This document shows positions 1 through 64,000 of a stretch of DNA of 64,000 bases, piece after piece. The notes beneath the pieces were generated by a model that was not told the origin of the DNA, searched no databases, and saw only the letters and a program-made list of their open reading frames with translations. This DNA is from Psammoneis japonica (taxonomy: Eukaryota): the NCBI GenBank assembly GCA_008632985.1, contig QPGO01000078.1, forward strand, positions 248,001-312,000, read 5' to 3'. Within the stretch, counting starts at the first letter, position 1; every line of letters begins with the position of its first letter. The position numbers and the translations under genes were made by a program.

Positions 1-390
1 CTTGCTCCTTTTCACTTGCTTCTTGTCAACACATTGCATGCAGATTATGAAAGAGAGAGAGAGAGAGAGCTTCAAACCTTTGGGTTTTTCAGCCCACCAC
101 ACCCAGCCCTTGCAGTTCTCTGGCTGTCTGGGTTACCACAGAAGTTGACTCAGCCACAAGCAACCCAACAGCTGCAGCAGCCTTGGCAAAGCCACGGCAC
201 CCAGAATGTAGAGTGCAGTGGAGAGAAACAGAGGGTAATCGTCCAAAGTGCTTCTTGCTAAAAAATGCATTTTTTACTTTTAACTCATCACAACTCTCAA
301 GTAAAATTTCCGACGAAAAGACAAACAGGATTCTATGGAGTGGACATCAAACTTCAACAATGCAAAACCATTTCTCTGACAAAACTCTTT

Positions 391-3300
391 TCACACCATT
401 GATGCCATGCAGAGAGACCAAAACATGGAACCGAACCAAAGAGAAAGAGAGAAAGTCTTTGAACCTCCATCAGAAGAGTGTGCTTTTGCTGCGGAGGGTG
501 CAATCACGGCATCGATCGAATGGATGATCCCGGAATTAGATAGAAAGCGACCTCCGGTGATTTCTGAACCGCCGACTGTTGTCCTGTTCTCAGTCTCGTC
601 ATGCATCACTGTTAATACCTTCCCTGACAATGTTGTTAGCGGTTGGCCTTCCACTTTGGACAAGTCGGCGTAGACACCAATGATGATGTGGTCTAAAAGA
701 CTGGCACGGAGTTTTCCAATGTCTGTATTGGATCCAGGAAAAATTCCGTCGAATGCTTCATCCACTGGTGCAAGCAGCGTGTGATTGGTTAGATTTTCTA
801 CTTCTTCCTGTAGGTCCGCTGCTAGGATAGCATCAATCAAAATGTTGTGGGTCGTGGAAGCAGCTTGAATGAGGTTTTGGAACACAAAAGGTGGTGGCAG
901 GACTCGTGAGATTCCGTGAGCGGCTCCATCTCTTGCAACCATGTCACCCCGTACAATACTTGATTCCACAGAAGCTGTGTCAGAGGACCAAACAATTGTC
1001 ATCGTGTCAAGCCCCGTTCGCACCGATATCTGCCCATTTCCAGGAAACAGTTCCTCGCCTTGTTCAAACTCAGGAGTAAATGCTACAATGTCCTCTAGGA
1101 AGTGATAGAGGAGAAGCTCACGGAGATGAAGCGACCACGCCGGTTCCTGAAACACTACCGGTTGCGATCTCGGAAACTGCTGCCCAAAGGCCGTGAATGC
1201 ATCGTTCGTAGGAAGAAATGCGGTGAACGGGGTTGTCGGGGAGAATTTGTCAAACAGCTGACTCGTTTGGAACGCATTGTTTACAAAGCTAAACTCATCA
1301 AACATCGCAGCATATTCTTGAATCGATGGAATCAATGTCTCATTCAGGAGATGCACAATTCCATCTTCGGCGAAAATGTCGCCCCTTATTAAGCTGGCAC
1401 CGTTAAATTTTAGAGAGTCGCCTTTCCAACTCGCAATGAGTGGCAAGCCTGCTTCGCTGGTGAACTCCACATCATCTTTAATAGAGTATGATGGATGCAC
1501 AAGCGCAATTGCATGCATCGCAACAACATACTTGAGTGCATCGGGATGTTCTGGCGACGAAAAAATGAAATGATTCTGTCGTCTAGCATCTCTATGGCTT
1601 GGGGAGAAGGTAGTAGAACCGTTATCACTTCCGATCTATTGGTAAGTAGCCCGGACTGGATGTTCCAGTCCGCCACTTCACTTGATTCACCGGTAGCAAC
1701 ATCAAGAATGCTTCTGCCGAAAAAGTCGGGTCGAAGAATACTGTCGACAATGTGAACAACGCCTATATTGCCGTAAACATGGAAACTGAGGCAACATCTA
1801 ACAATGGTTCTGTGATCCACGACAAGCACATTCTACTCACCGTCAGTGCCAATCAAATCTTGGACAATTATTGTGGCGTTACTAACTGACACGTCGGGGT
1901 TTTCGCCATCATCATCTGGATTGGCTGTCACGGAAATTGATAGCTCCTCGCCCATGACTGTCGTAACGGTCCCGCCATCCAGAGATATTAAATCGGCCGT
2001 TAGATACCGACCGCTGACAAGGTGGTGCTTTATCCAGTTCTGTAGGTGCCAGGAATAGTGGGGCCTCCTGATAATTTTGCTGAGCAAATCAGCGTCCGTG
2101 AATGCATCGTTCACAGGGGCGAAGAGCGTTAAATCCCCAGGACCACCCACCATTTCCCTTGTCAGGCCGGAATCCGCCCAGAAGGATACTTCGATACTTA
2201 ATTCCGGTATGCTATAAACGATGGATGCAATGCTACTTTGATTGGTACCATTGACAGGGCGTGAAACGGATGGACTATCACTTGTGTTTTGTGACGGGGG
2301 CGGTGCAAAAAGCACAGCCGGATCAAACGGACATCTACCGTCCCCGTTAACAAATCCAGTAATGACCGGTTTGCGCTGAATGGACACTTGGCGCGAACCG
2401 CAGTCCTCAAAGGCATCAATCTCATCCAACCAGGAAGGATTCAAGACAAAGTCATCTTCGATGGGTTGATGCTTGAAAAAGAGCTTCGAGTCAGCGTAAC
2501 TCGATCGAGTAAAAGGCGTTAACATCTCAATGACACCAATCTCGATATTGTAGTCATCACCAGGATTGCGTCGACCGTACACGCGGAAGAGGACCGTGTT
2601 GGCGTTATCATTGCCTTTGCTGGGTACACCCTCTAAAGTCTCGACCAGAAAGGCTGAGCTGTAGGGTCTAGGAGGAAGGCTCAGATGTGGCGACGATGGC
2701 ACAAGTGTCAGCCCAAAGGGAATCACAGCATTGCTGGAGTTACTCTCACCGTGTGATGCCCAATCGGAGAGGCCTATCATTTGGAAACAATCGGTCCATG
2801 AATTCGATTTTCCAATGAAAAGGCGAAAGCCAAGGCTCGCGACCGTCTTGTCTGTCATGAGCGGTGATAAGTGTTTGGCACCTGTGTCGAATAGTTGTAA
2901 TTGAAGAGTTCGTAATGTCAACTCCATCGACACGCGCAGTTGCAACAAGGTTCACGGAGGGCAATCCATCTAAAAGGCATTTAATAGCAAGTCCTGGATT
3001 AGGCCGCGACAAGTCAGGAAGGGGATCTCCCGTCGACACTCTAAGAAGACAATTCTGAGTTCCAGTTCGAATGAGTCCGGTGAAGGGATGATCTGTATTG
3101 GTACTACGGAAGGCAACCTTTGCTACTACACCGCCGTGTTCATGAACGGTTTTGATGCGTCCCTGAGGCATTTCATCTGCCACAAAGGTAAAGGTAGTGG
3201 GGACAGATTGTTGGGCTATTGCAAATGCCCGTTCTCGCAAAACACGAGTCGGAGAACTTTGGTCGCTTGTTCCTACAACCCTACCCCACAAGAAGGACAA

Positions 3301-3537
3301 CTTGGACGATGCAGATTGGGATTCGTACGCATTGTCGGCAACATGGGAACAAACGTCCGCACTCTCATTGTCGACTTCAGGTTCGCAGCCATCCAAAGTA
3401 GCACATCGATCAAATGTGAAGCAATCAAAGATCTCTGCTGTGCACATGGATACACATGGGCAACCACCCAATGTTAACTCGCTCCCGGCAGCGAGCGCAA
3501 TTTTGGTGCTAAGGATGATTCCACTAAGCAACCGCAT
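391..3537 (-). CDS. Secreted/surface protein: N-terminal catalase-like domain followed by several fasciclin (FAS1) domains and a hydrophobic C-terminal tail; multi-exon, with apparent frameshifts
   Basis: Joins ORFs 2746..3564, 1833..2948, 1410..1829 and 391..1518. Signal-like MRLLSGIILSTKIALAAG; catalase-like motifs RIKTVHEHGGVVAK, HPFTGL, LLRVS, PGLAIK; FAS1 motifs LTLFAPVNDAF, FTAFLPTNDAF, GVVHIVDSIL, GIIHSIDAVI. GT-AG introns at about 2661-2749 and 1763-1840; frameshifts near 2900 and at the A-run near 1560. Confidence 0.75.
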
Positions 3538-3867
3538 TGATTCGACGGAGAATGGCATGGCCACGATGGGAATAACAGCAATGTCGACTCATCTGTCGAC
3601 AGTCGACAGTCGACAATCGACAGCCCGGTGTGCCTGCTGCTTGCTGTCAGCAGCTGATGTATGGTAGTTGGAAGTTGGAACTTCAAGTCCAAACTTGGAA
3701 CCCGACGGAGTTCGCTCCAAAGATTTGGTTCTCCAGCCCTCAGCCCCCACATCTGCTGCCCGACATTGGACATTTTCCACATTGCCCTTCCTTCAAACCC
3801 ACCCCTGCGTCAGTGGAGAGTATGGTTGGTGATGTCATGATGATGTATGCTCACGTCATGGCATTTT

Positions 3868-4177
3868 TACTACGAATTGCAAGACAATTGCGCGATTCAC
3901 GTGCCCGAAGGGTGATTGTTGAAATTCGAGCTTCGCGCACGTAGAGCCTGTAGAAAATGTACCAGCCAGCCCGAAGCTCCGATTTGCGTAGATCACGTAG
4001 GAGAGTACCACAAGGTCATTTGATGAAATGACTGGGACGATTTAGACGACCAAATGAAAATTTTGATACCACATCATACGTAGAAATGACATCTGCGCGA
4101 AGGGAGAATGTTGCTTCGGGCAACGATATTCCACCTTCGGGCACGTGAATCGCGCAATTGTCTTGCAATTTGTAGTA
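3868..4177. mobile_element. MITE (310 bp) with 44-bp terminal inverted repeats
   Basis: Left arm 3868-3911 tactacgaattgcaagacaattgcgcgattcacgtgcccgaagg; the right arm 4134-4177 is its reverse complement with 1 mismatch; no coding capacity. Confidence 0.85.
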
Positions 4178-5083
4178 TATTTCTATTCATGTAAAACCAA
4201 TTACATTTGTACACAAATGCTCATAGTTGCAGGAAAAATCCTGAACCATGCAGGAGATTACTTTTGCATATATGTGTATTCGCCTTAATACGAATATTCT
4301 CTTCTCAACGCATGTGATGACATCATCACACATCACACACAACCACATCCCATAGTGCCACTGACGCAGGGGTGCTTCAAACCGTTCAAACTCTCAAAAC
4401 CGCACGCACATGCATCGCATCATGCAACATGAAGTCACGCGGGACTCATTTCATGCACGCATTCTGCACAAGTCATCGGCGCACACATCAACCACAGGAT
4501 CATCTGGGCAGCCATTGTGCACTGTTTTGGATCCTTGCAGCAGCAGCATCAATGCTCATTGCCAGTCTCTTCCATCACAGCAAATGATGTTGTGTTGTTT
4601 GATTGAAGGCAACTGGCGCAATTTTGACAAACAGAGCTGCATCTGGGACACCAACAACCCAGGTGTCGCACCAGCCGTCAAGATTTCTTGAAACAAAACC
4701 CGACATTCTCTCCCTTTAATCCAAGATCGTGCTAATTTGTCAAGTCAGCTTTTCTGAAATGTTCAACAACAAACATCTGTGTTCCTCAATTCAACTGTTT
4801 GCCCCCCCCATCCGACAAGCCTTGTGTGTGTGTTTGGCTCCATTTTAATTTCTGGATTGTGTGTTAATCAACTTTCTGGATCAAAATCGCCGCCCACATC
4901 TGTCAATCTAGATTCTAGTTGTCTTCTCAATTTTCTCTCCCTGCCCATTCCATCCTTCCTTCCCGTCCATCCGCACGTTGCATCTCTGTGTTTCTGCCCT
5001 CACTGTGTCCCCAAGTGATCGTTGCTGCACCCACTGTTTCCTTTCGATTCTCTTCTCAACTCCTTCGTCTGTGCACATCGGCC

Positions 5084-6910
5084 ATGTCGTCTGATGGTCT
5101 TGTTTGTCCATGGTGCAAACGAACTGGTTTCTTTTCCGAACGTGGCCTCAGCAGGCACATCGCAACTAGCCACCTCCGTTCCGCCGTTTCCACCAAGTCT
5201 TTTGGTTGTCCTCGTTGCGGACAACGTGGATTTTGACTCTGAAAACAACGTGCAGCATCACCTGTCTCGGCACTGCACCGCAGCATCTGGTCTCCATCCC
5301 CCATTGACACAGTTGCACCGCACAACCCAGTTGTCTTCTTCATCCGGCGGAACATCTCTTTCTTCTCATCCTCTGGATTCCGCCTCCGTTGGCTCTCTTG
5401 GATCCAACACCAACAAACCCAAATGCCCCCATTGCCGTGTTCCCTTTTCCAACATCGCCCTTCATCTACAGAAGCACTCACCCTGCCGTGAAAAGGAGGA
5501 AATGTCCCCTCACCTGCGTGCCGCATCTTCTGCTGCCGCCAACGCACTTTCCCCTCCAGATGATGAATCACTGGACGACCATGATGAATCACTGGATGAC
5601 CATGATGATCCTGCTGGGTTTGGTTTCTCCGATGATGAACCCCCTCCTCCCCTCCCCAAAGTCCTTTGGAATCCAGCTCCATCTCCTCCCACACCAACGG
5701 ACAATTCTTCTCCAGCTTGTCCTCCCTCTGCCGGAAGTGGACTGCGCCCACCCTCCGTCAGAGCCACCAACGCTGCTGCCGCCAGTGCAGCCTCCCAAAA
5801 TGCCCGCCGATTTGTTTTGTTTGCAGATGATGGTGTGTCCGCCCTTGGAGAGGACAGTCCTGTGGATGTTCCTGAGTTCATTGGAGCTGACCGTCACGAT
5901 GGCAGTTGTGGCCCCCCCTCAATTTCCTGTCCGACAGAAGAGCCTGTTTCCTCCCTCGATCAACACAACCCTCTTGGCCCGCCGCGTGATGTTGCACCCG
6001 ATGAGGATTTCGATGTGCCTCCAGTCTGCTCACCCAGCATTGCACCCATGGCACGTTTGCTGCATTTGTGTTGTCGGTCAGGTGTTGCAATTGACTTTGT
6101 TGACAAAGCAATGAGAATTTTGCATGAAGAGCATGCAGAAAAAAGACTGGATTTGTCAAAGCCACCCATCACGACCGCCGTGGCGATGAAGCAACTCCTG
6201 GGGTCATTTCCCAATGTTCCTCTCCCCCACACTGCTGCTGTGATGCTAGAATGTAACAATCCAACACAGCAACAGAAGGATGGACCCAAATGTCATCACT
6301 CCCCACCTTTCCCGGTTTGCAGTTTCACCGAGACCTTGCAGGATCTCTTCACCAAGCCAGTGTTCCGTGATCTTTCCAAGTTGCAGGTCAATCCAAATGA
6401 TGTCTGATCACCTCATGTGCCACCCCCCACTGACGGTGATTTGGATCCCAGCGCTAGCCAGGCTGACGGTTTTGAGATGTCATTCCCGGATCATCCTGGT
6501 GACTGGCGATTGTCCACTCAAACTCAAGACATGGGTGACGGCAAGTGGCAACAACGTTGCTCCAATGCCAAGGAAACGGCATCAGATTTTCACGTTCACC
6601 TTGTTGATTGCTCGGACAAGACCAGAGTCAATGCGGTCAATCCTCACGGGATGGAGCCTGCAATGTGCTCACTTGCCATGATTGGAGAGGATGCACGCTG
6701 TGACTGCCGTTGTTGGCGTCCACTTGGATTCACACCCAATTTGGACAGGAAAGACAAGAAAGACAAGCTTGGGTGCCTTGTTGTTGCCAACTGTCACCGA
6801 GAACAACACAGCCTCAATTTGGTGTCAGGGCTGTTTTCTGTGCCAAACGGGGCCAGATGCACCGGCGGGGGACAACAGCCAGATGGATTGTTGGTCAACG
6901 CTGCAGGTTG
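5084..6910 (+). pseudogene. Plavaka-like transposase remnant with N-terminal C2H2 zinc fingers
   Basis: CPWC..RGLSRHIATSH and CPHC..LHLQKHSPC fingers; LQDL..LQVNPND, CSDKT (expected YSDKT), MEPAMCSL and WRPLGFTPNL motifs; frameshifts and in-frame TGA. Confidence 0.55.
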
Positions 6911-8199
6911 AGTCAGGTGGAATGTCATGGGAGAGAAGTGCAATGTGTCGGACGAAAAAGAGATTTGTCGGATCCATTTCGGCAACGTGGCCCAGGAGGT
7001 GAGGGATTGGGCAGCATTCTTCGGGGTGGGATCATTTTGAGGTTGTTGTTTTGCAAAGGGAATGACAAGGCTGCGGAGGACAAGAGACAGAGTTGCCCAA
7101 ACGTCATGTGTTTGCTGCTCAACATGAGTTGATCAGCGACTTGGACAAGATTCAGGACAATGTGGTTTGCTGCGGGAGATGCACTTTATGTCATGACACT
7201 GTGCAGGCCAGCATTGGGTGCACACGTAAAAAAGTGACACCAAAGGTGTTTGTCAACACACACATGTGTGACAAAAAACTGATGCCAAATTCTTCTGTTG
7301 ACAAATGTGTTTGACAACAGAAAGACAATGCCAAATTACTTTGTCGACACACAGTTGCAACAACAAAAAAGTGACACCAAATTGCTGTGTTGACAGATGG
7401 GTGCATTGCTGAAAAAGTGGTGCCTGTCATTTGCAATTGTTCGTTGCATGCAAAATTCCAAAAGAGTTTGTTTGTGGTGCAGAATGAATGGTGGATGGCA
7501 GCTGTTCCTTTGTGTCTGCCCTGTGGCGATGTGAAAATGTCTCACAAGATCACTGGCAGGACAGTGTGCAACAAAATTGTTTTCTGCACTTTTGAGACAG
7601 CTGGGATGACCCATTGATGAGATCATGCAGCAAACAGGATCGACAAAGATCACATCACACAGGACTGTCTACGAAAAAAACGTCTGTGGTGCACCCGACA
7701 GATGGACTGCCGTTGTCAACACATCACACGGGACTGTTTGCAAAAAAAACATCCGTGGTGCACACAACAGACAGACTGCCGTTGGCAACACATGTTCATC
7801 AAAAAAGCCGTTTTCGTTGCACAGTGATGGATGCAGACTTTCACTGGATTGGGTCTGTTCCACTTAAAGAAAAAGACCAGGTGCCATTTGATTGGGTGGA
7901 CAGGCATTTTCAGAGAATGGCGTGTGAGTGTTCTGTGAACGGATGCCGGAAATTTGCCCGTTGGCCGACAAGTCATGCCAGAAACATGTCGTCAAGAGCA
8001 AGACGGCCGGGTCCAAAGAAAGAGTGAACCAGGAAAGAAAAAAAGGCTGCTTGCAAAAATTCAAAACACCACTGCCCCTGCTCAACCAGACAACAACACT
8101 GGCAAACAAGGCACCAAGCAGCAAGGGAGAGAAGGAAGGACACCGTTTTGTTGGTGAGTTTGCCATTGACAAAAAGGACAAGGCAGAAGGTGTTGGGTT

Positions 8200-8640
8200 G
8201 GCAGAAAAAATGTTGGAGTCAATTCCTGGCTTTCCCCTGGCAGGTGATTCATGCAGAAAGACATCCCGGCACACAGTGGCAAATGCTCCTGCTTCAAGTT
8301 CAAGATCAAACTTCTGGTCAAAGGGGGAAATTCATCGCGATTACATGGAAACCAAATTGTTGCCTGGTGACAAAATTTTCACCATGTTTCTGTTCCTCGA
8401 TGACACAACGGAGCACAGTGGTGCAGTTGAGACATGGCCGGATGGTTGTGAGGTGACATTGAGTGAGAAGGAACGCAAAAGACACTTGGGTTGGGTTTGG
8501 AAAAACAATTGCTGGTTGGAGAAGCAGGCACTGCATTTGTTTTTGATGCAAGAATGTTGCACCGAGCTTTGCCCAACAAAACGAATTCGGATGAAGGAAC
8601 ATGGCATGTCCAGCCCATGATTTTGACACAGCAAGCGTGT
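8200..8640 (+). pseudogene. PhyH-like 2-oxoglutarate/Fe(II) dioxygenase remnant inside the transposon
   Basis: EIHRD (HxD) ... FLFLDDTTEHSGAVETWP in ORF 7928..8620, continued after a frameshift by GEAGTAFVFDARMLHRALPN in ORF 8491..8703 (distal His). Confidence 0.6.
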
Positions 8641-8829
8641 GAACATGGCAACGGTGTGAACAATCAGGTGTTGGAGTGCGAAACCAGTGAAGCAGTGGGT
8701 TAACACAGGCAAAAAGCAGGTTTGTGCAAAGGGCCAATTAACAATGCATTGCTCACATGGACGAAAGTTGCACTGTGGACAAAGGGGAATTGCAAAGTTG
8801 CCCACTTTTGGCAGGCTTGCATTTGCATT

Positions 8830-9420
8830 TGATGTCAGACCCCAGGTCGTTCCCAGTGGAATGCCTTGTCTCCACGGCATCGTCTCTTTTCTTGGTGCAC
8901 TTGTGAAGCAGGTGCCTGTCGACACCACCTCCCCATGACAGATCGTCTGGACAGGCAGGAACAAAGAATGCTTCATGCCTCCATTTGTGGGCATGCACAC
9001 AAAACATCACGTCCAGTGAAATGACAAGAGCACCTTCAGGACACTCGTTGGACAGCATCTCCTCAAGTTGGTTCTGTGTCGCATTGTTGTCAAAAAGCAT
9101 TTGCCCATTGCAGTCATTGAAGAAAATCTTTAAGTTGTTCAGACGGTGCAACCGACGCACAGCATCATCTTCAGAGAGGAAGTCCTGATTGATCAGGGCA
9201 GGAAAGCGACTGGCATTGTTGTGCCATGTGGCACTGCACCACTGAGAGCCCAGATCATGATGGGGACGGTGGAACTCGATGCTGCAGGCATTGCAGGCAG
9301 GAACAAGCAAACAACAGGCAATCGCAAAACCGCCAACACCACCACCAACGTCGAGGAAATTAAAATGGCTTCGAATTTGTGCCGCAAAGAGAGCGGGGTT
9401 ACAAATGACCTCAGCGGAGA
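8830..9420 (-). pseudogene. DOT1-like class I SAM-dependent methyltransferase remnant inside the transposon
   Basis: In ORF 8753..9703: motif I FLDVGGGVG (restores to FLDVGSG by reverting T|G to T|A), SIE, QDFL, KIFFND, and EGALVISL, in the order seen in DOT1-type domains. Confidence 0.5.
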
Positions 9421-10202
9421 AGGCAAAGCTTGCTGCACCACCGTGTGATTCCACACCACCACCAGCAAAACGACCAATTTGATCATCAATTGGCGGCATG
9501 TGATTGCAGTGGAGGGAACACATGTTCCTGTGATGGGAGTGACTCATGACAACCACACCCCAGTGACAACAACACACTTCAGTGGCCATTGAAAGTAGAT
9601 TGGATAATTTGGGCAACAGAGAGAGCAGCTGGAGAGACATGGCATCGGGGAAGCAGAGAGAATGACCTGTTAAGACAGGGACAACAAACAGGAGGTTTGA
9701 CACGACTCAACATGCCAAATGAAGCAGATGTTGTGTCAGGAAGCAGGCGCAATGCATGCATTGACATGAGGAGACATGATGTGTTGTTTGGCATTGATTC
9801 AAATGACATCACAATCTTCATTGGTGTGTTGGATTGGCCGGCAAAGGTGCACAATTCAAAACAGTGAAACGTTGACAGAAATGCAAACATGGGATTAGGA
9901 GTGAGCACTCAAAAATGATGCAAAGACCTGTTTGAATCGAGAGAGGACACGCGAGCAATGACAAAACCGAGAAAATCACATGCAAAGTGCGTTCATTTCG
10001 CAACTTGCCTCTTTCATAAAGCAACAGGAAAGGACGGAAGTTCCAAACAAGAGGAAGCCATTGGGAAGGTAAAAAAAATGGAGGACACGGTTCTCACAGG
10101 AGCAACGGAGGGAGGAAGTGTGGCTTCCAGTGGCAAGTGAGGTTGAGAAAGGACATGACAAAGAGTTGCTGATGAACTGACACAATTGTTGGACACATCT
10201 GT

Positions 10203-11300
10203 GTGGTGTCACATGAAGTCACCATGAGTCCTGCGGTGGCGGCCTTGTTGCATGCACAAAGAAATGAACATGGGGAGTTGAACAGATTCCAGCACGCAGG
10301 TGGGGATTCAAGTTCGGTGGTGACTCCCACAGAGGGATGTCTTGTGTTGGATCGTGCACCGGTGGTGGGCGAGAAATTGATGGCATCGATGATGACAAAG
10401 GTTGTCAATGAGAGTGTTTGGCCATGTCGCAAGTTCACAATCTTTGATCATGAACTCGCCGTGGGAGGAGATTGCATGAAATTGGTTCTGCAGGAGTTGA
10501 GGAGCATGGCGTCTTCACCGGAGAAGTTCTGGGAAGAACGCAAAGAGGTGTTCAGGACCAAACTCAACCGAAAGAGGAACAATGTGCAGGACAACATTGG
10601 GAGGAGAATGACAGGCAAGCAGATGTGTGCGTGCTGTTGACTGTGTTGGAGGCGATTGTCCAACGGGATGAGTGTCGCTTCCTTTGCTTTTGTCTGTGCA
10701 GTTGCTGCTTTAGAGGGATCGCTGGTGGATTGTGAAGATTTGACAAAGGGAAGCAATGACAAGGACACATGCGCATGGTTCTTGGAAACTGTGGTGCCTG
10801 CGGTGGTGGGACAAGTGCAATTTGGCAGAAGCACAACCGACATGCTTCAGGAATGGCTTTCCATTTCATCGGAGGCGTTTGCTCTGCCAGTGCACTTGAA
10901 CTGCTGCAACAAGGTGAAGGACACGGCAGAGAAATTGGAAAAGGAGGAAAATGTTGCAAGGAGAAGAAAGCCAACTTTGAAAGACGCTGCTCCTGCAAAG
11001 TGCGCAGCACAGGCGGCAGGGGAATCGGCAAAGAGGAACCAAGGATGGAGCAAGGAGGGGATCAAGAAGCAGCACAATGATCTGTGTCAGTGGGTGGTGA
11101 AAGACAGAGAGAACAACCAGGATTCGGTGCATGGTTCAAGGAGAGAAGGCAAGAGAAGACAAACTTGTCTCAGGAGGAAAACAAGAAACGCAAAAGAGAG
11201 GAAAAAAGAAAGGAGAGAGAGGAAGGATGGGCAGCGCCGATGGGAGAGGACCTGCCATTGCAGGCGGTGGCTGCAGGCAACGGAGTGGCAGCAAACACCG
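10203..11300 (+). pseudogene. Transposon accessory ORF remnant
   Basis: FRTKLNRKRNN, ISSEAFAL and GWSKEGIKKxxNDLCQWVVKDRE segments spread over several frames; TpA-depleted. Confidence 0.4.
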
Positions 11301-11693
11301 TAATGGCCACCAACCAAACTGGTGTGCAAACGTAATTTGAAACAAACAACAAAATCTGGACAAGCGAAAATTAAAAAAAAATTCTGCAACGCGGTTTAGA
11401 TGCAAGAACGTGTGGCAATTGGGAATTTGGATTAGAAAATGACACAGCAAAGAGATAAAATGTAGGACGAGTTGGAAGAAAAGGAGGGTGGATTACAAGC
11501 AGCAACATTTGTGTCAAAAGAACGAGAAACCCCAAATGTCAATTGGGGTGGAGGTCAGCATTGTGTGAAAAGAATGACCACACTTAAAAGTGAGAAGCGA
11601 TTTGGGTTTTAGAAGCTTGTAAACTCGCACAGTTCTCATGTTACATTTAAGGAGAGAATTGGCTTATAAGTTGACAACAATCTGGCATTAAAG

Positions 11694-13980
11694 TCAAGAA
11701 ATGCCCAGATTGTGGCAGACGGTCAGACCAAGATTGTTGGCATCCCAGATGTGTGAACAGATTTTGCACTCTGAGCACAGCTCTGCCCCATCCACCTGAT
11801 CATCACAAGGCATCATGAGGGTCATCTTCCAAAGCAGCAACAATGGCTTTGTTGTTTGACAGCAACAAGGAGTTGCACCCTCCATCTGGGTGTGAGGATG
11901 AGTCAGCACAGGGCAGTCAGCTGGCATGTTGGCGGGTCCAGGGGGGCGCGTGGCGGGCAGCAGCAGGATGCATGCCCCCTGGCCCGGAAGGGGCTCACAG
12001 ATGCCACACAAAATGGCAACAAATGACAGACAAGGTTGGCTCCTCAATGAAGGGCAGAGGTGGCTGACAACAGTCACACTGGTCATCTGTCCTGCTGCCA
12101 TTGGCAAGCCATCCACTCTGGAAAGAGGAGAGAGACAGAAAAGAACTGGCCCCTTTGGAAAATCCTGAGAGGGTTGTGACTCGAATGAGCAATCCTCCAC
12201 AGCACCTTCCATGGCAGAATCAAGCACACCAATCATTGTGTCAAACAAGAGAAGACAAGCCACCAGTCAGTTGCATTTGCACTGGTGCATTGATTGTGCT
12301 GGTGCCACTCAGATGCCAAAATCTCCCAACCAGATCAGTGCACTTGTTGACAAAGTCCATGCATGGACAGCACAAACAAATGGGAAGTTGAGATGAAGTT
12401 GTGCACACAGTCACAATGACAGTGGCCACACAGATGCCATGTGGGCTGTGACACACAGATCTTTTCCAAGGATGAACAGCGGGGGTGCTCTGACCATTGA
12501 CAACACTGGCAAGGTTTGGACACCTCTTGGTTGGACAGCTCAGCTGCTGTGTGCAAGCAGGCCCATTTTTTGGACATCTTGCTTTTCTGCATTCACCAAT
12601 GAGTGCAAGTCTGGGGGAGGATCATTTGTGGAGAGTGGTTGTTGCACTCATGCCATCAAACAGTTCATGCTGCAAGAGCTCATCCAGCCCAGGTCAAGTG
12701 ATGATGTCAGACAACAAAACAGAGCTGAAGACTGGAGCAGAGGACCATGGGTCTTCACAGCAGGGTCATGATGTCAGCCACAATCATGCAAGAACTGCAA
12801 CCCTGCTCTCCACAGCTGCAGCCAATCACATGGATGCATCACAGCCATGTTGCAGTCCACAGACACTTTGTTGCCATTGCCTTTCAAACAATTTTTGAAA
12901 ATTCTTCACAGGCACATCTGGATTCTTTGCAGCCCACAAATGCAGGAAATTGTGCTAACACACCCACCATCATCTGTCTGGATTTGTTCAACACATTCTG
13001 AAGGATCAGCGGCTGGGCTGCAGGGTCATTTTTTTGTTTGTTGAGGGCATCAAGGAGAAGTTGATCCCATCCAGCAACAGCTGCATCTGTTTCAGTCAGT
13101 CATGGCAAGGTTGACCACACTGCTGCATTGAAGAAGAGTCTTTGGCTTTTGCATCATGTCACTCCATTTGGCAGCTGAGGATGCCACAAAGCAGGATTTC
13201 ACCTCAGGGCAAAGGGTGCATGTGTCACTTGCATGGTCAATGACCTGGGGTCAAACAGTGTGTTGCCAAAATGTTCAGTGCTGTGATCTCCCACTTTGCC
13301 AGCCACTGTTTGCACCCATCCAAAGGGGGAAGCTGCGCTCTTGACACAATTGATCTGCACAGCACTCAGCTGTTTCAGCAAGTGGCAGTGCAGCGGCAAT
13401 GTCATCAGCAGGGTTTGAGGGAAGGTCGCAGAGCAGCAACTGCTCTGCTTGGATGTGCTCCGCAGATCAACGTCATGCTCAGATGTGAACATGACTGCCA
13501 CAGAACTCAACGCTGGCTTTGTTCCACATGCTCCTCTCTGCTGCAGAGATCTTTTTTCTTTTTTTGTGAGAGGATTGTGTGCACAAGAAGCAGTCAATCC
13601 AAAACATGGTGCACTGTTTGGAAAAAGCAAAATGCCCATCATCATCAGGCTCACTCCAGCCAGCCAGAATGATGCAAGGCTCAGCAGCAGGAGCAGGAAA
13701 GATGCAAAAACTGCACAGCCACAATTGTGCCAATGCTGGCAAAACAGAGTCAGTCAAGGGTGATCTGTTGATTTGTGCACGGAAGTGAAGTGTCAAGAAA
13801 AATCTTGTAAGAAAAAGCACTGGAGCATCATCTGGTGTGCCACAGAAGGAAGAGCCAGCACAACGTCCATGACTCTGCTCAACATGCCATCAACTCTTTG
13901 CACAGAAAAGAGCATCATGTCAGACTCCTTGACTGGCTTGTCACACATCAGCGCCTTCACCAAATCCATTCGCACTGACT
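11694..13980. repeat. Highly degenerate, unclassified repeat depleted in both TpA and CpG
   Basis: About 2 TA and about 20 CG in 2.3 kb by eye; saturated with TG/CA; only spurious Cys/His-rich ORFs. Confidence 0.5.
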
Positions 13981-14131
13981 GACAGACTGACCCACCGAAA
14001 ACCGAGCGAGCGAGCGAGATCTCCGCGCGCGCGAAAGCAGACCGGAGACTGGGCAAACGCCATGACCCATGATGCAACTTCAAAAAGGCGGCGGCGGCGG
14101 CGAAAATACCGTAGGATATGATTGACAAAAG

Positions 14132-15442
14132 ATGAGTACTTCTTCTGTGAGAATACATGTTGCGATTGTAGGGGCGATTGCAACAGTTTCTGCGGTTATT
14201 GTTCTTGTTGTAAATAATCGACAACGAAACAAGCCATCGTCCGACGAAACGGCGGCGGGTGCTTATGAATCTCTGATTGGAAACACACCATTGATAAGAT
14301 TACACAACCTGTCACGTTTGTTGGGACGATCTATTTATGTCAAGATGGAATGTTTGAATCCGGGTGGTACAGGAAAAGATCGAGCAGCCTTGTGCATGAT
14401 TCAACGTGCCGAACAACAAGGTCTCCTCCCGCAACAACGGCAATCAGAAGCGACAGAAAAACAAATCATCCGACAAGAACAAAACAAAAACGATGTAAAC
14501 GACAATGATTCTATAATTATACAAAAAGCAATGCATCACTCCCGAACGGGCGGATTAGTGGTGGAGGGCACATCGGGATCGACGGGTATTTCACTCGCGG
14601 TGCTTTCCGCCTCGCGGGGCCATGCCTGTTTGGTGGTGTTACCCGATGATCAAGCATCGGAAAAGCGTGATATTCTAACGACACTGGGAGCAACCGTCCA
14701 TGTGGTCAAGTGTTGTGCCATTTCCAATCCCAATCATTACGTCAATGTGGCACGACGGCTTGCCGATACGGCAAGACGGAGGTTTGGAATCGATGCCGTC
14801 TTTATCAATCAGTTTGAAAACGAGGCTAATTTTGATGTGCACTACAATAGCACGGGACCCGAATTATGGAATCAATGTCGACGTCTCTATAACTTTAGTA
14901 CAATCCATGCCTTTGTCATGTCGTCTGGTACAGGAGGAACGATTGCCGGGGTCGGACGCTATCTCAAGGAGCACGTCTCTTCACTTTGTAAAGTCGTCTT
15001 GGTGGATCCACCAGGGAGTGCGCTGTGGCATTGCATCAAGCACGGTGTGGCCTATGCACCCCAACAACGAGAGCGTGCACTCAAACGACATCGATACGAT
15101 ACACTGGCCGAAGGTATTGGTTTGGATCGTATTACGCACAATTTCTCTCTTGGAATGGATTGCATGGACGATGCGATTCGTGTCACGGATCAAGAAGCGG
15201 TCGACATGGCACACTGGCTACTTCATCATGAAGGACTGTGGGTTGGATCGAGTTCGGCCATGAATATAGTGGGAGCTGTGCAAGTGGCAAAGTCATTGGA
15301 GCCCAACTCAAATGTTGTGACTGTGGTTTGTGATGGAGGACAACGACATGTGACGCGGTTCTGGAATCGAGATTTTGTGTTGGAGTGGGGGCTATCGTGG
15401 CCGGGAGATACAGAAGGTCATGTTCCTTCTGTTCTTTCATAA
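14132..15442 (+). CDS. Cysteine synthase-family PLP enzyme (O-acetylserine sulfhydrylase-like)
   Basis: Intact 436-aa ORF; IGNTPL, KMECLNPGGTGKDR (PLP lysine), EGTSGSTG, NQFENEAN, SGTGGT, EGIG; N-terminal hydrophobic anchor. Confidence 0.92.
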   Translation: MSTSSVRIHVAIVGAIATVSAVIVLVVNNRQRNKPSSDETAAGAYESLIGNTPLIRLHNLSRLLGRSIYVKMECLNPGGTGKDRAALCMIQRAEQQGLLPQQRQSEATEKQIIRQEQNKNDVNDNDSIIIQKAMHHSRTGGLVVEGTSGSTGISLAVLSASRGHACLVVLPDDQASEKRDILTTLGATVHVVKCCAISNPNHYVNVARRLADTARRRFGIDAVFINQFENEANFDVHYNSTGPELWNQCRRLYNFSTIHAFVMSSGTGGTIAGVGRYLKEHVSSLCKVVLVDPPGSALWHCIKHGVAYAPQQRERALKRHRYDTLAEGIGLDRITHNFSLGMDCMDDAIRVTDQEAVDMAHWLLHHEGLWVGSSSAMNIVGAVQVAKSLEPNSNVVTVVCDGGQRHVTRFWNRDFVLEWGLSWPGDTEGHVPSVLS

Positions 15443-15613
15443 CAGTACACATAATAGAATTCTTAAAATACCTTCAACAAACATTGTCGATTCTCTAGTA
15501 GAGAATGGCATACTGGAAAAGCCAAGACTTGGTCGCTTGCTAAACACAACGCGTCTTCTTAGCTCAACTAAGAAATGTCTTATGCTTTGATTACACCACA
15601 AATAATGTTTTGC

Positions 15614-16490
15614 TCAAAAGAATGCGTCTTCATAGTCTTCACCATACTGATCGTATTCATCATACTTGTTGGAATCACCATACAACTCATCGGCAAGTTT
15701 CTTTGCCTTGGCTTCGGCAGCCTTGTCTCGTTTCTTGGACTTTTGTGCCTCCCCCTTGACCTTTCGTTTCGCCGCTGCAACCTTTTCATTCTTAATGACA
15801 TTGCACGTTTTGATGATATCGGATATCGCAGCATCGTCCAGCAAGTCTTTGGATTGAGTAATGACTTCTTTTATAAAGCCACTCGCAAAGTTAATCTTGC
15901 CGTGGTCCTGGAGAAAAAGCATAAGACAAAAAAAGAGTAAGAATCACTGTACAATGACATACTACACAACAGACATAGACATGCACCTACCTTGAAGCAC
16001 TGAGCAACTTTACGTGCATGTTTGAGATGATCCTTCAGGTCCTTGAGCTCGACTGTATCTCCGGCACCCATGGCTGTTCCGCCAGGTCCACCTCCCGACG
16101 TGGGAGCATCGACACCACCAAAGAGGTCATCCGTAAGAGCATTATCCGCCTCTTCAATCCTTCTCCGTTGCAACGCTCGCCGTTCTTCCGTCGTCATATT
16201 GGCTTCTTCTTCCGCCTCCAATTCATGGCACGGCGTGCCAATTCCTCTTCTTCTTTGGCTTCTAATTCTGCCCTCTTTTTGGCGGCAAGTGCCGTTCCCT
16301 TCTTTTTCATTTCACTGTGTGTGGCCTTGGCGGCAGCTTCGCGTTCCTTCACTGCCAAGTCTTCTTCATCGTCAAAGGTTGGAACGTTTTCCGTGGTGAG
16401 CTTGTTGAGGCCCAAACGTGCGTCAAGCTCGTCATCGTCACTTCCCACATCCCAATCATCGTCACTACCATCGTCCCATGTATCACCCAT
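15614..16490 (-). CDS. eIF3j: Eukaryotic translation initiation factor 3 subunit J
   Basis: Acidic MGDTWDDGSDDDWD N-terminus, EEADNALTDDLFGG core and YDEYDQYGEDYEDAFF C-terminus; GT-AG intron 15908-15990; single-base frameshift near 16225 (probable assembly error). Confidence 0.85.
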
Positions 16491-16849
16491 TTTGTGGTTT
16501 TTATTCTGTTGAATATAGAATGTGCTTTGTTGTAGTCTTGGTGGTTACACAAAAGCGTTTGCGTTAGGTGTTCTTGTGGTCGGCGCTTTTTTGTGTGTCG
16601 TCATGGTTCTGCGTGGTCGACAATTGCTCCTCGGTGATCTCAGTACAATCTGCGTAGAATTCTACAGAGTTCAGCGCGAACTTGGCGCAAGCGCAACGCG
16701 CGAAAACATGCGTGATTGTCAATCTGAAATAGTCTTGTGATCTACCGGTACGATGTGCCTCCATTTTCGAGCGAATTTGGCCCCTCTATGAGTAACAGAT
16801 AACAGAAGTATCGACCTTGTCGACATTGGTACTGTCAAACGTCGAAATA

Positions 16850-18147
16850 ACTTCGACATTAAGTATCTTGTGTTGCTTTTTAAATGGAAGCGAAAAGCAT
16901 CGACTTCCTCCGATTCCCGAAGTGATCCAACGACAACCATGGCGTTTGCACTCAGAAATCCTTTTCCTTCATTTTCACCCACCTCAATTGTGTTGGGAAT
17001 GACAAGCCGAAGAATTTCCAGCCCAGTCTTTCTTCAGAAATGATGCTCTGCCCATCTCCAAACGCTAGAGTCAACTTGATTGCTGATCGCTCGGATAGAA
17101 ACACAGGAGGTTTAAAATTCTCGAATGTCTCTAGACCTCATCCAAAGGCTGTAGTCGGCAATGACATGAAGGCTGTCTCAGTTGCCTCTTGGGGACCATT
17201 ATACGGAGGGATACTCTCCGATCACCGAATGGAATTGTAAGACCGGTGACGGGCAAGCCGTTACCAATACAGTAGCGCCAAGCGAGTTGCGGTGGCAAAG
17301 ACCTCAGACCTGATAACATGTGATCAAATTATTCATGCGATCCAGTTCTAACTGAGATGTTGACATTGCAATTGTTTGTGAAAGAGCCGTTGCCACATCA
17401 CCATTCACGATCTGTACTCCGGTAAGGCATGTGAATTCGCCCCCAGTTGATGGATCGAATCGGATGAAGAAATCGATAATAATGTCAGAACCGCTGAGAT
17501 TAGTCCGTTCGCGAATCGGTATAGGGCTACGTTGAACTTGACAGTTGAATAGCTACCCGACGTTGGTTCTTTGTGGACCAAAAAAAAAATGTCGTACGCT
17601 TGGTAATCCCCTCGAATTCTTCTGATTATAACCTTTTTCTCTTCCGCTGTTTACTTACAGGATAGGTCTCAGTGGTAACTGTGTTAACAAAGGAAACGTT
17701 GTAGGTATACCGCCGACACTTGTGACGAAATCAAGGTATACCAATTGTATTTCTTTGACTGCGGATGAATCTTCATCAGGAGCCGTCTGTTGGAGACTTA
17801 TTTTCTGTTCTTCTTCGAAGAAGTTTGCCATTGCCTCTGTAGTCAGGGGGCGTGGAAGAATCCTCTGCTCTATAGGGGCGTGTCAGCCCAGAAGATTCTC
17901 ATTTCCTTATCGCTCTTTTGAACACTGTTACTAGAGAGCGTACACGGGATGTGAAGGATTTCCCATGCCCATTTAACATCTTCTCCAGGTGAAGTGCAGG
18001 GCTTTGCTGCAACCTCCTGATCCGCTTCCTGACGAGAGGCTGGCGATGCACTTCGTCGGCGGTCGAAGCGGTTGTCAATGCCCTTTCGGCTGGCAGGAGC
18101 AAATGCATCAAAAGCAGTAACTCGACGAATCTGTGGCAGAATAACAT
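16850..18147 (-). pseudogene. Fragmented putative secreted protein gene with a possible PPC-like C-terminal segment
   Basis: Signal-like MLFCHRFVELLLLMHLLL; pieces IQLVYLDF, GPQEATET, FLSERSAIKL and VVGSLRESEEVDAFRF in shifting frames; normal TpA content. Confidence 0.3.
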
Positions 18148-18275
18148 GTTATATGCAAGAGTAGTCTTTGCAAGCTTTTTGTCTTTTCTGCTCGCCCTTC
18201 ACGCTGAAAGTGAGCAACGTGGTTGCGTGAACAACAAAAAGTGAGACGAATTCAAATTCCTTTTAGTATCCAACG

Positions 18276-18325
18276 ATTCTTTGCATGTCGAGGAAGAGAA
18301 ATTCTTTGCATGTCGAGGAAGAGAA
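18276..18325. repeat. Perfect 25-bp tandem duplication
   Basis: attctttgcatgtcgaggaagagaa x2. Confidence 0.9.
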
Positions 18326-18558
18326 ACACATTTTCGAGCAGCTGGCTCCTGATGGGATGTGATTCAATGCCTATTCTCGGAAGATGCAAATCCTGATTTG
18401 CATCCCGTGTTCTTTCCCTACCTTGGAAGCCCTGAAGTTACGAACCGAAAGCCGCTGGTACAACGTTTCTTGATAAGGTGAACGAGCATTTAAAAATTTT
18501 ACGGCTAGAGGCTAAAGAGAGACTGCAAGATACTACCATGTCTGTTACCTGTTGGTGG

Positions 18559-19689
18559 TTATGCTTTCGACTGCCGTCGACGGCGAGATCGGCGAAAGCG
18601 ACGGGAACGCTGTTGCTGATTGGGATGGAGTTCATCCTGCAGAATTTGGTTAATGAGTTCGTCTGTGTCTGCTGCACCGCTAAGAAGAATGTCTTCCACG
18701 AGTTCACTGCGCTCTATCGCCGCGGCTTCAGAGTACATTCTTTGCTGAGGCGCTTCCCCACGTGTTTCCAGCGGCAACCGTGCCTGCAGCTGAGCAATGA
18801 TTGGCGCAGCCTCATCGAGCCAGAGAAGGTCATCCTCGCGTGTGTCTCCGAATAAAGGTGGCGAAGATAAGTCAATGGCGTCCCAATCAATGCGACGACC
18901 AACCGTTGGTACATCCTCTAGTGCTCCAGGATGCTCCGCTTGAAGGTCTTGCCAGAGCTGGCGCGGAACTCCTGCTTTTAGTTGACGCAGAAAGTAGCAC
19001 ATTCGCCTCCTGTGAAACTCATGGAGAGCACCGTAGCCATTCGTTTCATTCCCTCGGCGAAAATTACCCCATCCAGCCTTGGTCTGGAGAAAGAGATACT
19101 GGCGATCGCATGTAGAGCAATGGCGCTCTCCAATTCCTCGCTGTTTCCCACAACAATAGCACCATCTGCACCCACATGCCTGGCAGCTGATGTGCATGCA
19201 TCCGTCATCCTTCTCCCCCCGGACGCCGCAGTTCGGACAAGGAACGCTTCCTCCAATTGCTAACACCTGTTGCACTGCTTCGAGAAGAAGCTGCATCGGC
19301 GTCTGGGCGGCTTCCGTCTGCTGCTGGGTAAGCTCGTCTATGTGCTTTTGCTCATCATCCGCAAATGAGACAGCATTTCGGCCGATGGCTTGATGCCACA
19401 GTGCAAGTAACTCATCTGACAGACACCGTGCCAACCTCTTTACTTCCATGGAGTGGCATGTGCACTGTCCATTGGCAAAGAGCGGACATGGAAGTTCTCC
19501 AACATGACTGATCGCTTCATCAGAGACCAATTCTTTAGAGAAGCAGCCTCCACTCGCTTTAAACGATGTCCGAGCGTAGCTATTGATACAATCGTCGCAA
19601 AAATGATGTGGATTCGACCCGGAACAAGACATGACCGCGGGAGAAGTGTCACAGAAAGAACATACTGGCCGATTCTCGGCTTGCATCAT
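18559..19689 (-). CDS. RING/IBR (RBR-type E3 ligase-like) protein
   Basis: CSFC..HHFCDDC..LPCP N-terminal RING-like region and CPNCGVRGEKDDGCMHISCQACGCRWCYCC IBR/RING2 motif. Confidence 0.75.
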   Translation of the reverse strand: MMQAENRPVCSFCDTSPAVMSCSGSNPHHFCDDCINSYARTSFKASGGCFSKELVSDEAISHVGELPCPLFANGQCTCHSMEVKRLARCLSDELLALWHQAIGRNAVSFADDEQKHIDELTQQQTEAAQTPMQLLLEAVQQVLAIGGSVPCPNCGVRGEKDDGCMHISCQACGCRWCYCCGKQRGIGERHCSTCDRQYLFLQTKAGWGNFRRGNETNGYGALHEFHRRRMCYFLRQLKAGVPRQLWQDLQAEHPGALEDVPTVGRRIDWDAIDLSSPPLFGDTREDDLLWLDEAAPIIAQLQARLPLETRGEAPQQRMYSEAAAIERSELVEDILLSGAADTDELINQILQDELHPNQQQRSRRFRRSRRRRQSKA

Positions 19690-20108
19690 GGTGTTTCTTT
19701 TCTTTTTATAGTTTTTAACAGAATTTGAAATTTGGAAATAATTAGGCCACATCATTGAAGCGAAGCCCGATTGTTGATTCACGAGTCGTCGACCCTCCTC
19801 GCTTCATCGATGCACGAATGGGAATCAATCCACGATTGAAAATTAGAGTAAGAAGTAAGAAGTTACACTCTCCAGACTATCCAGATTGAATTGTTCTTCA
19901 CCTCTTTGAAGGTAGCAAGTAACTGGAGATTGAGTTAGCTAAGGGCCCTACTGGTACTAGTATGCAATACACCATGTGAACTGATACCGGTACACAACTT
20001 TGACTTGTTGCTCACTTCTTGAAGAGTACTACAACATGAAGTTTCGTCATGTCCTATTTTAGTTAATCTCCATTAAGACAGCCTGTTAAAATATGCCATC
20101 AAATGCAA

Positions 20109-22961
20109 TCACCGCAAATCTACCTCATCGTATCTCATGTTGTAGATCTTGGAAGTTTCCACCGCCTGCGACAACCTCCCCTGCGCATCCTTGAGTAGCT
20201 CCTTGAGCTCACTCACCTCCCGCCCTTGCTTCGCCATGACGACATAGGGATTGTCTTGATCCTCTTCCTCCGCATCATCATTAGACAACATTTCCTTTCG
20301 ACGCTTTTCGGCACGAGTCCTTCGTGCTAGAATATATTGGATGCACTTGAAGCACATGAAATCCTCATCATCCGGTGCCTTGACGGCAAGCTTGGTCCAC
20401 ATGCACGGCATGTGCACCGCATTGGAACAAAAGTCACAACAAATCAAGGTACCAGGCTCACGGCAAACGGCACAAACATCCATGTGCTCGCCATCATAAC
20501 GACGAATCGAGGGATACCGACCGGCATCGGCTTCGTCAATCAAGACGGTCGCGTCAATGGTTGGACGCGGAGGAGCTGCAGCCGCGGCTGGCAGTAGTGC
20601 TGCTGGTGGTGGTGCTACGGATGGTACGACCTTTTTGCGACGACGACGGCGTTTCTTCTTTTTCTTTTTTGGGCGCTCTGGGATTGGTTGAGCTAAAATG
20701 GCTTCCGCTTGGGCAAGTTCCGCCTCCAACTCTGCCAGCACGATGTTGGGATCGACAAACTTTTGGGCTCCAATCATGAACGTGTCCTTGTTTTCTTCCC
20801 TCTTGCGCTTCTTTTCCTTTCTCTTTTCGTCTTGAATCAGTTTGGCATTGACCGTCTCCTCGACGGTCTCCAGACGATCTTGAATTTGCTCGCCCAGATC
20901 CTTGCTCCTCTTGATGCACACTTTGGACTTGGCATGGTAGATGGCGCCGTATCTGGAATGACACGGCGCTCCACAGTCGGCGCAAGGGTACACCACCATG
21001 TCTGAGCTGTACGGCTTGGTCAAGTCGCAGCGTTTCAAATACAGACGCATCTTTGGAGCGACAGCGTCACTGTTGACGGATTCTCCCTGATCCGTGTCGT
21101 CGTCATCATCATTTTCCAGCTCTCGCACCACTCGACGCTTATCCGGAACCAAGATGCATTCAACCATGCGATCAGGAGAAGCTTCTTGAGGATAGATTGG
21201 TACATCTGGTTTGACTGTGGTTTGTGGCTTTTTCCTGGGTTCCTGAGTTCGTGGGTCATGACCATAATACACATTGAAGACTTCTTGTGGATCTTGGTGC
21301 TTTCCTTTGGTGTACAATTCGCCCAACCGTTTTCGCTTGAGCCGATTCTGAATGGAAGCCGACATGAAGTGTCTCTTTTGTCGTTCATGCAGTTTCGAGA
21401 CGACATTGTTGCGACGCTTCAACCCGGCTTTGTTTGGAATTTCTGTTTCTTGTGGGACATCCCGCTTGTCCGTCACGACTTGGACAATGCCAAAGGCCGT
21501 GATAAACTCCAGTCCCTCTGTAAGAACAGGAAACTCGTACTTGGGTGTTGGAGCCTTCACCTTTTGGCACACTTTATTCTGAACGTGATACTGCAGTCCA
21601 AGCAATACGGAGAAGGTCTTGCCACAATCAGGACAGGTACGAGCTTTCTTGACGGCCTTCTTCTTCTTTTTGGAAGACGGCAATAGCGTTCCTCCCTTGC
21701 ACACGTCATTCTTGACGTGATAGTCCAATCCGTTTCGTGTGGAAAAGACGCGTTTGCAAGCGTCGCAGGTGCGTTCGGATTCGGGTCTGCGGCGACTGCT
21801 GGGCTGTTTTCCTTCAGCCTCTGCAACGAGCCTCCTTGTCTCTGCCTTTTGTCGTTCAACTTCTTCCGCTTGTCTTATGCATACCTTCTTCTTGACGTGA
21901 TAATCAAAGCCTGCAAAAGTCTTGAAGACTTTCTTGCAATCGGGGCACTCTAATGATTTTTCTCCTTTTGACGATTCTTCTGCTTCTGCCTGCGGTTTTT
22001 CCTCCTCTTCGTTGTGGCATACCTTGTTCTTTTCGTGGTATGTGAGACCAAAATTGGAGCTGAAAGTCTTGCCGCAATTGGAACAGGAAAGGGATGAATT
22101 TTTCGTTTTCTTTTGCGGAGAAGCCTTTTTCCGTGGCGAAGCTCGTCGTTTCTTTGGAGACCCTTTTTTCTGCGGAGGCTCTTCATCAGAGCTCTCACCA
22201 TCAGTGTCGACTTCTTTAGGAGCACTTTTCTGTGTCGAAGCTCGTCGTTTCTGCGGAGACGCTTTTTTCTGCGAAGGCTCCTTGACATAGCTCTCATCAT
22301 CATTGTCGTCTTCTTTAGGAGCTCGTTTCCGTGGCGAAGCTCTTCGTTTCTGTGGAGACGCTTTTTTCTGTGGAGGCTCTTCGGCATAGCTCTCATCATC
22401 AGTGTCGTCTTCTTTAGAAGCTCTTTTCCGTGGCGAAGCTCGTCGTTTCTGTGGAGACGCTTTTTTCTGCCAAGGCTCTTCATCATAGCTCTCATCTTCA
22501 GTATCTTCTTCTGCAGAAGCTTTTTTCCGTGGCGAAGCTCGTCGTTTCTGTGGCGGCGCTTTTTTCTGCCAAGGCTCTTCATCATAGCTCTCATCATCAG
22601 TGTCGTCGGAACAGGATAAGGATGACTTTTTCGTTTTCTTTCGCGTTGAAGTTTTTTTCTGTTGCGACGCTCTTTTCTGCGGAGGCTCTTCATCATAGCT
22701 CTTTTCCTCCTCCTTTTTGTGGCATACCTTCTTCTTTTCGTGATATGTGAGACCGGCCTTGGAGATAAACATCTGACCGCAATTGGAACAGGATAAGGAT
22801 GACTTTTTCGTTTTCTTTCGCGGAGAAGCTTTTTTCTGTGGCGACGCTCTTTTCTGCAGAGGCTCTTCATCATCGTAGCTCTCATCGTCAGTGTCGTCTT
22901 CTGAAGATGGTGATGATGACGATGACGATGACACACTAGCCGCTGATTCGTCTGAAGACAT
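20109..22961 (-). CDS. Nuclear C2H2/C2HC zinc-finger and PHD-finger protein with acidic/SPxK repeats
   Basis: Six CxxC..GLxYH..C-type fingers; PHD CAVCREPGTLICCDFCSNAVHMPC..CFKC; ATG taken at MSSDES (the ORF extends to 23069). Confidence 0.8.
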   Translation of the reverse strand: MSSDESAASVSSSSSSSPSSEDDTDDESYDDEEPLQKRASPQKKASPRKKTKKSSLSCSNCGQMFISKAGLTYHEKKKVCHKKEEEKSYDEEPPQKRASQQKKTSTRKKTKKSSLSCSDDTDDESYDEEPWQKKAPPQKRRASPRKKASAEEDTEDESYDEEPWQKKASPQKRRASPRKRASKEDDTDDESYAEEPPQKKASPQKRRASPRKRAPKEDDNDDESYVKEPSQKKASPQKRRASTQKSAPKEVDTDGESSDEEPPQKKGSPKKRRASPRKKASPQKKTKNSSLSCSNCGKTFSSNFGLTYHEKNKVCHNEEEEKPQAEAEESSKGEKSLECPDCKKVFKTFAGFDYHVKKKVCIRQAEEVERQKAETRRLVAEAEGKQPSSRRRPESERTCDACKRVFSTRNGLDYHVKNDVCKGGTLLPSSKKKKKAVKKARTCPDCGKTFSVLLGLQYHVQNKVCQKVKAPTPKYEFPVLTEGLEFITAFGIVQVVTDKRDVPQETEIPNKAGLKRRNNVVSKLHERQKRHFMSASIQNRLKRKRLGELYTKGKHQDPQEVFNVYYGHDPRTQEPRKKPQTTVKPDVPIYPQEASPDRMVECILVPDKRRVVRELENDDDDDTDQGESVNSDAVAPKMRLYLKRCDLTKPYSSDMVVYPCADCGAPCHSRYGAIYHAKSKVCIKRSKDLGEQIQDRLETVEETVNAKLIQDEKRKEKKRKREENKDTFMIGAQKFVDPNIVLAELEAELAQAEAILAQPIPERPKKKKKKRRRRRKKVVPSVAPPPAALLPAAAAAPPRPTIDATVLIDEADAGRYPSIRRYDGEHMDVCAVCREPGTLICCDFCSNAVHMPCMWTKLAVKAPDDEDFMCFKCIQYILARRTRAEKRRKEMLSNDDAEEEDQDNPYVVMAKQGREVSELKELLKDAQGRLSQAVETSKIYNMRYDEVDLR
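22110..22620 (-). repeat. Coding 99-bp (33-aa) tandem repeat, about 5 copies
   Basis: catagctc anchors at 22286, 22385, 22484 and 22583; unit approximately DDTDDESYDEEPPQKKASPQKRRASPRKKASKE. Confidence 0.85.
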
Positions 22962-23145
22962 GGTCGAAAAGACGTCTTTGTTGTCGATGCTAATACTGTT
23001 TTGGGTTGAGAATGGTGTACGTATGATTGACGCTCTCCCCTGATGGCTCCTCTTCCCTCTTCGCCGCAACTGTCAACAACAACTCTATCTTCTCGCTCGC
23101 TCCTCGCTCGTCGTCACGCACTCTAGACTATGTAGGGCCCTACGG

Positions 23146-23930
23146 TACAAGTAAAAAACCGGTCTGTCCTCTTCCGACCGGTCTGTCCTCTTGGAAGAGC
23201 AAACTTTGTAAAGCAACTCTATGAGTAACTTCCCATTGTTTGCCATCCAAACCCAACCTACAAACTTCAGTTAGAACGTCAATAGAGATCATGGTGAAAA
23301 CAGCGGGACAAAAGAATGTTGCATCATAGCGCAATCGGGGGCTAAAAACGGCACATCGCCATTTTCTAAAAAAAATGCACCGTCTGAAATTTTACAGAGA
23401 TTTTCGTTCATTAATTATCTTCATTATTTAATATTTTTTAACACTGTATCGCGCTGCGTTTTGTTGAGTTTTCGACAACAAGAAGTTGCCCCATGTGTCA
23501 TGATGAATGATGACCAGTGACAAACACCTGCATACACAGTGCGAGTAACAAAGCAAAACAGCAATCAATCATAGCTTATGGGCCCATATAATTCGATACG
23601 AGTGTGTATTATGGACTTACCATGCTGCCGTTGCAAGAGACGATGGCCACAAGCGAGCAAAAAAACTTTGTAAATTTCTCGGTACATTTCCACGTAGAAT
23701 TCTACTGACGACCGGTCTGTCCTCTTGGAGCAAAAAAAGCCCCCTCTTGCGACACTAGTTATGGCGTTCAGAACCGTGACTCTGGTGAACACAGGCATGA
23801 GAACATGTCAATTGACAATGGTAGAAGACGTAAGAAGCATTGTATAGTGAAAACCCCATCGATTTTGGAAACAAAATCGACTTTTACCAAGACACCAAAA
23901 AGTAGAGGACAGACCGGTTTTTTACTTGTA
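23146..23930. mobile_element. MITE/non-autonomous TIR element (785 bp), TA at both ends
   Basis: Perfect 27-bp inverted repeats: tacaagtaaaaaaccggtctgtcctct (23146-23172) and its reverse complement (23904-23930); subterminal copies of accggtctgtcctctt near 23177 and 23711. Confidence 0.8.
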
Positions 23931-25269
23931 TCCATGCATGCAACAGCGAGATCATAAGACTGCGTAGCCCGCCGTACAAAATCTACGTACTCGGAGACGA
24001 AGGAGAACATCCGCCCTGCACGGCAAAACCTGCGCATTGCAGGAGACGACTAACTCCTCACTCTCTCTCTCTCTGCCATCATGGCATCACGATCGTCCGG
24101 GCGAAATCTACGATCTACTGTATGAGGTGGAGCGCCACACCAGAAGGCGAAATGAACAATGAGGAGCACGTCGTGTCACCTTGTTCTCTCGCTCTTTTCT
24201 GGCACTTGTCACTGAAATGACACGAGGAGCTTTGCAGCTGGCACCAAGTGCGCGAGCTCCTGCACAACAAGTGTTTTTGGAGCCAGTGCAATGGGGCAAA
24301 AGAAGAAGAGCCCAGCTGCCACCCTTTACCTTTTCAAAAATGCATTGGAGAAAAAAAAACACCACACTCTGTCTGTCTCATGCAGAGGATCTGGCGGCGG
24401 TCATGATGTGATGCCCCCTTTGGGGGTTTGCTGTGGGGGGAAAGACTCCAGACTTCTGCCATCTGCTCTCTTCTCTTTAGCAGGGGGGGGGGGGGGGGGG
24501 GGGGGCAAGAAGTGGCGGGCACTCAACTTGGTCAGGTGTGTGTGGCTGGTGTGCCCAATGCACCATTTGTGCGCCGACAAGGTTTTGTGCGTGCCAGCAT
24601 CGCGCTGGATGTGCTGCCAGAATCTGGTGCTTGTTGAGAGGGCTCCTTTCTTTGTCAATCTTTGGCAGCCTCAAAGACACCAGCAGAGAGCAAAAGTGAT
24701 GATGTGCTGCTCCTCTCTCACACCTCTGTTGTTTTTTCTGGCAAAGCTGCTGGGGATCTCTCTGCCTCCTCCTGCCTCGTCCTGTCTGCCAACAAGGAAT
24801 GTCTGCTGGCTGTCATGCACCTCTAGACAAGTCTCCCGTCAACTCTCTAGGGCCTCCCTGTAGAGTAGATGTGGGGTGAGTGTGTCAAACATTGCCAATC
24901 GCATGCGGCAGCGAGCGAATGGAACCTCCAAACAAAGACTGAAGCACACAAGTCTAAATCCCATAACATTGAGCGATGGTTTCGTCTGTTCGTCACCCTC
25001 GCATTCCCCCGTTCTCCCGCCTGCCGCCTGCGCCGCCATTTTTGGATTTTTTTGTCGAGACCTTCTTCACAATGTGGAAATGATGGCGCCGTCAGGTTTC
25101 TGAACAAAGAGGCTATCAAACGTTGTGAAATCTTATCATGTCATGCCCTTTTAGCTTTAAAGACCACATCAGTATCGCTTCTCAGGTAGCCTGCATTGTA
25201 ACCTACGGTGGAAACACCCGAGACATCCTCATAAATTATGCGCTCATTTCGCTGAATCTTTTGGCCATC

Positions 25270-25759
25270 ATGATTTCTTTTCCTCGTCAAGATTCATGTC
25301 GACAAAACAAACGACGACGGATTGGTGCTGTGCTTTCCTTGATTTTTGTTATTACGTTTCAAATAATTCTCTGTCTTGGTGTGCATTGTGAAGGGGTATC
25401 CATCATTTGGTGCGCAATGGCAGGTTGGATCGTCATGGGGAAAAGAACAAACGTTGAATTGATAGTTCTGGTACTGGACGGTCTTGCAATGTTGTATTAT
25501 GCAATTGTTGAAGAATTTATTACAACTGTGGCTCACTGGTTAGTTCAGAAGCTACGAAAAGAGGACTGATTATGCCCTGGTTTGCGTTGACTAATGTTGC
25601 TTTTTCTCTCGTCCCATCCTCAGTCTCGCCATTCTTGTACTTGGTATCCCAGCTTATATCTTGACTGAGCGGCTGTCAACGACTTCAGCAGTCATTCTAT
25701 CATCATCAACGGCTGGCGATTCACCAACACAAGATGTAACGCCCTTGCTCAGAGACTAA
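25270..25759 (+). CDS. Small multi-pass membrane protein of unknown function (2 exons)
   Basis: Hydrophobic ORF from ATG 25270; a GT-AG intron at 25539-25623 restores the frame TVAHC-LAILVLG...LLRD*. Confidence 0.55.
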
Positions 25760-25798
25760 AACAAAAGAGACTCAATTCTTCTTTATTACAATGTATGT

Positions 25799-27332
25799 TT
25801 ATACCCATTCCCGTGGATGCTTGCAGGCATCGAGAAATTCAGCCTCAGGGGAACCGGGCTCTGGCTTTTGGTCATATTCCCATCGCGCAATTTCCGGCAA
25901 ACTCATAAGGATGCTTTCAATACGTCCTCCGGTCTTCAAGCCAAACACCGTTCCACGGTCATAGACAAGGTTGAATTCAACATAACGACCTCTCCTCATG
26001 AGTTGCCAGTTCTTTTGTTCCTCTGTGAATTTATCATTCTTGTGCTTTTCAATGATTGGCCCGTATGCCTTGACGACCGAATTCAAGCATTCCTTGCTAA
26101 ATTCAAAAATGGTATCGGCATCGCGATCGTTTTGGTCGTCGAAAAAGATTCCACCCAAACCGCGCGTTTCGTTACGGTGTTGAATGACAAAGTATCGGTC
26201 GGCCCAGGCCTTGAACTCCTTGTAGTAGTTGGGATCGTGCTTGTCACAAATCTCCTTGTAGGTGCCGTGAAAGTGTTTCATGTCGTCCTCGTCAATATAA
26301 CTGGGAGTAATATCCGTTCCGCCGCCGAACCACCTGTAATTTTAGAAAAGTAGAAAAGTAATGCAAAGCAACAAGTTTGAACAAAATCAAATATGTTTTA
26401 GAACAATGCTTAGCAACACGTTGAAAGAAACTAAAATGCACACAATAATCGCCTTACCATACACCTCCATCAGTCTCAAAGTATCTGTAATTGAAATGCA
26501 TCGTGGGACACATTGGGTTACGTGGGTGCATGACAGAACTCAATCCACACGCAAAAAAGGGAACACGCTCCCCGGGTGCCATACCCTTGGCACGGTCGAC
26601 ACCGCGTTCTGTCGCGGCCTGCAGGGCTTCTTGCGGCATGGAGCCGTACACCACAGACAGATTGACTCCGGCCTTTTCAAAGACCTTGCCACCCGACAAT
26701 ACGCGAGACATGCCACCACCACCATTGGCACGCACCCATGCATCCTCTTGAAATTCAGCACCACCGTCGATCTCTGCGATTGCTTTTGTAATGTCAATCT
26801 GAGCCTCGCGGCACATTTTTTCAAACTTGGAACGCATCGGGTAGTTTCCCTCGGGGCCGTCGCCCTCACGGACAAGAGAATCGGGAGCTTCCGTCTAAAA
26901 GTTTTTTTTTAATTGCCACATGGATTCAAGAAGAGATGAGGAATCACTATGAATAGAGAGAATTAATTCAGAATCAGCATCGTATGACTCACCACCGGCT
27001 GGTGAGAATTCCATCCAATGTTGACTGGTGGTGCGTCGTCTCCAGCTTTCTTTCCTTCCTTCGTTTCGGCTTCAGCTTCCTTTGTGGAATGCAACCTAAA
27101 TATAAAAGGAAAGAAAACACATGGTAAATAATATTCAATCGAACGATAAGAACTGTTGATGATAAGAACAAGAAAATTTCAAAATCAATATCATCACGTG
27201 ACACGGATCGAGAAAATTCACCCACCTAGATGTGCCTCCGCGAACAAGTGCGATTGGCGCTCGAGGTGCAGCAAAGCCATTAGAGGCAACGGCGGAAGAT
27301 AGAAACAACACTACGGCACTACCAATCCTCAT
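25799..27332 (-). CDS. hemF: Oxygen-dependent coproporphyrinogen III oxidase, plastid-targeted
   Basis: [69 protein letters not shown]; signal peptide + FAAP; introns at about 27096-27225, 26895-26992 and 26334-26456. Confidence 0.95.
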
Positions 27333-27539
27333 TGTCACTGCCTATTATATACCAATGCAATCAACTCAACACAACAGCAAATGGAAAGAAGCTTTTGATG
27401 TTGTTGTCGCCGCCGCCGCGATGGATTCGCGTAAAGTGCGTGGTTGCAAAACTTCAACAAAGCGAGGAATCGTTCGACTCAAAATGTGACACCACTTCCA
27501 CGTGTCTTGCTGGCGTGTACGTACAGCACTGTAGAGACT

Positions 27540-30500
27540 ATCAGCTCAAACACTTTGTCCGCGCCACACAGTCTTCGCTCCGATTGCATTCCAAACACCG
27601 CGAAGAATGCCAACACCGAGTGGAAACGGGCACGAAAAGAAAACAATGACACCTCCCTGCTGTCAACAGCAGATGAGTCTCCATGCAGAGACCATTGCAG
27701 GTGTGCCAATGGACATTCCTTGCACAAACTTGCATGCACAGCCATTGTCGCTCTTGTGGGTGCAGCACTTGAGTGCTGGCAGCATGCAGACCTGCGCCCA
27801 AAAGCCAAACTGTTGCACCAGCATGTGTGAGTGATGGAACACAAACAAAAATTTGTTCTGAAATCCCATCACTCCCCAATTTGCCACACCCACATCAATG
27901 CCAGTTTGACAAAAAATCATGGGGGGTGGCAAAGAGCAGGATCATGCAGAAAGCTCCAAACTTGGGAGCCACCAGCACAGTGTGCTTGTTGAGGCAGGAT
28001 GCCAGTGGGGTGCTGAAGTTTTCAATGAAACAAGGCAGATGCAATGGCCTCTTGCACATGGAAGAATGACAAGGTGGTGTGTCTTGGAGTGAGAGACAGG
28101 GGTGCCATCTGCAGCTGGCTTGTTGTCACTGAACAGGCCTCACTCCTCATCTCATGGGTCAGGATTCCAAGGCAGTGCAAAGCAGTGTGAAGGTCAACAA
28201 CTTGCTCTGCACAAGTTCTTGTGTGGCTCTCTCCAAAAACTCAAACAAAACCCATGCATCACAGCAGTCTCAACTGTGTGCTCTGTTTCTTGGAGAACCT
28301 GTTGACTGGGGACTCTCTTGTTGAGAAGGCAAAGGGGTTTGACCCCAGCAGCTGAGCAGCCTGCAAGCAAACAGCGGAGCAAGCTGGCATCAATGTGCAG
28401 CAAGTCATGGTGACAAACTTGCCAATGGGCTCAGGCACATCATCAGTTGGCAGAGTCTTTTCTGTGCTTTGCCACAAATGGCGCAAGCTCAGTCATGTGC
28501 AGCAGTTGCAGGGAAGGCTGGTCAGCCCTGCCCCTTGGCACAAACATGCAAAGCTCTGTGTGCCTCATTTTTGACTGGTGGTGCACACATGAAGATTGTT
28601 GAGCTTGACCAAAAAGATCATCAAATGAAGCCCATGAAGGGACATGTGCCACTCCAGCAGAGCAGGTGCTGGCTCACTGTTGATGGGCAGGAGCATCAGT
28701 GTGCTGAGGTGGCCATCTGTGACCAGTTGTGCCTTGTTGTGGCAACCACCATGCTCAAGAACACTGCACACAAGATCAGCTGCAATGACTGGTGTGATGG
28801 CTGCACAAAAACAATAGAAAATTGAGCCAGTCCATCTGTGTCTCCCCACATCTCACACCAAGACACCGTGGCAGCAAATCAAGAAGTGGGTGACATGTTG
28901 GCATGAGCAACATTGGATGTTGACTGAATCAAGTGCTCTGCAACTCCATCTTGATGATGAGCATTTGCACCACAGAAGTGCATGCTTTGCTGGGCACTGT
29001 TGATGTGGAAAAGAAACTGGTGGGCCTCAAAAGTGCTGCTGTTGGCAAGGTGGCTGAGTTTGGATGATTGTGCAATGCCCCGCTGCCATGGTCTCACATG
29101 TGCCTGTTTCACTTGAATGGCAATAACGGCAGATGCACTCCAGCCCCAGGTGGGACTGTGTGTGATGTTCGGCCCACAGAATTCTGCATGCAAGAAGTCT
29201 CACAGCAAAAGCATCAAGCAATGAACATGTGAGTGATTGCCAACAACAAAAGAGGTCATTTTGCAAATGCATGTCCTCCTCCACACTTCAAGTGCATCAC
29301 TTGCAGTTTGCCCAGGCACATTCTTCAGACACTCTGGGGTGCACCCAGGGCCTGTTTTTGTGCTCATGAATGCATCTGGAAAATGGGGGGCCCTTTGGTT
29401 TTGCAAAAAAGGGAGTGCGAAACTGTTTCATAGAAAATCACATGCAGAAATGCATGTGCATGACATGTGGTGTGATCCAAAAACCCACTGGTGTTGCAGT
29501 TCAGCAGCACAAGGTCTCACCTGGAGCTGGGGCACACATGGCAACATTGCAGGATCACTTCAGGGGCAAGTTTTGACTTGGTGGCAACTGGGACAGTTCA
29601 CAACAGCTCAATCTGGGTTCAACATTGCAATGGTCAAAAATGATGATTCATGACAATGGCGGTTCTGGGTCTGTGGATCAGCTCATCCGGTGGCCAGAGA
29701 AAAAGATGCATGCTGCGTGCCCATCGACAAAGGAGGAAGGCACTCAGATGTGCACAGACTCAATGTCAACAGACTGGAGATGTGTCTCTCCAATCAACAA
29801 ACAACAACGCCATTGAAAATTGATGAATGACAACTTGTTGATTGCGATCATGTTCAATGAGGACACATTGGTTCAGCACAGCAGCTCCGGTCAGTGAAAG
29901 AAAAGATGCTGTTGCACACTGCTTTTTTGGGCTCGATGACCAGCTGCAATGCTTGTGTGTGACCAGTGATGTCAAAGGAGCAAAAGCTCATGGTCACAAA
30001 CTAAAAGCTGTTGTTGTTGCAAAAGCTGTTGACTGAAAATTGTGACTGCAATGTGTTGATCAGAGATTTTGATGGCGGAATTTGAAATTGCAGCACATTC
30101 AATCACATGTGGAAGGCAGGCAGAAGGACAGACATCAACTCAAAGGGATGACAGAGGTGGCCATGCACCAGCAAGCTGGCAGAGCGCGGAGTGTGGAGCC
30201 CCATCATGCGGAGACGGAAATGGACCAATGATGGCGTTCCCTTCAGCGACCCATTTGGTGGCTCCAAGCCTCCATGACAGTGCTCTCTTGCTCCCTCTGT
30301 GGCCACCTGATCTGCCTCCCAACCACGCACACACCTTTGCACATTCTGTTCTCTGCCCGTGGGCTGTTTTTTCCATCATCATTGCTGCTGCCATCACAAC
30401 ATCAACGGCATTGCTCCCCCGCCGATGACCCAATCCATGACTCGGTCACTCCCTCGAACCTGCACCCCCACCAACAACACTTTGAATGACCTTGCCGCTG

Positions 30501-32052
30501 GCTCATCCCAAACAATGACTTGCGCCCAACCAATGAAACCAACTGTGACCACAGAGTCATTCCTCAACGTGGCCCTTTCCTCACCGACACCACAAAATGA
30601 CCGAATCGCCAACACCAATTGCCCCCTTCTTCTCCGCGACATCTCCCAAGCCCCAACGCCTCATCCACACCCAACACCTGGTGCTCGCCTGCCATCACTC
30701 GCCCATCCTTGTGTCCCCAACACCCAACGCCCACTCATTTACACTGCTGCATGCGCATCATTCACACACATCGCCCTGGGTCATTCAACGCACTTCCGCT
30801 GTCGCACTGAGACCCTCCGACACATGCCCGCAACACCCCCACAGCAGCAGATGTCAACGCCATCAGCAACAATGCTGGTTCATGACTGTGTCCCTCTGCT
30901 GAATTGAAAGCCAGCAGAGTTCCCAAAAACCAAATTTCGACCTCTCAAACACCAGTTTTCTCTGCCGACAGCCTTTTCTCTGCAGATTGCCACCTCGACA
31001 TGGATGAGTTTTTCCTCAACAACCTTGACCCCTTCAACACCAATCTGCCTTTCAACACTGATTGTCCTTTTGCTGATCCCTCCGATGACCTCTGCGACCA
31101 CTTCCACCCCAAAAATGATCTCTCAGATGACCCGTGCAACCAGTTGCACCCCAACAACACTCCACCCTCCAATGACAACACCCCTCTGAGCCTCTCCACT
31201 GCCATGATGACCTCCTGCCTCCTCTCATCAGTCTGTTCTGCCACTGACAACACCGCTGACCATTCGCCCATCCGAGCTCTATGTCGGTCTTCCTCCCATG
31301 TGGACCTGCCTGTCCTGGCCTCTGACGCTCAACTGGCCGCTCTGCGCTGGTCTTCCTCCCACATGGACCCCCCCACTTCCATTGGCACCCCGCCAATCTT
31401 CCTTCCATCACCTTTTGCCTTGATCCTCTGCCCGCTGCACGTGCTCCTCCTTTTGCTGTCCTGCCAACATCACCCTGTCTCACACGCTTTCTCTTCAATC
31501 CTTCAGTCCCACCTTGTTCTCCACCCAGGCTCTTGCACTTTTGTTGCCCTCCTTGAGTCTGCCGCTTCCTTCACCAGCTCGGCATGACTGCCAATCTCTC
31601 CTTCTTCCCTTTCTTGGTGCTTGCACATGCAATGGACCCTCAAATCCACACCCCACCTCCAGACCTTGCCCTCCTCATTCGCACATGCCTCTTCAAGCAT
31701 GCAGCTGAAGGCGACCCTCTCCTTCCTCTTGTCTGCCTTGTTCCCACAAGCCTTCTCTCCTTTGATGACTTCCTCCTCTACATTGACAACTGTGGTGAAC
31801 ACTTCACTCAACAGTCTGTCACTCACACCACCCCTCACATGCATGCACCAAGACAGTTTGTGCAACCTGCACACAAGCAATGAGAAAGGAGATGATGATG
31901 AGAAAGGAAGCACCATCGACGCGACAAGACGAGACAAGAGAGGAAGTGCCGTCAACAACCGGAGACCCATGGAATGACTGCTGACCAATGCCATCTTCCA
32001 TTGTTGATCTGAGTGATCTACAAAAATCCGTTGCGGCAGAGTGGTGCAGGCC
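27540..32052. mobile_element. Degenerate transposon remnants including Copia-like integrase fragments
   Basis: Minus-strand ANAHHQDGVAEHLIQ resembles Copia integrase HQNGVAER; 30950-31800 is homologous to 38230-38960; TpA nearly absent and CpG low. Confidence 0.5.
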
Positions 32053-32057
32053 ACATG

Positions 32058-35000
32058 TGTCAGCCTGTCCATCCTGCAATGGACAGACTGCACACGGATG
32101 ATGGCAAGACCATCCAGACAGACGAGCAGATCTCTCTGAGATCTGCCTCTCACTTTCTCATCTGCTGGTGCTCGTGTTGTCACAGTCCCAGTGCTCAGGG
32201 ACTCTTTCATGCCTCTGTCATCATTGACCTTCAGTGTTCTGTCAGGTCATGGCCTTGCGCTGTGCCACAGAACTCTGCGCCGCGCTTTCTGTTTCGATTC
32301 ATTTGTTTTGTGAGCCGACCGAGCAAGCCTCATCGTCTGTTCCAACAACAATTTTTTCCTTGCTTTTCCGGCATTTTTCACAATCGTAGAAACATGCCAG
32401 ATTTCTGCATGTGCATGACCAAAAATGCCACCACCAAGTCCAACCATGGTGTCTCCGAGAGGTGCAAACCCTCCTCCGACATCCATCACAGAGATCTGTC
32501 ATGAGTTCCAACAACACAACACTCTGCCGCATGTCCACACATCTTTGAACATGCTTCACGTGGATGCCATCCATGCCTTAGACCCCTTTTTTAAAGACCC
32601 TGAGCACGCGACACCCAAGACAAACTTTTTGGACTTGCTGTGTGCACATCTCATCAACAAAGCAATTCCACCTTGCACGGCAGACCCTGGATGATCCTAG
32701 ATCAAGCTCTGTTTCGCATTGTGGACCCTGCCAGGACTCGTGCACTCCATTTGACTCCTGAGAGCCTCTCTCACATGATCAAACTCTGTCTTTGTCAACA
32801 TGAACATGCTCCACACATTCTCATGTCAATGCAGCACATGCACTTCAATCATGATGTGCGGTGGAATTATGGAGATTGGAAAGAGTTTTCTCTTTCCCCA
32901 CATGCATCTGAACAAGCACCTGCGGCTCCACCGTCATTGACCATGAATTCTTCATTGCATTGCATGGACGATTTTGTCACGGCTCCATGTGACGTTGTGT
33001 GTGGTGACACACAGCCACATTTGACAGCTGTTGGGCATCATGGAGGTGCTCCTGTGCATGTTACATCCAAGCATCAACCTGAACAAGAGTCTGTGCTTCT
33101 TTCAGCAACAAACAGATCTTGCTCCTTGATCGGTGCACACAATCTTGTCAAGAACTGGCACAGTTCCCCATCCGCAACTGCGCCACTCAATGTGACTGCC
33201 AGCATTCATTCTGGAGGCACCAACATGTGTTTTACATCCAAGTGCATGCCATCTGTGCACAATCAAGCTCTTGTGCCTCCTCCATCGCTGCTCGCACCTC
33301 CCTCCTTGGCCAGCATTCCCGATCTTGTCACGGTGTCGTGTGATTCATCACTGGGATCTACACTGCCCATTGTGGCTGCCAACATGTCTTCTGGAGACTC
33401 TGCAGCAGCTGTCATGTCTGTGGTTCAAGATGCAACTCCTGACACCAAGACCACTGGCAAGAGTGAAATTGGTTCTCATGTTTGGGTCCAAGAATCCAGT
33501 TTCCGTCACTCAGAGTTGCACCCCGTCTCCACAAAGGGCATTTTCCTTGGCCACTCATCTGATGCCAACAAGCATGTCCTGTGGCAAGATCCTGACACCT
33601 GTCAGACCAAGATTGCCATGCACGTGTGCTTCGACGAGGGCATGGATGACTCTCCTCATGCGAAGGATCAATGCAATCAAGATCCTTCACCTTCTGGTGG
33701 CCATGACAGATGTGATTCACCTTCTTTGCTCTCTTCCTCACCTCAGGTCTCTTGTTTGAGCAATCATGTGTTTGAAGTCTCCAAGATGGACTCAGCTGCT
33801 GAGTCTGCCAGCCACACAGATGCAGATGTGACTCGAGTTGAGGATGCATTTGTCATGGGTGCTCAGATTAATCCCACGAATGCAAATGCACTGGATGTCA
33901 AGCCTGCCATGTCCATTGTGGTTCCTGTGAGTCTGTCATCTGCAGTTGTTGTTGCTGGCTCCCTGGCATTGCATGCCAACTTGGCAGAACTTCCCCTCAA
34001 CATCAAGGTCCCACTTCAGTCCCCCAGCATCTGTTGTGATCATTCTGTTGATTCATGCAAAGGTGGCATCATTCTTAAGATGGAGGATTTGTCCTCTCTT
34101 TCCAAGTGTGCCAATGACACCAGCAACTCCTGTGCCATTGTCATTTGATGTGGATGACCACTGTCACCACATGGACAGTCACCCAGTTCCCTTGCCTTTG
34201 GATTTTTGGCTCGGCCGTCATCAACCTTGGATGTGCGATGCCACCAATGCTCACATTGTCTGAACAAGACTGACAGCAGCGGGGTGACTGTGAAAGAGGG
34301 CCACTGAGCTTTTTCACCCTCCGCTGTTCCACCTCTTCCATCTGACGGGATGGCTGTCATTCATTGACACCACCTGTGCGAATCTGACGGCTCCGGTCAT
34401 GTCCACCCTTGCAGATGACGACCCAAGTCTTCCTCTTCAGGAAATGTCAAAACACAGCACCAAGCAAGCGAGCGAGTTGGCAAAGCATGTGATCGATTGT
34501 GGAGCTGTGTCCATGATGGACATCTCTTTGCATGGCACTTCAGATTGAACGGTGCTCACTGTGCATCCATTTTCTTCCAACATGGACAAAGCCTGTGGCT
34601 CCACTGCCTCTTCTCACTCAAATCTCCCGGTTGGATTGAGGTGCATTCCATCATCTCTTGGCTCAACTGGTGTGTTGAATGTGGTGTTTTTTTGCCATCT
34701 CTGCCATCATGGCGACACTCGCGTCTTGTGGTTTTTGATTGCTTTTGAATGATTGTGCTGCGAGACATGTCCAAGACTCGCCAAAATGTCTTGACAAATG
34801 CTTTTGTTTGTTGCAGAGCGACGTTCGCTGTTGTTGTCATCCAATGACCGCGTTGCTGGCCACAACCACCCCAACCCTTTTGACGATTTCAGTCCCGAAC
34901 CGCGATCAACCAATGGATCACTTCTGCCCTTTTTTTTAGGAACCCTCATCATTGATGATGTTTCCACCAATGGCATCTGCTGTGGTCATTCATGCACCTC

Positions 35001-36850
35001 TTTGCCATCCAACTGAGGCTCATGTCATGCTCTTCACTTGCTTCTGTTGGGACTTTCCCATGACTTTGGCACATTTGACGAAGTGTGCTGAAGATGCGCT
35101 TGGTGCAGCTGCTCAGATGGATCCCAGGAATGCCAAAGCATTGGACATCAAGTCTGCTGTGTCTGTTGTGGAACCTGTGGGTGAGCCACCTGCAGTTGTT
35201 GCTGCTGGATTTCTTGTCCCACCGAATCGATGGTGCTTCCCACTGAGGTCCACGCCTGCCTGCTCGTGACCCCAAAGTTTTTTGTTTCTGGCCATTCCAT
35301 TGTTCCATGCAACGATGGCCACATTTCTTCCAGTTGTGGCCTGTCCTTCATCATCAAGGTCACACCCAAGTTGCTTGCCACATGTGCGCTGCCGTCATCT
35401 GTCACCCATGGATGCCGCCAACACTTCGTTGGTTGTCAAGTTGACTCAAATTCGGATTTTTGGTTTGGCCGTCATCAATTTCGGACACACGATGCAGCCA
35501 TTCCTTCACTCATCTGAACAAGACCAATGAAGCGGGGCAGTTGTGAAAGAGGACCATGGAGTCTCACTGCCTTCCGCCAGCCCATCTCTTTCCTCTGTTG
35601 TCAGGATTGTCATTGCACCCAATTGTGCTTTTCATGGTGCTCCGGATGTGTCCACCATTGCTGATGATGACCCTCATTTGCATGATCAGGGGAGGGATCC
35701 CTGTGGCAAAGAGGCAACACACAAGGCTCATGAGCATCTGCAATCCGGCACAGACACCTTTTTTGGTGGCCAAGATTTGGACACACTGCTGTGCCTGCGC
35801 ATCCGTTCCTCCAACATTGAGGAATTTCACGCTGTTTTCTCTTTGTTCAATGAGCTTTGCAAGGGTGGAGCAACATGTGGCACAGGTGCAGCTCTGTCTC
35901 GCGGGTTGCTCACGATTTATTTTTGCCGCATCCTGCACCATGGCGACGCCATCAAGACCGTTGTGATCTCGAATGACATTTTTCATGGTGCTCCCGACCT
36001 GTCCACCATCGCTGATGATGATCCTGCATTTCCGGATCAGGGGAGGGATCACTGTGGTGCAGAGGAAGCATGCAAGGCTTTTCAGCATTTGAGATTCGGT
36101 CCAGACACATCATTTGGCAGCCAAGAATTGGCAGCACTGATGTGCTCACCTGCCATGAGTCTTCGTCCTTCCGACGTTGAGGACTTTTACGCAGTTTTCT
36201 CTTTGCCCAATGAGTTTTTCAAGGGTGGAGCAAGATGTGGCAGTGGTGCTGTTTTGTCTGGTGGGTTGCTTCCGCTTTGTTTTTGCCGCATCCTGCACCA
36301 TGGTGATTTCCCATTCTGCCCCATTTCATTGGATGAGATTCAGCGACATCACGACTCACCAGAATGTCCATTTGGCTTCAATTGCTTGTTGATTGACAGA
36401 TTTTTTCAATGGTTCAAGTCTCGATTGACACGCAAGTTTTGTTGGAAACTGCCGATGATTTTTTTGTCGAAGACTTTGATGGATCAACACACACGCGCTG
36501 CAGCCATTGCTGATTTGTGGTGGTTCCTTTGCGATCACGTGTTGAGCAACCCTGGACACCACTGCTTTGTTTTGTCATCCTTTGGTTTTCCTCTACATTG
36601 TCCCTGTTCTTTGGTTTGATCTGCACTGTCTTCTATCTCGAGACATTGCAGATCAGGGGAGGGTGTCAGCCTGTCCATCCTGCAACAGACAGACTGCACA
36701 CGGATGATGGCAAGACCATCCAGACAGACGAGCAGATCTCTCTGAGATCTGCCTCTCACTTTCTCATCCACTGGTGCTCGTGTTGTCACAGTCCCAGTGC
36801 TTGGGGAGTCTTTCGTGTCTCTGTCATCATTGACCTTTGGCACTCTGCCA
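32058..36850 (+). mobile_element. Non-autonomous Copia-type (CoDi-like) LTR retrotransposon
   Basis: 187-bp LTRs 32058-32244 and 36664-36850 (TG...CA); 5-bp TSD ACATG; PBS-like ggtcatggcc 32245-32254; PPT aggggaggg before the 3' LTR; KGIFLGH...HVCFDEGMDD post-integrase motif; no RT recognised. Confidence 0.85.
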
Positions 36851-36855
36851 ACATG

Positions 36856-39550
36856 AGCATGGCAGCACAGCTCCATGTCAAGGAGGGAGAAGCACAAGAA
36901 GACGGTTTCATGGGCAATGCAGTGGGTTTGGAAAGAAGGAGAAGAAGAGAAGACACAATCCAGACAATTGGCATGCAAGAGGAAGCACAAACAATTGAAA
37001 AAAGCTGCCATGATGAATTGGAACAACGAGGAGCAAGCGGGTTGCAAAAGAGTGCAGCTCCATTGGGCACTCAACATTCTAAAAGAAAAGGGCTGCACAA
37101 AATGTGTTGTGTTTGCCTGTGCACGGAAACAACACGTCTTGACTGCTTTGCAGTTGTTCCTGCAAGTGGCTGGCATGTCGCTCCAAGGACAAAGACTTTG
37201 AGAAGTGCTCCAGTCCTTTTGGGAGAATGGCGCCATTGCTTTGGAGAGCAATCAGCAAGACCAAGACTGCGCGGCCAGTCTCTTGTGTTTTTGGCAGATG
37301 AAGGATGTTCAAGAGAACTTTGCAAGGCCAGAACTGCTGTTGTCTGTGGACACCAATGAAGAGCGGAATGGCCAAGTGGCCGCCCAGGCCTTGGAGGATG
37401 CAGAGATGGTGGACAGCTGCGAAGGGTTGCCTCACGTGCTTCAAAAGATCGTTGCAAATTGCACAAGCTGCCATGATTCCCAAGATTTAGATGCTGCTTG
37501 CATGGCCCTTGCTGCAACTGTGGGGCATGAGTGAGACAGGTTCTCAAATGCTTCATCCAGCTTCTTCCTTGGACCAGCATGCCCATGATGCAAAGGAAAG
37601 CAAGGATGATGAGGACCAGGTGGGTGAATCAGCACCGAAGCACCACAGGAGCCTGTGAGCACAGTTTTCTTGATTGCAGGGGTGTGCCAGTTTCTGCTTT
37701 TTCAGCTGTTTGGCCAGACAAAAAAAGAAAGACCAGTTGAGGGTGATGCAGCAGAGAGATCCAATTTAGAGTGTTGTCAGGGTGTGCCGCAACTGGCCAA
37801 CCACCGAAAGGCAACAGGCAGGCGTCATGCATTTGCCATGCATCACAACATCTTGTGTGCCCAAATTGAGACCTTTGATCACTCTTTCAAGGGTGGTTGA
37901 ATCCACATCATGTGCTGATCTGATCAAACAAGCTCTTTTGTGAAGTGATGTGAGACATGCGCGAAGAATGAAATTTTGGCAACAAAGGCAATGCCATTCT
38001 TGCTCTGCAGTGCAGTTGAGTCGTTTGGTGTTCTCCCCAATTTTCAAAAAAGGAACTCGTGCATTGTTCCACCAGAGAGTGAGTCGTTGAGAGCAGCATT
38101 GGCATGCCATGGCCCTCTTTCATTTTGACAGAGAGCCAAAGAAAAGATGATGGTCGACAGACAGATCTTTGCTTTGTTGGAAACTGAAAATGGCAAACAG
38201 CATCCAAAGCAGCACTCTTTGACCAGGCACCCATCAGTTCTCTCTGCTGTTTGTTGCTTTGGCATGGATGAGTCATTCCTCAACCCAGGTTCATTTGATG
38301 ACCCTTCTGATTGCTCCTTTGAATGCAACCCTTCTGATGACTCCCATGAGTGCAACCCTTCTGACGTTGATCCTCAATCCAATGATCACAACTGGACCAC
38401 CACCCAAATGATTTCCTTCCTTCTTTCCTTGGTTTGTCCCATGAATGACAATGCTGCCACATGCTCCAATGCTCCAATGACCTTTGTGACTCCCAAAGTT
38501 GGTGTCAACAAGACTTCCCCAATCTTGTCTCTCATCCTCCCCTGCGCCAGTCTTTCTCCAATTTGGACTTGCCAGACCCAACTTGACATGACACCATTCT
38601 CCCACTGATCACCTTCCACCCAAGTCCTCCACCTGCTTCCCATCTTCCTCCGTTTGCAGCCCTTCCTCTGCCACCCCATTTTGCCCATTTTCTTGTTGAT
38701 CCTTTGGCTCCTCCCTGCTCAATCCCCAAGCTTCAGTCCTTTTGTTGCCCTCCTTGAGTCCGCCGTTTCCTCCACCAACTTGGCATCACCTCCAATCCAT
38801 CCTTTTTTCATTTCCTTGCACTTGCCTGCGCTGTGGACCCCCGCATTTTCACACCATCACCAGACCTTGCCCTCCTCCTTTGCAAGTGCTTCTACAATGA
38901 GACAGCCTGTGGTGAACCTCCCCCCTCTTTCGTCTGCCAAGTTCCCACACACACCTTCTTCACTTTGACAACTTTCTGTGAAATGCTTGGATGGATCAAC
39001 CAAGTTCTGACAGCACGTGTCAGAATGTGCTGCTTCCAGCTTGTCAACCTCGGCTTGCCCCCCAACCCACATCACACACCTGTGAAGAAAGCACAGAAGC
39101 TGCTCTGCCACCAGGTTGCTTTCCGCACTTGTCTGTGCAAAGGTCAAAATGTGATTGCATTCTCCCAACACCTTAAGCTGCACATCGTTCATTTCCTTGG
39201 CTCTTCAGGCATGTCCAATGTCTTCTTCACAATCCTGGGGGTTCCATCAAAATGAACAACGTGTCCTGGCAGACATGGCCAAACAAATCTCGATGCAAAT
39301 GGGGTTTCACTTTCTCACAGAGGTCATGGAAAACACTCACAACAGTGCTGGAGACAGGAACTGCTGAGTCAAAGCAGCCCTTCATTTCATCCATGCCAAA
39401 GACTGGCCACTTCACACTGGAGCACTGCTGGCATGCCTCACAAGTCATTCCTTTTGGCTCATCTGGAGGATTGTCCTTCTGCTCTTTTAGAAATGGATGG
39501 TGCAACTTGGCACCTGCTCAACATCAATCTAAAAGGGAGTCTTCAAAAAA
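36856..39550. repeat. Degenerate repeat related to 30950-31800 and 48000-48700
   Basis: Shared blocks, e.g. ttgttgccctccttgagtc at about 31540 and 38741, and cccaaattgagacctt at about 37860 and 48396; TpA-depleted. Confidence 0.55.
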
Positions 39551-39699
39551 AAAACCAAACCCCAATTTTAAGTGCTGTCGCACCTTTGCCCAGCAACTCC
39601 GGTGCCGGCCAACCCACACTTCCAGTGCACCCTGCGGAGGATGCGGCAGAAACACAGTGCAATTAGCCGGTTTCGGCACCCCTGTTAGAGGGCGCCCGA

Positions 39700-42210
39700 C
39701 AGAGACAGCTGCAAATGGCGCGAGTGCCGCTTTTTGCGAGTCATTTGGCTTCTTTCAGGCTGTCTTTTAATCTTGGACGGACCACAGAGATCCAGTTTTG
39801 GATCCTCGTTGTCGAAAATGACAGGTGTTCTTCGACCGAATCTAATGACACACCTCTGTCCTTTGCCAAGCATTCCTGTCGTTTGTTGTTTGTCGCCGTC
39901 AGTTCGGCTTCCGCCTTTCTTCTCTGAGATGATTTCCGAGACTCAACATCATGCCCATGAACCAACTTGTTGTGCTCCTCCCACAGTTCCCACCAGTTCT
40001 TCCACATGAAAGACCCCATCTGAACCGTCCAATCCAGTGGCTGTTTGTTTTCCTCCTGACATTGTCGTAAGATGCCTGAGTCGCGGAGGTGTCCGGATTG
40101 TAAAAGATTCCACATGCACGAGCATCTGCCGTTGAATGTCTGTCTCCATCCCATGTCCGATTGAGCTCTCCATGGTTCCTTGCATCGGCAATCCACGTCG
40201 TCGAGATGCGTCAGTTCTTCGTTAAACCAGGCCTGGAGCATTTCCAACAGAAAGTCACGGAGAGCAGGCATTGTGTCGATCTTGTCGCAATGATGTCGGA
40301 GACCCTGCAAGAACTTCCTTCTCCACTGTTCATCATTTGGACACCGAAGTGTGTGGTCCCTGTCCTCCATCGGATGCTCACATGTGATGCAGTGGTGCGG
40401 TCGAACTGGGTTGCATCTGTTTGCGATCTTGTTGGTCGGCAGCAAGTCATGGACCAGTTTCACGGCATTCACGTGTTGTTGTGAATGACGTTTCACCAGA
40501 ACCGCGTGAGCGTCCCAATCGATTGGATCCACCACTGAAGGATCCCATTTGTTCCGTTCGACAACACATTCCATCAGTTCAGGAGCAGTGGCAGCGCACC
40601 GGATCTGTTTCTTGCAGTTCGTCGTGATTGTGCATCCGTCAATCTCCAGATGCGAGAGGCAATGTGGCAGATGCTTGACCTGATGCATGTCATGCGGATG
40701 ATGGCCTTGACAAGCTCCTGCCAATTTGTCCGCTCGGATGTTAACTCTGGCATTTAATGGCAATGAGTGGATGGGAGATTGCCTGTCTTGATGTCCTTTT
40801 GCCCATTGCACTGGAGGCAGAGCGAGATCGGCTGCATCCGACAGTTGCGTCAAAGCTTGCTGGGTGTGGAGGATCTCATTCAAAACACCCCAATCCGGAG
40901 CCACAGCATTGGCCCCATGATGGCGAATGTGAAAGTCGTGTTGTTCATGTGCGTCATTCTCGGGATCACTCACCGGTGGGGTGGGAGTCAATTTAGACAA
41001 GCAGTTCGCCAGTGCTTTGTTGTCGCAATGAATCACTGCATCCAAAGGAACGGTGACACGGCAGTGTTCGCACAGCCGACAGATGAATCTTGCAATGGAT
41101 GGAATGCTGCACGCTTCTGCTTGGTGAGAGGACGGAGTCTTCCCAAAAACTGGCCCTGCACAATCCACTGGTGGTGCACCATCCACAGCAATGGTCCACC
41201 CAAAGGTGGCTCCATCTTGGACTGATCCATCACTGCCTGCGGTGAGATGAGACAAAAGAAAGCATTGAGCCACTGTTTGAGGAGAAACATGAAATGCCAA
41301 GTCTTCAAATGGTGTAGATTCCCACTTCTCGAGGCCCTGAAGATGCGACACAAAGGAATCTGGAGTGGTTGGAGAGTGGAAAGCGGTTGATGAAGTGCGC
41401 GGGATCTCAAAACGCCATCGTCCGTCTTCAATGGCAGACACCTCAACTGGGTGAGAAGAATCGGAAGGATTTGGTGCTGTCTCCATCTCTCTGACAGAAT
41501 CAGCGATTGTCCTGTTTGCTTGAAATGTGTCACAACCGGTTGGAGATGTACACACAAACACTCCTTGGATGGGGAAAAGCGTGCAGTTGATTGCATCCTC
41601 ATCTGGGACGGTGGCAGAAGCCAATCTCCTAGGGGCTCTTTTAAATGCAGTGACTTCGGATGGCACAGGGCTGAACAAAATTTCTTCCAGACTTTCCATG
41701 CTCGCTGGCATGGCTTGCACTGCTCGATGTTGTTGAGTGCACTGACACTGCTTTGCAAGGACGGTTCCCCTTGTGCTTTTGACCCATCCAGCGTCATCCC
41801 ATCTGAGAGAGCAATGTCTGAAACAGATGAGACTTTCAGGTGCAGACGGCAACAATTTAGCCACCGGATCTCACGCGCGGCAAAGGACTGGGAATGCAAA
41901 GCAACATCCATCAAGTGCTGGTCGTCATCTCGTTGAAGTGGAAGGACCCCGTTGTGGCGTAGAAACACCCGGCCATTGATCTGCTGTAAAAACAACCCAA
42001 CAGACGCGAACCATCTAGATTCCACATGAGGCAATGCGGCATCGACGTCCCACAAGAAACTCTCACCAGTTCCCAAGTTCAGTTGGATCCACGCTGCGGC
42101 GATGTGAAGAAGCTTGTGCGGTTGATCCTCCCCGAGCTGCAAGTGCAAAAGGGAGTCTTCAATGTCATGTGCAAAGGCATCAAAGCTGCCTTGTAGAAAC
42201 AGCAGGCGGT
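39700..42210 (-). mobile_element. 5'-truncated non-LTR retrotransposon with RNase H domain (Ambal-like)
   Basis: AGSDGSV, SSHQAEAC (expected SSYRAEAY), IHCDNKAL, WAKGHQD and NIRADKLA RNase H motifs; upstream LNCCRLHLKVSSVSDI; C-terminal CxxC..HxxxC knuckle. Confidence 0.75.
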
Positions 42211-44548
42211 TGCAGAATCCGGGCGAGTGCCATGTCTGCTTGGAATTTTTGTCATCAAAGCTCTCAACATGCTCTTGATGCAGGCTTCTTGCACTCTCTG
42301 GATGCTTGCTCCAGATTTCTTTCGAGTGTGTTGTGCAATTCTTTGGGCTTTCATGCTTGTGTCCTCTTTTGTTTTTTGTTTCCTTGCAGCACCCAGACTC
42401 CACATTGTGGCACTTCAGATCCCCTCCAATGATGACAGAGTGAGTCAATTCTTTGTTCAAAACCTTTTGACATGAGGGTTGCTGAGCAGTGCACCCAGCC
42501 AGTGAGATGCAACGGCTTCCCGCACTGGGGGCATTTTGTTTGCATGCTGCCTCCAATGTTGAAACTGTCATCCTTTGCGCTCTGTCAAAGATTTCTGGAC
42601 AAACAAAAACAATGTCCAAGTCAGAAGGAATCACGAATTCTTCCACTGCCTTCATGACTTCAGCTTCTGTCCATGATGGTCCAATGTGATGTTTTTCAGT
42701 GCAGAGCCTTGGGGGTGTGGGAATGTGCTTTGGGTGGCTTGGCATGACTCTGTCCAAATGCTTTCTCAGGTCTCCTTCTCTGAATTGAAGCAAGTCCTGT
42801 CATTCCCAGATGCCCTTCCTCTCTTTTGATCACTCATGGGCACTGCAAAAGGCATGCCACCTTTGTCAACACAAGGCAACTTGTCACATTCCTTCAGCTT
42901 CCTGAGGCATGCTTGGATGGGGTGAGCTCTTTTTCCACTTTTGGTGCTCGTCACATCTGAAGGGGTGGCAGAAGATGGTCGCGCGCTGGCTGCAAAGACT
43001 TTGAAGCAACATTTCTTCGGTGGAAGAACGCAGCCACAGACGACTGGGAAGACATGGCAAGTCATTGGAAACAACAACAGCTGCACGTGACAAGAGCACC
43101 AGTGCGACTGTTTTTGTCTCTGCACCCTTTTTGACTCTCGCTGATCTGGCTGCGCAAAGCACCATCATCATTTTGGTTGTTCGTCATGAGGAATTTAATT
43201 GCAACACAGAATGGCATGATGCACTGCACCAGAAAAAGACATGTGCCCAAGACGACATTGCTTGATGCTGCGATGCTCTGCATGCGTGCAAATTGGCACG
43301 CATGTCGCAGACACACGACACGCTGCGATGCACTCCGCAGCCTCTTCTGGTGTGTCGCATCGCAGCATGTCGCAGACATGTGAGAAAGCTGCGAGATGCG
43401 CCCACGCAGCCAAAATGAGTTTTTTTTCGACAGTGCTTCTACATGATCCCGTTTATTCTCTCGTGTCGGAGAGATCATCGGATCTCTCCATGCTGTCTGT
43501 GCTAGTCTGTCTGACAGAAGGGAGTGTGCTCCCCATCTCGGATGTCTGACAAAAACAAAAAATGCAGCTTTTGTGACCTTGCAAAAGCTCATCTCCTTTC
43601 GCGCTTCTGTGACTCCATTGTGTCGATGAGGAGATGTTCACAAAGGCTGAAGGACATCGACCGTCTATGTATGTCAAGCGACATCCGATTCTCAGCTTGG
43701 GGCTTGGGCTTGAGTGGAGATTCGGGACTCAACAAAGAATGGGCCGTGGGCTTCACGCAGGTTTAAAATGGTAAAAACGCCACCATATCCACGATTGAAG
43801 AAGCTCAACAGCCCATAACCCTCCCACGCTGAATGACGATGACGGCGGCGCAGACGGTTTAGATGCACTCGTCCGACACAATGGTGGCCGAGAGGGACAT
43901 GTTGGGAAGTGACATGTATACGATGACGACTTCAAGAGTCTTTTTTGCATTTTATACCGCTTCATTACAAGTCGACAAAATTTTGAAAAGCGGACGTGTC
44001 AATTTTGTTTGGAAACGAGAGGTTTTTTCAAGAGCAACTTGTACGACAATTGGATTGAGATTTTCTCTTTTATTGCGCACTATTGGAAGTACATAACTGC
44101 AAAAATACGTTTGCCTTTTATTGATCGAGAAGGAATGGGCATATGGCAAAAGAGTCCGACAACGGAAACAGATGATGCTCTCAGACTCCCGATGAATCTG
44201 GAAGCAGTGCAAATGATTCATTCATTCTCATTGCAGACGCACACCAGACGCATGTGTTTCTTGATTGGTTTATGAGCAACTACCAAAAGAACTGCTCTAC
44301 AAGAAAGCAAAGCATTGAGAAAAGATTCGCATCATCAAATCACCGTCGACATGGTCTTCGTCGAGTCGGAAGATTGACAGACGTTGTTAACAACGCGCGA
44401 GATAGATAGATCTGCGAGATCGATCGAACGCTTGCACGATGCGCTTCAGGAAACGAGAACTCTGACGCAACTAACGCGATCATAAATCACAAACCTGGTA
44501 CGAAACTCAAAGTAGCCTTCTCGTTCTTTTCGAAAACATTTATGCACA

Positions 44549-46453
44549 ATGATGATTCATCTCTCACACTACGTCTTATCCCTTCTCTTGCTTCCCTCGT
44601 GGAGTTTAGGCCAGCTCGAAACTAGCAGCATTGGAATTGGCAGTTGCAGGCTCCCCGAGGCATGCCTAATCGCAGAAAACTCGACTGTTGGGTATGGGTC
44701 GTGTAACAGTCATTCTAGTGATTACCCGCCATGCGCATGTCGCGGCTTCGACTATGACGATGACGGAGAGTTAGTGGAATGCTCCGGGCTGATAAATGTC
44801 ACGATTGGTGACAACAGCTGCAATGATGGGTATGCCTGTGCTGATGTCGCAGGCAGCAACATCAAAAACCATGCTTGTAATGGAGAAGGAGCGTGTCACG
44901 ATCTAACCAGAACAGCGATTAATGACAATTCATGCAATGACGAACGGACCTGCGCGAGTAGCAGAGAGTCAAAGGTCCGTGCTGGTTCCTGCAACGACCC
45001 ATACGCTTGCACCGGTCTAACCAAAACCGTGATTGGCGATGACAGCTGTAACAGTTATGAGGCATGCTATCTTATTGAGGCGTCAAAGGTGACTGCGGGC
45101 TCCTGTAATGCCGAAGGAGCCTGCTCTAGCATTGTCTCAGGAAATGTCAAAAACAACAGCTGCAATGCTGTCGGTGGTTGTCAATCTCAACGCCAATCAG
45201 TGGTGAAACGCGGATCTTGCAACGGGGAAAATGCATGCGCAGGAACAATCGACGGAGTGATTGACAACAGCAGCTGCAATGCTCTCCGTAGTTGTCGATC
45301 TCAAACCCGATCCGTGGTGAAACGTGGATCGTGCAACGGAAAGAATGCATGCCGAGGAACAATCGACGCCGTGATTGAAGCCAACAGCTGTAACTGTGAC
45401 TGGTGCTGTGCATTCTGCTCTAATTCGACTGTGCCGAGGAATCAATGCAACGGCATTACAAGCAGATGCAAATTCTGCGTGAAGGACGGCAGCAATGAGG
45501 TCGGGAAAGGCTCTTGTTATTATAACGCTTTTGCTTGTTCAGATATGGTGAATAGCACTGTGAGTGATGGCAGTTGTAATGGGGAGAGTGCATGTCGTGG
45601 GACCAAGAATAGCATGATAAGTGACGGCAGTTGCAATGGTGATTCTGTCTGTCGGGAGCTCGTGAATACAACGATTCAATACACAAGCTGCAATGGTTTA
45701 GAATCATGTCGATCTCTTATAGAAACAGTGATCAAAAACAGGAGCTGCAATGACTACGGACTTGACAGGTATCGTACGGATCGTGCATGTTCTGACCAAC
45801 TCAAATCTGTGATAAGCAATGGATCGTGCAATGGCAGCGAAGCTTGTCGGTCTCACACCAGGACCAAGATTCACGACCACAGCTGCAACGGGGACAACGC
45901 ATGTTCACATCAACAAGAGACAATCGTTGGACCAGAGTCATGCAACCATTATGACGCATGTCACTTTCAACAAAAGTCGATCGTTGGGTTCAACAATTGC
46001 AACAATTACTTTTCTTGCACCAAGATTGTCAATGCCGGCAGCCAATCCCACAGCTGCAACGGGGACCACGCGTGTTCAAATCAACAAGAGTCAATCATTA
46101 GACCAAAGTCGTGCAACGATGCCTACGCGTGCCATGAGCAACAAGAGACCATAGTTGGGTTGAACTCTTGCAACAATTTCTTTTCTTGTGCCAAGATTGT
46201 CAATGCCACTATCAGCGACAAGAGCTGCAACGCGGAGAGCGCGTGTAAACTCCAAAACGGCTCCCGCATTTTTAATTCGTCCTGCAACGGCAAGAAAACT
46301 TGTGTCGGATTGGCCGGCGCCACCATTGGACCTAACAGCTGTAACTGCCAAGCATGCTGCTACAAATGCTCTAACGTGACCGTGCCCAAGGGTCAGTGCA
46401 ATGATGACGATGGAGTCGGCATTGTGAATGGCATCTGCAGCTACTGTTTGTAG
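44549..46453 (+). CDS. Secreted cysteine-rich protein built of ~19-aa SCNxxxAC repeats
   Basis: Intact 634-aa ORF with signal peptide; repeat period about 57 bp; two modules each capped by NSCNCxxCCxxCSNxTVPxxQCN; normal TpA content. Confidence 0.85.
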   Translation: MMIHLSHYVLSLLLLPSWSLGQLETSSIGIGSCRLPEACLIAENSTVGYGSCNSHSSDYPPCACRGFDYDDDGELVECSGLINVTIGDNSCNDGYACADVAGSNIKNHACNGEGACHDLTRTAINDNSCNDERTCASSRESKVRAGSCNDPYACTGLTKTVIGDDSCNSYEACYLIEASKVTAGSCNAEGACSSIVSGNVKNNSCNAVGGCQSQRQSVVKRGSCNGENACAGTIDGVIDNSSCNALRSCRSQTRSVVKRGSCNGKNACRGTIDAVIEANSCNCDWCCAFCSNSTVPRNQCNGITSRCKFCVKDGSNEVGKGSCYYNAFACSDMVNSTVSDGSCNGESACRGTKNSMISDGSCNGDSVCRELVNTTIQYTSCNGLESCRSLIETVIKNRSCNDYGLDRYRTDRACSDQLKSVISNGSCNGSEACRSHTRTKIHDHSCNGDNACSHQQETIVGPESCNHYDACHFQQKSIVGFNNCNNYFSCTKIVNAGSQSHSCNGDHACSNQQESIIRPKSCNDAYACHEQQETIVGLNSCNNFFSCAKIVNATISDKSCNAESACKLQNGSRIFNSSCNGKKTCVGLAGATIGPNSCNCQACCYKCSNVTVPKGQCNDDDGVGIVNGICSYCL

Positions 46454-47739
46454 ACAAGGCGTGGCTCTCTTCGATACATATTTACATAGCAACGAGTCGT
46501 CATTGGACGTGAGGGATGGCTCTATATTCATTGCATATGATTCATATTGCGAGACGCAAAGAAACGAGAATAAGAGAGATACGTGCTCTATAGCCGTTCA
46601 CAAAGAACTCGCAATACAGGCGAAAGAAGAAATATACACAATTAGACAAATCTTATGTTTGATGCGATCGTTAGTCTCTTATCATTTATGAGTGGTGGGA
46701 GGATGCGTTATTGTCATTGTTTTCTCTAGGTGGACAGCGTTTGACCGCAACGTGTGCCGCCAGTAAAAAGAGGGCCGTGACACCGTGAATTGCTCATCAC
46801 ATTGCGAAGTGTGCGACATTCTCCATACGCGAAGCAAAAAGATGCAAAATTGACCCCGCGAATTGCTCGTCACATTGCGAAGTGGGGCCAATTCCTAGAG
46901 GACAAGTCCATCAAACCGCCGTGCTCTCGACAAGGATGCGTGAAAAGCTTGACCGCCACCGAAGCTGGCTTTCTCTAGATTGGCAGACCCTGTGCGCCAT
47001 CAAAGGCTTGCATCCGAGGAACCGTCATCATCAACTGGCAAGATGGCAGTGCGCATTTTCTGTGAAAAGCTGAATGCGCTCGCAGCTGGCACCAACCCAA
47101 AGCTGTCTTCCTTGCTTCTATTTGTTTCATTGTCGCTGCACAAAAGCAGCGCATTTTTCGCTCCCGTCTGCAGTGCTGCACTTCCCGCGCTAGAGTTCTC
47201 GGCGGGCTTTCGAAAAAGACGCTCTGGGCCATGCTTTTCTCTCGTGGCACACATCTTGGGGCTGGGTGGCATGTCTTCTTTTTGAACAACCGCTTTGAAG
47301 TCTTTCTCCTCTTCTTGCGGCTGGGCTTTTGTACGACGTACGACGTTTCTTTGGTGCACCTCTTGTGCAGACTTCTTTTGCAGCATCTTGGTGTCACGAA
47401 TCCTTGCTGTGAAAACGTTTCTATCTCTTCAAATTGATTGAATCCTCTTGTCTTCTCTGGTGTTGTGAAATGGCACATGGAGGAGTTGCGACACAAGACA
47501 GCTCTTCAATGGCTCTCCTGTTGATGGCGCGGCATGGTGCATTGGATCGGACGGGGTCTTGGCACAATCAAGATCTGTTCCAAACAAAACCTTTTGCACA
47601 TGAGCAGTCTGGAGTGGCTCTTTGTGGTCTGGCAGTGCGCATGGCCACGGGCATTCAACGATTGGAGAATTCAACAATCGAGTGAATTCAAATCGAAAAC
47701 CTGTGCACATCACTGCGGCTTGCCGTTTTCTGTGTTGGA

Positions 47740-47925
47740 GAGAAAAAATGTGAGATGGAATTTCCGGGAAAGATTCTCACACAGAATCTACAAAAGATTG
47801 CACCACAACATCTTTCTGCGGGTTTGCGCTCTGAGAAAAAATGTGAGATGGAATTTCCGGGAGACATTCTCACACAGAATCTACGAAAGATTGCACCACA
47901 ACATCTTTCTGCGGGTTCGCGCCCT
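47740..47925. repeat. 93-bp tandem duplication
   Basis: gagaaaaaatgtgagatggaatttccggg...ctgcgggtt x2 (tgtgagatgg at 47749 and 47842). Confidence 0.85.
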
Positions 47926-50005
47926 GCTCTGCTCTGTGATTTCTGATTGTGCGGAGCACAATGATTTTCTTCGTTTCACATGAAACTGCAGCAACCCTCA
48001 TTCAAACTGACTTGCCAGCATGTGAAACATGCTGGCTCAATTCAAAAAAAGGTGACTGAGGCTGCAATGCACCGCAGCAATGACAACGGCATGCCCATGA
48101 TGCAGCTGAAAGCAAGGATGATGAGGACAAGGTGAGCGAATCTGCGCTGAAGTGCCACAGGAGCCCATCAGCACAGCTTTCTTGATTGCAGAGGCATGCT
48201 GGTTTTCGCGGGTTTTTCAAACCATTCGGTCAGACAAAAAAAGAAGAAGAAAGACCAGTGGAGGGTGATGTGGCAGAGCCAAAGCTCACACACATGCACA
48301 GACCCTGGAGTGCTGTGGGCCCTGCAACTGGCTGACCACCAAAAGGCAACAGGCAGGCATCGCGCATGTGCCCTGCATCACAACATGTTGCGTGCCCAAA
48401 TTGAGACCTTCGATCACTCTTTTGAGGGTGGTTGAATCCACGTTGTGGGTTGATCTGATCAACCAAGCTCTTTTGTAAAGTGACATGAGATGTGAGTGAG
48501 TGAACTTTGACAAAGAGACAGCGCCATTCTTGCTCTCGTTGGCATGTGCACATTGCACCTCGCTTTACATGTTGTGTTGTTCTGTTGCACTCAATTGACT
48601 CCTCGTTTGGCATTCTCTGTGATTCTCCCCAATTTTCTAGAAAGGAACTCAAATTGTTCAAGAGCCCTCTCTGGATCGCTCTCCACTCTTGCTGGAGTGG
48701 CTGTGGCAGCCAGCTGGAGACTGCACTCCCAACTTGGCAGGTCTGCAAGGCTGCCACTGCCAGCAGAGAGCAGACTGCACAGCAGAGTGAAACGAAAGGA
48801 AGGACAACGGTTGATGGACAGAGCCTCATTCTGGTTTTTTTTGCTTTTTTTCTCCAGCTGGCTGCTGGAGCTAGAGAGCAGAGAGTGCTGCGAATTGCCA
48901 AACAATTGCGTGATTTGCGTGCCCGAAGCTCGAATGTCGCTGCCTGAAGCAACATTCACCATTCGCGCTGCAAATCATGTAGAACAATGTAGAAAACACA
49001 CTGGAACTCCCCTGTCAAAGCCAAATCTTTTTCTTGCAGTCGCCGTCACATCCACCATGAGTGGATCTGCAACGTGCTTGCCGCAGAAGCACTGAGGACA
49101 CTGACATTGCTGCCAGCGGTGATGCAATGCCAGCAGATGTTGAGAGAAACATTGCCATGGGAATGCCAGAGCCAGTGCGCCATCAAATCATCGAGCAACT
49201 GCAGAAGCCAAACTGCTGCGGCAACACCAAAAACATGAAGCAGACTCTCAAGGATGCCTTTTGCAGCACAAAGATCAAAAGGCTTTTCTTGACAGAACAT
49301 GTCAGAAGAAGATGAGGTGCTGGCATCGCTGTCTGTGACAAAGATTTTTGGCAAGTTCTGACAGGAACAACTTTGTGCAATTTGACCCGCTGCAAAATTG
49401 AATCATGTTGCTCACATCATTTCTTTTCATTTGGAAATTGAACAATGAGCAGCTGTGCTGACTCACAGGATGAAGGCACCACCATCATCAAAATGGGGCT
49501 CTGGAAGAATTGTGGTTGGCTGGCATTGAAGATCTTGATGAGACGGAGGAGAAGAGCACGATGCAACAATTTTTGGATTGGTGCTCTCCAAGGGCACTGG
49601 CTCGTTTGCACCTCTCATTGTGGTTCCTTCATGACATGATGCGCGTCAAGTGGGACACTGTGATGCTGAAACCCACTCCATGTGCTCTCTCATCTGCCCC
49701 ATGTGTGTGCTGGGTGCTGAAAAAGAAGATGTGTCACGACTTTGTCGCTGTGAAAATTGTGAGCCAGTTTAGAGCAGAGAAAATGGGATCGTGCGAATGG
49801 GGAATCTTGCCAAATCCCTGTTCGTTCGCATTTGGATCGCATCAAATCGATTGTGCACTCGCATCATGGATCGTGCGAATCAAGCCATCACGCGCCATGC
49901 ACAAGTGATGTCATCGTGTGGAATCACGCTGCCATCGTGGGCCAGACGACGGGCTGGTGTGCTTCACACGGATGCTCTCTTAGCATCCTTCTGGAATTGC
50001 CCAAG

Positions 50006-53000
50006 TGCAGCATGCGACTGTTGTGTGCACAATTGTGATCACACATTGTTTGTGTGTCAATCGCAACACAGTCGTGGATGCGCACAAAGGACAGAACGAT
50101 CACACAGAGTTGATCGGATGTCGAGAATTGCAAACACGATCGATTGACGATGTTGACATCTTGCGTGTCAATGGCAATCGCATCCGGACAATCTGTTGTC
50201 ATGAACACATTCTCCGAAAGGCCTTTTGTCTGTAGAAGCAGTGCAGAAACTTTGGGCCATTGAGAACTCGTTCGGAGAAACCAAAAATCACAGAGTGAAA
50301 TTCAATCTCACAATTTTTCACTTTTTGAACTTCGTTCTACTTTCGTTTGCACTCGTTCTTCGAGCATGGTGCATTGTGTGTGCACACCACAGAAGGTAAA
50401 AAGCAAGGAAAATGAAAATTTCAACTAATGTGCCTTTGCAAATTCTTCTGCAAACAGGAACGAATTGCATCCAGCGTTGTAAAATCGCCAACTTGATTGC
50501 AATCTTGTTTGCAATTCGATTGCGGATCGCGATCGAAACGATTGCAATCTGCTGGTTGTTTGTCTGGCGCTGGTCACAAAGATCGCAATCGTGTTCGCGA
50601 TCGATCGCGATCGATTCGTGTCTAAAATTTAGTCGTGAATCGGGATTTTCATCGCACACGGGACTAAAAATTGACCGAAACGTGGCACACATTCACGAAA
50701 AATGCGTTCTTGCGCAGAGGGCGCCCCTGCGTGGGGCGCGCAAATTCCGCGCGGTGGCCAATCGCGATCGCGATTGCAATCGATTGTCACACGTGGCAAG
50801 CGCACGCGCATTGCGATCTTTCGATTGCTGCGAAGCCGCACGCAATCGATGGTTGCAATCCGTGATTGTTGGGAGAAAGTCAACGATTTTATAACGCTGA
50901 TCGCATCAGTTCTGCTGGAATCGATTTCCGAGCGGAAGAAGCTCAAGCCGAGCAGTGCCTCAAGATGGAACGCTGTTTTTCATCTGCCAAACAAGAGGAT
51001 TCGCTCCAATGTGGTCCATTCCAAGCACCCAAGGATCAAGGGCTCTCAAGCACACCGCATTGTCAAAAAATCCCACACCAAGTCATGGTTGCAGAGAATG
51101 CAAGTTCCGAGTCGATCAGATCCGAGAAATGCGTCTGCCATGCAAGGAGAGACTGTTGGAGAGTTTTTTGAGACCGAGTTGATGATCCTCGAGTCCAAGG
51201 AGCAAGAGGGAATCGTTGGAAAGCACCTCAAGCGTCTCACAACTCATGTCCTCCGAGGAAATGCACTTCAGAATCAGGGAAATTATTTTCGAGACGACCT
51301 GAAGAAACCAGAGCCGCTCAACAGCAAGAAAGCCTCTGACAGACCCAAGAGGTCAACGATGAGAGTCTGTGTGACCCTCAGATGGATTCTAAGTCGAATC
51401 TAGCGGGAAACCGAGCGCTGATTTATCAGCTGTCACTCGCACCGCAAGGATGGCAGCATCAGCCTGCTGTCCAAAATGTTGAACTGCTGGATCACACCCT
51501 TGACAAGCTGATTGAGGTTTGAGTCGTCCAGAGGTCGGCAAGGACGTCTGTGACAAAAAAACATGTCAATTCGGGCTCTGACAGTGCAGTTGATTCCACA
51601 ATCAAAAAGGCCCCAATTTTGGTTCCAAAAATGGTCTCCCACATGGTGCCGCCACAATCCAAAGTGAACAAAAGGTCCAATCTTTGAAAGAAGAATGCCT
51701 GCATCACGGATTAAAGCCATTCTGAAAATGAACCAGTGAAAGAACGCCGTGGACACATTGAGCAATGATCCGAAACGGTGCCGTTCTAATGGCAATCGCA
51801 CGTGGAGTCGCGACAACGAAAATGCCGCTCGCAAAAAAAGAGATGAACGTCATGATTGATCAGGCGGTTCAAAAAACACTCAAAGCGAGTTCCTCGAACA
51901 AAGAAAAAGAGCACAAGGGCAAAGAATCAGATTCTGACACCCTCAGTGAAGAAAAACACCAATTTGATCGGATGATCCAGACTGAATCCGAAGAATGGTT
52001 TGGGTCCATTCACGAATTGTTTGCTCTGCTGGATGTTAGGAAGCCTGGAAAAAAGGCAGAAATAATTCACACTAGTCCAGGAGTCATCATTTATATGAAC
52101 ACTTCCTTGGGAAAGGAGAGAAAAAAGCACCCATGTGTTCTCTCGATAAAGAACATCGTCAGCCCATGATTTTGCGCAAAATCGTGCGAAAGTTGAGAAC
52201 CAAAATATCCGCCACCAAAAAACTTGGGAAACCAAGGGTGAGCTCTTTACGACTGACAGTAGAAACCGAATTCAGTTCTCACTATGTAAATTTAAGACGC
52301 ACTGATGTTCAAACAGCATGTGTCGATAACACGAAATCTTCTTCAAGGTTGAGTAATATGATCATGGGACGCGACTTAATGTCCAGTCTTGTAATCATAT
52401 TAGACTACGGAAATGAAGAAGTCAAATGGGAAGAAGCAATTACCCTATGAAGAATGTTCATACACTCTTCGATGCCGATGTTTTCAAGCTGAAAACCGAT
52501 CACATTGAAAAATATGACGCCGTGAATAGAGTTAATAACGGAACCAATGGTCCTCGACTCACATTATCACGCCATCGATCCTAATCAAGTGACAACTACG
52601 GCGATGCATCTAACCCAAATGAACACAACCAACTCAATCTTCTTCTTAAGAGGTTGAAATCTTTTTGAAAAGTTCCTCAGACGAATGTATGGGAAGAACC
52701 AGTGGATCTCATCGTGGAAAATCTGACGCGATTCCACGACGCGTGAGAACCTTCTCCTATCATAGTCTTTGGAGGCGTCCAATCAAAAGGAATTTGACCT
52801 ATTATGAAAGATTGAAGTCTAAAAAAATGAAATTACTCTGAATCAGTCGCTCTGAGACTCATTGTCTAAAGAAAACAGGTCGAGTTTGACCTTATCCGAC
52901 ACTCAGAAGCTTGGTAAAAGGTTCATACACGTGGTGTATCCTTTATCTAATATTCAGGAAATACCATTAAAGTAAGAACGTTTCATATATGTAATCTAAT

Positions 53001-55118
53001 TGATTCAAACATGGAATGCCACCATGTCAAATAAAAAAAGGCACACGTCGTGCTCACACGAAAATCATGCCGTGGGGAAAAATGAGTACTATAGACTTCC
53101 AACGAGAGGCTATAGAGCCCCAGATATTTTTATACAACACATGAGCGAACTCATGGCAGGTTTGAAGTTGTCAGAACGACTATAAATGATCGTTTATGCC
53201 TGACAAAAAGTGACTTCAAAATATCACCTGTACAAGTGACAGCTTAATACGGCATTTAAACGACTAGAACAGTCGCTTAGAAGGTTAACAACAAAAGTCC
53301 TTCACTATTTAACTTGAAATAAACTATCAAGACTTCCATACGTAACGATATGCATTCGATTACAAAGAAAATGGAGGCGATTCAAGCAATCGCAACATGA
53401 GAAAAACGTAAAGAACACTACGACATCTCGTCGTTATACGTTACTACTATCGAGACATGTAGTCTCAACGATCTCCTGTACAATACTAGCCAGATTCACC
53501 TCAACAAAGGTCAAACGGCAAAAGTACAAGTACGGAACGAAAAGTCTCCGAAAATATGGAGCGTATCAAATCAAAAACTATATTGTTATCATACACGTAT
53601 TTCAATATTATACGTTACAACGGAAAAAAGAACTTATGTCCATAGTGAAAACACTTATAAACTTCCGAAATATACTGTTTGGCCAACAGATTTATATATA
53701 TACGGATCATAAGACACAACGGACAAAGTCATACGTTGGCGACTTACAATAGAAAACTTCAGTCCCGCATTAAAATACAACGAGGGCAAGGCGAACATCG
53801 TCGCGATAGACGCGATCAGCCGACTTACTATAGAAAATTGAATCCTACGACAATGTCCTACCGTTAAAACGGGATAAAGATATTTCCCTCCAAATTGTCG
53901 GACGCGACATATCATACGAACACTTTTCGTGGAGGCGAGCGAGATCGAAAAATGCTCATATCATAAGGATAAAATCGCCTTTTTAAAAGGACGATTTAGG
54001 AAAAAACAGTGACAGATTGGCACACATTATACGCACCCACTTCACACTGGCAAAAGACAATCTCACAACACCCGTGCGGTTGTATTGTACAATGTACGAG
54101 GCAAGACATTAAAGTGCACATCATGTCGACACACGAGATGTGCCAAAGATCTAGAAAAAGAAAAGAAAAATGGACATTTGTCCACCAGTGCACGAAAGCA
54201 GTGCCTTCGGAATGGCAAAATGAGGCCGGCATGTCAAAAAGAAACGTCCAAGTGACGATTAAAATCCAACTGATAGATGGTTGAAGTGCAAAAAAAATCC
54301 ACAATGGACTTCACAACCATCACAGGATTGATTGTCAAGACGAAATGGTCGTGTCCTTGACTGTCGTCAATTGCCACTTAAGAAATGTGGCAGTGCAGCA
54401 GAGCAATGTTTCACATGAAGAAAGCCCGCCAAACTGCACGAAATCCACAAACAAGCAAGTGAACGCCAATTAAGTGCGCACATCAAGCACTGGGCAAAAT
54501 GCTGTGTACAATCGACACCATGAAAGAACAGCAGGACAATTGGTCCGTGTGTCCAAATGAACATGAGACAAACCATGACACTCTCGAAAGACATTTGGAA
54601 AATGAAACGGCCCTGTGCATGCTGGCCTGCAACAACAACAGTCATTGCCAATGGCACAATGCAGTGAACGTGGAGACATCATTGACACTGTCAATGTCCA
54701 TCGAACAATCCACTTGGCAAATGACTCTGATGTGCAATTGGGGAGGCGAGTGCAGCACGCGACTGTTGTGCACATAATTGTGATTGCACGTCATTTGTGT
54801 GTCAATCGCACCACAGTCGTGGATGCGCACAAAGGACAGAACGATCACACAGAGTTGATCGGATGTCGAGAATTGCAAACACGATCGATTGACGATGTTG
54901 ACATCTTGCGTGTCAATGGCAATCGCATCCGGACAATCTGTTGTCACGAATGTGTTCTCCGAAAGGCCTTTTGTCTGTAGAAGCAGTGCAGAAACTTTGG
55001 GCCATTGAGAACTCGTTCGGAGAAACCAAAAATCACAGAGCAAAATTCAATCTCACAATTTTTCACTTTTTGAACTTCGTTCTACTTTCGTTTGCACTCG
55101 TTCTTCGAGCACAGTGCA
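50006..55118 (+). mobile_element. Non-autonomous Gypsy-type LTR element inserted in the 3' LTR of the outer Gypsy
   Basis: 368-bp LTRs 50006-50373 and 54751-55118; 4-bp TSD CAAG; PPT ggggaggcgag; decayed pol traces (MIMGRDLM, EYYRLP..APDIF, YYRDM, YTDHK). Confidence 0.88.
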
Positions 55119-55269
55119 CAAGACCCAGAGCCACGCCCTCCTGTGGTCGTGCTTCCCAGGTGCATGTTAACAACACTGCGTTGCCATGTGCAAGAGGCTT
55201 GTGCACGGTCTCGCCGTGTTGTCCAGCAGCAAGGCATGCTGCACACTCCCCCATGATCAGGGCCGTCAA

Positions 55270-58200
55270 GTGACAGGATGTCTTGCTGGTGACAGGGCAC
55301 AATCTGCTGCAGATTGTGCGCATCCATCAGCGCTCCATTCTGGACATGCAACGTGCCGTTGTCACACACACGGACAACTCTGGCGGGTCCTGCACAGCTG
55401 TCAGAACCGTGTTTAGAGGATTGTTCCTGTTTGACAAGTGCCAATTGCCCTGCGGCACATTGATGCTCCTTGCGTTTCTGATTTTCACACTTGTTGTTTG
55501 GGTGGGTGAGCTTCTGCTTTCTGGTTTCTGTGCACTTCCACTCAGCACGATGGGCAACAGACAAAAACCGCATCGCGTCCGAAGACCAATTGCACGGGAC
55601 TTGCACGCGTGGTCGCATGTGCCGCAGCTCTGATGGCGAAGGCTGCTGCGGAGAGGATGCCACTCCATGGGTCATCTTCGTCCAGTTCCATGTCCTGCAC
55701 TGAAAAGGAATGCACCATGTCACCAAGTGTCTGGTGCACACGTTCCACTGTGGCATTCGCCTGTGGATTCCGTTTGCTTGTGGGTTTCTTCAAAATCCCA
55801 CAGTCATTTTTAATCATCTGGCTAAATTCTGCCATAAATTCTGTCCCACGGTCATGAACCACCTGGGTTGGCCACGGATGTCTGCATGGCCACGTTTGTT
55901 CCACGACATTTGCTGCGACGTCTGCGCGTTTCATAGACACTTCTTTAATCTCGAACCACCCGGTTGCTGGGTCAATCATTGTGACTGCCCACAATTGCAA
56001 AGTGTCCTTTCCGCGTCTTTGAATTTACATGGCCCTGTCACATCTGTGCGTGGAGTCTCCCATGGAATTGTCTCTGCGACCTTTTCTGGCAGCTTCCCAT
56101 GATGCTGCGTTCGGCGTTTTGTCTTCTGGCATCGATTGCACTTGGCGCACGTAGAGTGCACCGTAGACCTCATGCCAGGCCAATGGAAGTGCTGGGCAAC
56201 AGACATTTCCGCACGTGTCTCACCTGGATGACACAGTGTCTCGTGGTGCCATTCAGTTGGCGGAACCTGCAATGACTGTGGTGCTGCGATTTTGTCCTTA
56301 TGACAGATTAACTGTCGTGATGACCCTCCCCCACGATGCGCGCGAATGGAGCAGTCGGACGAGTCCTTGGCTCGTGAGAGCAGGCGCTTGTCCTTTTGTT
56401 GTGCTTTTTGAATGCGCTTGAAGCCAACAGGCAGAGATGTCTCATCTTGCGCGTCTGCATTAAAAGCTTCATGCAAAGGACGACTCATCCGGATTGGCCT
56501 CGGAAGGCAAGCTGGGTGCCAGTCAAAGGCGACTAAGAGCGTCAGCGACTGGGTTGTGGGTGCCCTTGACATGGCGCAATTCGGGGCCGTGTTCCTCGCA
56601 TGTCAACCGCCAGCGCACAACGCACTCGGCATTGAATGCTTTGTGCGCAAGATTTTTATGATCAGCATGTGCAATTGTGCGATGACCAAGGACAATCGTT
56701 CGAAATTCTTTCAACGTCTCCACAATGGCGAGCAATTCTCTCTCCGTTGTTGCACAATTTAATTGTGCACTGTTGAGCTTTCTGCTGCAAAAGGCGACAG
56801 GTTTGTCATTTTGGGATGCAACTGCTCCCAATTGACATTTAGAGGCATCGGCACGCATCTCAAAAGGTTTGTTAAAATCAGGATGTGATGACAAAACATC
56901 ATCCGATGTCACCCGTTTGACGGTTTCGAACGTCTCGTCTTCAACGGACGTCCACTCCCACTTGACAGTCTTGCTTGCAAGTCATGTCAGCGGAGCCAAG
57001 ACTTCAGAATGTCCAATCCACATGTCACGGCAGCAGTTCACCATGCCAACAAATGAGCGCAGGTTGCGTTTGTTGGTTGGGGTCGCGATTCGCTTGATGG
57101 CATCGACTTCATTGGGTGTTGGTCGCATTCCGTCTCTGTTGACCAGATGACCCAAGCACTCTAATTGGGTTTGACAGAAGTGAGATTTAGTTGTGTTGAC
57201 TTTTGGTCCTGCTTTCTGGACCCTCAACAAAACTTCTTCAAGTTTGTTGAGGTGATCTTCACAGGTGCCTTTCGTCACGACGAGAAGGTCATCTGAGTGT
57301 GTTCGAGCGAACGACAAATCTTCAAATGAGCCTGACATGCGTTCTTGGAAAATGTCTGGCGAGTTGCACAATCCCATGGGCAATGCCTGCATCTCATGCT
57401 TGCCCCACGGGAAGATGAGCGTGCAGAGCTTCTCACTGTCGGCATCCAATCGGATGTGACAATGGCCCATGTTTAAATCCAGCGATGTGGCCCACGTGAA
57501 GCCTTCGAGCTCAAGCAGCATGTCTTGGACATGAGGAATCGGACAAGGCAATCGCTTGATCCGTTTGTTCAGCTCTCTCAAATCATTGACAAAGCGCGCC
57601 GTTAAATCTTTCTTCAGCACGACAAATGATGGAGCTGCCCGTTGGGATCGGTCAACGCATTTGAGAACACCAATGCGTGCTGGGCGTTCTATTTCTTTAC
57701 GTAGCGTAGCTTCGTACGCACGAGGCACTTTATACGGACGAGCGTGGTGTGGTTCTACACCCTCCTTGAGTTGGATGTGGTAGGGTTCTCCCTTCCATTC
57801 TCCTAATGTCCCATCAAATAAGGACTCATGGCGTTTCAACAGTGCCAAAAGGTCGTTTTATGTGACCTATAGAAAGTCCTATTGCCCCTCGCGTTATGTC
57901 CTCGAGGCAGGCCGGCGCGCACTTAGCGTCTAAAATACGCGAAATCCGGTCGGTTTCCGAAGATAAGGCTTCTGGATCTTGAAGATAGAAGGAGGTTTCT
58001 ACCGTAGCATCTACGTGCCTCATTGGTACTTCTCCATTGACTAATGGCCACTCTATCATCTGTTTAGAGAAGACAATATCAATGCCGTGTGTCTCCAGAA
58101 TGTCACGTCCAATAATCATACAGTGTCGTACTTGCCCAACTTTCCGTTGTGTACGTGGACGGCATGTTTAAGTTCTGCAGTTTCGGATAATTCTGGCAAC

Positions 58201-58400
58201 CGAAATTTAACGGTACAGTCGTTAGACGTACTGAACGAGCCTGCTACCGTAGTCCAGTTTGTCTCAGCCGTTGAATGGCTTCGCAGACGTTTACAGTGTC
58301 GACTGTCGAGTTGAGCACTGCTGGCGCCACCATCTGGTAGTGCCTTAATGGTTTGAGTCTTGCCCTTGCCATGTTTAGCATTCACAGCTATAAACAAGAT
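55270..58400 (-). pseudogene. Gypsy pol (protease, RT, RNase H, integrase)
   Basis: ALPDGGAS/IIGRDIL protease; SLDLNMGH, LPMGLCNSPDIFQ and RTHSDDLL RT; ADASKCQLG and TERELLAIVE RNase H; TMIDPATGWFE, HDRGTEF and NPQANATVERVH integrase. Confidence 0.9.
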
Positions 58401-58529
58401 TGGAGCAAGATGAGTCTTTTTAACTCGTTTGCGGGATTGGCCTACAACACGTGTACGATGGCAATTCAGTTGTTCATTTGCACATTCATCTGATGTGTCA
58501 AAACTGCCTGCATCGTGTCGGCCCCCTTC

Positions 58530-59510
58530 TCAGGCGTCCGAATCTTCGGAGTCACTTAAGTTGAGGTCGCAGAAGTGATTGGGCTCCTCCTCACGTGCCT
58601 TGCGCTTTTTCTGAGCGTTGGCAAAGAACTCCTCGACCTTCGATCCGATGAGAGCATTGATGTCTTCCTCATTCCGAGGTTTTGTGTTGGGCTTGCTGCC
58701 TCCGTTGTTGGAATGTCCAGTCTTGACACGTTTCACGTGGTGCTTGAGCTGATGGCAATCCTCCGCATGATGTCCACAGTTGGTCCCGTGTGGCATGCAC
58801 GACTTCTGGGTGTTCCGTTGGGTCGTGATCAACGACTCAGGATTGTCCGTTCTACGTCCCCACTTGCGTGGAACCTCAGCATGTTGGTCCTGGTTACCTT
58901 CGGCAAGCTCGACCTGCTCGATGCGCTCGCAGAACTGTGTGAATTCGGCGACAGCATGCGCCAACGGGTCAAAATTCTGTAGCGTCATGAACTTCTGCCA
59001 TGCGTTCGGCACACCGTGCTCGAACACATCGCATGGTTCGTCATTGGGCAATGGTGCCGGTGCTTCTCCATCCTCCATCACGGGTGGAAACTGAGAGACA
59101 CAGCTGTTAATTTCAACAGCCCTCGCGACGCAGTCACGAGTGGAAACCTCTGCGGGCTTGCGCATGAAGCGCCTCAGACAACGCTTCTGCAATGGCGCCA
59201 CCCTGTGTGGGAAGATGCTTTCCTTTAGCTTCGCGATGCATGCTGCATGCGTGGCGTTGGTTTGGGATGCCTGCTTGTCATCGCCCTGCAGCAGGTCACG
59301 CATGAGGGCAAATTTTGCTGGCCCAGTCGTGATGTTTTGTCCTTCGTGCACGCGATCCACGTTGTGCAGAAAGATTGGGAGTGTCTCGCATGTAGCCGCA
59401 GAAAGGTGCGGAGTGCCCATCTCGTGCGTTGGACCATCCGGATCAGCGGGGTTGTCATGCAGCTTTAACGTCTGGCACTCGCCTTGCTGCAGCTCTTTTT
59501 CTCCGGCCAT
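58530..59510 (-). pseudogene. Gypsy gag
   Basis: QKRCLRRFMRKP, FEHGVPNAWQ and CMPHGTNCGHHAEDC zinc knuckle; lies between the 5' LTR and pol; contains no Tyr. Confidence 0.75.
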
Positions 59511-61949
59511 GCGAACGGAATCGGCGGCTTGGTCCGCTCCTTCATGGTCGTTTTAAGATTTGTCGGTCCTGCCAACATTTTGTAGTTTCGTTTCTGTGGA
59601 TTTCGTTGCCTCGCACAATGTGCGGGAGCAATGTTGCTGTGCCCTGTGCATGTGCCAGGCGCTGAAAAAGAAGATGCGTTGCGACTTTGTCGTTGTGAAA
59701 ATCATGAGCTGGTTTGGAGCAGAGAAAATGGGATCATGCGAATGGGGAATCTTGCCAAATCCCCATTCGTTCGCATTTGGATCGCATCAAATCGATCGTG
59801 CACTCGCATTGTGGATCGTGCGAATCAAGCCATCACGCGCCATGCACGAGTGATGTCATCGTGTGGAATCATGATGCCATCGTGGGCCAGACGACGGGCC
59901 AGTGTGCTTCACACGGATGCTCTCTTGGCATCCTTCTGGAATTGCCCAAGACCTGGAGCCACGCCCTCCTGTGGTCGTGCTTCCCAGGTGCGTGTCAACA
60001 ATGCTGCGTTGCCACGTGCAAGAGGCTCATGCACGGTCTCGCCGTGTTGTCCAGCAGCGAGGCATGCTGCACATCATCCATGACTGACAATGCCTCCTGC
60101 CACATCAAGGACTGTGGTTTGTTCTTCAAGATTCTTCACATTCCTGATGAGGAGGCTGCTCACAAAATTCAAGCTCAATTCATGCCATCAGGCAGCTGGC
60201 ATGAGCATGCCACAAGAGTTTGGGCAAGGTGGTGAGTGCACACAGTGACAAAGCTTTGTTGCTTGCTTTTGCAACCGCTCTTTTAGTTCTTTTAACTTGG
60301 CACTAGAATCTTTTTTCCAACTGCAGTGCTGCCCAACATTCGCCGGCTTGCCAGTCTCAAGGCATTGTGGCTGGCTTGATTTAGATTGAAATGTGATCGA
60401 TCCTTTTCAATTCTGCAATGTCATCAACAGCTCCAGTGAGTTCCAGTTCATTCTTGTGGCACTGGTGCATCTTGCGCGTCCAGAGGAAGACATCACAGTG
60501 TGGCATTGGATTCTCTGCTTTGTGTGTCGCTGCGCAATGAGCGGGCGATCTCAAAATCACACTGCAGACTGGACCGTGAACATGAAGAACAAAGAGGGCA
60601 GGGTGGGCCTCTGCACTGGGTGCCACTGAAATGGGTCACGATGAAGTTGTCACTTGTCTTTTGGATCAGGGTGCTCGTGTGGACATCAAGAGTGCATTTG
60701 GCAGCACATCACAACTGGAGCTGGTGGAAAACTGAATGATCACTGACTCATCTGACAGATCACATTGCTTTGTCTGAGATGCCAGGATTGGCTTGAACTT
60801 GCTTCCTGATTCTCCATCCAAGATCTTCACACTGAGTGCATGTCAGGATCCCCCTCATCAGTGCTTTTTGCTGTTTCGGACCAAGCATTTTGATGGGTTG
60901 CGAAATGGGTGGATGTGGAGCGGACTTGCAGCCCAGTTTGTGGCCTCCCACATCGGTTTCATGCAAGCTCCAAATGGCCCCGTCCAATGCAAGCAGCCCC
61001 ACTTGAACATTTAATGCATTTGACCATGCGCGAGTCAACTCTGCCTTGTGCAACCCCAAAGTTGGCTCATCCCGCGTGTCGTGATCTGGTGAAAACAGGA
61101 CACGTGCCATTGCATGCACCTTGAATCACATGCAATGAAGCGCATGTCACCAATTCCCTCACAGTCATGATGAGGAACATGATGACACTCTGCAGACACA
61201 CCTCGACCCAGAACAAGTCTGGGCACTTTTGGCCCCATGCAGAGCAAACACATCCAAAGCAGCCACGCGCACTTGATTGTTACAAGACGCACGCCATGAC
61301 GATTCACAACATCCTTTCCAAGCTGATCCAATTCATCCACGTGTTCCAAATGCAAGTGGGTGGTGCAGAGAGAATGAACATCTGAAGATGCGGCAGCTGC
61401 TTGAGATTTGGCTTGGATTCCAGCGCACTGCGCTTCATCCCATTGAGCCTGAGAGTGGCATCTCCTCTGGCACCACCACGAGAAGGACAAGGCGCTAACC
61501 TCGAGGTGATTTGGGGAGTGGTGCGGTGCTTTGGTCTTCTCGCATGCAGCATGATGAAAGCAAGCGCTCGCTGTGAACGTCATGGTCTCGCATCGGAGGG
61601 AAAAAATGAAGGTGTTCGGAGTGTGTTGTCAATCGGCATTTTGGTGCAAATTCTACGTAGTTCTACATGATTTGCTGCGCGAACGGTGATTGTTGCTTCG
61701 GGCCACTCCCAGCTTGGGAGGCTTCGGGCAACGAGATTTGACCTTCGCGCACGTGTGTCGTGCAATTGTTTTGCAATTCGCAGAGCACACTGCAATGGAG
61801 GGAGAGAGAGAAACGGACAAAGGAAGAACGAGACGAAGAAAACATGAAAAAGGAAAAAACTGTGGCAATTGGTGTGACGATGGCATCCCATGATGGATGC
61901 AGCAGCTCTTTGCTGCACCTCCCGAAGTGGCCTCCCGACCCTCCGCCAT

Positions 61950-64000
61950 GGCCATCTTTCTTTTTGCGGATCCTTTTCCCTGCTGTTCTTGCCTTTGCCA
62001 TCGTCCCCTTTCTCCATTCCCTTCCGGTCACTCTCTTCGCTCCTTTCGCCTGCACATTTCTACGCCCCTTCCACTGGTCCCCAGTTTCCACGATTGCCAA
62101 CTGCCCTTCCAACTGCTCACTCCATTGCCCTTTCATTCTTCCTCACTCCCTTTCTTCATCCCAACAACTGCCCTCTGCCATTTCCCTTTCTGCTCTTCCT
62201 TGTGCCCTCTCTCCTTCTCTGCCTCGTTCGATCCTTTTCCCTGTGGCCCCTCTTTGCCCCCTGACCCCTTCCCCACTTCCTCCTCTGGCAACCCCTTCAA
62301 TTGCCCCCCTTCCTCCCATGACTCCCTTCACGCTTTTAGTTGTGACTCCTCTCCTGTCATTCCACATGCCTTTCTACGCCCCTCCAAACACGATTGCTTC
62401 CGCACTCCTCTGCAGCTTCCCCCACCCTTCAGCCCTCTCTGCTGCCCCTTTCTCTTCCATGACTCCCTTTGCGCTTCTGCTTGTGCCTTCCCCCCCATGT
62501 TTCTGTGCGCCTTCTACGATCATTCGTGTGCGATTGCCCACGTCATGCCTTCACCTTCCCTCCTCCTACCTTTCTACGCGTTCTGTGACCTTGTCGCTGT
62601 TTTTGGCGATCCGCACACAACAACGACTCTCTGCAACTTTCTCTTTTCGTTTGACCATGTCTGCTCTCGCCTCCACTCCTCCTGCTGACGTCAAGCTTTT
62701 AGCTCAGGTCCTTCATCCCACTGACCTGCCTGATGTGCCTGCTGTTGCTCTTACGTCTGATGTCATTCGCGACATCGTTCTCAAGACGCCAGAGCATCGT
62801 GGCCGGCGTGTCTCTCCGCTCCTCCTCACTCTTGGCTCTGTGACGCTTGCTGAAACCAAGAAACGCTCCTGCCCCCACCAGAATCAGTGGGCGTCTTACT
62901 TTCACGTTGCTCTTCACCCGGTGACGCCCGATGGCACCACCTTTACCTTCGAATCCTTCCGCAGCCAAGCGCTCTCTTTTCTCCTTCAGAAATGGCATCT
63001 GCACCCTGCGTCGCACTTCACCCCCTTCCGCTCCGCTGGCTCCCCTTCCAATTTTCTCCACCCTGACTTCTCTCCGGTTTCGGCTGTGGACAATCCTTGG
63101 GCTGACACTGCACCTTTATGATCCCGGCCTGCAACTCTTTCGATGAAAAGGCTCATGGCATCCTTGCTGCCCCCTCCCCAACCCTCTGCGGTTCTTCTCG
63201 ACGTGCTTCTGAGTTTCTCCCATCCCGCCTTTGTTCCTTCCTTGTTGGCAAGATTTCCAGCACTGCGACCAATCCCATTCTTCAATCCTTCTGAGACTGT
63301 CCCACCTTTCTTAATCTCATTGGAATTCGTCCTTCGCAACACCCTGCTAACTCGGCCCAAGCGCGACGCCGTTCTCTTCCGGTTTTTTACATTTCTGCTG
63401 CCTCCGATGCCGTCTGGAACACCCCACTTCATGTCACCAATCCATCCAATGCGCCACCTGCCTCCTTCTCCATCCTGGGGACATCCACTGCCATCATTCC
63501 CTTCCCAGCCCCGGCCAACTTTGCTTCTACCTACAACGCCCTCTCCGAGCTCATTTCGCATCAGAGCAACATGAAAGTGGTTGTCTCTGACCGTCTTCTC
63601 CTTCCTCTCACCCAACCTGGCATCAGTCGTCTCCTTGCTGCAACCAATCTTCGCTCCCTTGTCCCCATCTTCTCTGCTCATGACTCCCTCCCAATCAAGT
63701 GCAAGCTGCTCTTTTTCCCGTCTCCATGCACAATTGCTCTTGTGGATGCCAACCTGCACAACTGTCCCGGCTTTCCCTTGGATCTCCTTGCCTCTGCGGC
63801 GGAATCTACCCATGACGACAGCATGGCTTCCCCATCCTACGCCTCTGCTGCTCTTCAGCCGCCTGCCCCCTCTCGAGATTCTTTCTTGTGTCGTGCCCTT
63901 GAGCTGCTTGCTCAAGACTGGCATCTCCCCAAACCCCAAGATCCGCTCCCTGCTGCTGCATCTCCCTCCTCTCATCCTCCCCAAGCCCGCTCCCTCACCA
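61950..64000 (+). other. Pyrimidine-rich, TpA-poor segment with an unclassified ORF start (62657), probably another element running out of the window
   Basis: Strong C/T skew on the + strand; MSALASTPPADVK... ORF with no recognisable motif. Confidence 0.3.

Follow-up and report, generated by a model that had tools for sequence, protein, structure and literature searches.

Targeted, permanent mutagenesis of mobile DNA has, to our knowledge, been thought essentially fungal, in the form of RIP, with deaminase restriction in animals as the other case. RIP converts C to T mainly at CpA, thereby creating TpA and lowering GC content; it is tied to sequence duplication in the premeiotic dikaryon and is dependent on RID/DIM-2-type cytosine methyltransferases. 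In animals, APOBEC3 (on cDNA) and ADAR (on dsRNA, with a preference for 5' U and 3' G) hypermutate retroelements by context-specific deamination, before integration and on one strand or on RNA. The same A>I>G chemistry as would be needed at TpA is carried out by TadA/ADAT2, which act on an A with T/U directly 5' of it (U33-A34), as in TpA, and by engineered adenine base editors; the natural substrates are, however, tRNA anticodon loops, and this universal housekeeping enzyme has no known link to the chromatin of transposable elements (TEs). The available part of one account links RIP to RID/DNMT4 methyltransferases, notes that DNMT4, with a function not known, is present in some diatoms, and documents CG methylation of diatom TEs (PMC9998398).

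In the chlorarachniophyte Bigelowiella natans, integrated DNA of viral and other foreign origin has been described as undergoing TpA-specific hypermutation (Mettrop et al., bioRxiv 10.64898/2026.01.13.699255). According to the accessible portion of that preprint, 230 of the 231 SNMs in two viral hypermutable regions of mutation-accumulation lines, sequenced with Illumina, were A>G or T>C, and de novo TpA>TpG/CpA changes arose in particular regions at about 1000x the genome rate, with episodic activity. Reverse transcriptase and DDE domains were over-represented among coding sequences almost without TpA (frequency 0.0018), and an adenine deaminase was proposed, with ADAT2 as the named candidate (bioRxiv 10.64898/2026.01.13.699255). 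For diatoms, a literature search found no earlier description of TpA-type hypermutation, in agreement with a sequence-only reading of the DNA considered here; the B. natans report, as far as its available text goes, nevertheless provides a precedent outside the diatoms.

The window analysed is a 64,000-nt stretch of the genome of the diatom Psammoneis japonica (GCA_008632985.1 QPGO01000078.1:248001-312000). It probably records a targeted, post-integration process that turns A:T to G:C at TpA in the TE DNA of this organism.

Loss of TA across the window

Within positions 27540-43700 there are 56 TA dinucleotides (56/16160, a frequency of 0.0035) against 993 expected from base composition, and 581 would be expected at the TA frequency of the host genes of the same window (Poisson P(<=56) = 6e-173). 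TA is absent from 27541-28810, TG and CA are over-represented (O/E 1.74 and 1.66), and AA, TT and AT are all undepleted (AA 1.15, TT 1.12). The sequence-only reading had counted about 56 TA in the block and none in its first part, both exactly right, and its figure of about 1000 expected TA and its large excess of TG and CA were likewise borne out. It had also reported the same loss at ~4300-14000, ~24130-24840 and most of 46700-64000. This holds for the first two (both O/E 0.08) and for the last taken as a whole (0.27), except that the last includes two TA-normal islands, at about 52000-54100 and 57600-58500. Normal TA in host genes, a further claim, was found in the host stretches 14000-24130, 24840-27540 and 43700-46700 (TA O/E 0.52-0.54, CpG O/E ~1.0). 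A sliding-window comparison of TpA and CpG, suggested at the same time as a check and carried out within the 64-kb window, gave TA O/E below 0.25 in 78 of 128 windows of 500 bp. Features are listed in Table 1.

Table 1. Coordinates of TA-depleted tracts, TA-normal islands, mobile elements and host contrast genes in the window
Feature	Position	Strand	Evidence or remark
Second TA-depleted tract	about 4300/4500..14000		TA O/E 0.08
Cysteine synthase (PALP), host contrast gene	14126..15442	+	Pfam E 1.9e-64; TA and CpG normal
Short TA- and CpG-depleted fragment	24130..24840		TA O/E 0.08, CpG 0.34; host genes either side
Coproporphyrinogen III oxidase, host contrast gene with introns	25062..27349	-	Pfam PF01218, two exons
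TA-depleted repeat block	27540..43700		TA O/E 0.06, CpG O/E 0.42, TG 1.74, CA 1.66
LTR element D, within the block	32057..36837	+	LTRs 32057-32231 and 36663-36837
Copia-type integrase SH3-like remnant, element D	33381-33662	+	PF25597, E 2.9e-6
TA-depleted tract, left part of 46700-64000	47000..52000		31 TA survive, 2 of them RTAY
Outer Gypsy-order LTR retrotransposon	49695..60083	-	LTR matches; Pfam domains
Outer Gypsy LTR1, split by nested insertion	49695-50005 + 55115-55256	-	LTR match
Nested younger LTR element B, inside outer LTR1	50004..55118	+	LTRs 50004-50373 and 54749-55118
TA-normal island in element B	52000..54100	+	TA O/E 0.5-1.0, GC 0.38-0.41, CpG undepleted
Outer Gypsy pol	58523 to 55286	-	RVT_1, RNaseH, Integrase_H2C2, rve (Pfam), RT-RH-IN order
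TA-normal island in outer Gypsy pol (protease + N-terminal RT)	57600..58500	-	RTAY 22%
TA-depleted tract to window end	58500..64000		38 TA survive in 58550-64000, RTAY 0
Outer Gypsy LTR2	59640-60083	-	LTR match

Tract edges are sharp to about 100 bp (at 4500, 14000, 27540, 43600 and 47000). To the left of the main block the last TA lies at 27539, and normal TA density is regained from about 43666; the end of the coproporphyrinogen III oxidase gene is about 190 bp from the block. At the right edge of the second tract there is a single TA at 13808 and dense TA from 14107. With regard to the two contrast genes, relatives of the cysteine synthase are 55-70% identical, both organism-labelled ones being diatoms, and a spliced contig of run X2 omits 26332-26455, 26893-26992 and 27094-27223 of the coproporphyrinogen III oxidase gene.

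CpG is also reduced in the main block, a point absent from the earlier reading, and CpG O/E is 0.0-0.2 in 12000-14000 of the second tract. Across windows, TA O/E and CpG O/E are correlated (Spearman +0.77).

Like fungal RIP, the process is a DNA-level hypermutation of integrated repeats by transitions in a dinucleotide context, with sharp borders, destruction of coding capacity and a rate far above background. The direction is nevertheless the reverse, with TpA lost, CpA and TpG gained and GC raised, and RIP was rejected on these grounds (TpA O/E 0.06, CpA/TpG 1.66/1.74, GC 0.50 in TA-depleted windows versus 0.47 in the remaining windows). Decay of CpG was similarly rejected as the source of the TG and CA excess, the CpG deficit of the block being 591 against a TA deficit of 937.

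Mobile elements and repeat status

A Pfam search of 146 + 89 + 46 stop-to-stop frames placed one element firmly in the Gypsy order (RT-RNaseH-integrase at 55545-57857 on the minus strand). Besides this, it picked up a second Gypsy-like remnant and, within 27540-43700, the remnant of one Copia-type integrase; there were no LINE or DNA-transposase matches in these frames. The claim that Copia, Gypsy, LINE and DNA transposons are affected alike can therefore be upheld for Gypsy and for a Copia remnant, but not for LINE and DNA transposons. No Pfam TE domain was found in the tract 4500-14000, and phmmer and tblastn searches with element D matched nothing beyond ~90 aa of its integrase remnant. The rewriting of Tyr, Ile, Val and Leu codons defeats TE protein searches on copies of this kind. 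The pol of the outer Gypsy element can be aligned to its homolog P0121 over residues 2-1096 and carries in-frame stops and frameshifts. The outer LTR2 is uninterrupted and continuous across the site at which element B sits in LTR1, and residues 159-692 of Gypsy pol can be aligned with the interior of element B (52355-53838).

Repeat status and base calls were assessed with k-mer contigs of a public run, X1, which represents one sample from one study. The summed depth of similar X1 contigs reaches ~2900 versus ~56 for the flanking host gene, which supports the view that the block 27540-43700 is repeated DNA. Contigs of 665-3195 nt fit the window with 0-5 differences, at a depth of 52.8-70.5 in TE parts versus 55.9 in the flanking host gene, and cross up to 1568 nt of TA-free sequence with 0-1 differences at a k-mer depth of 59.6-70.5. 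These data bear on the highly improbable reading that TpA carries a symmetric modification which sequencers or consensus callers turned into TG or CA depending on the strand, the real DNA still being TA. Random consensus choice at misread sites would also yield a mixture of TG and CA, doublets between LTRs and Tyr codons changed to His or Cys, and there is no record of the library type of X1. With a strand-discordant modified base, however, depth would be halved and contigs would break at every site, giving half-depth bubbles every 15-20 bases, whereas the X1 contigs run at the depth of the single-copy host flank, which argues against an assembly or base-calling artefact even though X1 may be the assembly's own sample and hence not an independent check. 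In addition, paralogous copies differ by fixed TG<>CA doublets (6 of the 33 events classified, among the 40 matches listed), and the same signature arose de novo in the Illumina data of B. natans, according to the available text of the preprint.

Direction and timing of the change

An element inserts with two identical LTRs, and four such pairs (997 aligned nt) were compared. They differ by 22 CA<>TG doublets, where 0.46 would be expected from CpG decay, together with four TA-versus-TG/CA singles, 13 CpG singles and eight unrelated differences, only some of which are transversions; two TA are kept in both copies. TA-derived doublets hold 44 of the 69 differing bases over the four pairs. The LTRs of element D (94.9% identical) show three CA<>TG doublets, one CpG single and two other differences, and those of element B (370 nt, also 94.9% identical) seven doublets, one TA single, three CpG singles and one other. 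Since the LTRs started out identical and now differ mainly by CA<>TG doublets, TA was lost after integration. The converted fraction of TA is 0.96 per LTR copy, and the TA rate is ~780x background (the non-TA, non-CpG rate of the same LTRs), an indirect estimate from four LTR pairs. Deamination of 5-methylcytosine at CpG accompanies the process in the same tracts (CpG O/E 0.42, ~33x background in the LTR pairs, correlation +0.77), but it removes CpG rather than TpA, is ~25 times slower here, and as a source of the doublets was rejected as present but secondary. The earlier view that neither RIP nor 5-methylcytosine deamination is adequate is thus sustained, TpA being lost rather than gained and CpG decay supplying 0.46 of 22 doublets.

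The verified elements are retrotransposons, and editing before integration, of RNA by an ADAR-like enzyme or of cDNA by an adenine deaminase following APOBEC logic, must be considered. As an origin of the LTR differences it is refuted by the 22 doublets, given that the LTRs of a single element derive from one template. It is extremely unlikely in general, since strand outcomes are about 1:1 within one element, the 3' preference is for Y rather than the G of ADAR, and untouched islands lie in the middle of pol. The one-strand bias expected of ADAR or APOBEC logic is not seen in the TG and CA counts (1675 and 1696), in the runs test (z 0.88) or at Tyr codons (His 10, Cys 9). In contrast to APOBEC3 and ADAR, then, the process has acted on both strands of integrated DNA, and the LTRs diverge.

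The same direction is evident at the protein level. In the depleted part of the outer Gypsy pol, all 19 Tyr codons conserved among 50 intact relatives are changed, 10 to His (CAY) and 9 to Cys (TGY), with no TA>CG double change among the 19. Of 111 conserved columns that have changed, TA>TG/CA accounts for 51 and CpG for 8, the remaining 52 representing family divergence. Tyr content is 0% in four depleted pol pieces versus at least 2.8% (median 3.8%) in 120 relatives. These results, with the LTR pairs, support the proposal that A to G change at TpA, on either strand, acts at the DNA level and is confined to repeats. They refute the notion that no mutator is involved, in which the TE families are intrinsically TA-poor or TA has been removed by selection, for instance against UpA in RNA. 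Host genes too have lowish TA (O/E 0.52), but a pol that has lost 19 of 19 conserved Tyr and carries in-frame stops and frameshifts cannot be under functional selection, islands of the same elements reach TA O/E 1.0, and the LTR pairs place the change after insertion; almost no credence is left for this explanation.

Sequence context and strand

Survival of TA depends on its neighbours. Measured against a reference of host DNA plus islands, which are not true ancestors, ATAT is found 0 times in depleted DNA versus 126, ATAC/GTAT 0 versus 133, and TTAA 74 versus 106 (additive context model, LR 238, 3 df). The RTAY share is 0-6% in five separate tracts versus 24-29% in host DNA. The preference is for 5'-TA-Y, with T>C>>G~A at the 3' base, which equals R-TA if T is the target. 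In the main block TG and CA outcomes are balanced (1675 versus 1696), with no strand-coordinated runs in a runs test (z = 0.88), and the context model weakly predicts His versus Cys (His in 7/11 after purine and 4/10 after pyrimidine).

Error-prone synthesis by a Pol eta-type polymerase, making WA>WG errors while methylated or damaged repeats are being repaired, had been put forward earlier as one candidate. Pol eta does favour A>G at WA motifs, and CpG decay in the same tracts could trigger repair. WA includes AA, however, and neither AA nor TT is scarce in the block (1.15/1.12), which together with the rarity of transversions makes Pol eta a poor fit; the outcome is almost purely transition at TA, and neither the 3' preference nor a saturation of 0.96 per copy is expected of patchy repair synthesis. 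This candidate is accordingly very improbable.

Because TA is palindromic, neither A versus T as the target nor the enzyme can be read from sequence. Every sequence result would fit equally well with T>C at R-TA, in which the same targeted hypermutation would start from modification of the T of TpA, to 5-hydroxymethyluracil or a base-J-like product of a JBP/TET-type dioxygenase, followed by mispairing with G or misrepair. Dinoflagellates are known to carry modified thymine at TpA, as are the telomere repeats of kinetoplastids. We know of no evidence that modified thymines give clean T>C at near 100% yield, and glycosylase-initiated repair would be expected to give mixed outcomes, whereas transversions are rare here and all 19 Tyr codons became CAY or TGY and nothing else. 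Modification of T is consequently unlikely.

Islands within young elements

The island in element B has a host-like TA context (RTAY 34%) and codes for the element's own protease-RT-RNaseH, and is therefore not a later insertion. In the outer element, an open frame (56985-57857) and the P0121 alignment both continue over the island border; two of three conserved Tyr are changed in this island, and eight of its 19 changed columns can be explained by TA, so that it may have been lightly hit. The depleted tracts are repeats by X1 depth, but the spared islands are conserved protease-RT parts of pol, which speaks somewhat against a trigger that simply senses homology, as duplication does in RIP. 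The elements are young with saturated LTRs, and a simple, uniform silenced-domain model does not accommodate the islands.

Proposed mechanism

Following integration of a TE, a targeted mutational process probably acts on chromosomal DNA, converting A:T to G:C at TpA in both orientations (TA>TG or TA>CA) and leaving hardly any TA. Its action is confined to tracts that coincide with repeat/TE DNA and with slower CpG decay, a signature of cytosine methylation; the hits are single and independent, and they outpace other substitutions some 800-fold. All Tyr codons are lost, and with them numerous codons for Ile, Val and Leu, which inactivates the elements, and GC is raised by ~3-4 points. The sequence shows the signature, its direction, its timing after integration, its context and its confinement, while chemistry, targeting signal and defence function are inferred. 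As to chemistry, our best guess, with belief about evenly divided, is an enzyme that deaminates adenine to hypoxanthine, which the following round of replication reads as G. Targeting through silenced, methylated chromatin appears preferable to targeting by sequence homology, and the dead elements that result suggest a function in genome defence.

As far as the available text of the B. natans preprint allows comparison, both systems involve A>G/T>C changes only at TpA, confined to regions, at rates orders of magnitude above background, and an adenine deaminase is proposed for both. In P. japonica the restriction to TpA is seen in the LTR pairs, the Tyr codons and the undepleted AA/TT/AT, the elevated rate (~780x) is indirect and comes from four LTR pairs, and sharp borders and X1 depth indicate that invading or repeated DNA is affected while host genes are spared. 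The systems differ in that B. natans is a rhizarian and the present host a stramenopile, and in that the verified targets here are LTR retrotransposons near saturation, the evidence being comparative rather than of de novo events. The TA-Y preference, the absence of strand runs, the overlap with slower CpG decay and the all-or-none islands in young elements are new here; the preference, the overlap and the islands were not found reported in the accessible part of the B. natans preprint.

A fuller account can be offered tentatively, with belief slightly short of an even balance. Diatoms would possess a dedicated, chromatin-guided editor that acts at 5'-TA-Y in silenced mobile DNA, changing A to G via inosine on either strand, in all-or-none tracts and soon after insertion, as an arm of defence beside cytosine methylation. 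Homology with the chlorarachniophyte system, also part of this account, would make it old and SAR-wide, and its enzyme would be a natural adenine editor of double-strand context.

Significance

As primary producers, diatoms rank with the most important of all. In the diatom window, a process opposite in direction to RIP has erased TA from most transposon DNA. For annotation, TA-free tracts constitute a one-line signal of silenced TEs. GC content and dinucleotide-based gene finders will be biased, and dating of TEs by LTR divergence will go badly astray if TA and CpG sites are left unmasked. The TA-Y preference and strand independence place concrete constraints on a search for the enzyme; as a naturally occurring editor of adenine in DNA, such an enzyme would itself be of interest. 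Taken with the 2026 Bigelowiella result, as given in the available text of that report, the findings suggest that protists have a second, widespread form of mutagenic genome defence.

Loss of TA and CpG in the repeat tracts

Direct counting in the block, the TA-depleted repeat DNA at 27540-43700, gives 56 TA dinucleotides against 993 expected from base composition (observed/expected, O/E, 0.06) and zero TA from 27541 to 28810, exactly as the sequence-only reading had reported. The other compositional claims of that reading also hold, namely a surplus of TG and CA in the block (O/E 1.74 and 1.66), further TA-poor tracts at 4300-14000 (O/E 0.08), 24130-24840 (O/E 0.08) and 46700-64000 (O/E 0.27 overall), and normal TA in the host-gene stretches 14000-24130, 24840-27540 and 43700-46700 (TA O/E 0.52-0.54). 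At the host TA frequency the block would be expected to hold 581 TA, for which P(<=56) = 6e-173. A point missing from the earlier reading is that CpG is likewise low in the block (O/E 0.42); in the same host-gene stretches it is about 1.0. Across the window the profile is nearly bimodal, with TA O/E below 0.25 in 78 of 128 windows taken in 500-bp steps, and TA O/E correlates positively with CpG O/E (Spearman +0.77) and negatively with TG+CA (-0.80). The balance within the block is close, in that the TA deficit of 937 and the CpG deficit of 591 approximate the TG+CA excess of 1400. Borders are sharp: on the left side of the block TA is last found at 27539, and dense TA resumes from 14107, to the right of the 4300-14000 tract.

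Several local features accompany these tracts. CpG is nearly absent as well as TA at 12000-14000 and 28000-29500 (CpG O/E 0.00-0.22), presumably the most ancient repeats or those with the heaviest methylation, and at 50500-51000 and 59000-60000 TA is lost and CpG retained (O/E 0.9-1.7). The first 500 nt of the window, adjoining fasciclin genes, have O/E 0.24 for both dinucleotides and probably belong to the margin of a further repeat tract that extends beyond the window. Short stretches of (GAGC)n, (CG)n and (GGC)n simple repeat at 13996-14101 lie exactly where a TA-free tract gives way to the cysteine synthase gene. Within TA-depleted DNA at 47740-47926, a 94-bp segment is duplicated head to tail (94.7% identical), and three of the five differences are transitions at CpG-type sites.

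Direction and timing of the change

Polarisation by LTR pairs relies on both LTRs being copied from one template and identical at integration. Four such pairs (997 aligned bases) contain 22 CA<>TG doublets, four sites with TA in one copy and TG or CA in the other, 13 CpG-versus-TG/CA singles and eight unrelated changes, and both copies retain 2 TA and 46 CpG. CpG decay, calculated from the singles as 0.12 per copy, predicts 0.46 CpG-derived doublets against the 22 observed, so that independent hits on TA in each LTR must be the source of the doublets. Taking doublets and singles together, an estimated 0.96 of approximately 48 ancestral TA were converted per copy, at a rate ~780 times that of unrelated changes, with CpG changing at ~33 times. 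In the LTRs of element B (370 nt), 18 of 19 differing bases are at TA- or CpG-derived sites and one is unrelated.

Protein comparison leads in the same direction. The pol of the outer Gypsy-order element was aligned by tblastn with 50 of 60 relatives (P0121-P0180, those of at least 950 aa), and 463 columns in its depleted part were treated as conserved (at least 25 relatives aligned, at least 70% agreement). All 19 conserved Tyr in this part have changed, ten to His (CAY) and nine to Cys (TGY), with none kept, and other frequent changes are also those expected (V>A 6, I>T 6, I>V 6, T>A 7). Among 111 changed columns, TA>TG/CA explains 51, CpG decay 8 and neither process 52, these last being family divergence. 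Four depleted pol pieces contain 0% Tyr, 3.1-5.3% Cys and 3.1-6.2% His; among 120 relatives Tyr never falls below 2.8%, and median contents are 3.8% for Tyr, 1.2% for Cys and 2.6% for His. For paralogous copies in the public sequencing run X1, the tally of differences from the window is 206 transitions and 40 transversions, and the 33 events classified among 40 listed of 247 differences comprise six TG<>CA doublets, 16 CpG singles, one TA single, one GC>AT doublet and nine others.

The LTR pairs and the Tyr polarisation thus bear out the central inference of the sequence-only reading, that TA becomes TG or CA on either strand of integrated DNA, and the two outcomes occur in about equal shares. 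Intrinsically TA-poor families, selection, and editing at the RNA or cDNA stage are each excluded by a post-integration TA>TG/CA change on both strands.

Sequence preference and pattern of hits

The survival of TA is far from random with respect to flanking bases, as is evident from context counts on both strands of the depleted tracts (37.8 kb) and of a reference of host DNA plus TA-normal islands (22.6 kb).

Surviving TA by flanking context in depleted tracts and reference DNA
Context	Depleted	Reference	Normalised ratio
ATAT	0	126	0
ATAC/GTAT	0	133	0
GTAC	8	122	0.04
ATAG/CTAT	7	111	0.04
ATAA/TTAT	16	144	0.07
GTAA/TTAC	25	110	0.14
CTAC/GTAG	39	115	0.20
CTAA/TTAG	38	92	0.25
CTAG	26	48	0.32
TTAA	74	106	0.42

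A model in which the A of each strand is hit at a rate fixed by its 3' neighbour gives cumulative hits of 2.68 for T, 1.43 for C, 0.58 for G and 0.48 for A, and its likelihood ratio over a single-rate model is 238 (3 df), a value somewhat inflated as palindromes are counted twice. The order is repeated in the block alone (TAT 0.03, TAC 0.06, TAG 0.14, TAA 0.16), and RTAY (R-TA-Y) makes up 0-6% of surviving TA in each of five depleted tracts versus 24-29% in three host stretches. Tyr codons give a weak and underpowered result in the right direction, with His in 7 of 11 after a purine versus 4 of 10 after a pyrimidine. There is no strand coordination along the block, where TG (1675) and CA (1696) alternate as by chance, and coding-strand outcomes in Gypsy pol are similarly balanced (His 10 to Cys 9). 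The strand-coordinated tracts expected of a processive single-strand deaminase were not seen (runs z 0.88). Double hits, which would give CGY (Arg), occur in 0 of 19 conserved Tyr codons.

Agreement with sequencing reads

TA loss could be mimicked if a modified base were read as G on each strand; the prediction would be conflicting TG and CA reads, with depth halved and bubbles at intervals of 15-20 bases. Nothing of the kind was seen in X1, whose k-mer contigs cross TA-free DNA in long pieces and of which 1096 contigs were placed on 24500-44499. The check is not independent, since X1 is one sample, possibly the window's own source, with its library type unrecorded; even so, an artefact of this kind is very improbable. 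The block is repeated, with summed X1 depth reaching ~2900 in some bins versus ~56 over a host gene. The boundary of the repeat in X1 (a contig break with 17 loose ends) is reached only at ~27694-27701, inside TA-free DNA, and the preceding ~150 bp (27540-27694) are TA-free with normal CpG density and still on the single-copy contig with the host gene. This segment could be the end of an element that has diverged, or the process may have leaked into DNA beside the repeat. Neither the RNA-like run X2 nor run X3 has contigs on the TE block, which is uninformative on expression.

Elements, TA-normal islands and X1 contigs in the window
Feature	Position	Strand	Description
Element D	32057-36837		inside the block; 175-bp LTRs; ~90 aa integrase remnant of Copia type
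Outer Gypsy-order element	49695-60083	-	RT, RNaseH, integrase zinc domain and integrase core in order
Element B	50004-55118		younger; inserted within an LTR of the outer element, whose second LTR is uninterrupted across the insertion point
Island	52000-54100		in element B; RTAY 34%
Island	57600-58500		in outer element; RTAY 22%
X1 contig, host flank	24500-27694		0 differences; depth 55.9
X1 contig	27674-29241		1 difference; depth 59.6
X1 contig	29216-30036		0 differences; depth 67.9
X1 contig	30025-30959		0 differences; depth 70.5
X1 contig	36785-38268		0 differences; depth 65
X1 contig	38909-39573		5 differences; depth 52.8
X1 contig	42781-43497		0 differences; depth 58.9

Transposable elements and TA-normal islands

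The sequence-only reading had named Copia, Gypsy, LINE and DNA transposons among the affected repeats; Gypsy-order elements and a Copia-type integrase remnant were recovered, and a LINE and a DNA transposon were not found. Very few TE domains came out of Pfam searches on 146, 89 and 46 stop-to-stop frames, and none was from a LINE or a transposase; this absence does not amount to exclusion, as heavy mutation reduces search sensitivity. The Copia-like frame at 32604-34145 had no match in a word-based search; exhaustive phmmer gave 45 proteins, all matching only query residues ~260-410 (the SH3-like part of integrase), and tblastn with these proteins matched only 33381-33662. In the outer element, residues 2-1096 of P0121, an intact relative of 1096 aa, align from 58523 to 55286, and the pol frame carries nine stops.

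Both islands are AT-rich (GC 0.38-0.46), with TA O/E of 0.5-1.0, CpG not depleted, a host-like TA context and borders ~100 bp wide, and the LTRs and remaining interior of both young Gypsy-type elements are TA-saturated, an all-or-none pattern. Later insertion of the islands is ruled out, since each encodes its own element's protease-RT pol region in register with the flanks. Later gene conversion from unmutated copies is possible, and sub-element targeting by small RNAs or chromatin, or tract-wise episodes, are further options. The outer island, in which two of three conserved Tyr have changed and 8 of 19 changed columns are TA-explainable, may have been lightly hit.

Host genes

The relatives of the cysteine synthase gene (14126-15442) are 55-70% identical, and the host is called diatom-like because the only organism-bearing names among the 120 relatives listed, Nitzschia inconspicua and Minutocellus polymorphus, are diatoms; the host is not Bigelowiella. 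Further host genes are those for coproporphyrinogen oxidase, proteins with fasciclin domains, a C2H2/PHD protein and a DUF7640 protein. At 25623-27349 (minus strand), within the gene for coproporphyrinogen III oxidase, an X2 contig skips 26332-26455, 26893-26992 and 27094-27223, three introns of 100-130 nt; because this contig is spliced, X2, listed as 'DNA?', behaves as an RNA run. The C2H2/PHD zinc-finger ORF (20109-23072, minus strand) contains a tandem array at 21997-22907 (period ~100 bp, copies 72-83% identical) with lowish TA O/E (0.26-0.42) and normal CpG. The 645-aa ORF at 44516-46453 has seven DUF7640 repeats (Pfam E 1.1e-64) and internal DNA repeats at 45152-45393 and 45877-46246.

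Mechanism and relation to known systems

The window records a context-specific A:T>G:C process on both strands of integrated DNA, ~800-fold above background and confined to TE tracts that also carry methylation-type CpG decay. Genuine post-integration, TE-confined TpA>TpG/CpA hypermutation is probably the correct reading. Deamination of adenine to hypoxanthine, which would then pair with C, is the cleanest chemistry option and has about an even chance of being the route. As TA is a palindrome, the main alternative, mispairing of a modified T of TpA, accounts for the sequence data just as well. It predicts messier outcomes and is unlikely. Synthesis of the Pol eta type, which had been proposed on first reading, fits poorly, as AA and TT in the block are not depleted. 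Photoproducts formed by UV at TpA in heterochromatin with poor repair were rejected because the TA loss comes with no dipyrimidine C>T signature (eight unrelated changes in 997 nt); GC-biased gene conversion is ruled out because it is not dinucleotide-specific. For the favoured hypermutation, targeting would be more plausible via silenced, methylated DNA than via homology, because the spared islands are the most conserved parts of pol. Irreversible inactivation of the elements is an effect of the process; we infer that it is also the selected function, namely defence.

Diatom TEs are described as CG-methylated, and the RID-related DNMT4 as present in some diatoms with unknown function, in PMC9998398. 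Fungal RIP is alike in logic but opposite in chemistry, and the window thus does not show the C>T change and TpA gain that define it. The closest match is the system of Bigelowiella natans, as presented in the main text of a 2026 preprint (10.64898/2026.01.13.699255). Of 302 nuclear SNMs across 15 mutation-accumulation lines, 231 were located in an integrated giant virus and a virophage, and 230 of these 231 were A>G or T>C, all 230 on TpA, at a rate of ~6e-7 in viral regions versus 3.5e-10 elsewhere. The same text reports 324 CDS that almost lack TpA, among which RT and DDE domains are enriched, and proposes ADAT2 as the enzyme; the terms 'context', 'trinucleotide', 'flanking' and 'diatom' are absent from it. 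Every sequence-level feature described there is found in the window, which adds to that account a second, distant host lineage, LTR retrotransposon targets, the rule favouring TpA with a 3' pyrimidine (TA-Y), the tie to CpG decay and the islands. In the full-text literature searched, whose coverage leaves out most subscription journals, there was no description of TpA hypermutation in diatoms, and the Bigelowiella preprint was the sole relevant match. The phenomenon is striking, but since this signature has already been documented for another alga in one preprint, it does not form a new category. The window represents a further case of a kind of hypermutation that has been described only very recently.

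Follow-up and report, generated by a model that had tools for sequence, protein, structure and literature searches.

In a window of 64,000 nucleotides from Psammoneis japonica (contig QPGO01000078.1, positions 248,001 to 312,000 of the forward strand), the dinucleotide TA is almost erased between 28810 and 43700, and the question is why the few remaining copies sit beside a narrow choice of neighbours. In 2-kb bins of this region, TA observed/expected is 0.02-0.14, compared with ~0.4-0.6 in most neighbouring gene DNA and 0.39-0.78 across unmutated bins, while CA and TG observed/expected reach 1.4-2.07. Segmentation of the window at TA/(TA+CA+TG) below 0.08 delimits sharp-edged hypermutated blocks. 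They bear Gypsy and Copia relics, and adjacent genes are spared, as the cysteine synthase gene (14126-15439) and the fasciclin genes retain normal TA. The blocks and elements used below are as follows.

4425..13955, unstranded: replicate blocks 4425-11256 and 11786-13955, with 31 TAs, the same flank rule and no purine-TA-pyrimidine site.
27549..43564, unstranded: hypermutated block with the finding, with 54 TAs left and 3362 CA+TG.
32057..32231, plus strand: short direct repeat, which pairs with 36663-36837 and flanks the Copia-like relic.
32604-34145, within block 27549..43564: Copia-like relic with one weak Pfam match, a retroviral SH3-like domain.
46928..51892, unstranded: replicate blocks 46928-50423 and 50813-51892, with LTR-like copy A (49695-50373) and a 93-bp tandem pair (47740-47925) inside.
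50004..50373, plus strand: LTR-like repeat copy 1, which pairs with 54749-55118.
54296..57515, unstranded: replicate block with Gypsy integrase, RNase H and most of the reverse transcriptase.
54749..55118, plus strand: LTR-like repeat copy 2, with shared TAs at 54978 and 55083.
55384..58130, minus strand: Gypsy pol reading frame, the source of ancestral TAY (tyrosine) codons.
58590..64000, unstranded: replicate blocks 58590-62375 and 62768-64000.

A Pfam scan of 150 open frames from mutated blocks and intervening unmutated stretches gave as its only credible matches the Gypsy domains (rve, Integrase_H2C2, RT_RNaseH_2 and RVT_1 in 54296..57515) and one weak Copia domain. For the Copia-like relic, an exhaustive homologue search returned 45 proteins, every match being confined to about residues 260-410; tblastn with 10 of the 45 aligned only at 33381-33662, and no longer homologue was found by word-based search. 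Two frames of 709 and 588 residues at 39744-42799 have no credible Pfam domain, and probably owe their openness solely to the erasure of TAA and TAG. Read mapping (3 runs, one sample) on 44001-64000 shows that 49337-60675 consists of very high-copy families.

Only TA, CG and CA/TG are shifted in observed/expected between mutated blocks and normal DNA. TA is 0.07 vs 0.54, CG is 0.52 vs 1.00, and CA/TG is 1.63 vs 1.20, while AA/TT is 1.18 vs 1.15. The sum of TA, CG, CA and TG is preserved (241.3 per kb mutated vs 243.0 per kb normal), and because CA/TG gains fully offset what TA and CG have lost, no room is left for many transversions. The process yields transitions only, at TA, on both strands, with TG and CA as products. 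The spread of TG versus CA across 500-bp bins is 0.119, where 0.099 is expected from counting noise, and no clear strand-coordinated tract was seen in these bins.

The process acts after insertion, on integrated DNA. When the LTR-like copies at 50004 and 54749 are aligned over 370 positions, 19 differ, with 7 TG-vs-CA doublets, 3 cases of CG vs TG/CA, 1 TA vs CA (the TA at 54775 of copy 2, in ATAA, is CA in copy 1), and 1 transversion. At seven sites the two copies changed differently after insertion, one now reading TG and its partner CA. The repeat pair at 32057 and 36663, probably LTR remnants, differs at 9 of 175 aligned positions, 6 of which make up 3 TG-vs-CA doublets, and neither copy retains a TA.

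An exact count in 28810-43700 gives 56 TA dinucleotides, of which 26 are in TAGA or TCTA, a further 26 in TTA/TAA, and 4 in other contexts. This is exactly the approximate tally of the first-pass annotation, whose ten example sites (28815, 29431, 31779, 32019, 32387, 33359, 38893, 41960, 42016 and 42194) are all TAGA or TCTA. The share 26/56 exceeds the uniform expectation of 12.1% (binomial p = 2e-10), for which the first-pass annotation had put roughly 1 in 8, as well as the 15.1% of unmutated window DNA (p = 3e-8). In shares, 46% of the survivors are TAGA/TCTA, vs 15% of the 934 TAs that unmutated window DNA contains. The two TAs that the first-pass annotation described as the only ones common to the inner LTRs were found as ctgTAgaa (50233/54978) and ttcTActt (50338/55083), and the aTCTAc that it saw kept by both 93-bp repeats is present at 47789 and 47882.

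Does the excess merely reflect how often each context was available? Unmutated DNA elsewhere in the window served as a proxy for ancestral context frequencies. In the 27549..43564 block, TAGA/TCTA accounts for 25/54 survivors vs 141/934 unmutated TAs (Fisher p = 2e-7, odds ratio 4.8), and in the eight other mutated blocks for 39/118 (33%; p = 7e-6, odds ratio 2.8). Other backgrounds give similar contrasts: unmutated transposon DNA only, 27/200 (13.5%), odds ratio 3.8; CA/TG sites of mutated DNA with their flanks scored as for TA, 1008/7845 (12.8%), odds ratio 4.0. With repeated 10-mers removed, the enrichment holds at 59/162 mutated vs 138/907 unmutated. The first-pass annotation had named such a normalisation beforehand as decisive for its claim, and the TAGA/TCTA enrichment persists through it with odds ratios of 2.8-4.8.

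However, TAGA/TCTA is not the specific protected motif that was proposed. Among half-sites, TCTA (TAGA) is enriched 2.55x in survivors and TTTA (TAAA) equally, 2.43x, with a TC-specific term at only p=0.054; the depleted half-sites are NATA (0.10-0.44x), AGTA (0.24x) and GGTA (0.37x). The strongest signal of all is the near absence of purine-TA-pyrimidine, 4/172 among survivors vs 28% in unmutated DNA, with ATAT and ATAC/GTAT at 0/172. A logistic model finds effects at position -1 (likelihood ratio 125.7, p=4e-27; order T~C>G>A), position -2 (37.1, p=4e-8; T>C>G~A) and position -3 (19.5, p=2e-4; A>T>G~C), and none at position -4 (p=0.29). The fitted rule is roughly additive across the three flank positions. 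Thus the first-pass idea of a mutator with an extended sequence preference stands in that the flank dependence is enzyme-like, but TAGA/TCTA loses its place as a special motif.

The rule also shows a dose-response. In 500-bp bins with TA/(TA+CA+TG) falling from >=0.16 to <0.02, the purine-TA-pyrimidine share of TAs runs 28%, 25%, 14%, 3% and 0%, and the TYTA-flanked share 28%, 26%, 57%, 67% and 74%. By estimate, 30% of TAs survive at YTAR, 10% at mixed sites and 1% at RTAY.

We consider flank-dependent mutability very probably the cause of the surviving-TA pattern. TpA would be converted to TpG or CpA in repeat-derived integrated DNA at a rate that depends on roughly three bases flanking the TA step on either side, the survivors being the slowest substrates. 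Purine-TA-pyrimidine sites would be lost first, and TCTA or TTTA sites (TAGA or TAAA on the opposite strand) last. With RTAY fast and TYTA slow, the near-saturation residue would therefore be mostly TAGA/TCTA and TAAA/TTTA. The agent would be a sequence-reading enzyme, with a DNA adenine deaminase (A to inosine, read as G) as the likeliest candidate. Such a deaminase would need T before the target A and work best when T or C comes next, and would perform worst on TA with a purine and then A downstream. For the chemistry alone, we hold the case for adenine deamination evenly balanced, and reading of the flank 3′ to the changed A is somewhat favoured.

A possible but rather unlikely alternative is that the whole duplex TA step is read, either by a symmetric enzyme or through the local DNA shape where a run of pyrimidines meets a run of purines. 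Protection on one side would in that case retard loss from both strands, and instead of adenine deamination the chemistry may be thymine oxidation, in which 5-hydroxymethyl- or 5-formyluracil mispairs with G. 5-Formyluracil causes T>C transitions, and adenine and thymine chemistry are indistinguishable from sequence because TA is self-complementary. A single TYTA flank indeed confers most of the protection, as TA survival with 0, 1 and 2 TYTA flanks is 5%, 26.5% and 38%. Sites with one protective flank survive ~1.9x above the product rule, a significant departure (ln ratio 1.30, 95% CI 0.52-2.13), and all 10 CTAC/GTAG survivors in 28810-43700 are TCTAC/GTAGA, a one-sided motif. This non-independence of half-sites fits better with duplex-step reading or strand-biased exposure than with two independent single-strand events; a strand-specific rule with strand-biased exposure would equally break the product rule. 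For thymine chemistry there are literature leads, namely a 1980s preference of 5-hmU for TA and TC in a dinoflagellate (PMC11071213) and a title that ties a 5-hmU enzyme to transposon silencing (PMC11572971).

The direction of change was examined at ancestral tyrosine codons of the Gypsy pol, taken as positions with Tyr in at least 60% of 95 homologues of about 60% identity. The 29 such positions now read 11 Cys (TGY), 11 His (CAY), 3 Tyr, 2 Phe, 1 Ala and 1 Trp, so that 22/29 have become Cys or His; of the 23 positions at or below 57515, none remains Tyr. Cys and His outcomes show no runs along the element, and this balance, too, suits reading of the duplex step. A strict TA-then-pyrimidine rule would predict a Cys excess, and the observed ratio is 11:11.

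Strand-asymmetric cases in the window lean the other way, towards strand-specific reading, with a pyrimidine after the changed A in 14/21, short of significance by itself (one-sided p=0.095). A 5′-side reading rule at the same 3:1 strength is disfavoured (7/11, p=0.008). The direction table of Tyr codons, 7:4 vs 4:7, is not significant either (p=0.39). Among the 40 places listed, out of 330 that differ in the read mapping, 9 TA sites could be polarised, not enough to tabulate contexts. In the trinucleotide and 4-mer balance between mutated and normal DNA, 5/6 asymmetric classes agree with a TA-then-pyrimidine rule, but the balance is discounted as direction evidence because the excess exceeds the possible loss, the ancestor proxy failing at the 4-mer level (CTGC+GTGG excess of 13 per kb vs only ~4.9 per kb of CTAC+CCGC lost). 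Taken for the strand that reads the flank, the data suggest a pyrimidine 3′ of the changed A.

It is very improbable that the remaining TAs are new, made by C>T at CA/TG after saturation, for example from methylated CAG to TAG. CA/TG is plentiful in the blocks (7847 sites), cytosine deamination is active as judged by CpG decay, and TAG is among the enriched contexts. However, CA/TG sites read as TA give TAGA/TCTA at 12.8% and TYTA at 25%, where real TAs give 37% and 69%, and CAG methylation leaves the equal TTTA/TAAA enrichment unexplained. Two TAs are retained at matching positions of the LTR pair and one in both 93-bp repeats; the sole TAs common to both LTR copies, in GTAGA and TCTAC, are therefore survivors rather than later arrivals. 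Moreover, fresh TAs would be exposed to the same mutator, so a steady state would still mirror flank-dependent removal.

Highly improbable is a protein or base modification that shields TAGA/TCTA from a mutator indifferent to flanks. One-sided flank action would suit a cover over the whole step, but the protected set is graded and roughly additive over three positions, with TAAA equal to TAGA rather than one motif, and the top effect, the extra sensitivity of purine-TA-pyrimidine, is left unexplained by a TAGA shield. Nothing in the present data calls for a shield, and a modification is not something that sequence can reveal. Finally, ancestral composition or chance, with transposons rich in TAGA/TAAA from the start, is scarcely credible: the ancestor is proxied by normal DNA, imperfectly by the 4-mer balance, but in the window's unmutated transposon DNA TAGA/TCTA stands at 13.5% and purine-TA-pyrimidine at 30%, as in gene DNA, and the bias is confined to TA-depleted DNA, grows with depletion and recurs in nine separate blocks of differing origin.

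Returning to flank-dependent mutability, the rule can be set against candidate agents. DNA polymerase eta leaves a WA signature, in which the A of both TA and AA mutates and transversions are fairly frequent; it is rejected, as AA/TT is unchanged and CA/TG gains make up fully for what TA and CG lose. The natural A34 substrates of ADAT2/ADAT3 include the anticodons AGA and AAN (T-A-G-A, T-A-A). Because these are the resistant contexts here, they speak against an unmodified tRNA-type specificity. ADAR1/2 prefer G 3′ of the A, with a 5′ neighbour order of U>A>C>G, which lets them edit AA too (PMC11276115), and the motif of bacterial TadA is UACG (PMC13170351). The process resembles both in its proposed A-to-I change read as A>G, in T/U before A and in graded preferences a few bases wide. 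Unlike here, where DNA changes, both edit RNA in nature, and in contrast to the ADAR preference, TAG(A) ranks among the contexts that resist most, with AA/TT left intact. ADAR editing of transposon RNA that is copied back, with changes made before integration, is rejected by TAGA being the most enriched survivor (2.55x), by the unchanged AA/TT and by the divergence of LTR copies at TA sites after insertion. A TadA-like specificity is rejected too, since the survivor ratio of TACG (0.78, which CpG decay could blur) is above those of TACC (0.37), TACT (0.24) and TATN (0.10-0.44). Thus the comparison with TadA and Pol eta that the first-pass annotation had suggested, made against their known preferences, leaves neither fitting.

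In dinoflagellate DNA, 5-hmU is an enzymatic change of T that is enriched in repeats and linked to transposon silencing (PMC11572971). The likeness to our case lies in T of nuclear microalgal DNA, in repeats, and in the older TA/TC preference (quoted in PMC11071213); for Breviolum, the article that quotes it reports no sequence preference of 5-hmU (PMC11071213). Unlike the mutation here, the dinoflagellate change is a modification, and the chemistry serves as a lead only.

To our knowledge, TpA>TpG/CpA hypermutation is in print so far for Bigelowiella natans only, in one 2026 preprint. It describes TpA-restricted hypermutation of integrated giant-virus and virophage DNA (Mettrop et al., bioRxiv 10.64898/2026.01.13.699255), and proposes an adenine deaminase, an ADAT2 homologue, as the agent. 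The preprint's main text does not treat bases outside the dinucleotide, with 0 occurrences of the words context, flanking, trinucleotide and tetranucleotide. As described there, A:T>G:C transitions are limited to TpA, giving TpG or CpA by strand, the action is local on foreign or mobile DNA with neighbours spared, and the long-term footprint is TpA depletion with a gain of CpA and TpG. The same was found here, with TpA-confined A:T>G:C changes on both strands and mobile regions hit while genes are spared. The differences are that B. natans is a chlorarachniophyte, whereas the present host is a diatom-like stramenopile; that the targets here are retrotransposon relics and repeats rather than giant-virus or virophage DNA; and that depletion here is far deeper (TA observed/expected 0.07) and accompanied by CpG loss. 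A greatly raised mutation rate measured in living lines marks the B. natans type, whereas the process here is read from its sequence footprint in the contigs of one sample.

Repeat-induced point mutation (RIP) changes C to T, mainly at CpA, creating TpA. RIP operates in Neurospora and other fungi (PMC7296669). Like RIP, the present process is a host process that makes transitions at one dinucleotide in repeats and mobile DNA, leaves a sharp-edged footprint and kills reading frames. Unlike RIP, it destroys TpA and creates CpA/TpG, acting in the opposite direction and on a different base. Fungal RIP itself is rejected, as the shifts from normal to mutated DNA (TA from 0.54 to 0.07, CA/TG from 1.20 to 1.63) are its reverse. 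A DNA-level A:T>G:C mutator against mobile DNA is the mirror image of fungal RIP.

As a tentative proposal, short of probable, the footprint would be that of an undescribed DNA-editing enzyme whose targets are TA steps of silent repeats in diatoms, and perhaps more widely in SAR including Bigelowiella, with a specificity unlike ADAR, TadA and tRNA-type ADATs. Equally tentatively, its rule would be RTAY fast and T-pyrimidine-TA slow, over three bases per side, with one good flank shielding the whole step. If so, the footprint would be sharp enough to identify the enzyme, with TATC versus TAGA oligonucleotides.

The neighbourhood of surviving TAs is a usable fingerprint of the mutating agent. 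A graded rule several bases wide favours a sequence-reading enzyme over diffuse damage, and excludes several textbook candidates via their known neighbour preferences. It also offers an assay, in which fast and slow oligonucleotide contexts are compared, and the 231 Bigelowiella mutations can be sorted by flank. For the long-dead repeats of this genome, the rule accounts for the small, predictable residue of TA, and would let annotators model the age of mutated tracts.

Sharp-edged blocks in which TA is nearly gone, delimited as segments with TA/(TA+CA+TG) below 0.08, total ~38 kb of the 64 kb. The observed/expected ratio of TA is 0.07 in these mutated blocks vs 0.54 in the remainder of the window, while that of CG is halved (0.52 vs 1.00), that of CA/TG is up (1.63 vs 1.20), and the other dinucleotides, including AA/TT, do not change. 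The sum of TA, CG, CA and TG is constant, at 241.3 per kb inside the blocks and 243.0 outside. Thus, the CA/TG gain, by transitions, fully covers the TA and CG loss. CpG decay and TA loss look like separate processes, as the extent of one does not follow that of the other. The CG ratio is 0.12 at 11786-13955 and 28001-30000 and 0.4-0.67 in other blocks with TA equally low.

The window is eukaryotic DNA, in which normal genes alternate with blocks bearing retrotransposon relics.

Normal genes: fasciclin-domain proteins, cysteine synthase, C2H2/PHD zinc-finger protein, DUF7640 repeat protein
Retrotransposon relics: Gypsy RT, RNase H and integrase; one Copia-type domain
50004-50373 and 54749-55118: pair of LTR-like repeats
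47740-47925: tandem pair of 93-bp repeats
55384-58130 (-): Gypsy pol frame

The best named relatives of the cysteine synthase are from diatoms (Minutocellus, 57%; Nitzschia, 55%), and the top unnamed match has 70% identity; the source is thus a diatom-like alga. Within the zinc-finger C2H2/PHD gene (20112-23072, -), 99-bp units with 61-85% identity occur five to seven times in tandem at 22100-22900; these are an expanding zinc-finger array, located in unmutated DNA. The DUF7640 gene (44516-46450) has seven DUF7640 repeats with internal 114-bp and 171-bp tandem duplications, directly adjoins a mutated block and has normal TA.

Repeat copies differ largely at dinucleotides that read TG in one copy and CA in its partner. 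Such doublets number 7 among the 19 differing positions of the LTR-like pair (50004/54749), where they diverged after separation, and 9 among the 28 of another pair (49695/59640). Therefore, the same ancestral site changed independently after the copies had separated, and the process acts on integrated DNA. The Gypsy pol frame was examined at the 29 positions that are tyrosine in 60% or more of 95 homologues. These are now 11 Cys (TGY), 11 His (CAY), 3 Tyr, 2 Phe, 1 Ala and 1 Trp. Of the 23 positions within the mutated block (at or below 57515), not one keeps tyrosine, compared with three of the six above it. At 57400-58200, the mutated tract ends sharply within this one element.

Between heavily mutated LTR-like blocks, the AT-rich stretch 51893-54295 (GC ~39%) has near-normal TA (observed/expected 0.78) and carries remnants of Gypsy-like coding sequence on the + strand. 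Its read depth is 5000-9000, compared with 66 for single-copy DNA, that is, it is high-copy. With both near-normal TA and a high copy number, this element escaped the mutator while its surroundings did not. The Gypsy family at 55-60 kb is also high-copy, with a read depth in the thousands. A read contig of near single-copy depth (56.7) links 48910 to 61676 through 9 unrelated letters, omitting 12,765 bases of nested transposons; it may be an insertion-free allele, its shorter side being just 27 letters.

The first-pass annotation had put the TAs at 28810-43700 at about 56, with about 26 in TAGA/TCTA, a further 26 or so in TTA/TAA and about 4 elsewhere. All four figures (56, 26, 26 and 4) are exact, and all ten of the TAGA/TCTA coordinates it quoted from the sequence are correct. 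Against a uniform expectation of 12.1%, the TAGA/TCTA excess has p = 2e-10. When unmutated DNA of the window is the background (934 TAs, 15.1% TAGA/TCTA), the hypermutated block at 27549-43564, with 25 of its 54 TAs in this context, gives an odds ratio of 4.8 (p = 2e-7). For all 172 TAs remaining in mutated blocks, the odds ratio is 3.8 relative to unmutated transposon DNA (51893-54295 and 57516-58589; 27/200, 13.5%). It is 4.0 relative to the 7845 CA/TG sites of the mutated blocks, 12.8% of which have flanks of TAGA/TCTA type; this yardstick corrects for the compositional shift of mutated DNA and also represents TAs that would arise anew from CA/TG. Eight mutated blocks beyond 28810-43700 served as a replicate, with 39 of 118 TAs (33%) in TAGA/TCTA (odds ratio 2.8, p = 7e-6). 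Dropping repeated 10-mer contexts keeps 162 of the 172 and leaves the enrichment the same. Normalization for context thus does not remove the enrichment, which persists on every background and in the replicate; this confirms the observation, which has solid statistical support.

The LTR-like pair has two TAs in common at matching positions, GTAGA and TCTAC, and has lost a third (ATAA) from one copy. TCTAC is also common to both 93-bp repeats, and the first-pass remarks on common TAs hold for both repeat families. TAs in only one copy of a repeat pair are TTAG (twice), ATAA and TTAA. Because the same TA is unlikely to be re-made independently in both copies, the common TAs are survivors, an argument resting on small numbers (3 common sites, 4 unshared in young pairs).

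To describe the flanks, each TA was treated as two half-sites, that is, the bases 5′ of T read on either strand. TCTA (2.55x) and TTTA (2.43x) are about equally enriched, ATTA, CTTA, GTTA, GCTA and TGTA are at ~1.3-1.5x, and NATA (0.10-0.44x), AGTA (0.24x) and GGTA (0.37x) are depleted. Purine-TA-pyrimidine accounts for 4 of 172 survivors vs 28% of normal TAs, and ATAT with ATAC/GTAT for none of 172 vs 21%. In a logistic model comparing survivors with normal TAs by flank position, the order of bases is T~C>G>A at position -1 (likelihood ratio 125.7), T>C>G~A at position -2 (ratio 37.1, p = 4e-8) and A>T>G~C at position -3 (ratio 19.5, p = 2e-4); position -4 makes no contribution, and a TC-specific extra term has p = 0.054. 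The cold consensus is W-T-Y-TA (TA-R-A-W on the opposite strand), and the hot consensus is R-TA-Y.

In 500-bp bins ordered by decreasing TA/(TA+CA+TG), purine-TA-pyrimidine sites make up 28, 25, 14, 3 and 0% of TAs, and TAs flanked by TYTA (T, then C or T, before TA) make up 28, 26, 57, 67 and 74%. The flank bias behaves like a rate difference. With normal DNA taken as the ancestor, an estimated ~30% of YTAR, 10% of mixed and 1% of RTAY sites survive. An extended sequence preference, one of the first-pass readings, is therefore supported, as three flank positions count and the bias grows with TA depletion. The first-pass description of TAGA/TCTA as a specific protected motif captured a real signal but was too narrow, as TTTA/TAAA is equally enriched.

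Survival is 5, 26.5 and 38% with zero, one and two TYTA flanks (S0, S1 and S2). The log ratio S1^2/(S0*S2) is 1.30 (bootstrap 95% CI 0.52-2.13) for TYTA flanks and 1.21 (0.32-2.78) for Y flanks, so that the half-sites do not act independently; exposure time differing among blocks would shift this ratio oppositely. Two readings remain: the duplex step is read, so that one flank slows loss on both strands, or exposure is strand-biased and just one strand's rule counts at a time. The window is without clear strand-coordinated tracts, and the Gypsy frame shows Cys and His in alternation.

TA is self-complementary, so survivors are uninformative on the strand from which the flank is read. Polarized cases were taken from repeat pairs with one copy retaining TA (8 cases), from read contigs (9 of 40 listed differing places, TA vs TG/CA in either direction) and from the conserved Tyr codons of Gypsy pol. 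A case is informative when the strands differ, with a pyrimidine after one A and a purine after the other. A pyrimidine comes next to the changed A on its 3' side in 7 of 10 cases from repeat pairs or reads and in 7 of 11 Tyr codons preceded by a pyrimidine, combining to 14/21 (one-sided p = 0.095), while a 5′-side reading rule of equal strength is disfavored (p = 0.008). The flank may still act without any strand preference. The Tyr-codon table is 7:4 vs 4:7 (p = 0.39), and the overall Cys:His ratio at conserved Tyr positions is 11:11.

The process in the window is TpA>TpG/CpA hypermutation, which in the literature searched was found for Bigelowiella natans only (bioRxiv 10.64898/2026.01.13.699255). 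The words context, flanking, trinucleotide and tetranucleotide do not appear in the main text of this preprint. Its supplementary tables, of which Table S2 covers 231 de novo mutations of B. natans lines, may allow an extended-context analysis. Judged by titles and abstract openings, papers on diatoms, TpA and transposable elements include no report of such hypermutation, nor was an extended-context analysis of it found in the print sources searched.

The natural tRNA targets of ADAT2 include the contexts resistant in the window. An ADAT2 homologue is the candidate named in the preprint (bioRxiv 10.64898/2026.01.13.699255). T oxidation at TA may be a chemical alternative, its one support being a lead from 5-hmU work on dinoflagellates. 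Bacterial TadA recognizes UACG (PMC13170351). Such specificity is a mismatch here, as TATN, TACC and TACT are all more depleted than TACG (0.78x). ADARs prefer U>A>C>G before the edited A and G after it (PMC11276115). In the window, by contrast, TAG(A) is most resistant and AA is untouched; ADAR-edited RNA copied back into DNA does not fit, since the changes arose post-integration and the neighbor rule is mismatched. Pol eta, with its WA motif and transversions, is a poor match for the unchanged AA/TT and the transition-only balance in mutated blocks.

On the best reading of the pattern, the TAs that remain are the slowest substrates of the TpA-erasing process. At 39744-42799 (-), two open frames (709 and 588 residues) overlap, both without Pfam match. 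As TAA and TAG are erased, TGA is the sole remaining stop and long spurious ORFs arise in mutated blocks, which could pass for genes in gene calling.

Follow-up and report, generated by a model that had tools for sequence, protein, structure and literature searches.

The stretch of DNA analysed here, a 64-kb window of the Psammoneis japonica genome (hereafter the window), holds a nest of two LTR retrotransposons. The outer element has its coding strand on the minus strand. Its intact LTR (59640..60073, minus strand, 434 bp) is the 5' LTR by element orientation, and its other LTR is split by the inner element into a truncated part of 311 bp (49695..50005, minus strand) and a part of 123 bp (55123..55245, minus strand). 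A purine run that is PPT-like on the minus strand adjoins the second part from position 55246. Both LTRs are flanked by the target-site duplication (TSD) TCATC/TCATC (49690..49694 and 60074..60078). The interior (55246..59639, minus strand) contains a degraded pol with shifted frames in which RVT_1, RT_RNaseH_2, Integrase_H2C2 and rve domains are found, and the TG...CA ends of the LTRs, the TSD and the pol order RT-RNase H-integrase place the element in the Ty3/Gypsy group. The window copy has His at the conserved Tyr column 57299, which we take to be the Y of YxDD, and GHCHI stands in the interior where a GYYHI-like motif is expected.

The inner element was inserted within the split LTR of the outer element. 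Its 5' LTR (50006..50373, plus strand) and 3' LTR (54751..55118, plus strand) are 368 bp each, the latter is preceded by a purine-rich PPT-like run, and the TSD CAAG/CAAG (50002..50005 and 55119..55122) flanks both. The interior (50374..54750, plus strand) has weak pol similarity (protease/RT/RNase H) at 52214-53865, and a search for an integrase in this interior detected none. As both LTR pairs have target-site duplications, each pair represents a single insertion. A third LTR-like pair (32058..32245 and its partner at 36664..36851, plus strand) surrounds a copia-like ORF, with GGGGAGGG preceding the partner. An Rfam search of the 64-kb window returned no match, and a search for a dinoflagellate spliced-leader motif also gave none.

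The nest lies in DNA that has lost most of its TA dinucleotides. The observed/expected ratio (o/e) of TA is 0.27 over the whole window and falls to 0.01-0.13 within sharp-edged tracts that total 40 kb, where the o/e of TG and CA is raised to ~1.5-2.0, GC is 0.49-0.54 and the o/e of CG is as low as 0.23-0.52 in the most depleted tracts. Three of these tracts cover the nest and its surroundings: 46776..52035 (TA o/e 0.10, CG o/e 0.80), which includes the left-hand portion of the nest with its flanking DNA, 54278..57686 (TA o/e 0.13, CG o/e 0.82), and 58456..64000 (TA o/e 0.13, CG o/e 0.70), which reaches the end of the window. Two blocks inside the elements have been spared. The inner element holds a near-native block with sharp edges (52037..54275, 148 TA, o/e 0.75), and the outer element holds a native block whose edges are known to ~100 bp (57690..58455, 50 TA in 766 bp, o/e 0.96). 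The contexts of the surviving TA steps show that RTAY is lost first and that YTAR persists. An estimate of strand-context preference from the excess of xTGy 4-mers in depleted versus normal tracts was rejected, as it gave fractions above 1 or below 0, gene tracts being ill suited as a reference for transposable elements.

The depletion follows the type of sequence. Six ORFs with host-type Pfam domains (Fasciclin twice, PALP, IBR, C2H2/PHD and DUF7640) all lie in normal tracts, in which the TA o/e is ~0.5 and the CG o/e is ~1.0; the retroelement ORFs of the window lie in depleted tracts, and the TA loss extends into flanking DNA that belongs to no element. The Tyr content is 1.2-2.8% in the six host-type ORFs versus 0-0.2% in eight ORFs of the depleted tracts. 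Apart from the host-type genes, one of 49 long ORFs has a Pfam match. Within this window the process is thus directed at mobile or foreign DNA, and the host genes between the tracts are spared. An alternative genetic code in which TAA and TAG are sense codons was also considered and rejected: the host-type ORFs stop at TGA, TAG and TAA and their domains are complete.

The differences between LTR copies were examined by comparing the copies column by column without gaps. The outer pair differs at 38 of 434 columns, and 24 of these belong to 12 doublets at which one copy reads TG and the other CA. One copy keeps TA at three sites (49771, 49982 and 55168), one copy has CG where the other has TG or CA at nine sites, and the remaining differences are one C/T outside CpG and one transversion; 23 CG and no TA are the same in both copies. 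The inner pair differs at 19 of 368 columns, which comprise seven doublets, one CA/TA site (54775), three CG-related sites and one transversion, with 20 CG and two TA unchanged in both copies. The third pair differs at 16 of 188 columns and includes five doublets. The counts given in the original prediction (12, 3, 9 and 2 others for the outer pair; 7, 1, 3 and 1 for the inner pair, with ~20 CpGs unchanged) were all reproduced, and the three TA-retaining sites it named are present, but the one that it placed at 49780 is at 49771.

Doublets of this kind are far too frequent for chance. In 20,000 simulations that placed an equal number of transitions at random positions, doublets averaged 0.69 in the outer pair (maximum 5) and 0.19 in the inner pair (maximum 4), and no simulation reached the observed 12 or 7. 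The raw LTR divergence of 8.8% (outer) and 5.2% (inner) is nearly all hypermutation, and divergence outside YR steps is 0.46% and 0.27%, respectively. TA conversion amounts to ~94% per LTR copy, and the excess of the TA process over the non-YR background is estimated at ~1,200-fold for the outer pair and ~2,500-fold for the inner pair, with backgrounds of just two and one differences. CpG sites changed at 0.14 (outer) and 0.065 (inner) per copy; expressed as per-copy hazards, ~0.15 for CpG against ~2.8 for TA, CpG decay is ~20 times slower. The two TA that are unchanged in both inner LTRs and the two TA-native blocks are not what a uniform per-site rate would leave.

A TG/CA doublet could descend from TA or from CG, and the polarity was read from the codons of the same outer element and from its composition rather than from the LTR doublet positions themselves. 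Residue tallies per position were obtained from BLASTP, with 120 intact relatives defining the conserved columns; an alignment made with mafft --addfragments --keeplength was set aside, since the insertions it drops break the codon mapping. Of the 22 conserved Tyr columns, 11 are His (CAY) in the window copy, nine are Cys (TGY), one is Trp, one is still Tyr and none is Arg, so that no changed Tyr codon (21 in all) is CGY, and Arg is retained at 28 of 34 conserved Arg columns. The depleted tract has 83 conserved columns at which the window copy differs; 46 of these are explained by TA>TG/CA and five by CG>TG/CA, where codon changes with several one-step explanations were assigned to TA first. 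On the sense strand the 46 are balanced between TA>TG (25) and TA>CA (21). One doublet can also be followed outside the LTRs: among the differences listed between the window copy and sibling contigs is a TG/CA doublet at 55410-55411, and Tyr is the top outgroup residue for that codon (41 of 95 when the four commonest residues listed are counted). The composition of the element agrees with the codons. If the doublets were TA, the outer LTR originally had ~27 TA and 32 CG, and a 434-bp segment with the density of this element's unmutated 766-bp block (50 TA, 46 CG) would have ~28 TA and ~26 CG; if they were CG, the LTR would have needed ~59 CG and 3 TA.

The rival in this case is that the doublets arose from ancestral CpG, with a methylated CG becoming TG in one copy and, through the other strand, CA in the other copy. 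Sites with CG against TG or CA do exist (nine in the outer pair and three in the inner), the outer LTR site 49852 is C in all ten sibling contigs that cover it, and the CG o/e of the most depleted tracts is low. At the observed per-copy CpG change, though, fewer than one CG-derived doublet is expected per pair, and the CpG origin would need a second class of ~27 CpGs that are 94% mutated in a context that is not visibly different. The starting LTR would have had the CG-rich composition given above, and the CAY and TGY codons came from conserved Tyr codons, not from Arg. CG ancestry is contradicted both at the coding sites and on composition, and we regard it as extremely improbable. Judging from the coding sites and the composition of the same element, the ancestral state appears to be TA rather than CG, which is indicated by conserved Tyr codons having become CAY or TGY and never Arg. 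The proposal that the two copies resolved an ancestral TA differently, one to TG and one to CA, is thus supported by the Tyr codons, the composition, the doublet at 55410-55411, and the mutation spectrum of Bigelowiella natans discussed below.

The LTR pairs also indicate when the changes were made. During retroviral replication, both LTRs of an insertion are copied from the same U3-R-U5. Editing before integration, by an ADAR/ADAT-type enzyme on RNA or by deamination of cDNA, would leave the two LTRs of one insertion identical, and differences between them would have to be brought in by gene conversion from edited copies. Donors for such conversion exist in what looks to be a very high-copy family (10,464 contigs, see below), and ADAR-type enzymes favour a 5' U. 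Both products are nevertheless present in both LTRs (one outer copy has six CA and six TG at the doublets), an RNA route predicts A>G on the sense strand alone versus the 25 TA>TG and 21 TA>CA observed, and conversion would not confine the differences to YR steps. Flanking non-element DNA is TA-depleted as well, and the His at 57299 together with ~20 further Tyr losses would hardly be compatible with transposition. We give this combination of editing and conversion next to no credence. Because the two products are balanced and both occur in both LTRs, the target is duplex DNA and not the transcript or minus-strand cDNA. The two LTR pairs with TSDs and the third pair, differing by doublets with both products in each copy, bear out the view that mutation occurred after insertion in chromosomal DNA, and editing during reverse transcription as the sole cause is excluded, as had been argued. 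Some of the TA loss at positions where the LTR copies agree could predate insertion.

Sibling copies of these sequences were found in public data. The contigs of one public run (X1) contain 45% of the sampled words of the window, and 10,464 of them were matched to it, 2,018 at no less than 99% alike. Going by this number of contigs on the stretch, the family appears to be very high-copy. Transitions dominate the differences between these copies and the window (A>G 296, G>A 300, C>T 259, T>C 276), with 7-32 in each transversion class, and site 49852 is the sole LTR site among the 40 differences listed of ~1,300. Two other runs (X2 and X3) contained next to none of the sampled words, and a degenerate LTR pattern that was scanned against a metagenome contig collection and a viral contig collection gave no matches in either.

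These contigs bear on whether the pattern is an artefact of sequencing or assembly. In that case a long-read basecaller would make strand-specific errors at heavily modified bases of silenced repeats, and a true TA (or CG) would come out of the consensus as TG or CA at random. An artefact of this kind would account for the restriction to repeats, the random choice between TG and CA and the sharp tracts, and X1 may be the sample behind the assembly. Independent column errors would sometimes yield CGY, which is absent from the 21 changed Tyr codons. The run contains nearly half of the sampled words and the closely alike contigs counted above, and its contigs reach 315 kb with single contigs at ~60-80 depth, which suggests accurate reads. 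The same spectrum arose de novo in Illumina-sequenced lines of B. natans, according to the preprint (bioRxiv 10.64898/2026.01.13.699255). An artefact is therefore very unlikely.

We consider it highly probable that a post-integration process that changes TA to TG or CA acts on chromosomal double-stranded DNA and is aimed at mobile or foreign DNA. The TA steps of an integrated retrotransposon would be changed to TG or CA in chromosomal duplex DNA by A>G on either strand, with the opposite strand reading T>C. The LTR copies would be struck independently until hardly any TA remained, and a TG/CA doublet would result where opposite strands were struck in the two copies. A slower decay of CpG to TpG or CpA would proceed alongside in the same tracts. 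The likeliest route may be an enzyme that deaminates adenine to hypoxanthine within T-A on either strand of the DNA; a candidate class would be a TadA/ADAT-like deaminase, as proposed for B. natans, and silent chromatin or small RNAs could provide the targeting. A thymine-side alternative would be mispairing of a modified T with G; sequence alone does not tell this apart from the adenine-side route, as TA is its own reverse complement.

The process is already known in kind. In a 2026 preprint, Mettrop et al. describe hypermutation of TpA to TpG or CpA in NCLDV and virophage DNA that is integrated in the genome of the marine alga B. natans, and report that this spectrum arose de novo in mutation-accumulation lines, only some of which showed activity, at a rate raised >1000-fold (bioRxiv 10.64898/2026.01.13.699255). 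The two systems share several features: TpA alone is struck, TpG or CpA is produced depending on the strand, foreign chromosomal DNA is the target, and TpA depletion and CpA/TpG gain occur in clustered windows. The rate excess may also be of a similar order (~1000-fold there; estimates of ~1,200-fold and ~2,500-fold here on two and one background differences). Reverse-transcriptase Pfams are also enriched among the TpA-depleted CDS of B. natans, a shared long-term signature. In the window, too, the change is confined to TpA, occurs after integration, and hits foreign DNA and spares host genes. In contrast to B. natans, the targets here are LTR retrotransposons and other repeat DNA, CpG decay goes with TA loss, and the process is near saturation, with the low TA o/e given above over 40 of 64 kb compared to a Rho of 0.45 for the NCLDV region there. 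The evidence also differs, being LTR pairs and protein-level polarity here and mutation-accumulation lines there, and the available parts of the preprint make no mention of an RTAY/YTAR preference or of unmutated blocks within elements. The six host-type ORFs of the window, which are long and uninterrupted, also seem unlike the intron-rich genes of B. natans. What is new here is the LTR-pair proof, the near-saturation, the RTAY flanking preference and the unmutated blocks in elements.

Other systems share part of this pattern. Repeat-induced point mutation (RIP) occurs in ascomycete fungi, with a TCG-directed variant in some basidiomycetes. As with the process in the window, RIP is a genome defence that introduces transitions in a dinucleotide context into duplicated or mobile chromosomal DNA, spares genes and invalidates dating. 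Unlike the process in the window, it is C>T, mainly CpA>TpA, so that TA is enriched and GC lowered. The repeats here show neither a TpA excess nor AT enrichment; TA is destroyed and GC stays at ~50%. APOBEC3, acting on retroviral cDNA, and ADAR, acting on repeat dsRNA, likewise restrict retroelements through a deaminase with a neighbour-base preference, a 5' U for ADAR, which the preprint also states (bioRxiv 10.64898/2026.01.13.699255). They act before integration, change a single strand (G>A, or A>G in the sense strand) and produce no difference between the LTRs, whereas here the two strands are struck about equally, the LTRs differ and each was struck independently after integration. Deamination of 5-methylcytosine at CpG also gives TG and CA from a palindromic YR step and is a minor component in these tracts, but the CpG route leaves the TA loss and the change of Tyr to His and Cys unexplained. 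In full-text literature searches the B. natans preprint was the only report found of TpA-directed DNA hypermutation; the searches otherwise returned fungal RIP, which runs in the opposite direction.

These results provide independent proof, from sequence alone, of TpA hypermutation after integration in chromosomal DNA and on both strands, and they rest on LTR pairs with TSDs and on Tyr-codon polarity, a different type of evidence from that of the single mutation-accumulation study. They also demonstrate that a TpA process can reach saturation on retrotransposons. LTR-divergence dating, which had been predicted to be invalid here, is indeed off by ~20-fold (8.8% vs 0.46%). Since the process removes Tyr codons as well as two of the three stops, dead elements present long open frames, which gene finders may take for genes. 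In such genomes, transposable elements are also harder to cluster into repeat families and to detect by Pfam. At a little under even chances, we would suggest that this editing defence is a wider protist counterpart of RIP rather than a chlorarachniophyte oddity, which would have erased all retrotransposon TA within ~0.2% of ordinary divergence, and that the ~100-bp edges, the loss of RTAY over YTAR and the sparing of whole blocks may point to an editor guided by chromatin or RNA and not to diffuse damage. Both the RTAY preference and the sharply bounded unmutated blocks offer handles for tracing the enzyme and its guide.

A search for repeats, together with alignment and inspection of the junctions, resolved two LTR retrotransposons in the window, one nested in the other. 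One LTR of the outer element is intact (434 bp, 59640-60073), the other is split by the inner insertion (49695-50005 and 55123-55245), and the element is bounded by an exact 5-bp target-site duplication, TCATC. The interior lies on the minus strand and has, in several shifted frames, the successive domains RVT_1, RT_RNaseH_2, Integrase_H2C2, and rve, which makes this a degraded Ty3/Gypsy element. The inner element is on the plus strand inside the split LTR, with 368-bp LTRs (50006-50373 and 54751-55118), a CAAG target-site duplication, and coding content reduced to a weak remnant of pol. The two LTRs of a single insertion are identical at the start owing to the way retroelements replicate, and the target-site duplications show that each pair is a single insertion. 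The outer flanks (49600-49683 and 60102-60151) are joined, with 36 other letters between them, in a contig from the public sequencing runs X1 and X2; this contig is a paralogous host-repeat copy without the outer insertion and has TA where the window's flank has TG.

The LTR copies were compared column by column without gaps. The outer pair differs at 38 of 434 columns: 12 doublets (TG in one copy and CA in the other), three sites where one copy kept TA (49771, 49982, and 55168), nine CG versus TG/CA sites, one non-CpG C/T difference, and one transversion; 23 CG and no TA are the same in both copies. The inner pair differs at 19 of 368 columns, with seven doublets, one site where TA was kept by one copy (54775), three CG versus TG/CA sites, and one transversion, and 20 CG and two TA are the same in both copies. 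These are exactly the numbers of the original prediction for each pair, including the roughly 20 unchanged inner CpGs, but one of its three outer TA-keeping sites, placed at 49780, is at 49771. When an equal number of transitions was placed at random (20,000 simulations), the mean was 0.69 doublets for the outer pair (maximum 5 versus 12 observed) and 0.19 for the inner pair (maximum 4 versus 7 observed). A copia-like ORF is flanked by a third LTR-like pair (32058-32245 and 36664-36851), with five doublets in 16 differing columns, and repeats within host genes have at most one.

A doublet requires one change in each copy, from either an ancestral TA or an ancestral CG. Scans of two sequence collections gave no match for sibling LTR copies, and polarity was read from the coding region of the outer element itself, using protein relatives as the reference. 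A database search found 951 relatives, and the best 120 (~56-64% identity, with ordinary Tyr content) defined 498 conserved columns (at least 70% agreement among at least 40 relatives), of which the window copy departs from the consensus at 108. At the 22 conserved Tyr columns the window copy has His (CAY) 11 times, Cys (TGY) nine times, Trp once, Tyr once, and Arg never, while Arg is retained at 28 of 34 conserved Arg columns. The Tyr column at 57299, which we take to be the Y of the YxDD motif, is His, and a GYYHI-like motif reads GHCHI. The 83 conserved-column differences in the depleted (TA-poor) part include 25 that fit TA>TG, 21 that fit TA>CA, and five that fit CG>TG/CA, a tally in which codon changes of ambiguous origin were labeled TA by priority. 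At 55410-55411 a doublet separates the window copy from all nine sibling contigs covering the site, and Tyr is the commonest outgroup residue of that codon (41 of 95 when the four commonest residues listed are counted).

Composition agrees with the Tyr codons. With 12 doublets, three single survivors, and no double survivors, an ancestral TA gives ~94% conversion per copy and ~27 original TA sites beside 32 CpG in the outer LTR. This fits the densities of an unmutated 766-bp block of the same element (50 TA and 46 CG, or ~28 and ~26 when scaled to 434 bp), whereas a CG ancestry would require ~59 CpG and three TpA. The proposal that the doublets derive from CpG is thus contradicted by both the Tyr codons and composition, and these support TA as the probable ancestral state, resolved to TG in one copy and CA in the other as originally predicted. 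Miscalling of modified bases during sequencing could produce much of the pattern as an artefact, but this is unlikely, given the absence of CGY at former Tyr codons and the long contigs of the public run X1: this run contains 45% of the sampled words of the window, and 2,018 of its contigs match the window at 99% or more, although X1 may be the assembly's own sample.

Both products occur in each LTR, with six CA and six TG at the outer doublets and three and four at the inner doublets, and the sense strand of pol is likewise balanced (25 TA>TG versus 21 TA>CA). If the transcript or the minus-strand cDNA had been edited, the changes would run in one direction and be common to both LTRs. The bulk of the change therefore occurred on duplex chromosomal DNA, after insertion and separately in each copy. 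The earlier claims of independent mutation after insertion and of the exclusion of reverse-transcription editing as the sole cause are borne out. Editing before integration followed by gene conversion explains neither this balance between strands nor why the differences are confined to TG/CA/TA/CG (YR) steps. The per-site TA hazard is ~1,200-fold (outer) and ~2,500-fold (inner) that of the non-YR background, rough values that rest on only two and one background differences. CpG decay (14% per copy outer, 6.5% inner) is a real second process, roughly 20-fold slower than the TA process. Raw LTR divergence is 8.8% outer and 5.2% inner versus 0.46% and 0.27% for non-YR differences alone, and dating by LTR divergence is invalid here, as had been proposed. 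From these sequence comparisons, conversion of TA to TG/CA after insertion is the supported interpretation.

Across the window TA is depleted (observed/expected ratio, o/e, 0.27) and TG and CA are in excess (1.49 and 1.44). A two-state model on YR steps called seven depleted tracts covering 40,208 of 63,956 bases (TA o/e 0.01-0.13, CG o/e 0.23-0.82), and the lowest CG o/e coincides with the lowest TA o/e. Host-type domains occur in six ORFs (two Fasciclin, PALP, IBR, C2H2/PHD, and DUF7640), all within normal tracts with TA o/e of ~0.5 and CG o/e of ~1.0; their Tyr content is 1.2-2.8%, and they terminate at TGA, TAG, or TAA. Tyr makes up 0-0.2% of eight depleted-tract ORFs; the ends of four of these were examined, and each stops at TGA. 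Tract edges are sharp; for example, the PALP frame starts at 14126, soon after the last depleted stretch, whose end is at 14102. With TAA and TAG erased and TGA the sole remaining stop, dead DNA reads as long ORFs, which could be called by gene finders.

Several other features of these tracts were observed. The stretches 11695-14102 and 28001-30000 are complex and non-repetitive, have almost no TA or CG (e.g., 0-2 each per 500 bp) and no Pfam matches, and are presumably the oldest targets, in which CpG decay is also complete. On the minus strand at 39744-42799, two open frames (709 and 588 codons) overlap within a depleted tract; neither matches Pfam, and their Tyr content is 0%. The DUF7640 ORF (44516-46450, plus strand; 645 aa, 11% Cys, seven DUF7640 repeats) is in a short normal tract with a depleted tract on each side. 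The copia-like element (32058-36851), with LTR-like ends of ~188 bp and a 514-aa ORF whose sole Pfam match is SH3_retrovirus, lies within the large tract where depletion is strongest (TA o/e 0.05, CG o/e 0.41). Depleted stretches at 30001-32000 and 62001-64000 have strong negative GC skew (-0.34 and -0.44), for which balanced TG/CA conversion is no explanation.

Blocks of native TA density persist in both elements, at 57690-58455 in the outer pol (50 TA in 766 bp) and at 52037-54275 in the inner pol (148 TA in 2,239 bp), with edges resolved to ~100 bp and summed contig depth resembling that of their neighbors. These blocks could result from protection from the editor or from later gene conversion. 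The 185 TA steps surviving in depleted tracts differ in context from the 936 in normal tracts (chi-square on half-sites, P ~1e-23): ATAT (0), ATAC/GTAT (1), and GTAC (4) are nearly lost, and TTAA (39), CTAA/TTAG (39), CTAC/GTAG (38), and CTAG (15) are enriched. In the inner LTRs, the two TA steps that both copies retain have the contexts GTAG and CTAC. The blocks and the surviving contexts do not fit a uniform process, and the contexts suggest, as a lead only since the baseline is genic DNA, that RTAY may be edited faster than YTAR. This flanking-base preference is unlike that of ADAR, which prefers UAG.

A full-text literature search gave one direct match, a 2026 preprint on Bigelowiella natans (10.64898/2026.01.13.699255), and otherwise fungal RIP, in which the change runs the opposite way (CpA>TpA with TA enrichment), whereas the window loses TA. 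In its mutation-accumulation lines, two integrated viral regions together had 231 changes, of which 230 were A>G or T>C, every one of them at TpA, at ~1000x the background rate; TpA-depleted CDS were enriched for reverse-transcriptase domains, and an ADAT2-like DNA adenine deaminase is proposed as the enzyme (10.64898/2026.01.13.699255). The process in the window is of the same kind. The ORFs of the window are long and uninterrupted, and in this they seem unlike B. natans, a species rich in introns. The phenomenon, though real and striking, had thus been described before. Beyond the B. natans case, the Psammoneis japonica window provides proof based on LTR pairs, shows that retrotransposons can be converted to near-saturation with CpG decay alongside, and adds the flanking preference and the spared blocks.

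Follow-up and report, generated by a model that had tools for sequence, protein, structure and literature searches.

Near-complete conversion of TpA to CpA or TpG in a dead Gypsy retrotransposon, very probably by a process acting on integrated DNA

A dead Ty3/Gypsy element in a 64-kb stretch of DNA (the whole stretch analysed, 64,000 nucleotides, hereafter the window) very probably had about 95% of its TpA dinucleotides turned into CpA or TpG by a DNA-level process that acted after integration. The process comprises A:T to G:C transitions on either strand of the integrated copy and is confined to repeat or transposable element (TE)-like DNA, with host genes being spared. Its chemistry may be the deamination of adenine to hypoxanthine within 5'-T-A-3' on DNA, with a TadA/ADAT-like DNA adenine deaminase as the candidate agent, and targeting could occur through silenced TE chromatin or through guidance by TE-derived RNA. 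Its role would be genome defence, similar to RIP but with reversed polarity, and it may be identical with a process reported in Bigelowiella natans in 2026. The original prediction had proposed TpA-directed hypermutation for positions 55542-57690 from the letters alone; our results support this interpretation and indicate that the segment represents just one portion of a far more extensive phenomenon.

The segment had been read as Gypsy pol, and we confirmed that it covers the reverse transcriptase (RT), RNase H and integrase of a Ty3/Gypsy element that lies on the minus strand and is complete but dead (Table 1). Pfam matched RVT_1 (E 5.7e-16), RT_RNaseH_2/RT_RNaseH (E 2e-25/1e-23) and Integrase_H2C2 (1.6e-11) within it, together with a weak rve match, and Pfam and homologues gave the order protease, RT, RNase H, integrase on the minus strand. 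The pol region was colinear with homologues of 1000-1100 amino acids, with an RT identity of 60-64%, and the element possesses direct LTRs with TG..CA ends, a target site duplication (TSD) and a polypurine tract. The internal region carries five frame changes (near 58119, 57885, 56500, 56024 and 55563) and a single in-frame stop (56982-56984), the indels at 58121, 56023 and 55563 being present in other copies of the element among sequencing-run contigs. With these lesions and an RT catalytic box reading HSDD, this copy is not competent for transposition, a state that leaves its Ty3/Gypsy membership untouched. The family is a high-copy one, with a summed contig depth of 10,000-30,000 compared with about 70 for a single copy. 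Its 3' LTR is interrupted by a nested, non-autonomous LTR element (element 2), whose polypurine tract GGGGAGGCGAG directly precedes its own 3' LTR and whose interior retains an RNase H fragment (tblastn match 53624-53865) as the sole surviving coding trace; Pfam found nothing beyond this fragment in the element 2 ORFs. Element 2 is younger than the Gypsy element hosting it, and its LTRs are TpA-exhausted despite fewer CpG-type differences between them (3 versus 9).

Table 1. Positions of elements, their parts and TpA-exhausted or TpA-rich segments in the window
Feature	Position	Strand	Remarks
Gypsy element, whole	49695-60073	-	TSD TCATC on both sides
TSD TCATC, left copy	49690-49694
TSD TCATC, right copy	60074-60078
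Gypsy 3' LTR, first piece	49695-50005	-	91% identity with 59640-59950; TG terminus at 49695
Gypsy 3' LTR, second piece, CA end	55119-55245	-	90% identity with 59943-60083
Gypsy 5' LTR, unbroken	59640-60073	-	434 bp
Gypsy polypurine tract	55246-55253	-	directly internal to 3' LTR
Gypsy internal region	55246-59639	-
gag-like ORF of Gypsy element	58530-59552	-
Gypsy protease	57889-58523	-
Gypsy RT	56982-57857	-
RT catalytic box reading HSDD	57288-57299	-	CAC TCA GAT GAC
Gypsy RNase H	56523-56981	-
Gypsy integrase	55286-56602	-
TpA-rich island in Gypsy element	57691-58460	-	TpA O/E 0.83, CpG O/E 1.05
Element 2, nested non-autonomous LTR element	50006-55118	+
Element 2 LTRs	50006-50373 and 54751-55118	+	TG..CA termini
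Element 2 TSD CAAG	50002-50005 and 55119-55122
TpA-rich island inside element 2	52001-54300
Largest other TpA-exhausted block	27601-43600		TpA O/E 0.05, CpG O/E 0.41
Copia-type integrase remnant	33381-33662		inside block 27601-43600
Further TpA-exhausted blocks	4301-14100		4301-11300, TpA O/E 0.07; 11701-14100, TpA O/E 0.01

The segment 55542-57690 contains 20 TpA against 126.5 expected (O/E 0.158), while CA and TG reach O/E values of 1.60 and 1.45, and CG stands at 0.87. By comparison, 79 related Gypsy loci have a mean TpA O/E of 0.77 +/- 0.11 with a minimum of 0.57, placing the segment 5.6 SD under their mean, and TpA poverty as a trait of the family was rejected because all of these relatives lie at or above that minimum.

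An alignment with 120 intact homologues provided 513 conserved pol columns, and 40 related loci were passed through the identical pipeline as a control. The window departs from the conserved residue at 144 columns, and reverting TpA to CpA/TpG changes alone restored 65 of them, a share of 45% compared with 4.2% on average and at most 10.1% in the control loci (P ~4e-27). Any AT>GC transition accounted for 76 of the 144 differences and any GC>AT transition for 10, whereas the control loci were biased in the opposite way (11% versus 19%). Among T>C changes, 65 fell in TpA compared with 2 in TpC, 4 in TpG and 2 in TpT, and the same transitions outside TpA gave 0-4 differences per context. Removal of the 65 TpA-type differences left 79 of 513 columns (15%), with the control loci ranging from 8 to 19%. 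The direction of change that had been read from conserved Gypsy motifs is thus borne out, but the claim that nearly every lesion reverts to a TpA fails for the raw differences and holds for their excess over the control level.

None of the 23 conserved tyrosines is retained in the window (88% retention in the control loci, P ~1e-21); 10 became His and 10 became Cys, while the same columns in the homologues hold Tyr in 2295 of 2489 residues, His in 30 and Cys in 7. The remaining changes included I>V (12), T>A (10), V>A (7), I>T (7), L>P (4) and K>E (4). This spectrum agrees with the predicted dominance of Y>H/C, I>V/T, L>P, V>A and T>A; S>G, also predicted, is absent from the depleted part, where all 12 conserved Ser are kept. 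The quoted sequences were all found in place on the minus strand, including HSDD, and LGHRTIAHADHKNLAH, MGHCHI, LECLGH, VNCCRD and ASKCQLG appear in the translations, with the homologue majority giving the anticipated ancestral forms (GYYHI, LEYLGY, VNYYRD, AShyQLG and LGQqIeVyTDHKNLTY). Intact relatives combining HSDD with His or Cys at these sites, which would have told against the reading, did not appear, the catalytic Tyr of YxDD being present in 120 of 120 homologues. This agrees with the Tyr of the proposed YLDD ancestor but not with its Leu, since the next residue is Ile in 118 of 120 and Leu in 2 (majority Y-I-DD); with Ile in the majority, the Ser of HSDD can be ascribed to TpA loss alone only on the condition that this family carried Leu there. 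That the catalytic Tyr and all 23 conserved Tyr were lost indicates that the process inactivates the element, as had been suggested, and that the composition is not native to a working element.

Matching TSDs at both elements identify each LTR pair as sisters. Across the pairs of the Gypsy element and element 2 (822 aligned positions), we found 60 mismatches, of which 56 were transitions and 54 lay within aligned YpR dinucleotides. Nineteen were CA/TG doublets, compared with 0.42 predicted from CpG decay, and four further sites carried TA in one LTR and CA or TG in the other, giving 23 differences at former or present TpA. Another 12 differences paired CG with CA or TG, indicating that CpG decay does operate. 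Fitting these counts gave a probability of TpA loss of 0.95 per copy with about 42 ancestral TpA, compared with 0.12 for CpG and 0.008 for other sites. Thus, in the same LTRs, the rate of TpA loss exceeded that of CpG decay about 23-fold and that of other substitutions by a factor of a few hundred. The doublet count, corresponding to about 42 TpA per 822 bp at integration, indicates that the LTRs entered unmutated, and since sister LTRs are identical at integration and yet differ by CA/TG doublets, the mutations hit integrated DNA.

Both strands had been proposed to be hit, and the 67 inferred events on the coding strand comprised 29 CA and 38 TG outcomes, a balanced distribution (P = 0.33) whose order formed 36 runs where 33.8 +/- 4.0 would be expected. 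This runs test led us to reject a strand-coordinated mode (processive, kataegis-like); TpA sites were struck singly. By contrast, survival depended on extended context (chi-square P = 3e-17 for context-class survival relative to the islands). ATAC and ATAT are extinct in depleted DNA, compared with 132 and 63 occurrences in normal DNA, while TTAA survives at 38 versus 57 and CTAG at 15 versus 27; R-TA and TA-Y contexts are the most mutable and Y-TA-R the least. Where one half-site was favourable and both outcomes were visible, the A before a pyrimidine was hit in 12 of 16 events (P = 0.038). Product-side tetranucleotide excess also agreed with a 3'-pyrimidine preference in 5 of 5 asymmetric classes, but it is confounded by CpG decay and composition and we made no evidential use of it.

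Because TpA is palindromic, the sequence is equally compatible with a lesion on T, such as a modified thymine that is read as C. An in situ TE-directed process could have its primary lesion on thymine (e.g. 5-hydroxymethyluracil or further), mis-paired or mis-repaired as C; A>G on one strand is T>C on the other, the two being indistinguishable in sequence, and the context bias can be read equally as R-[T]-A. Thymine hydroxylation in dinoflagellates also shows a TpA preference. However, we know of no thymine modification that yields near-pure T>C transitions, and excision repair of modified thymines is expected to produce transversions and indels as well, against the predominance of transitions among the LTR mismatches. 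In nature, TadA/ADAT enzymes act on the A that follows the invariant U33 of tRNA, a context that matches TpA. Adenine deamination is also favoured in the main text of the B. natans study (Mettrop et al. 2026, bioRxiv 10.64898/2026.01.13.699255). We therefore regard a thymine lesion as unlikely.

It is much less probable still that the signature is a fossil of RNA editing, namely ADAR-like A-to-I conversion at UpA in sense/antisense dsRNA followed by reverse transcription and integration. In favour of this, the Gypsy element belongs to a high-copy retroelement family, and its unedited islands could stem from template switching. Against it, ADARs are not known outside animals. ADARs prefer a U on the 5' side and heavily edit either strand of dsRNA formed by repeats, as discussed in the main text of the preprint (Mettrop et al. 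2026), so that A>G changes on both strands and the 5' U/T preference are shared with the present case. By contrast, ADARs edit RNA before integration, are not exclusive for UpA and do not saturate: hyperediting reaches roughly half of adenosines, whereas here 95% of TpA is gone, the two most mutable tetranucleotides are extinct and adenines outside TpA are unaffected. Lesions shared by sister LTRs, as expected from ADAR-type editing, were not what we found, because the TSD-confirmed sisters differ at the 23 former or present TpA sites described above.

The depletion extends well beyond the Gypsy element. HMM segmentation divided the window into 40.7 kb of TpA-depleted and 23.3 kb of normal DNA (64% affected), and the depleted part consists entirely of repeat or TE-like sequence, with a pooled TpA O/E of 0.08 compared with 0.56 in gene-bearing parts. 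The five host genes identified by Pfam all lie mainly within normal-TpA segments, and the depleted blocks in 4301-14100 stop 26 bp short of a cysteine-synthase ORF; spread of the depletion from TEs into genes was rejected by the segmentation. An 800-bp weakly low-TpA segment (20701-21500, O/E 0.24) that falls in a zinc-finger/PHD ORF is probably a false call. Outside the Gypsy element, 1 of 23 long ORFs scanned in the depleted blocks gave a Pfam match. The very decayed Copia-type ORF at 32604-34145 has 18 differences at 47 conserved columns, 2 of them TpA-type and 3 CpG-type; it yielded no long homologues, an exhaustive search matching only a stretch of about 65 residues. No deaminase match was found among the window ORFs scanned. 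Concerning the host, the only organism-named matches of the cysteine-synthase ORF are Nitzschia inconspicua and Minutocellus (55-57% identity), and a DUF7640 cluster, most frequent in Bacillariophyta, is a weak lead.

Hardly any weight attaches to an account with no special process, in which deamination of methylated CpG makes the CA/TG excess and low TpA is native to the family or selected. TE blocks are indeed CpG-poor (pooled CpG O/E 0.54 versus 1.00, with a low of 0.23 in 11701-14100), and CpG decay left its 12 differences in the LTRs. However, C>T at CpG accounts for 8 of the 144 column differences compared with 65 for the TpA rule and for 0.42 of the 19 LTR doublets, and the CpG O/E of 0.87 in 55542-57690, the TpA content of the 79 relatives and the lost tyrosines argue against it, in line with the dismissal of CpG decay in the original prediction.

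Two TpA-rich islands sit within elements that have exhausted LTRs. In the island of the Gypsy element, three of the five conserved Tyr remain, the TpA type accounts for 5 of 19 differences, and the pol frame runs uninterrupted across its edge at 57690. The islands need an assumption beyond uniform in situ action, namely that they were gene-converted, locally protected or, as parts of a high-copy repeat, polished toward the consensus. Polishing toward the family majority is also what the islands could mark if the signature were a sequencing or assembly artefact, with modified TE bases miscalled by a long-read basecaller or high-copy repeats scrambled by polishing. Among the sequencing runs, X1 alone contains the window sequence; it may come from the assembly's own sample and so does not count as independent. 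X2 and X3 contain next to none of the window's sequence words, and no RNA run with the sequence was listed. Nevertheless, an artefact is scarcely credible, because high-depth X1 contigs (depth ~60-70) agree with exhausted single-copy stretches of 1.1-1.9 kb at all but 0-2 positions (zero differing letters at 60045-61915 and two at 47888-49034), the two LTRs of one assembly carry distinct, fixed CA/TG choices, the amino acid changes form a consistent pattern, each Tyr being replaced by H or C, and the same signature appears in Illumina data of another organism according to the main text of the preprint (Mettrop et al. 2026). The relic at 46.7-48.7 kb is TpA-exhausted at single-copy depth (64-81) and represents an old diverged repeat with a 77% match at 37577-38006. 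The window and X1 differ at four positions in this relic (three CpG/TpG and one T/C); none falls at TpA, giving no sign of ongoing activity there.

Post-integration mutation of TpA thus remains the preferred reading, and it shares features with several known systems. Vertebrate APOBEC3 likewise kills retroelements by deaminase-type hypermutation and leaves context-specific transitions in genomic copies. However, it converts C to U on minus-strand cDNA, producing strand-biased G>A during reverse transcription, whereas the changes here are A:T>G:C, strand-symmetric and post-integration. RIP of ascomycete fungi is closer, being a post-integration, DNA-level process with dinucleotide-specific transitions on both strands that inactivates transposons and leaves neighbouring genes largely intact. 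By contrast, RIP turns CpA into TpA (C:G>T:A) and leaves AT-rich, TpA-rich relics, whereas TpA is removed and GC raised here; C>T at CpA explains 0 of the 144 differences, and TpA is depleted rather than enriched. RIP also requires duplicated DNA and a sexual cycle, whereas the single-copy-depth relic is exhausted as well, though it is an old diverged repeat. Before the 2026 Bigelowiella preprint, we know of no cellular process that hypermutates TpA in the A:T>G:C direction.

The closest counterpart is the TpA-specific hypermutation of integrated viral DNA in B. natans, where, according to the main text of the preprint, 230 of 231 de novo mutations in a viral insert were A>G or T>C, all 230 on TpA, at a rate in foreign DNA about 1000 times background, and an ADAT2-like candidate was proposed (Mettrop et al. 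2026). Reverse transcriptase and DDE endonuclease domains are described as overrepresented among the low-TpA coding sequences of that genome. Both cases show near-exclusive A>G/T>C transitions at TpA only, giving TpG or CpA by strand, in foreign or mobile DNA with the surrounding genome normal; in the window, this is seen as the AT>GC bias (76 versus 10 of 144), the TpA restriction and the sparing of host genes. They differ in that the present host probably belongs to the diatoms (stramenopiles) and B. natans is a chlorarachniophyte (rhizarian), and in that LTR retrotransposons and old repeats are hit here almost to saturation (O/E of 0.01-0.16), compared with 0.45 for the NCLDV insert. The affected share is 64% of this window versus 124 clusters in the 85 Mb callable nuclear genome of B. 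natans, stated as 90% of the genome. The evidence here is historical (LTR pairs and conserved codons), and that in B. natans consists of de novo mutations. The main text of the preprint does not mention flanking or trinucleotide context, diatoms, retrotransposons or LTRs, and in the openly accessible literature searched, which included bioRxiv main texts, we found no report of the signature in diatoms and none beyond this preprint.

The same signature is now seen in a probable diatom, a different major lineage with genetic tools, and in a far more advanced state than in B. natans, covering most of 64 kb, with LTR retrotransposons as the main victims and both conserved codons and catalytic residues destroyed. 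New here are the sister-LTR evidence of action on integrated DNA, the rate relative to CpG decay and the R-TA/TA-Y preference, an extended context that constrains the candidate enzyme. The signature also matters to annotation, because the exhaustion of TpA takes Tyr codons and two of three stop codons from an element, which then yields long spurious ORFs and evades homology searches. Should a DNA adenine deaminase prove to be the agent, engineered adenine base editors would have an equivalent in nature. More tentatively, and with rather less than even confidence, we suggest that a defence directing DNA adenine deamination against transposons and viruses ('reverse RIP') and acting on 5'-T-A-Y-3' is common to diatoms and chlorarachniophytes and may be old in SAR, with a TadA/ADAT enzyme redirected from tRNA U33-A34 to silenced chromatin. 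Such a defence would have had a major and hitherto unnoticed influence on the composition of algal genomes and would be a natural A-to-G editor of DNA specific to TpA, strong enough here to rid all transposons of practically all favourable TpA. The two distant hosts of the signature bring the responsible gene within reach of comparative genomics.

The pol segment of the Ty3/Gypsy element gave Pfam matches to reverse transcriptase (RVT_1, E 5.7e-16), RNase H (RT_RNaseH_2 and RT_RNaseH, 2e-25 and 1e-23) and integrase (Integrase_H2C2, 1.6e-11; the rve match was weak), and its RT is 57-64% identical to 120 intact homologues of 1000-1100 aa. All strings quoted in the original prediction are present in the window, and the proposed inactivation was borne out: the copy is dead, with HSDD replacing YxDD, a stop codon in frame and several frame changes, three of which fall at indels not common to other genomic copies in contigs of a public sequencing run (X1). 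The Gypsy element possesses 434-bp LTRs with TG..CA ends and a 5-bp target-site duplication (TSD), TCATC, at either flank, while the nested element possesses 368-bp LTRs, the TSD CAAG and a polypurine tract ahead of its 3' LTR. Because the TSDs match in both cases, the elements represent simple insertions, and each LTR pair was identical at integration.

Features of the TpA-exhausted elements and their surroundings
Feature	Position	Strand	Remark
Complete Gypsy element	49695-60073	minus	self-comparison and junction inspection
RT, RNase H and integrase of Gypsy element	55542-57690	minus	TpA-exhausted
HSDD	57288-57299	minus	
In-frame stop codon	56982-56984	minus	
Gypsy frame changes	near 58119, 57885, 56500, 56024, 55563	minus	
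Nested non-autonomous LTR element	50006-55118	plus	interrupts Gypsy 3' LTR
RNase H fragment	53624-53865		only such coding remnant in nested-element interior
Island in Gypsy element	57691-58460		TpA O/E 0.83, CpG 1.05; sharp edges
Island in nested element	52001-54300		TpA O/E 0.73, CpG 1.20; sharp edges
Long spurious-ORF blocks (examples)	39744-41870, 41036-42799, 61742-63118		
Host genes: fasciclin, cysteine synthase, IBR protein, zinc-finger/PHD protein, DUF7640 protein	non-depleted 23.3 kb		
Tandem repeats (~100 bp) in zinc-finger/PHD ORF (987 aa)	21997-22907		72-83% identity
DUF7640 host ORF	44516-46450		seven DUF7640 repeats (E 1e-64); internal DNA repeats 45152-45393, 45877-46246

Two contig joints were seen beside these structures. 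An X1 contig joining 55557 to 58435 (13 other letters between the sides, depth 44.5) suggests an internally deleted Gypsy-family derivative without most of pol, and the right end of this joint lies 25 bp from the right edge of the Gypsy island. Contigs of X1 and of a second public run, X2, link the two Gypsy flanks, 49683 and 60102, with 36 other letters between and at about single-copy depth in X1; this appears to be either an allele with an empty site or an uninterrupted paralogue of the older repeat into which Gypsy was inserted.

The depleted pol segment was aligned codon by codon with the 120 homologues, and columns were kept if 40 or more homologues were represented and at least 60% of them agreed. 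It differed from the majority residue in 144 of 513 conserved columns, and 65 of these differences reverted to the majority residue by TpA>CpA or TpA>TpG alone. Any AT>GC transition explained 76, any GC>AT transition 10, CpG decay 8 and C>T at CpA, as made by RIP, none of the 144, while the same T>C/A>G change elsewhere explained 2 at TpC, 4 at TpG and 2 at TpT. Stricter columns, with 86 differences, gave 50 for the TpA rule, 57 for AT>GC, 8 for GC>AT and 7 for CpG decay. The commonest residue changes were those expected from the original prediction (Y>H 10, Y>C 10, I>V 12, I>T 7, T>A 10, V>A 7, L>P 4), with K>E 4 besides, and none of 23 conserved tyrosines was kept (now 10 His, 10 Cys, 1 Trp, 1 Phe and 1 Ala); in the homologues, 2295 of 2489 residues in these columns are Tyr, as are 120/120 at the catalytic box. 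That box, previously restored to YLDD, should read YIDD (I in 118/120, L in 2/120). As an empirical null, the identical pipeline was run on those 40 of 79 related loci that come first in order of locus id, resulting in TpA-rule differences of 4.2% on average (maximum 10.1%), Tyr retention of 88% and a bias of 19% GC>AT versus 11% AT>GC. Under this null, the 45% TpA-rule share observed here has P ~4e-27 and the loss of 23/23 tyrosines P ~1e-21. Without the 65, 79 of 513 differences are left (15%), within the control range, indicating that TpA-type changes account for essentially the whole excess of damage. The observation is confirmed, and its interpretation as TpA hypermutation is supported.

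The pol segment is one piece of a window-wide process, which is probably genome-wide. It contains 20 TpA against 126.5 expected (O/E 0.158; CA 1.60, TG 1.45, CG 0.87), 5.6 SD under related metagenomic Gypsy loci (n = 79; 0.77 +/- 0.11, minimum 0.57). By two-state segmentation, TpA-exhausted blocks (O/E 0.01-0.13) occupy 40.7 of 64 kb. Pooled depleted blocks showed a TpA O/E of 0.08 (CA 1.60, TG 1.65, CG 0.54) and the other 23.3 kb one of 0.56 (CA 1.18, TG 1.21, CG 1.00); all five recognisable host genes lie in the latter, and one depleted block ends 26 bp ahead of the cysteine-synthase ORF. An 800-bp segment called depleted within the zinc-finger/PHD gene (20701-21500; TpA O/E 0.24, CpG 0.97) is probably a false call reflecting composition, not hypermutation. 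Blocks 11701-14100 and 28001-30000 (TpA O/E 0.01-0.03, CpG 0.03-0.23, CA and TG up to ~2.0) look oldest, with CA/TG the sole YpR dinucleotides remaining, and suggest either strong CpG methylation decay atop the TpA process or a single enzyme with both A and C as targets. Since TAA and TAG are gone from exhausted blocks, leaving TGA as the sole stop, many long overlapping ORFs of up to 709 aa occur on both strands. Only 1 of 23 scanned long ORFs of depleted blocks outside the Gypsy element had a Pfam match, and such ORFs can mislead gene prediction.

The chief advance on the first reading comes from sister LTRs, which provide direct evidence that mutation struck DNA after integration. Three alignments of sister segments (822 positions) contained 60 mismatches, with 56 being transitions and 54 falling in aligned YpR dinucleotides; 38 of the 60 formed 19 doublets, at which one LTR reads CA and its sister TG. 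RNA editing before integration predicts identical sister LTRs and therefore fails. CpG decay, already discounted in the original prediction, is excluded as the source of the doublets, because 43 CpG intact in both copies and 12 decayed in one predict only 0.42 doublets. A fit in which ancestral TpA were resolved independently in each LTR gave a loss probability of 0.95 per copy and ~42 TpA at integration (5.1% of dinucleotides), similar to the islands (197 in 3070 bp, 6.4%); the two TpA that neither copy has lost belong to the refractory GTAG/CTAC class. Per copy, relative rates were ~3.0 at TpA, 0.13 at CpG and 0.008 elsewhere. Compared with its host element, the younger, nested one has fewer CpG-type LTR differences (3 versus 9), yet its LTR TpA are already exhausted, indicating that the process is fast.

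As proposed, both strands were hit: 67 inferred events comprised 29 CA and 38 TG (P = 0.33). A processive sweep along one strand is rejected by the lack of clustering of outcomes (36 runs versus 33.8 +/- 4.0 in shuffles), which indicates that sites were hit singly. The 185 TpA left in depleted blocks have A at -1 in 5% (normal 29%) and T at +1 in 8% (normal 27%), and tetranucleotide counts were skewed (chi-square P = 3e-17 against islands, 3e-23 against all normal DNA). In codons with both outcomes visible and one favourable half-site, the A before a pyrimidine was changed in 12 of 16 events (P = 0.038; Tyr 7:4, Ile 5:0). Taken together, survivor skew and half-site choice indicate a preferred site of 5'-T-A-Y-3', or 5'-R-T-A-3' on the other strand.

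Tetranucleotide counts in depleted (39.9 kb) and normal (22.9 kb) DNA
Tetranucleotide	Depleted	Normal	Per-kb ratio
ATAC	0	132	0
ATAT	0	63	0
GTAC	4	59	0.04
ATAG	8	113	0.04
ATAA	16	143	0.06
GTAA	26	114	0.13
CTAC	39	120	0.19
CTAA	39	94	0.24
CTAG	15	27	0.32
TTAA	38	57	0.38

X1 was the one public run containing the stretch; it may be the source sample and so is not independent. Its contigs matched exhausted stretches at a word depth of ~60-75, that of single-copy DNA (60045-61915, 0 other letters; 47888-49034, 2; 44001-47822, 2). Summed contig depth reached 5,800-31,500 over both elements (5,800-17,400 in the nested interior), placing both in families of hundreds of copies. Positions where at least 10% of the depth was unlike the window were mostly transitions (A>G 286, T>C 284, C>T 258, G>A 289; each transversion 8-27). 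TpA was also exhausted at single-copy depth (64-81) in 46.7-48.7 kb, an old diverged repeat with a 77% match at 37577-38006; thus, present-day repetition at at least 80% identity is not needed. Four differences separate this relic from the run, three being CpG in the window and TpG in the run (47341, 47648, 48677) and the fourth T versus C (48613), with none at TpA.

Both islands, TpA-rich and with normal CpG, lie within elements that are otherwise TpA-exhausted, in their LTRs as well as in the rest of the interior. The pol frame and homology continue over the 57690 edge, which shows that the Gypsy island did not arise by insertion. This island was lightly hit: 2 of 5 Tyr were lost, and 5 of 19 differences were of TpA type, a share with P = 9e-4 under the mean null and 0.04 when set against the worst control. 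The islands could possibly reflect ectopic gene conversion from an unmutated copy, local protection or consensus-ward polishing of a high-copy repeat.

Elements are inactivated by a hypermutation that is directed at transposons, acts after integration and changes A:T to G:C specifically at TpA. Adenine would be deaminated to hypoxanthine in DNA, which would pair with C and so yield A>G in the strand that was hit and T>C in its complement. TadA/ADAT enzymes naturally act on A34 following an invariant U33. For Bigelowiella natans, an ADAT2-like protein has been put forward as the candidate (bioRxiv 10.64898/2026.01.13.699255, Mettrop et al.). TpA being palindromic, a thymine-directed lesion instead is possible and would fit the sequence too. 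Our guess is that targeting may go via silenced chromatin or TE-derived RNA rather than repeat pairing, as suggested by sharp borders beside genes, exhausted single-copy relics and accompanying CpG decay.

Fungal RIP is the functional analogue, with opposite polarity. ADAR and APOBEC fossils predate integration, and their context or direction is different. This kind of process has been described once before, this year, in another lineage: the B. natans preprint reports 231 de novo mutations in two viral regions integrated in the genome, 230 of them A>G/T>C and all 230 on TpA, at ~1000 times the background rate, and an enrichment of RT and DDE domains among TpA-poor CDS (Mettrop et al.). The words 'trinucleotide', 'context' and 'flanking' are absent from its main text, and no report of a TpA signature in diatoms was found in the literature searched. 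The signature is the same here, but the host is diatom-like: its genes are long ORFs without interruption, the organism-named relatives of its cysteine synthase are only diatoms (55-57% identity, no match >70%), and DUF7640, most frequent in diatoms, seems a chiefly diatom family. The targets are LTR retrotransposons and old repeats rather than viral insertions, and the window is near saturation over most of its length. The window is new in host group, targets, near-saturation, direct evidence of action on integrated DNA and extended motif.
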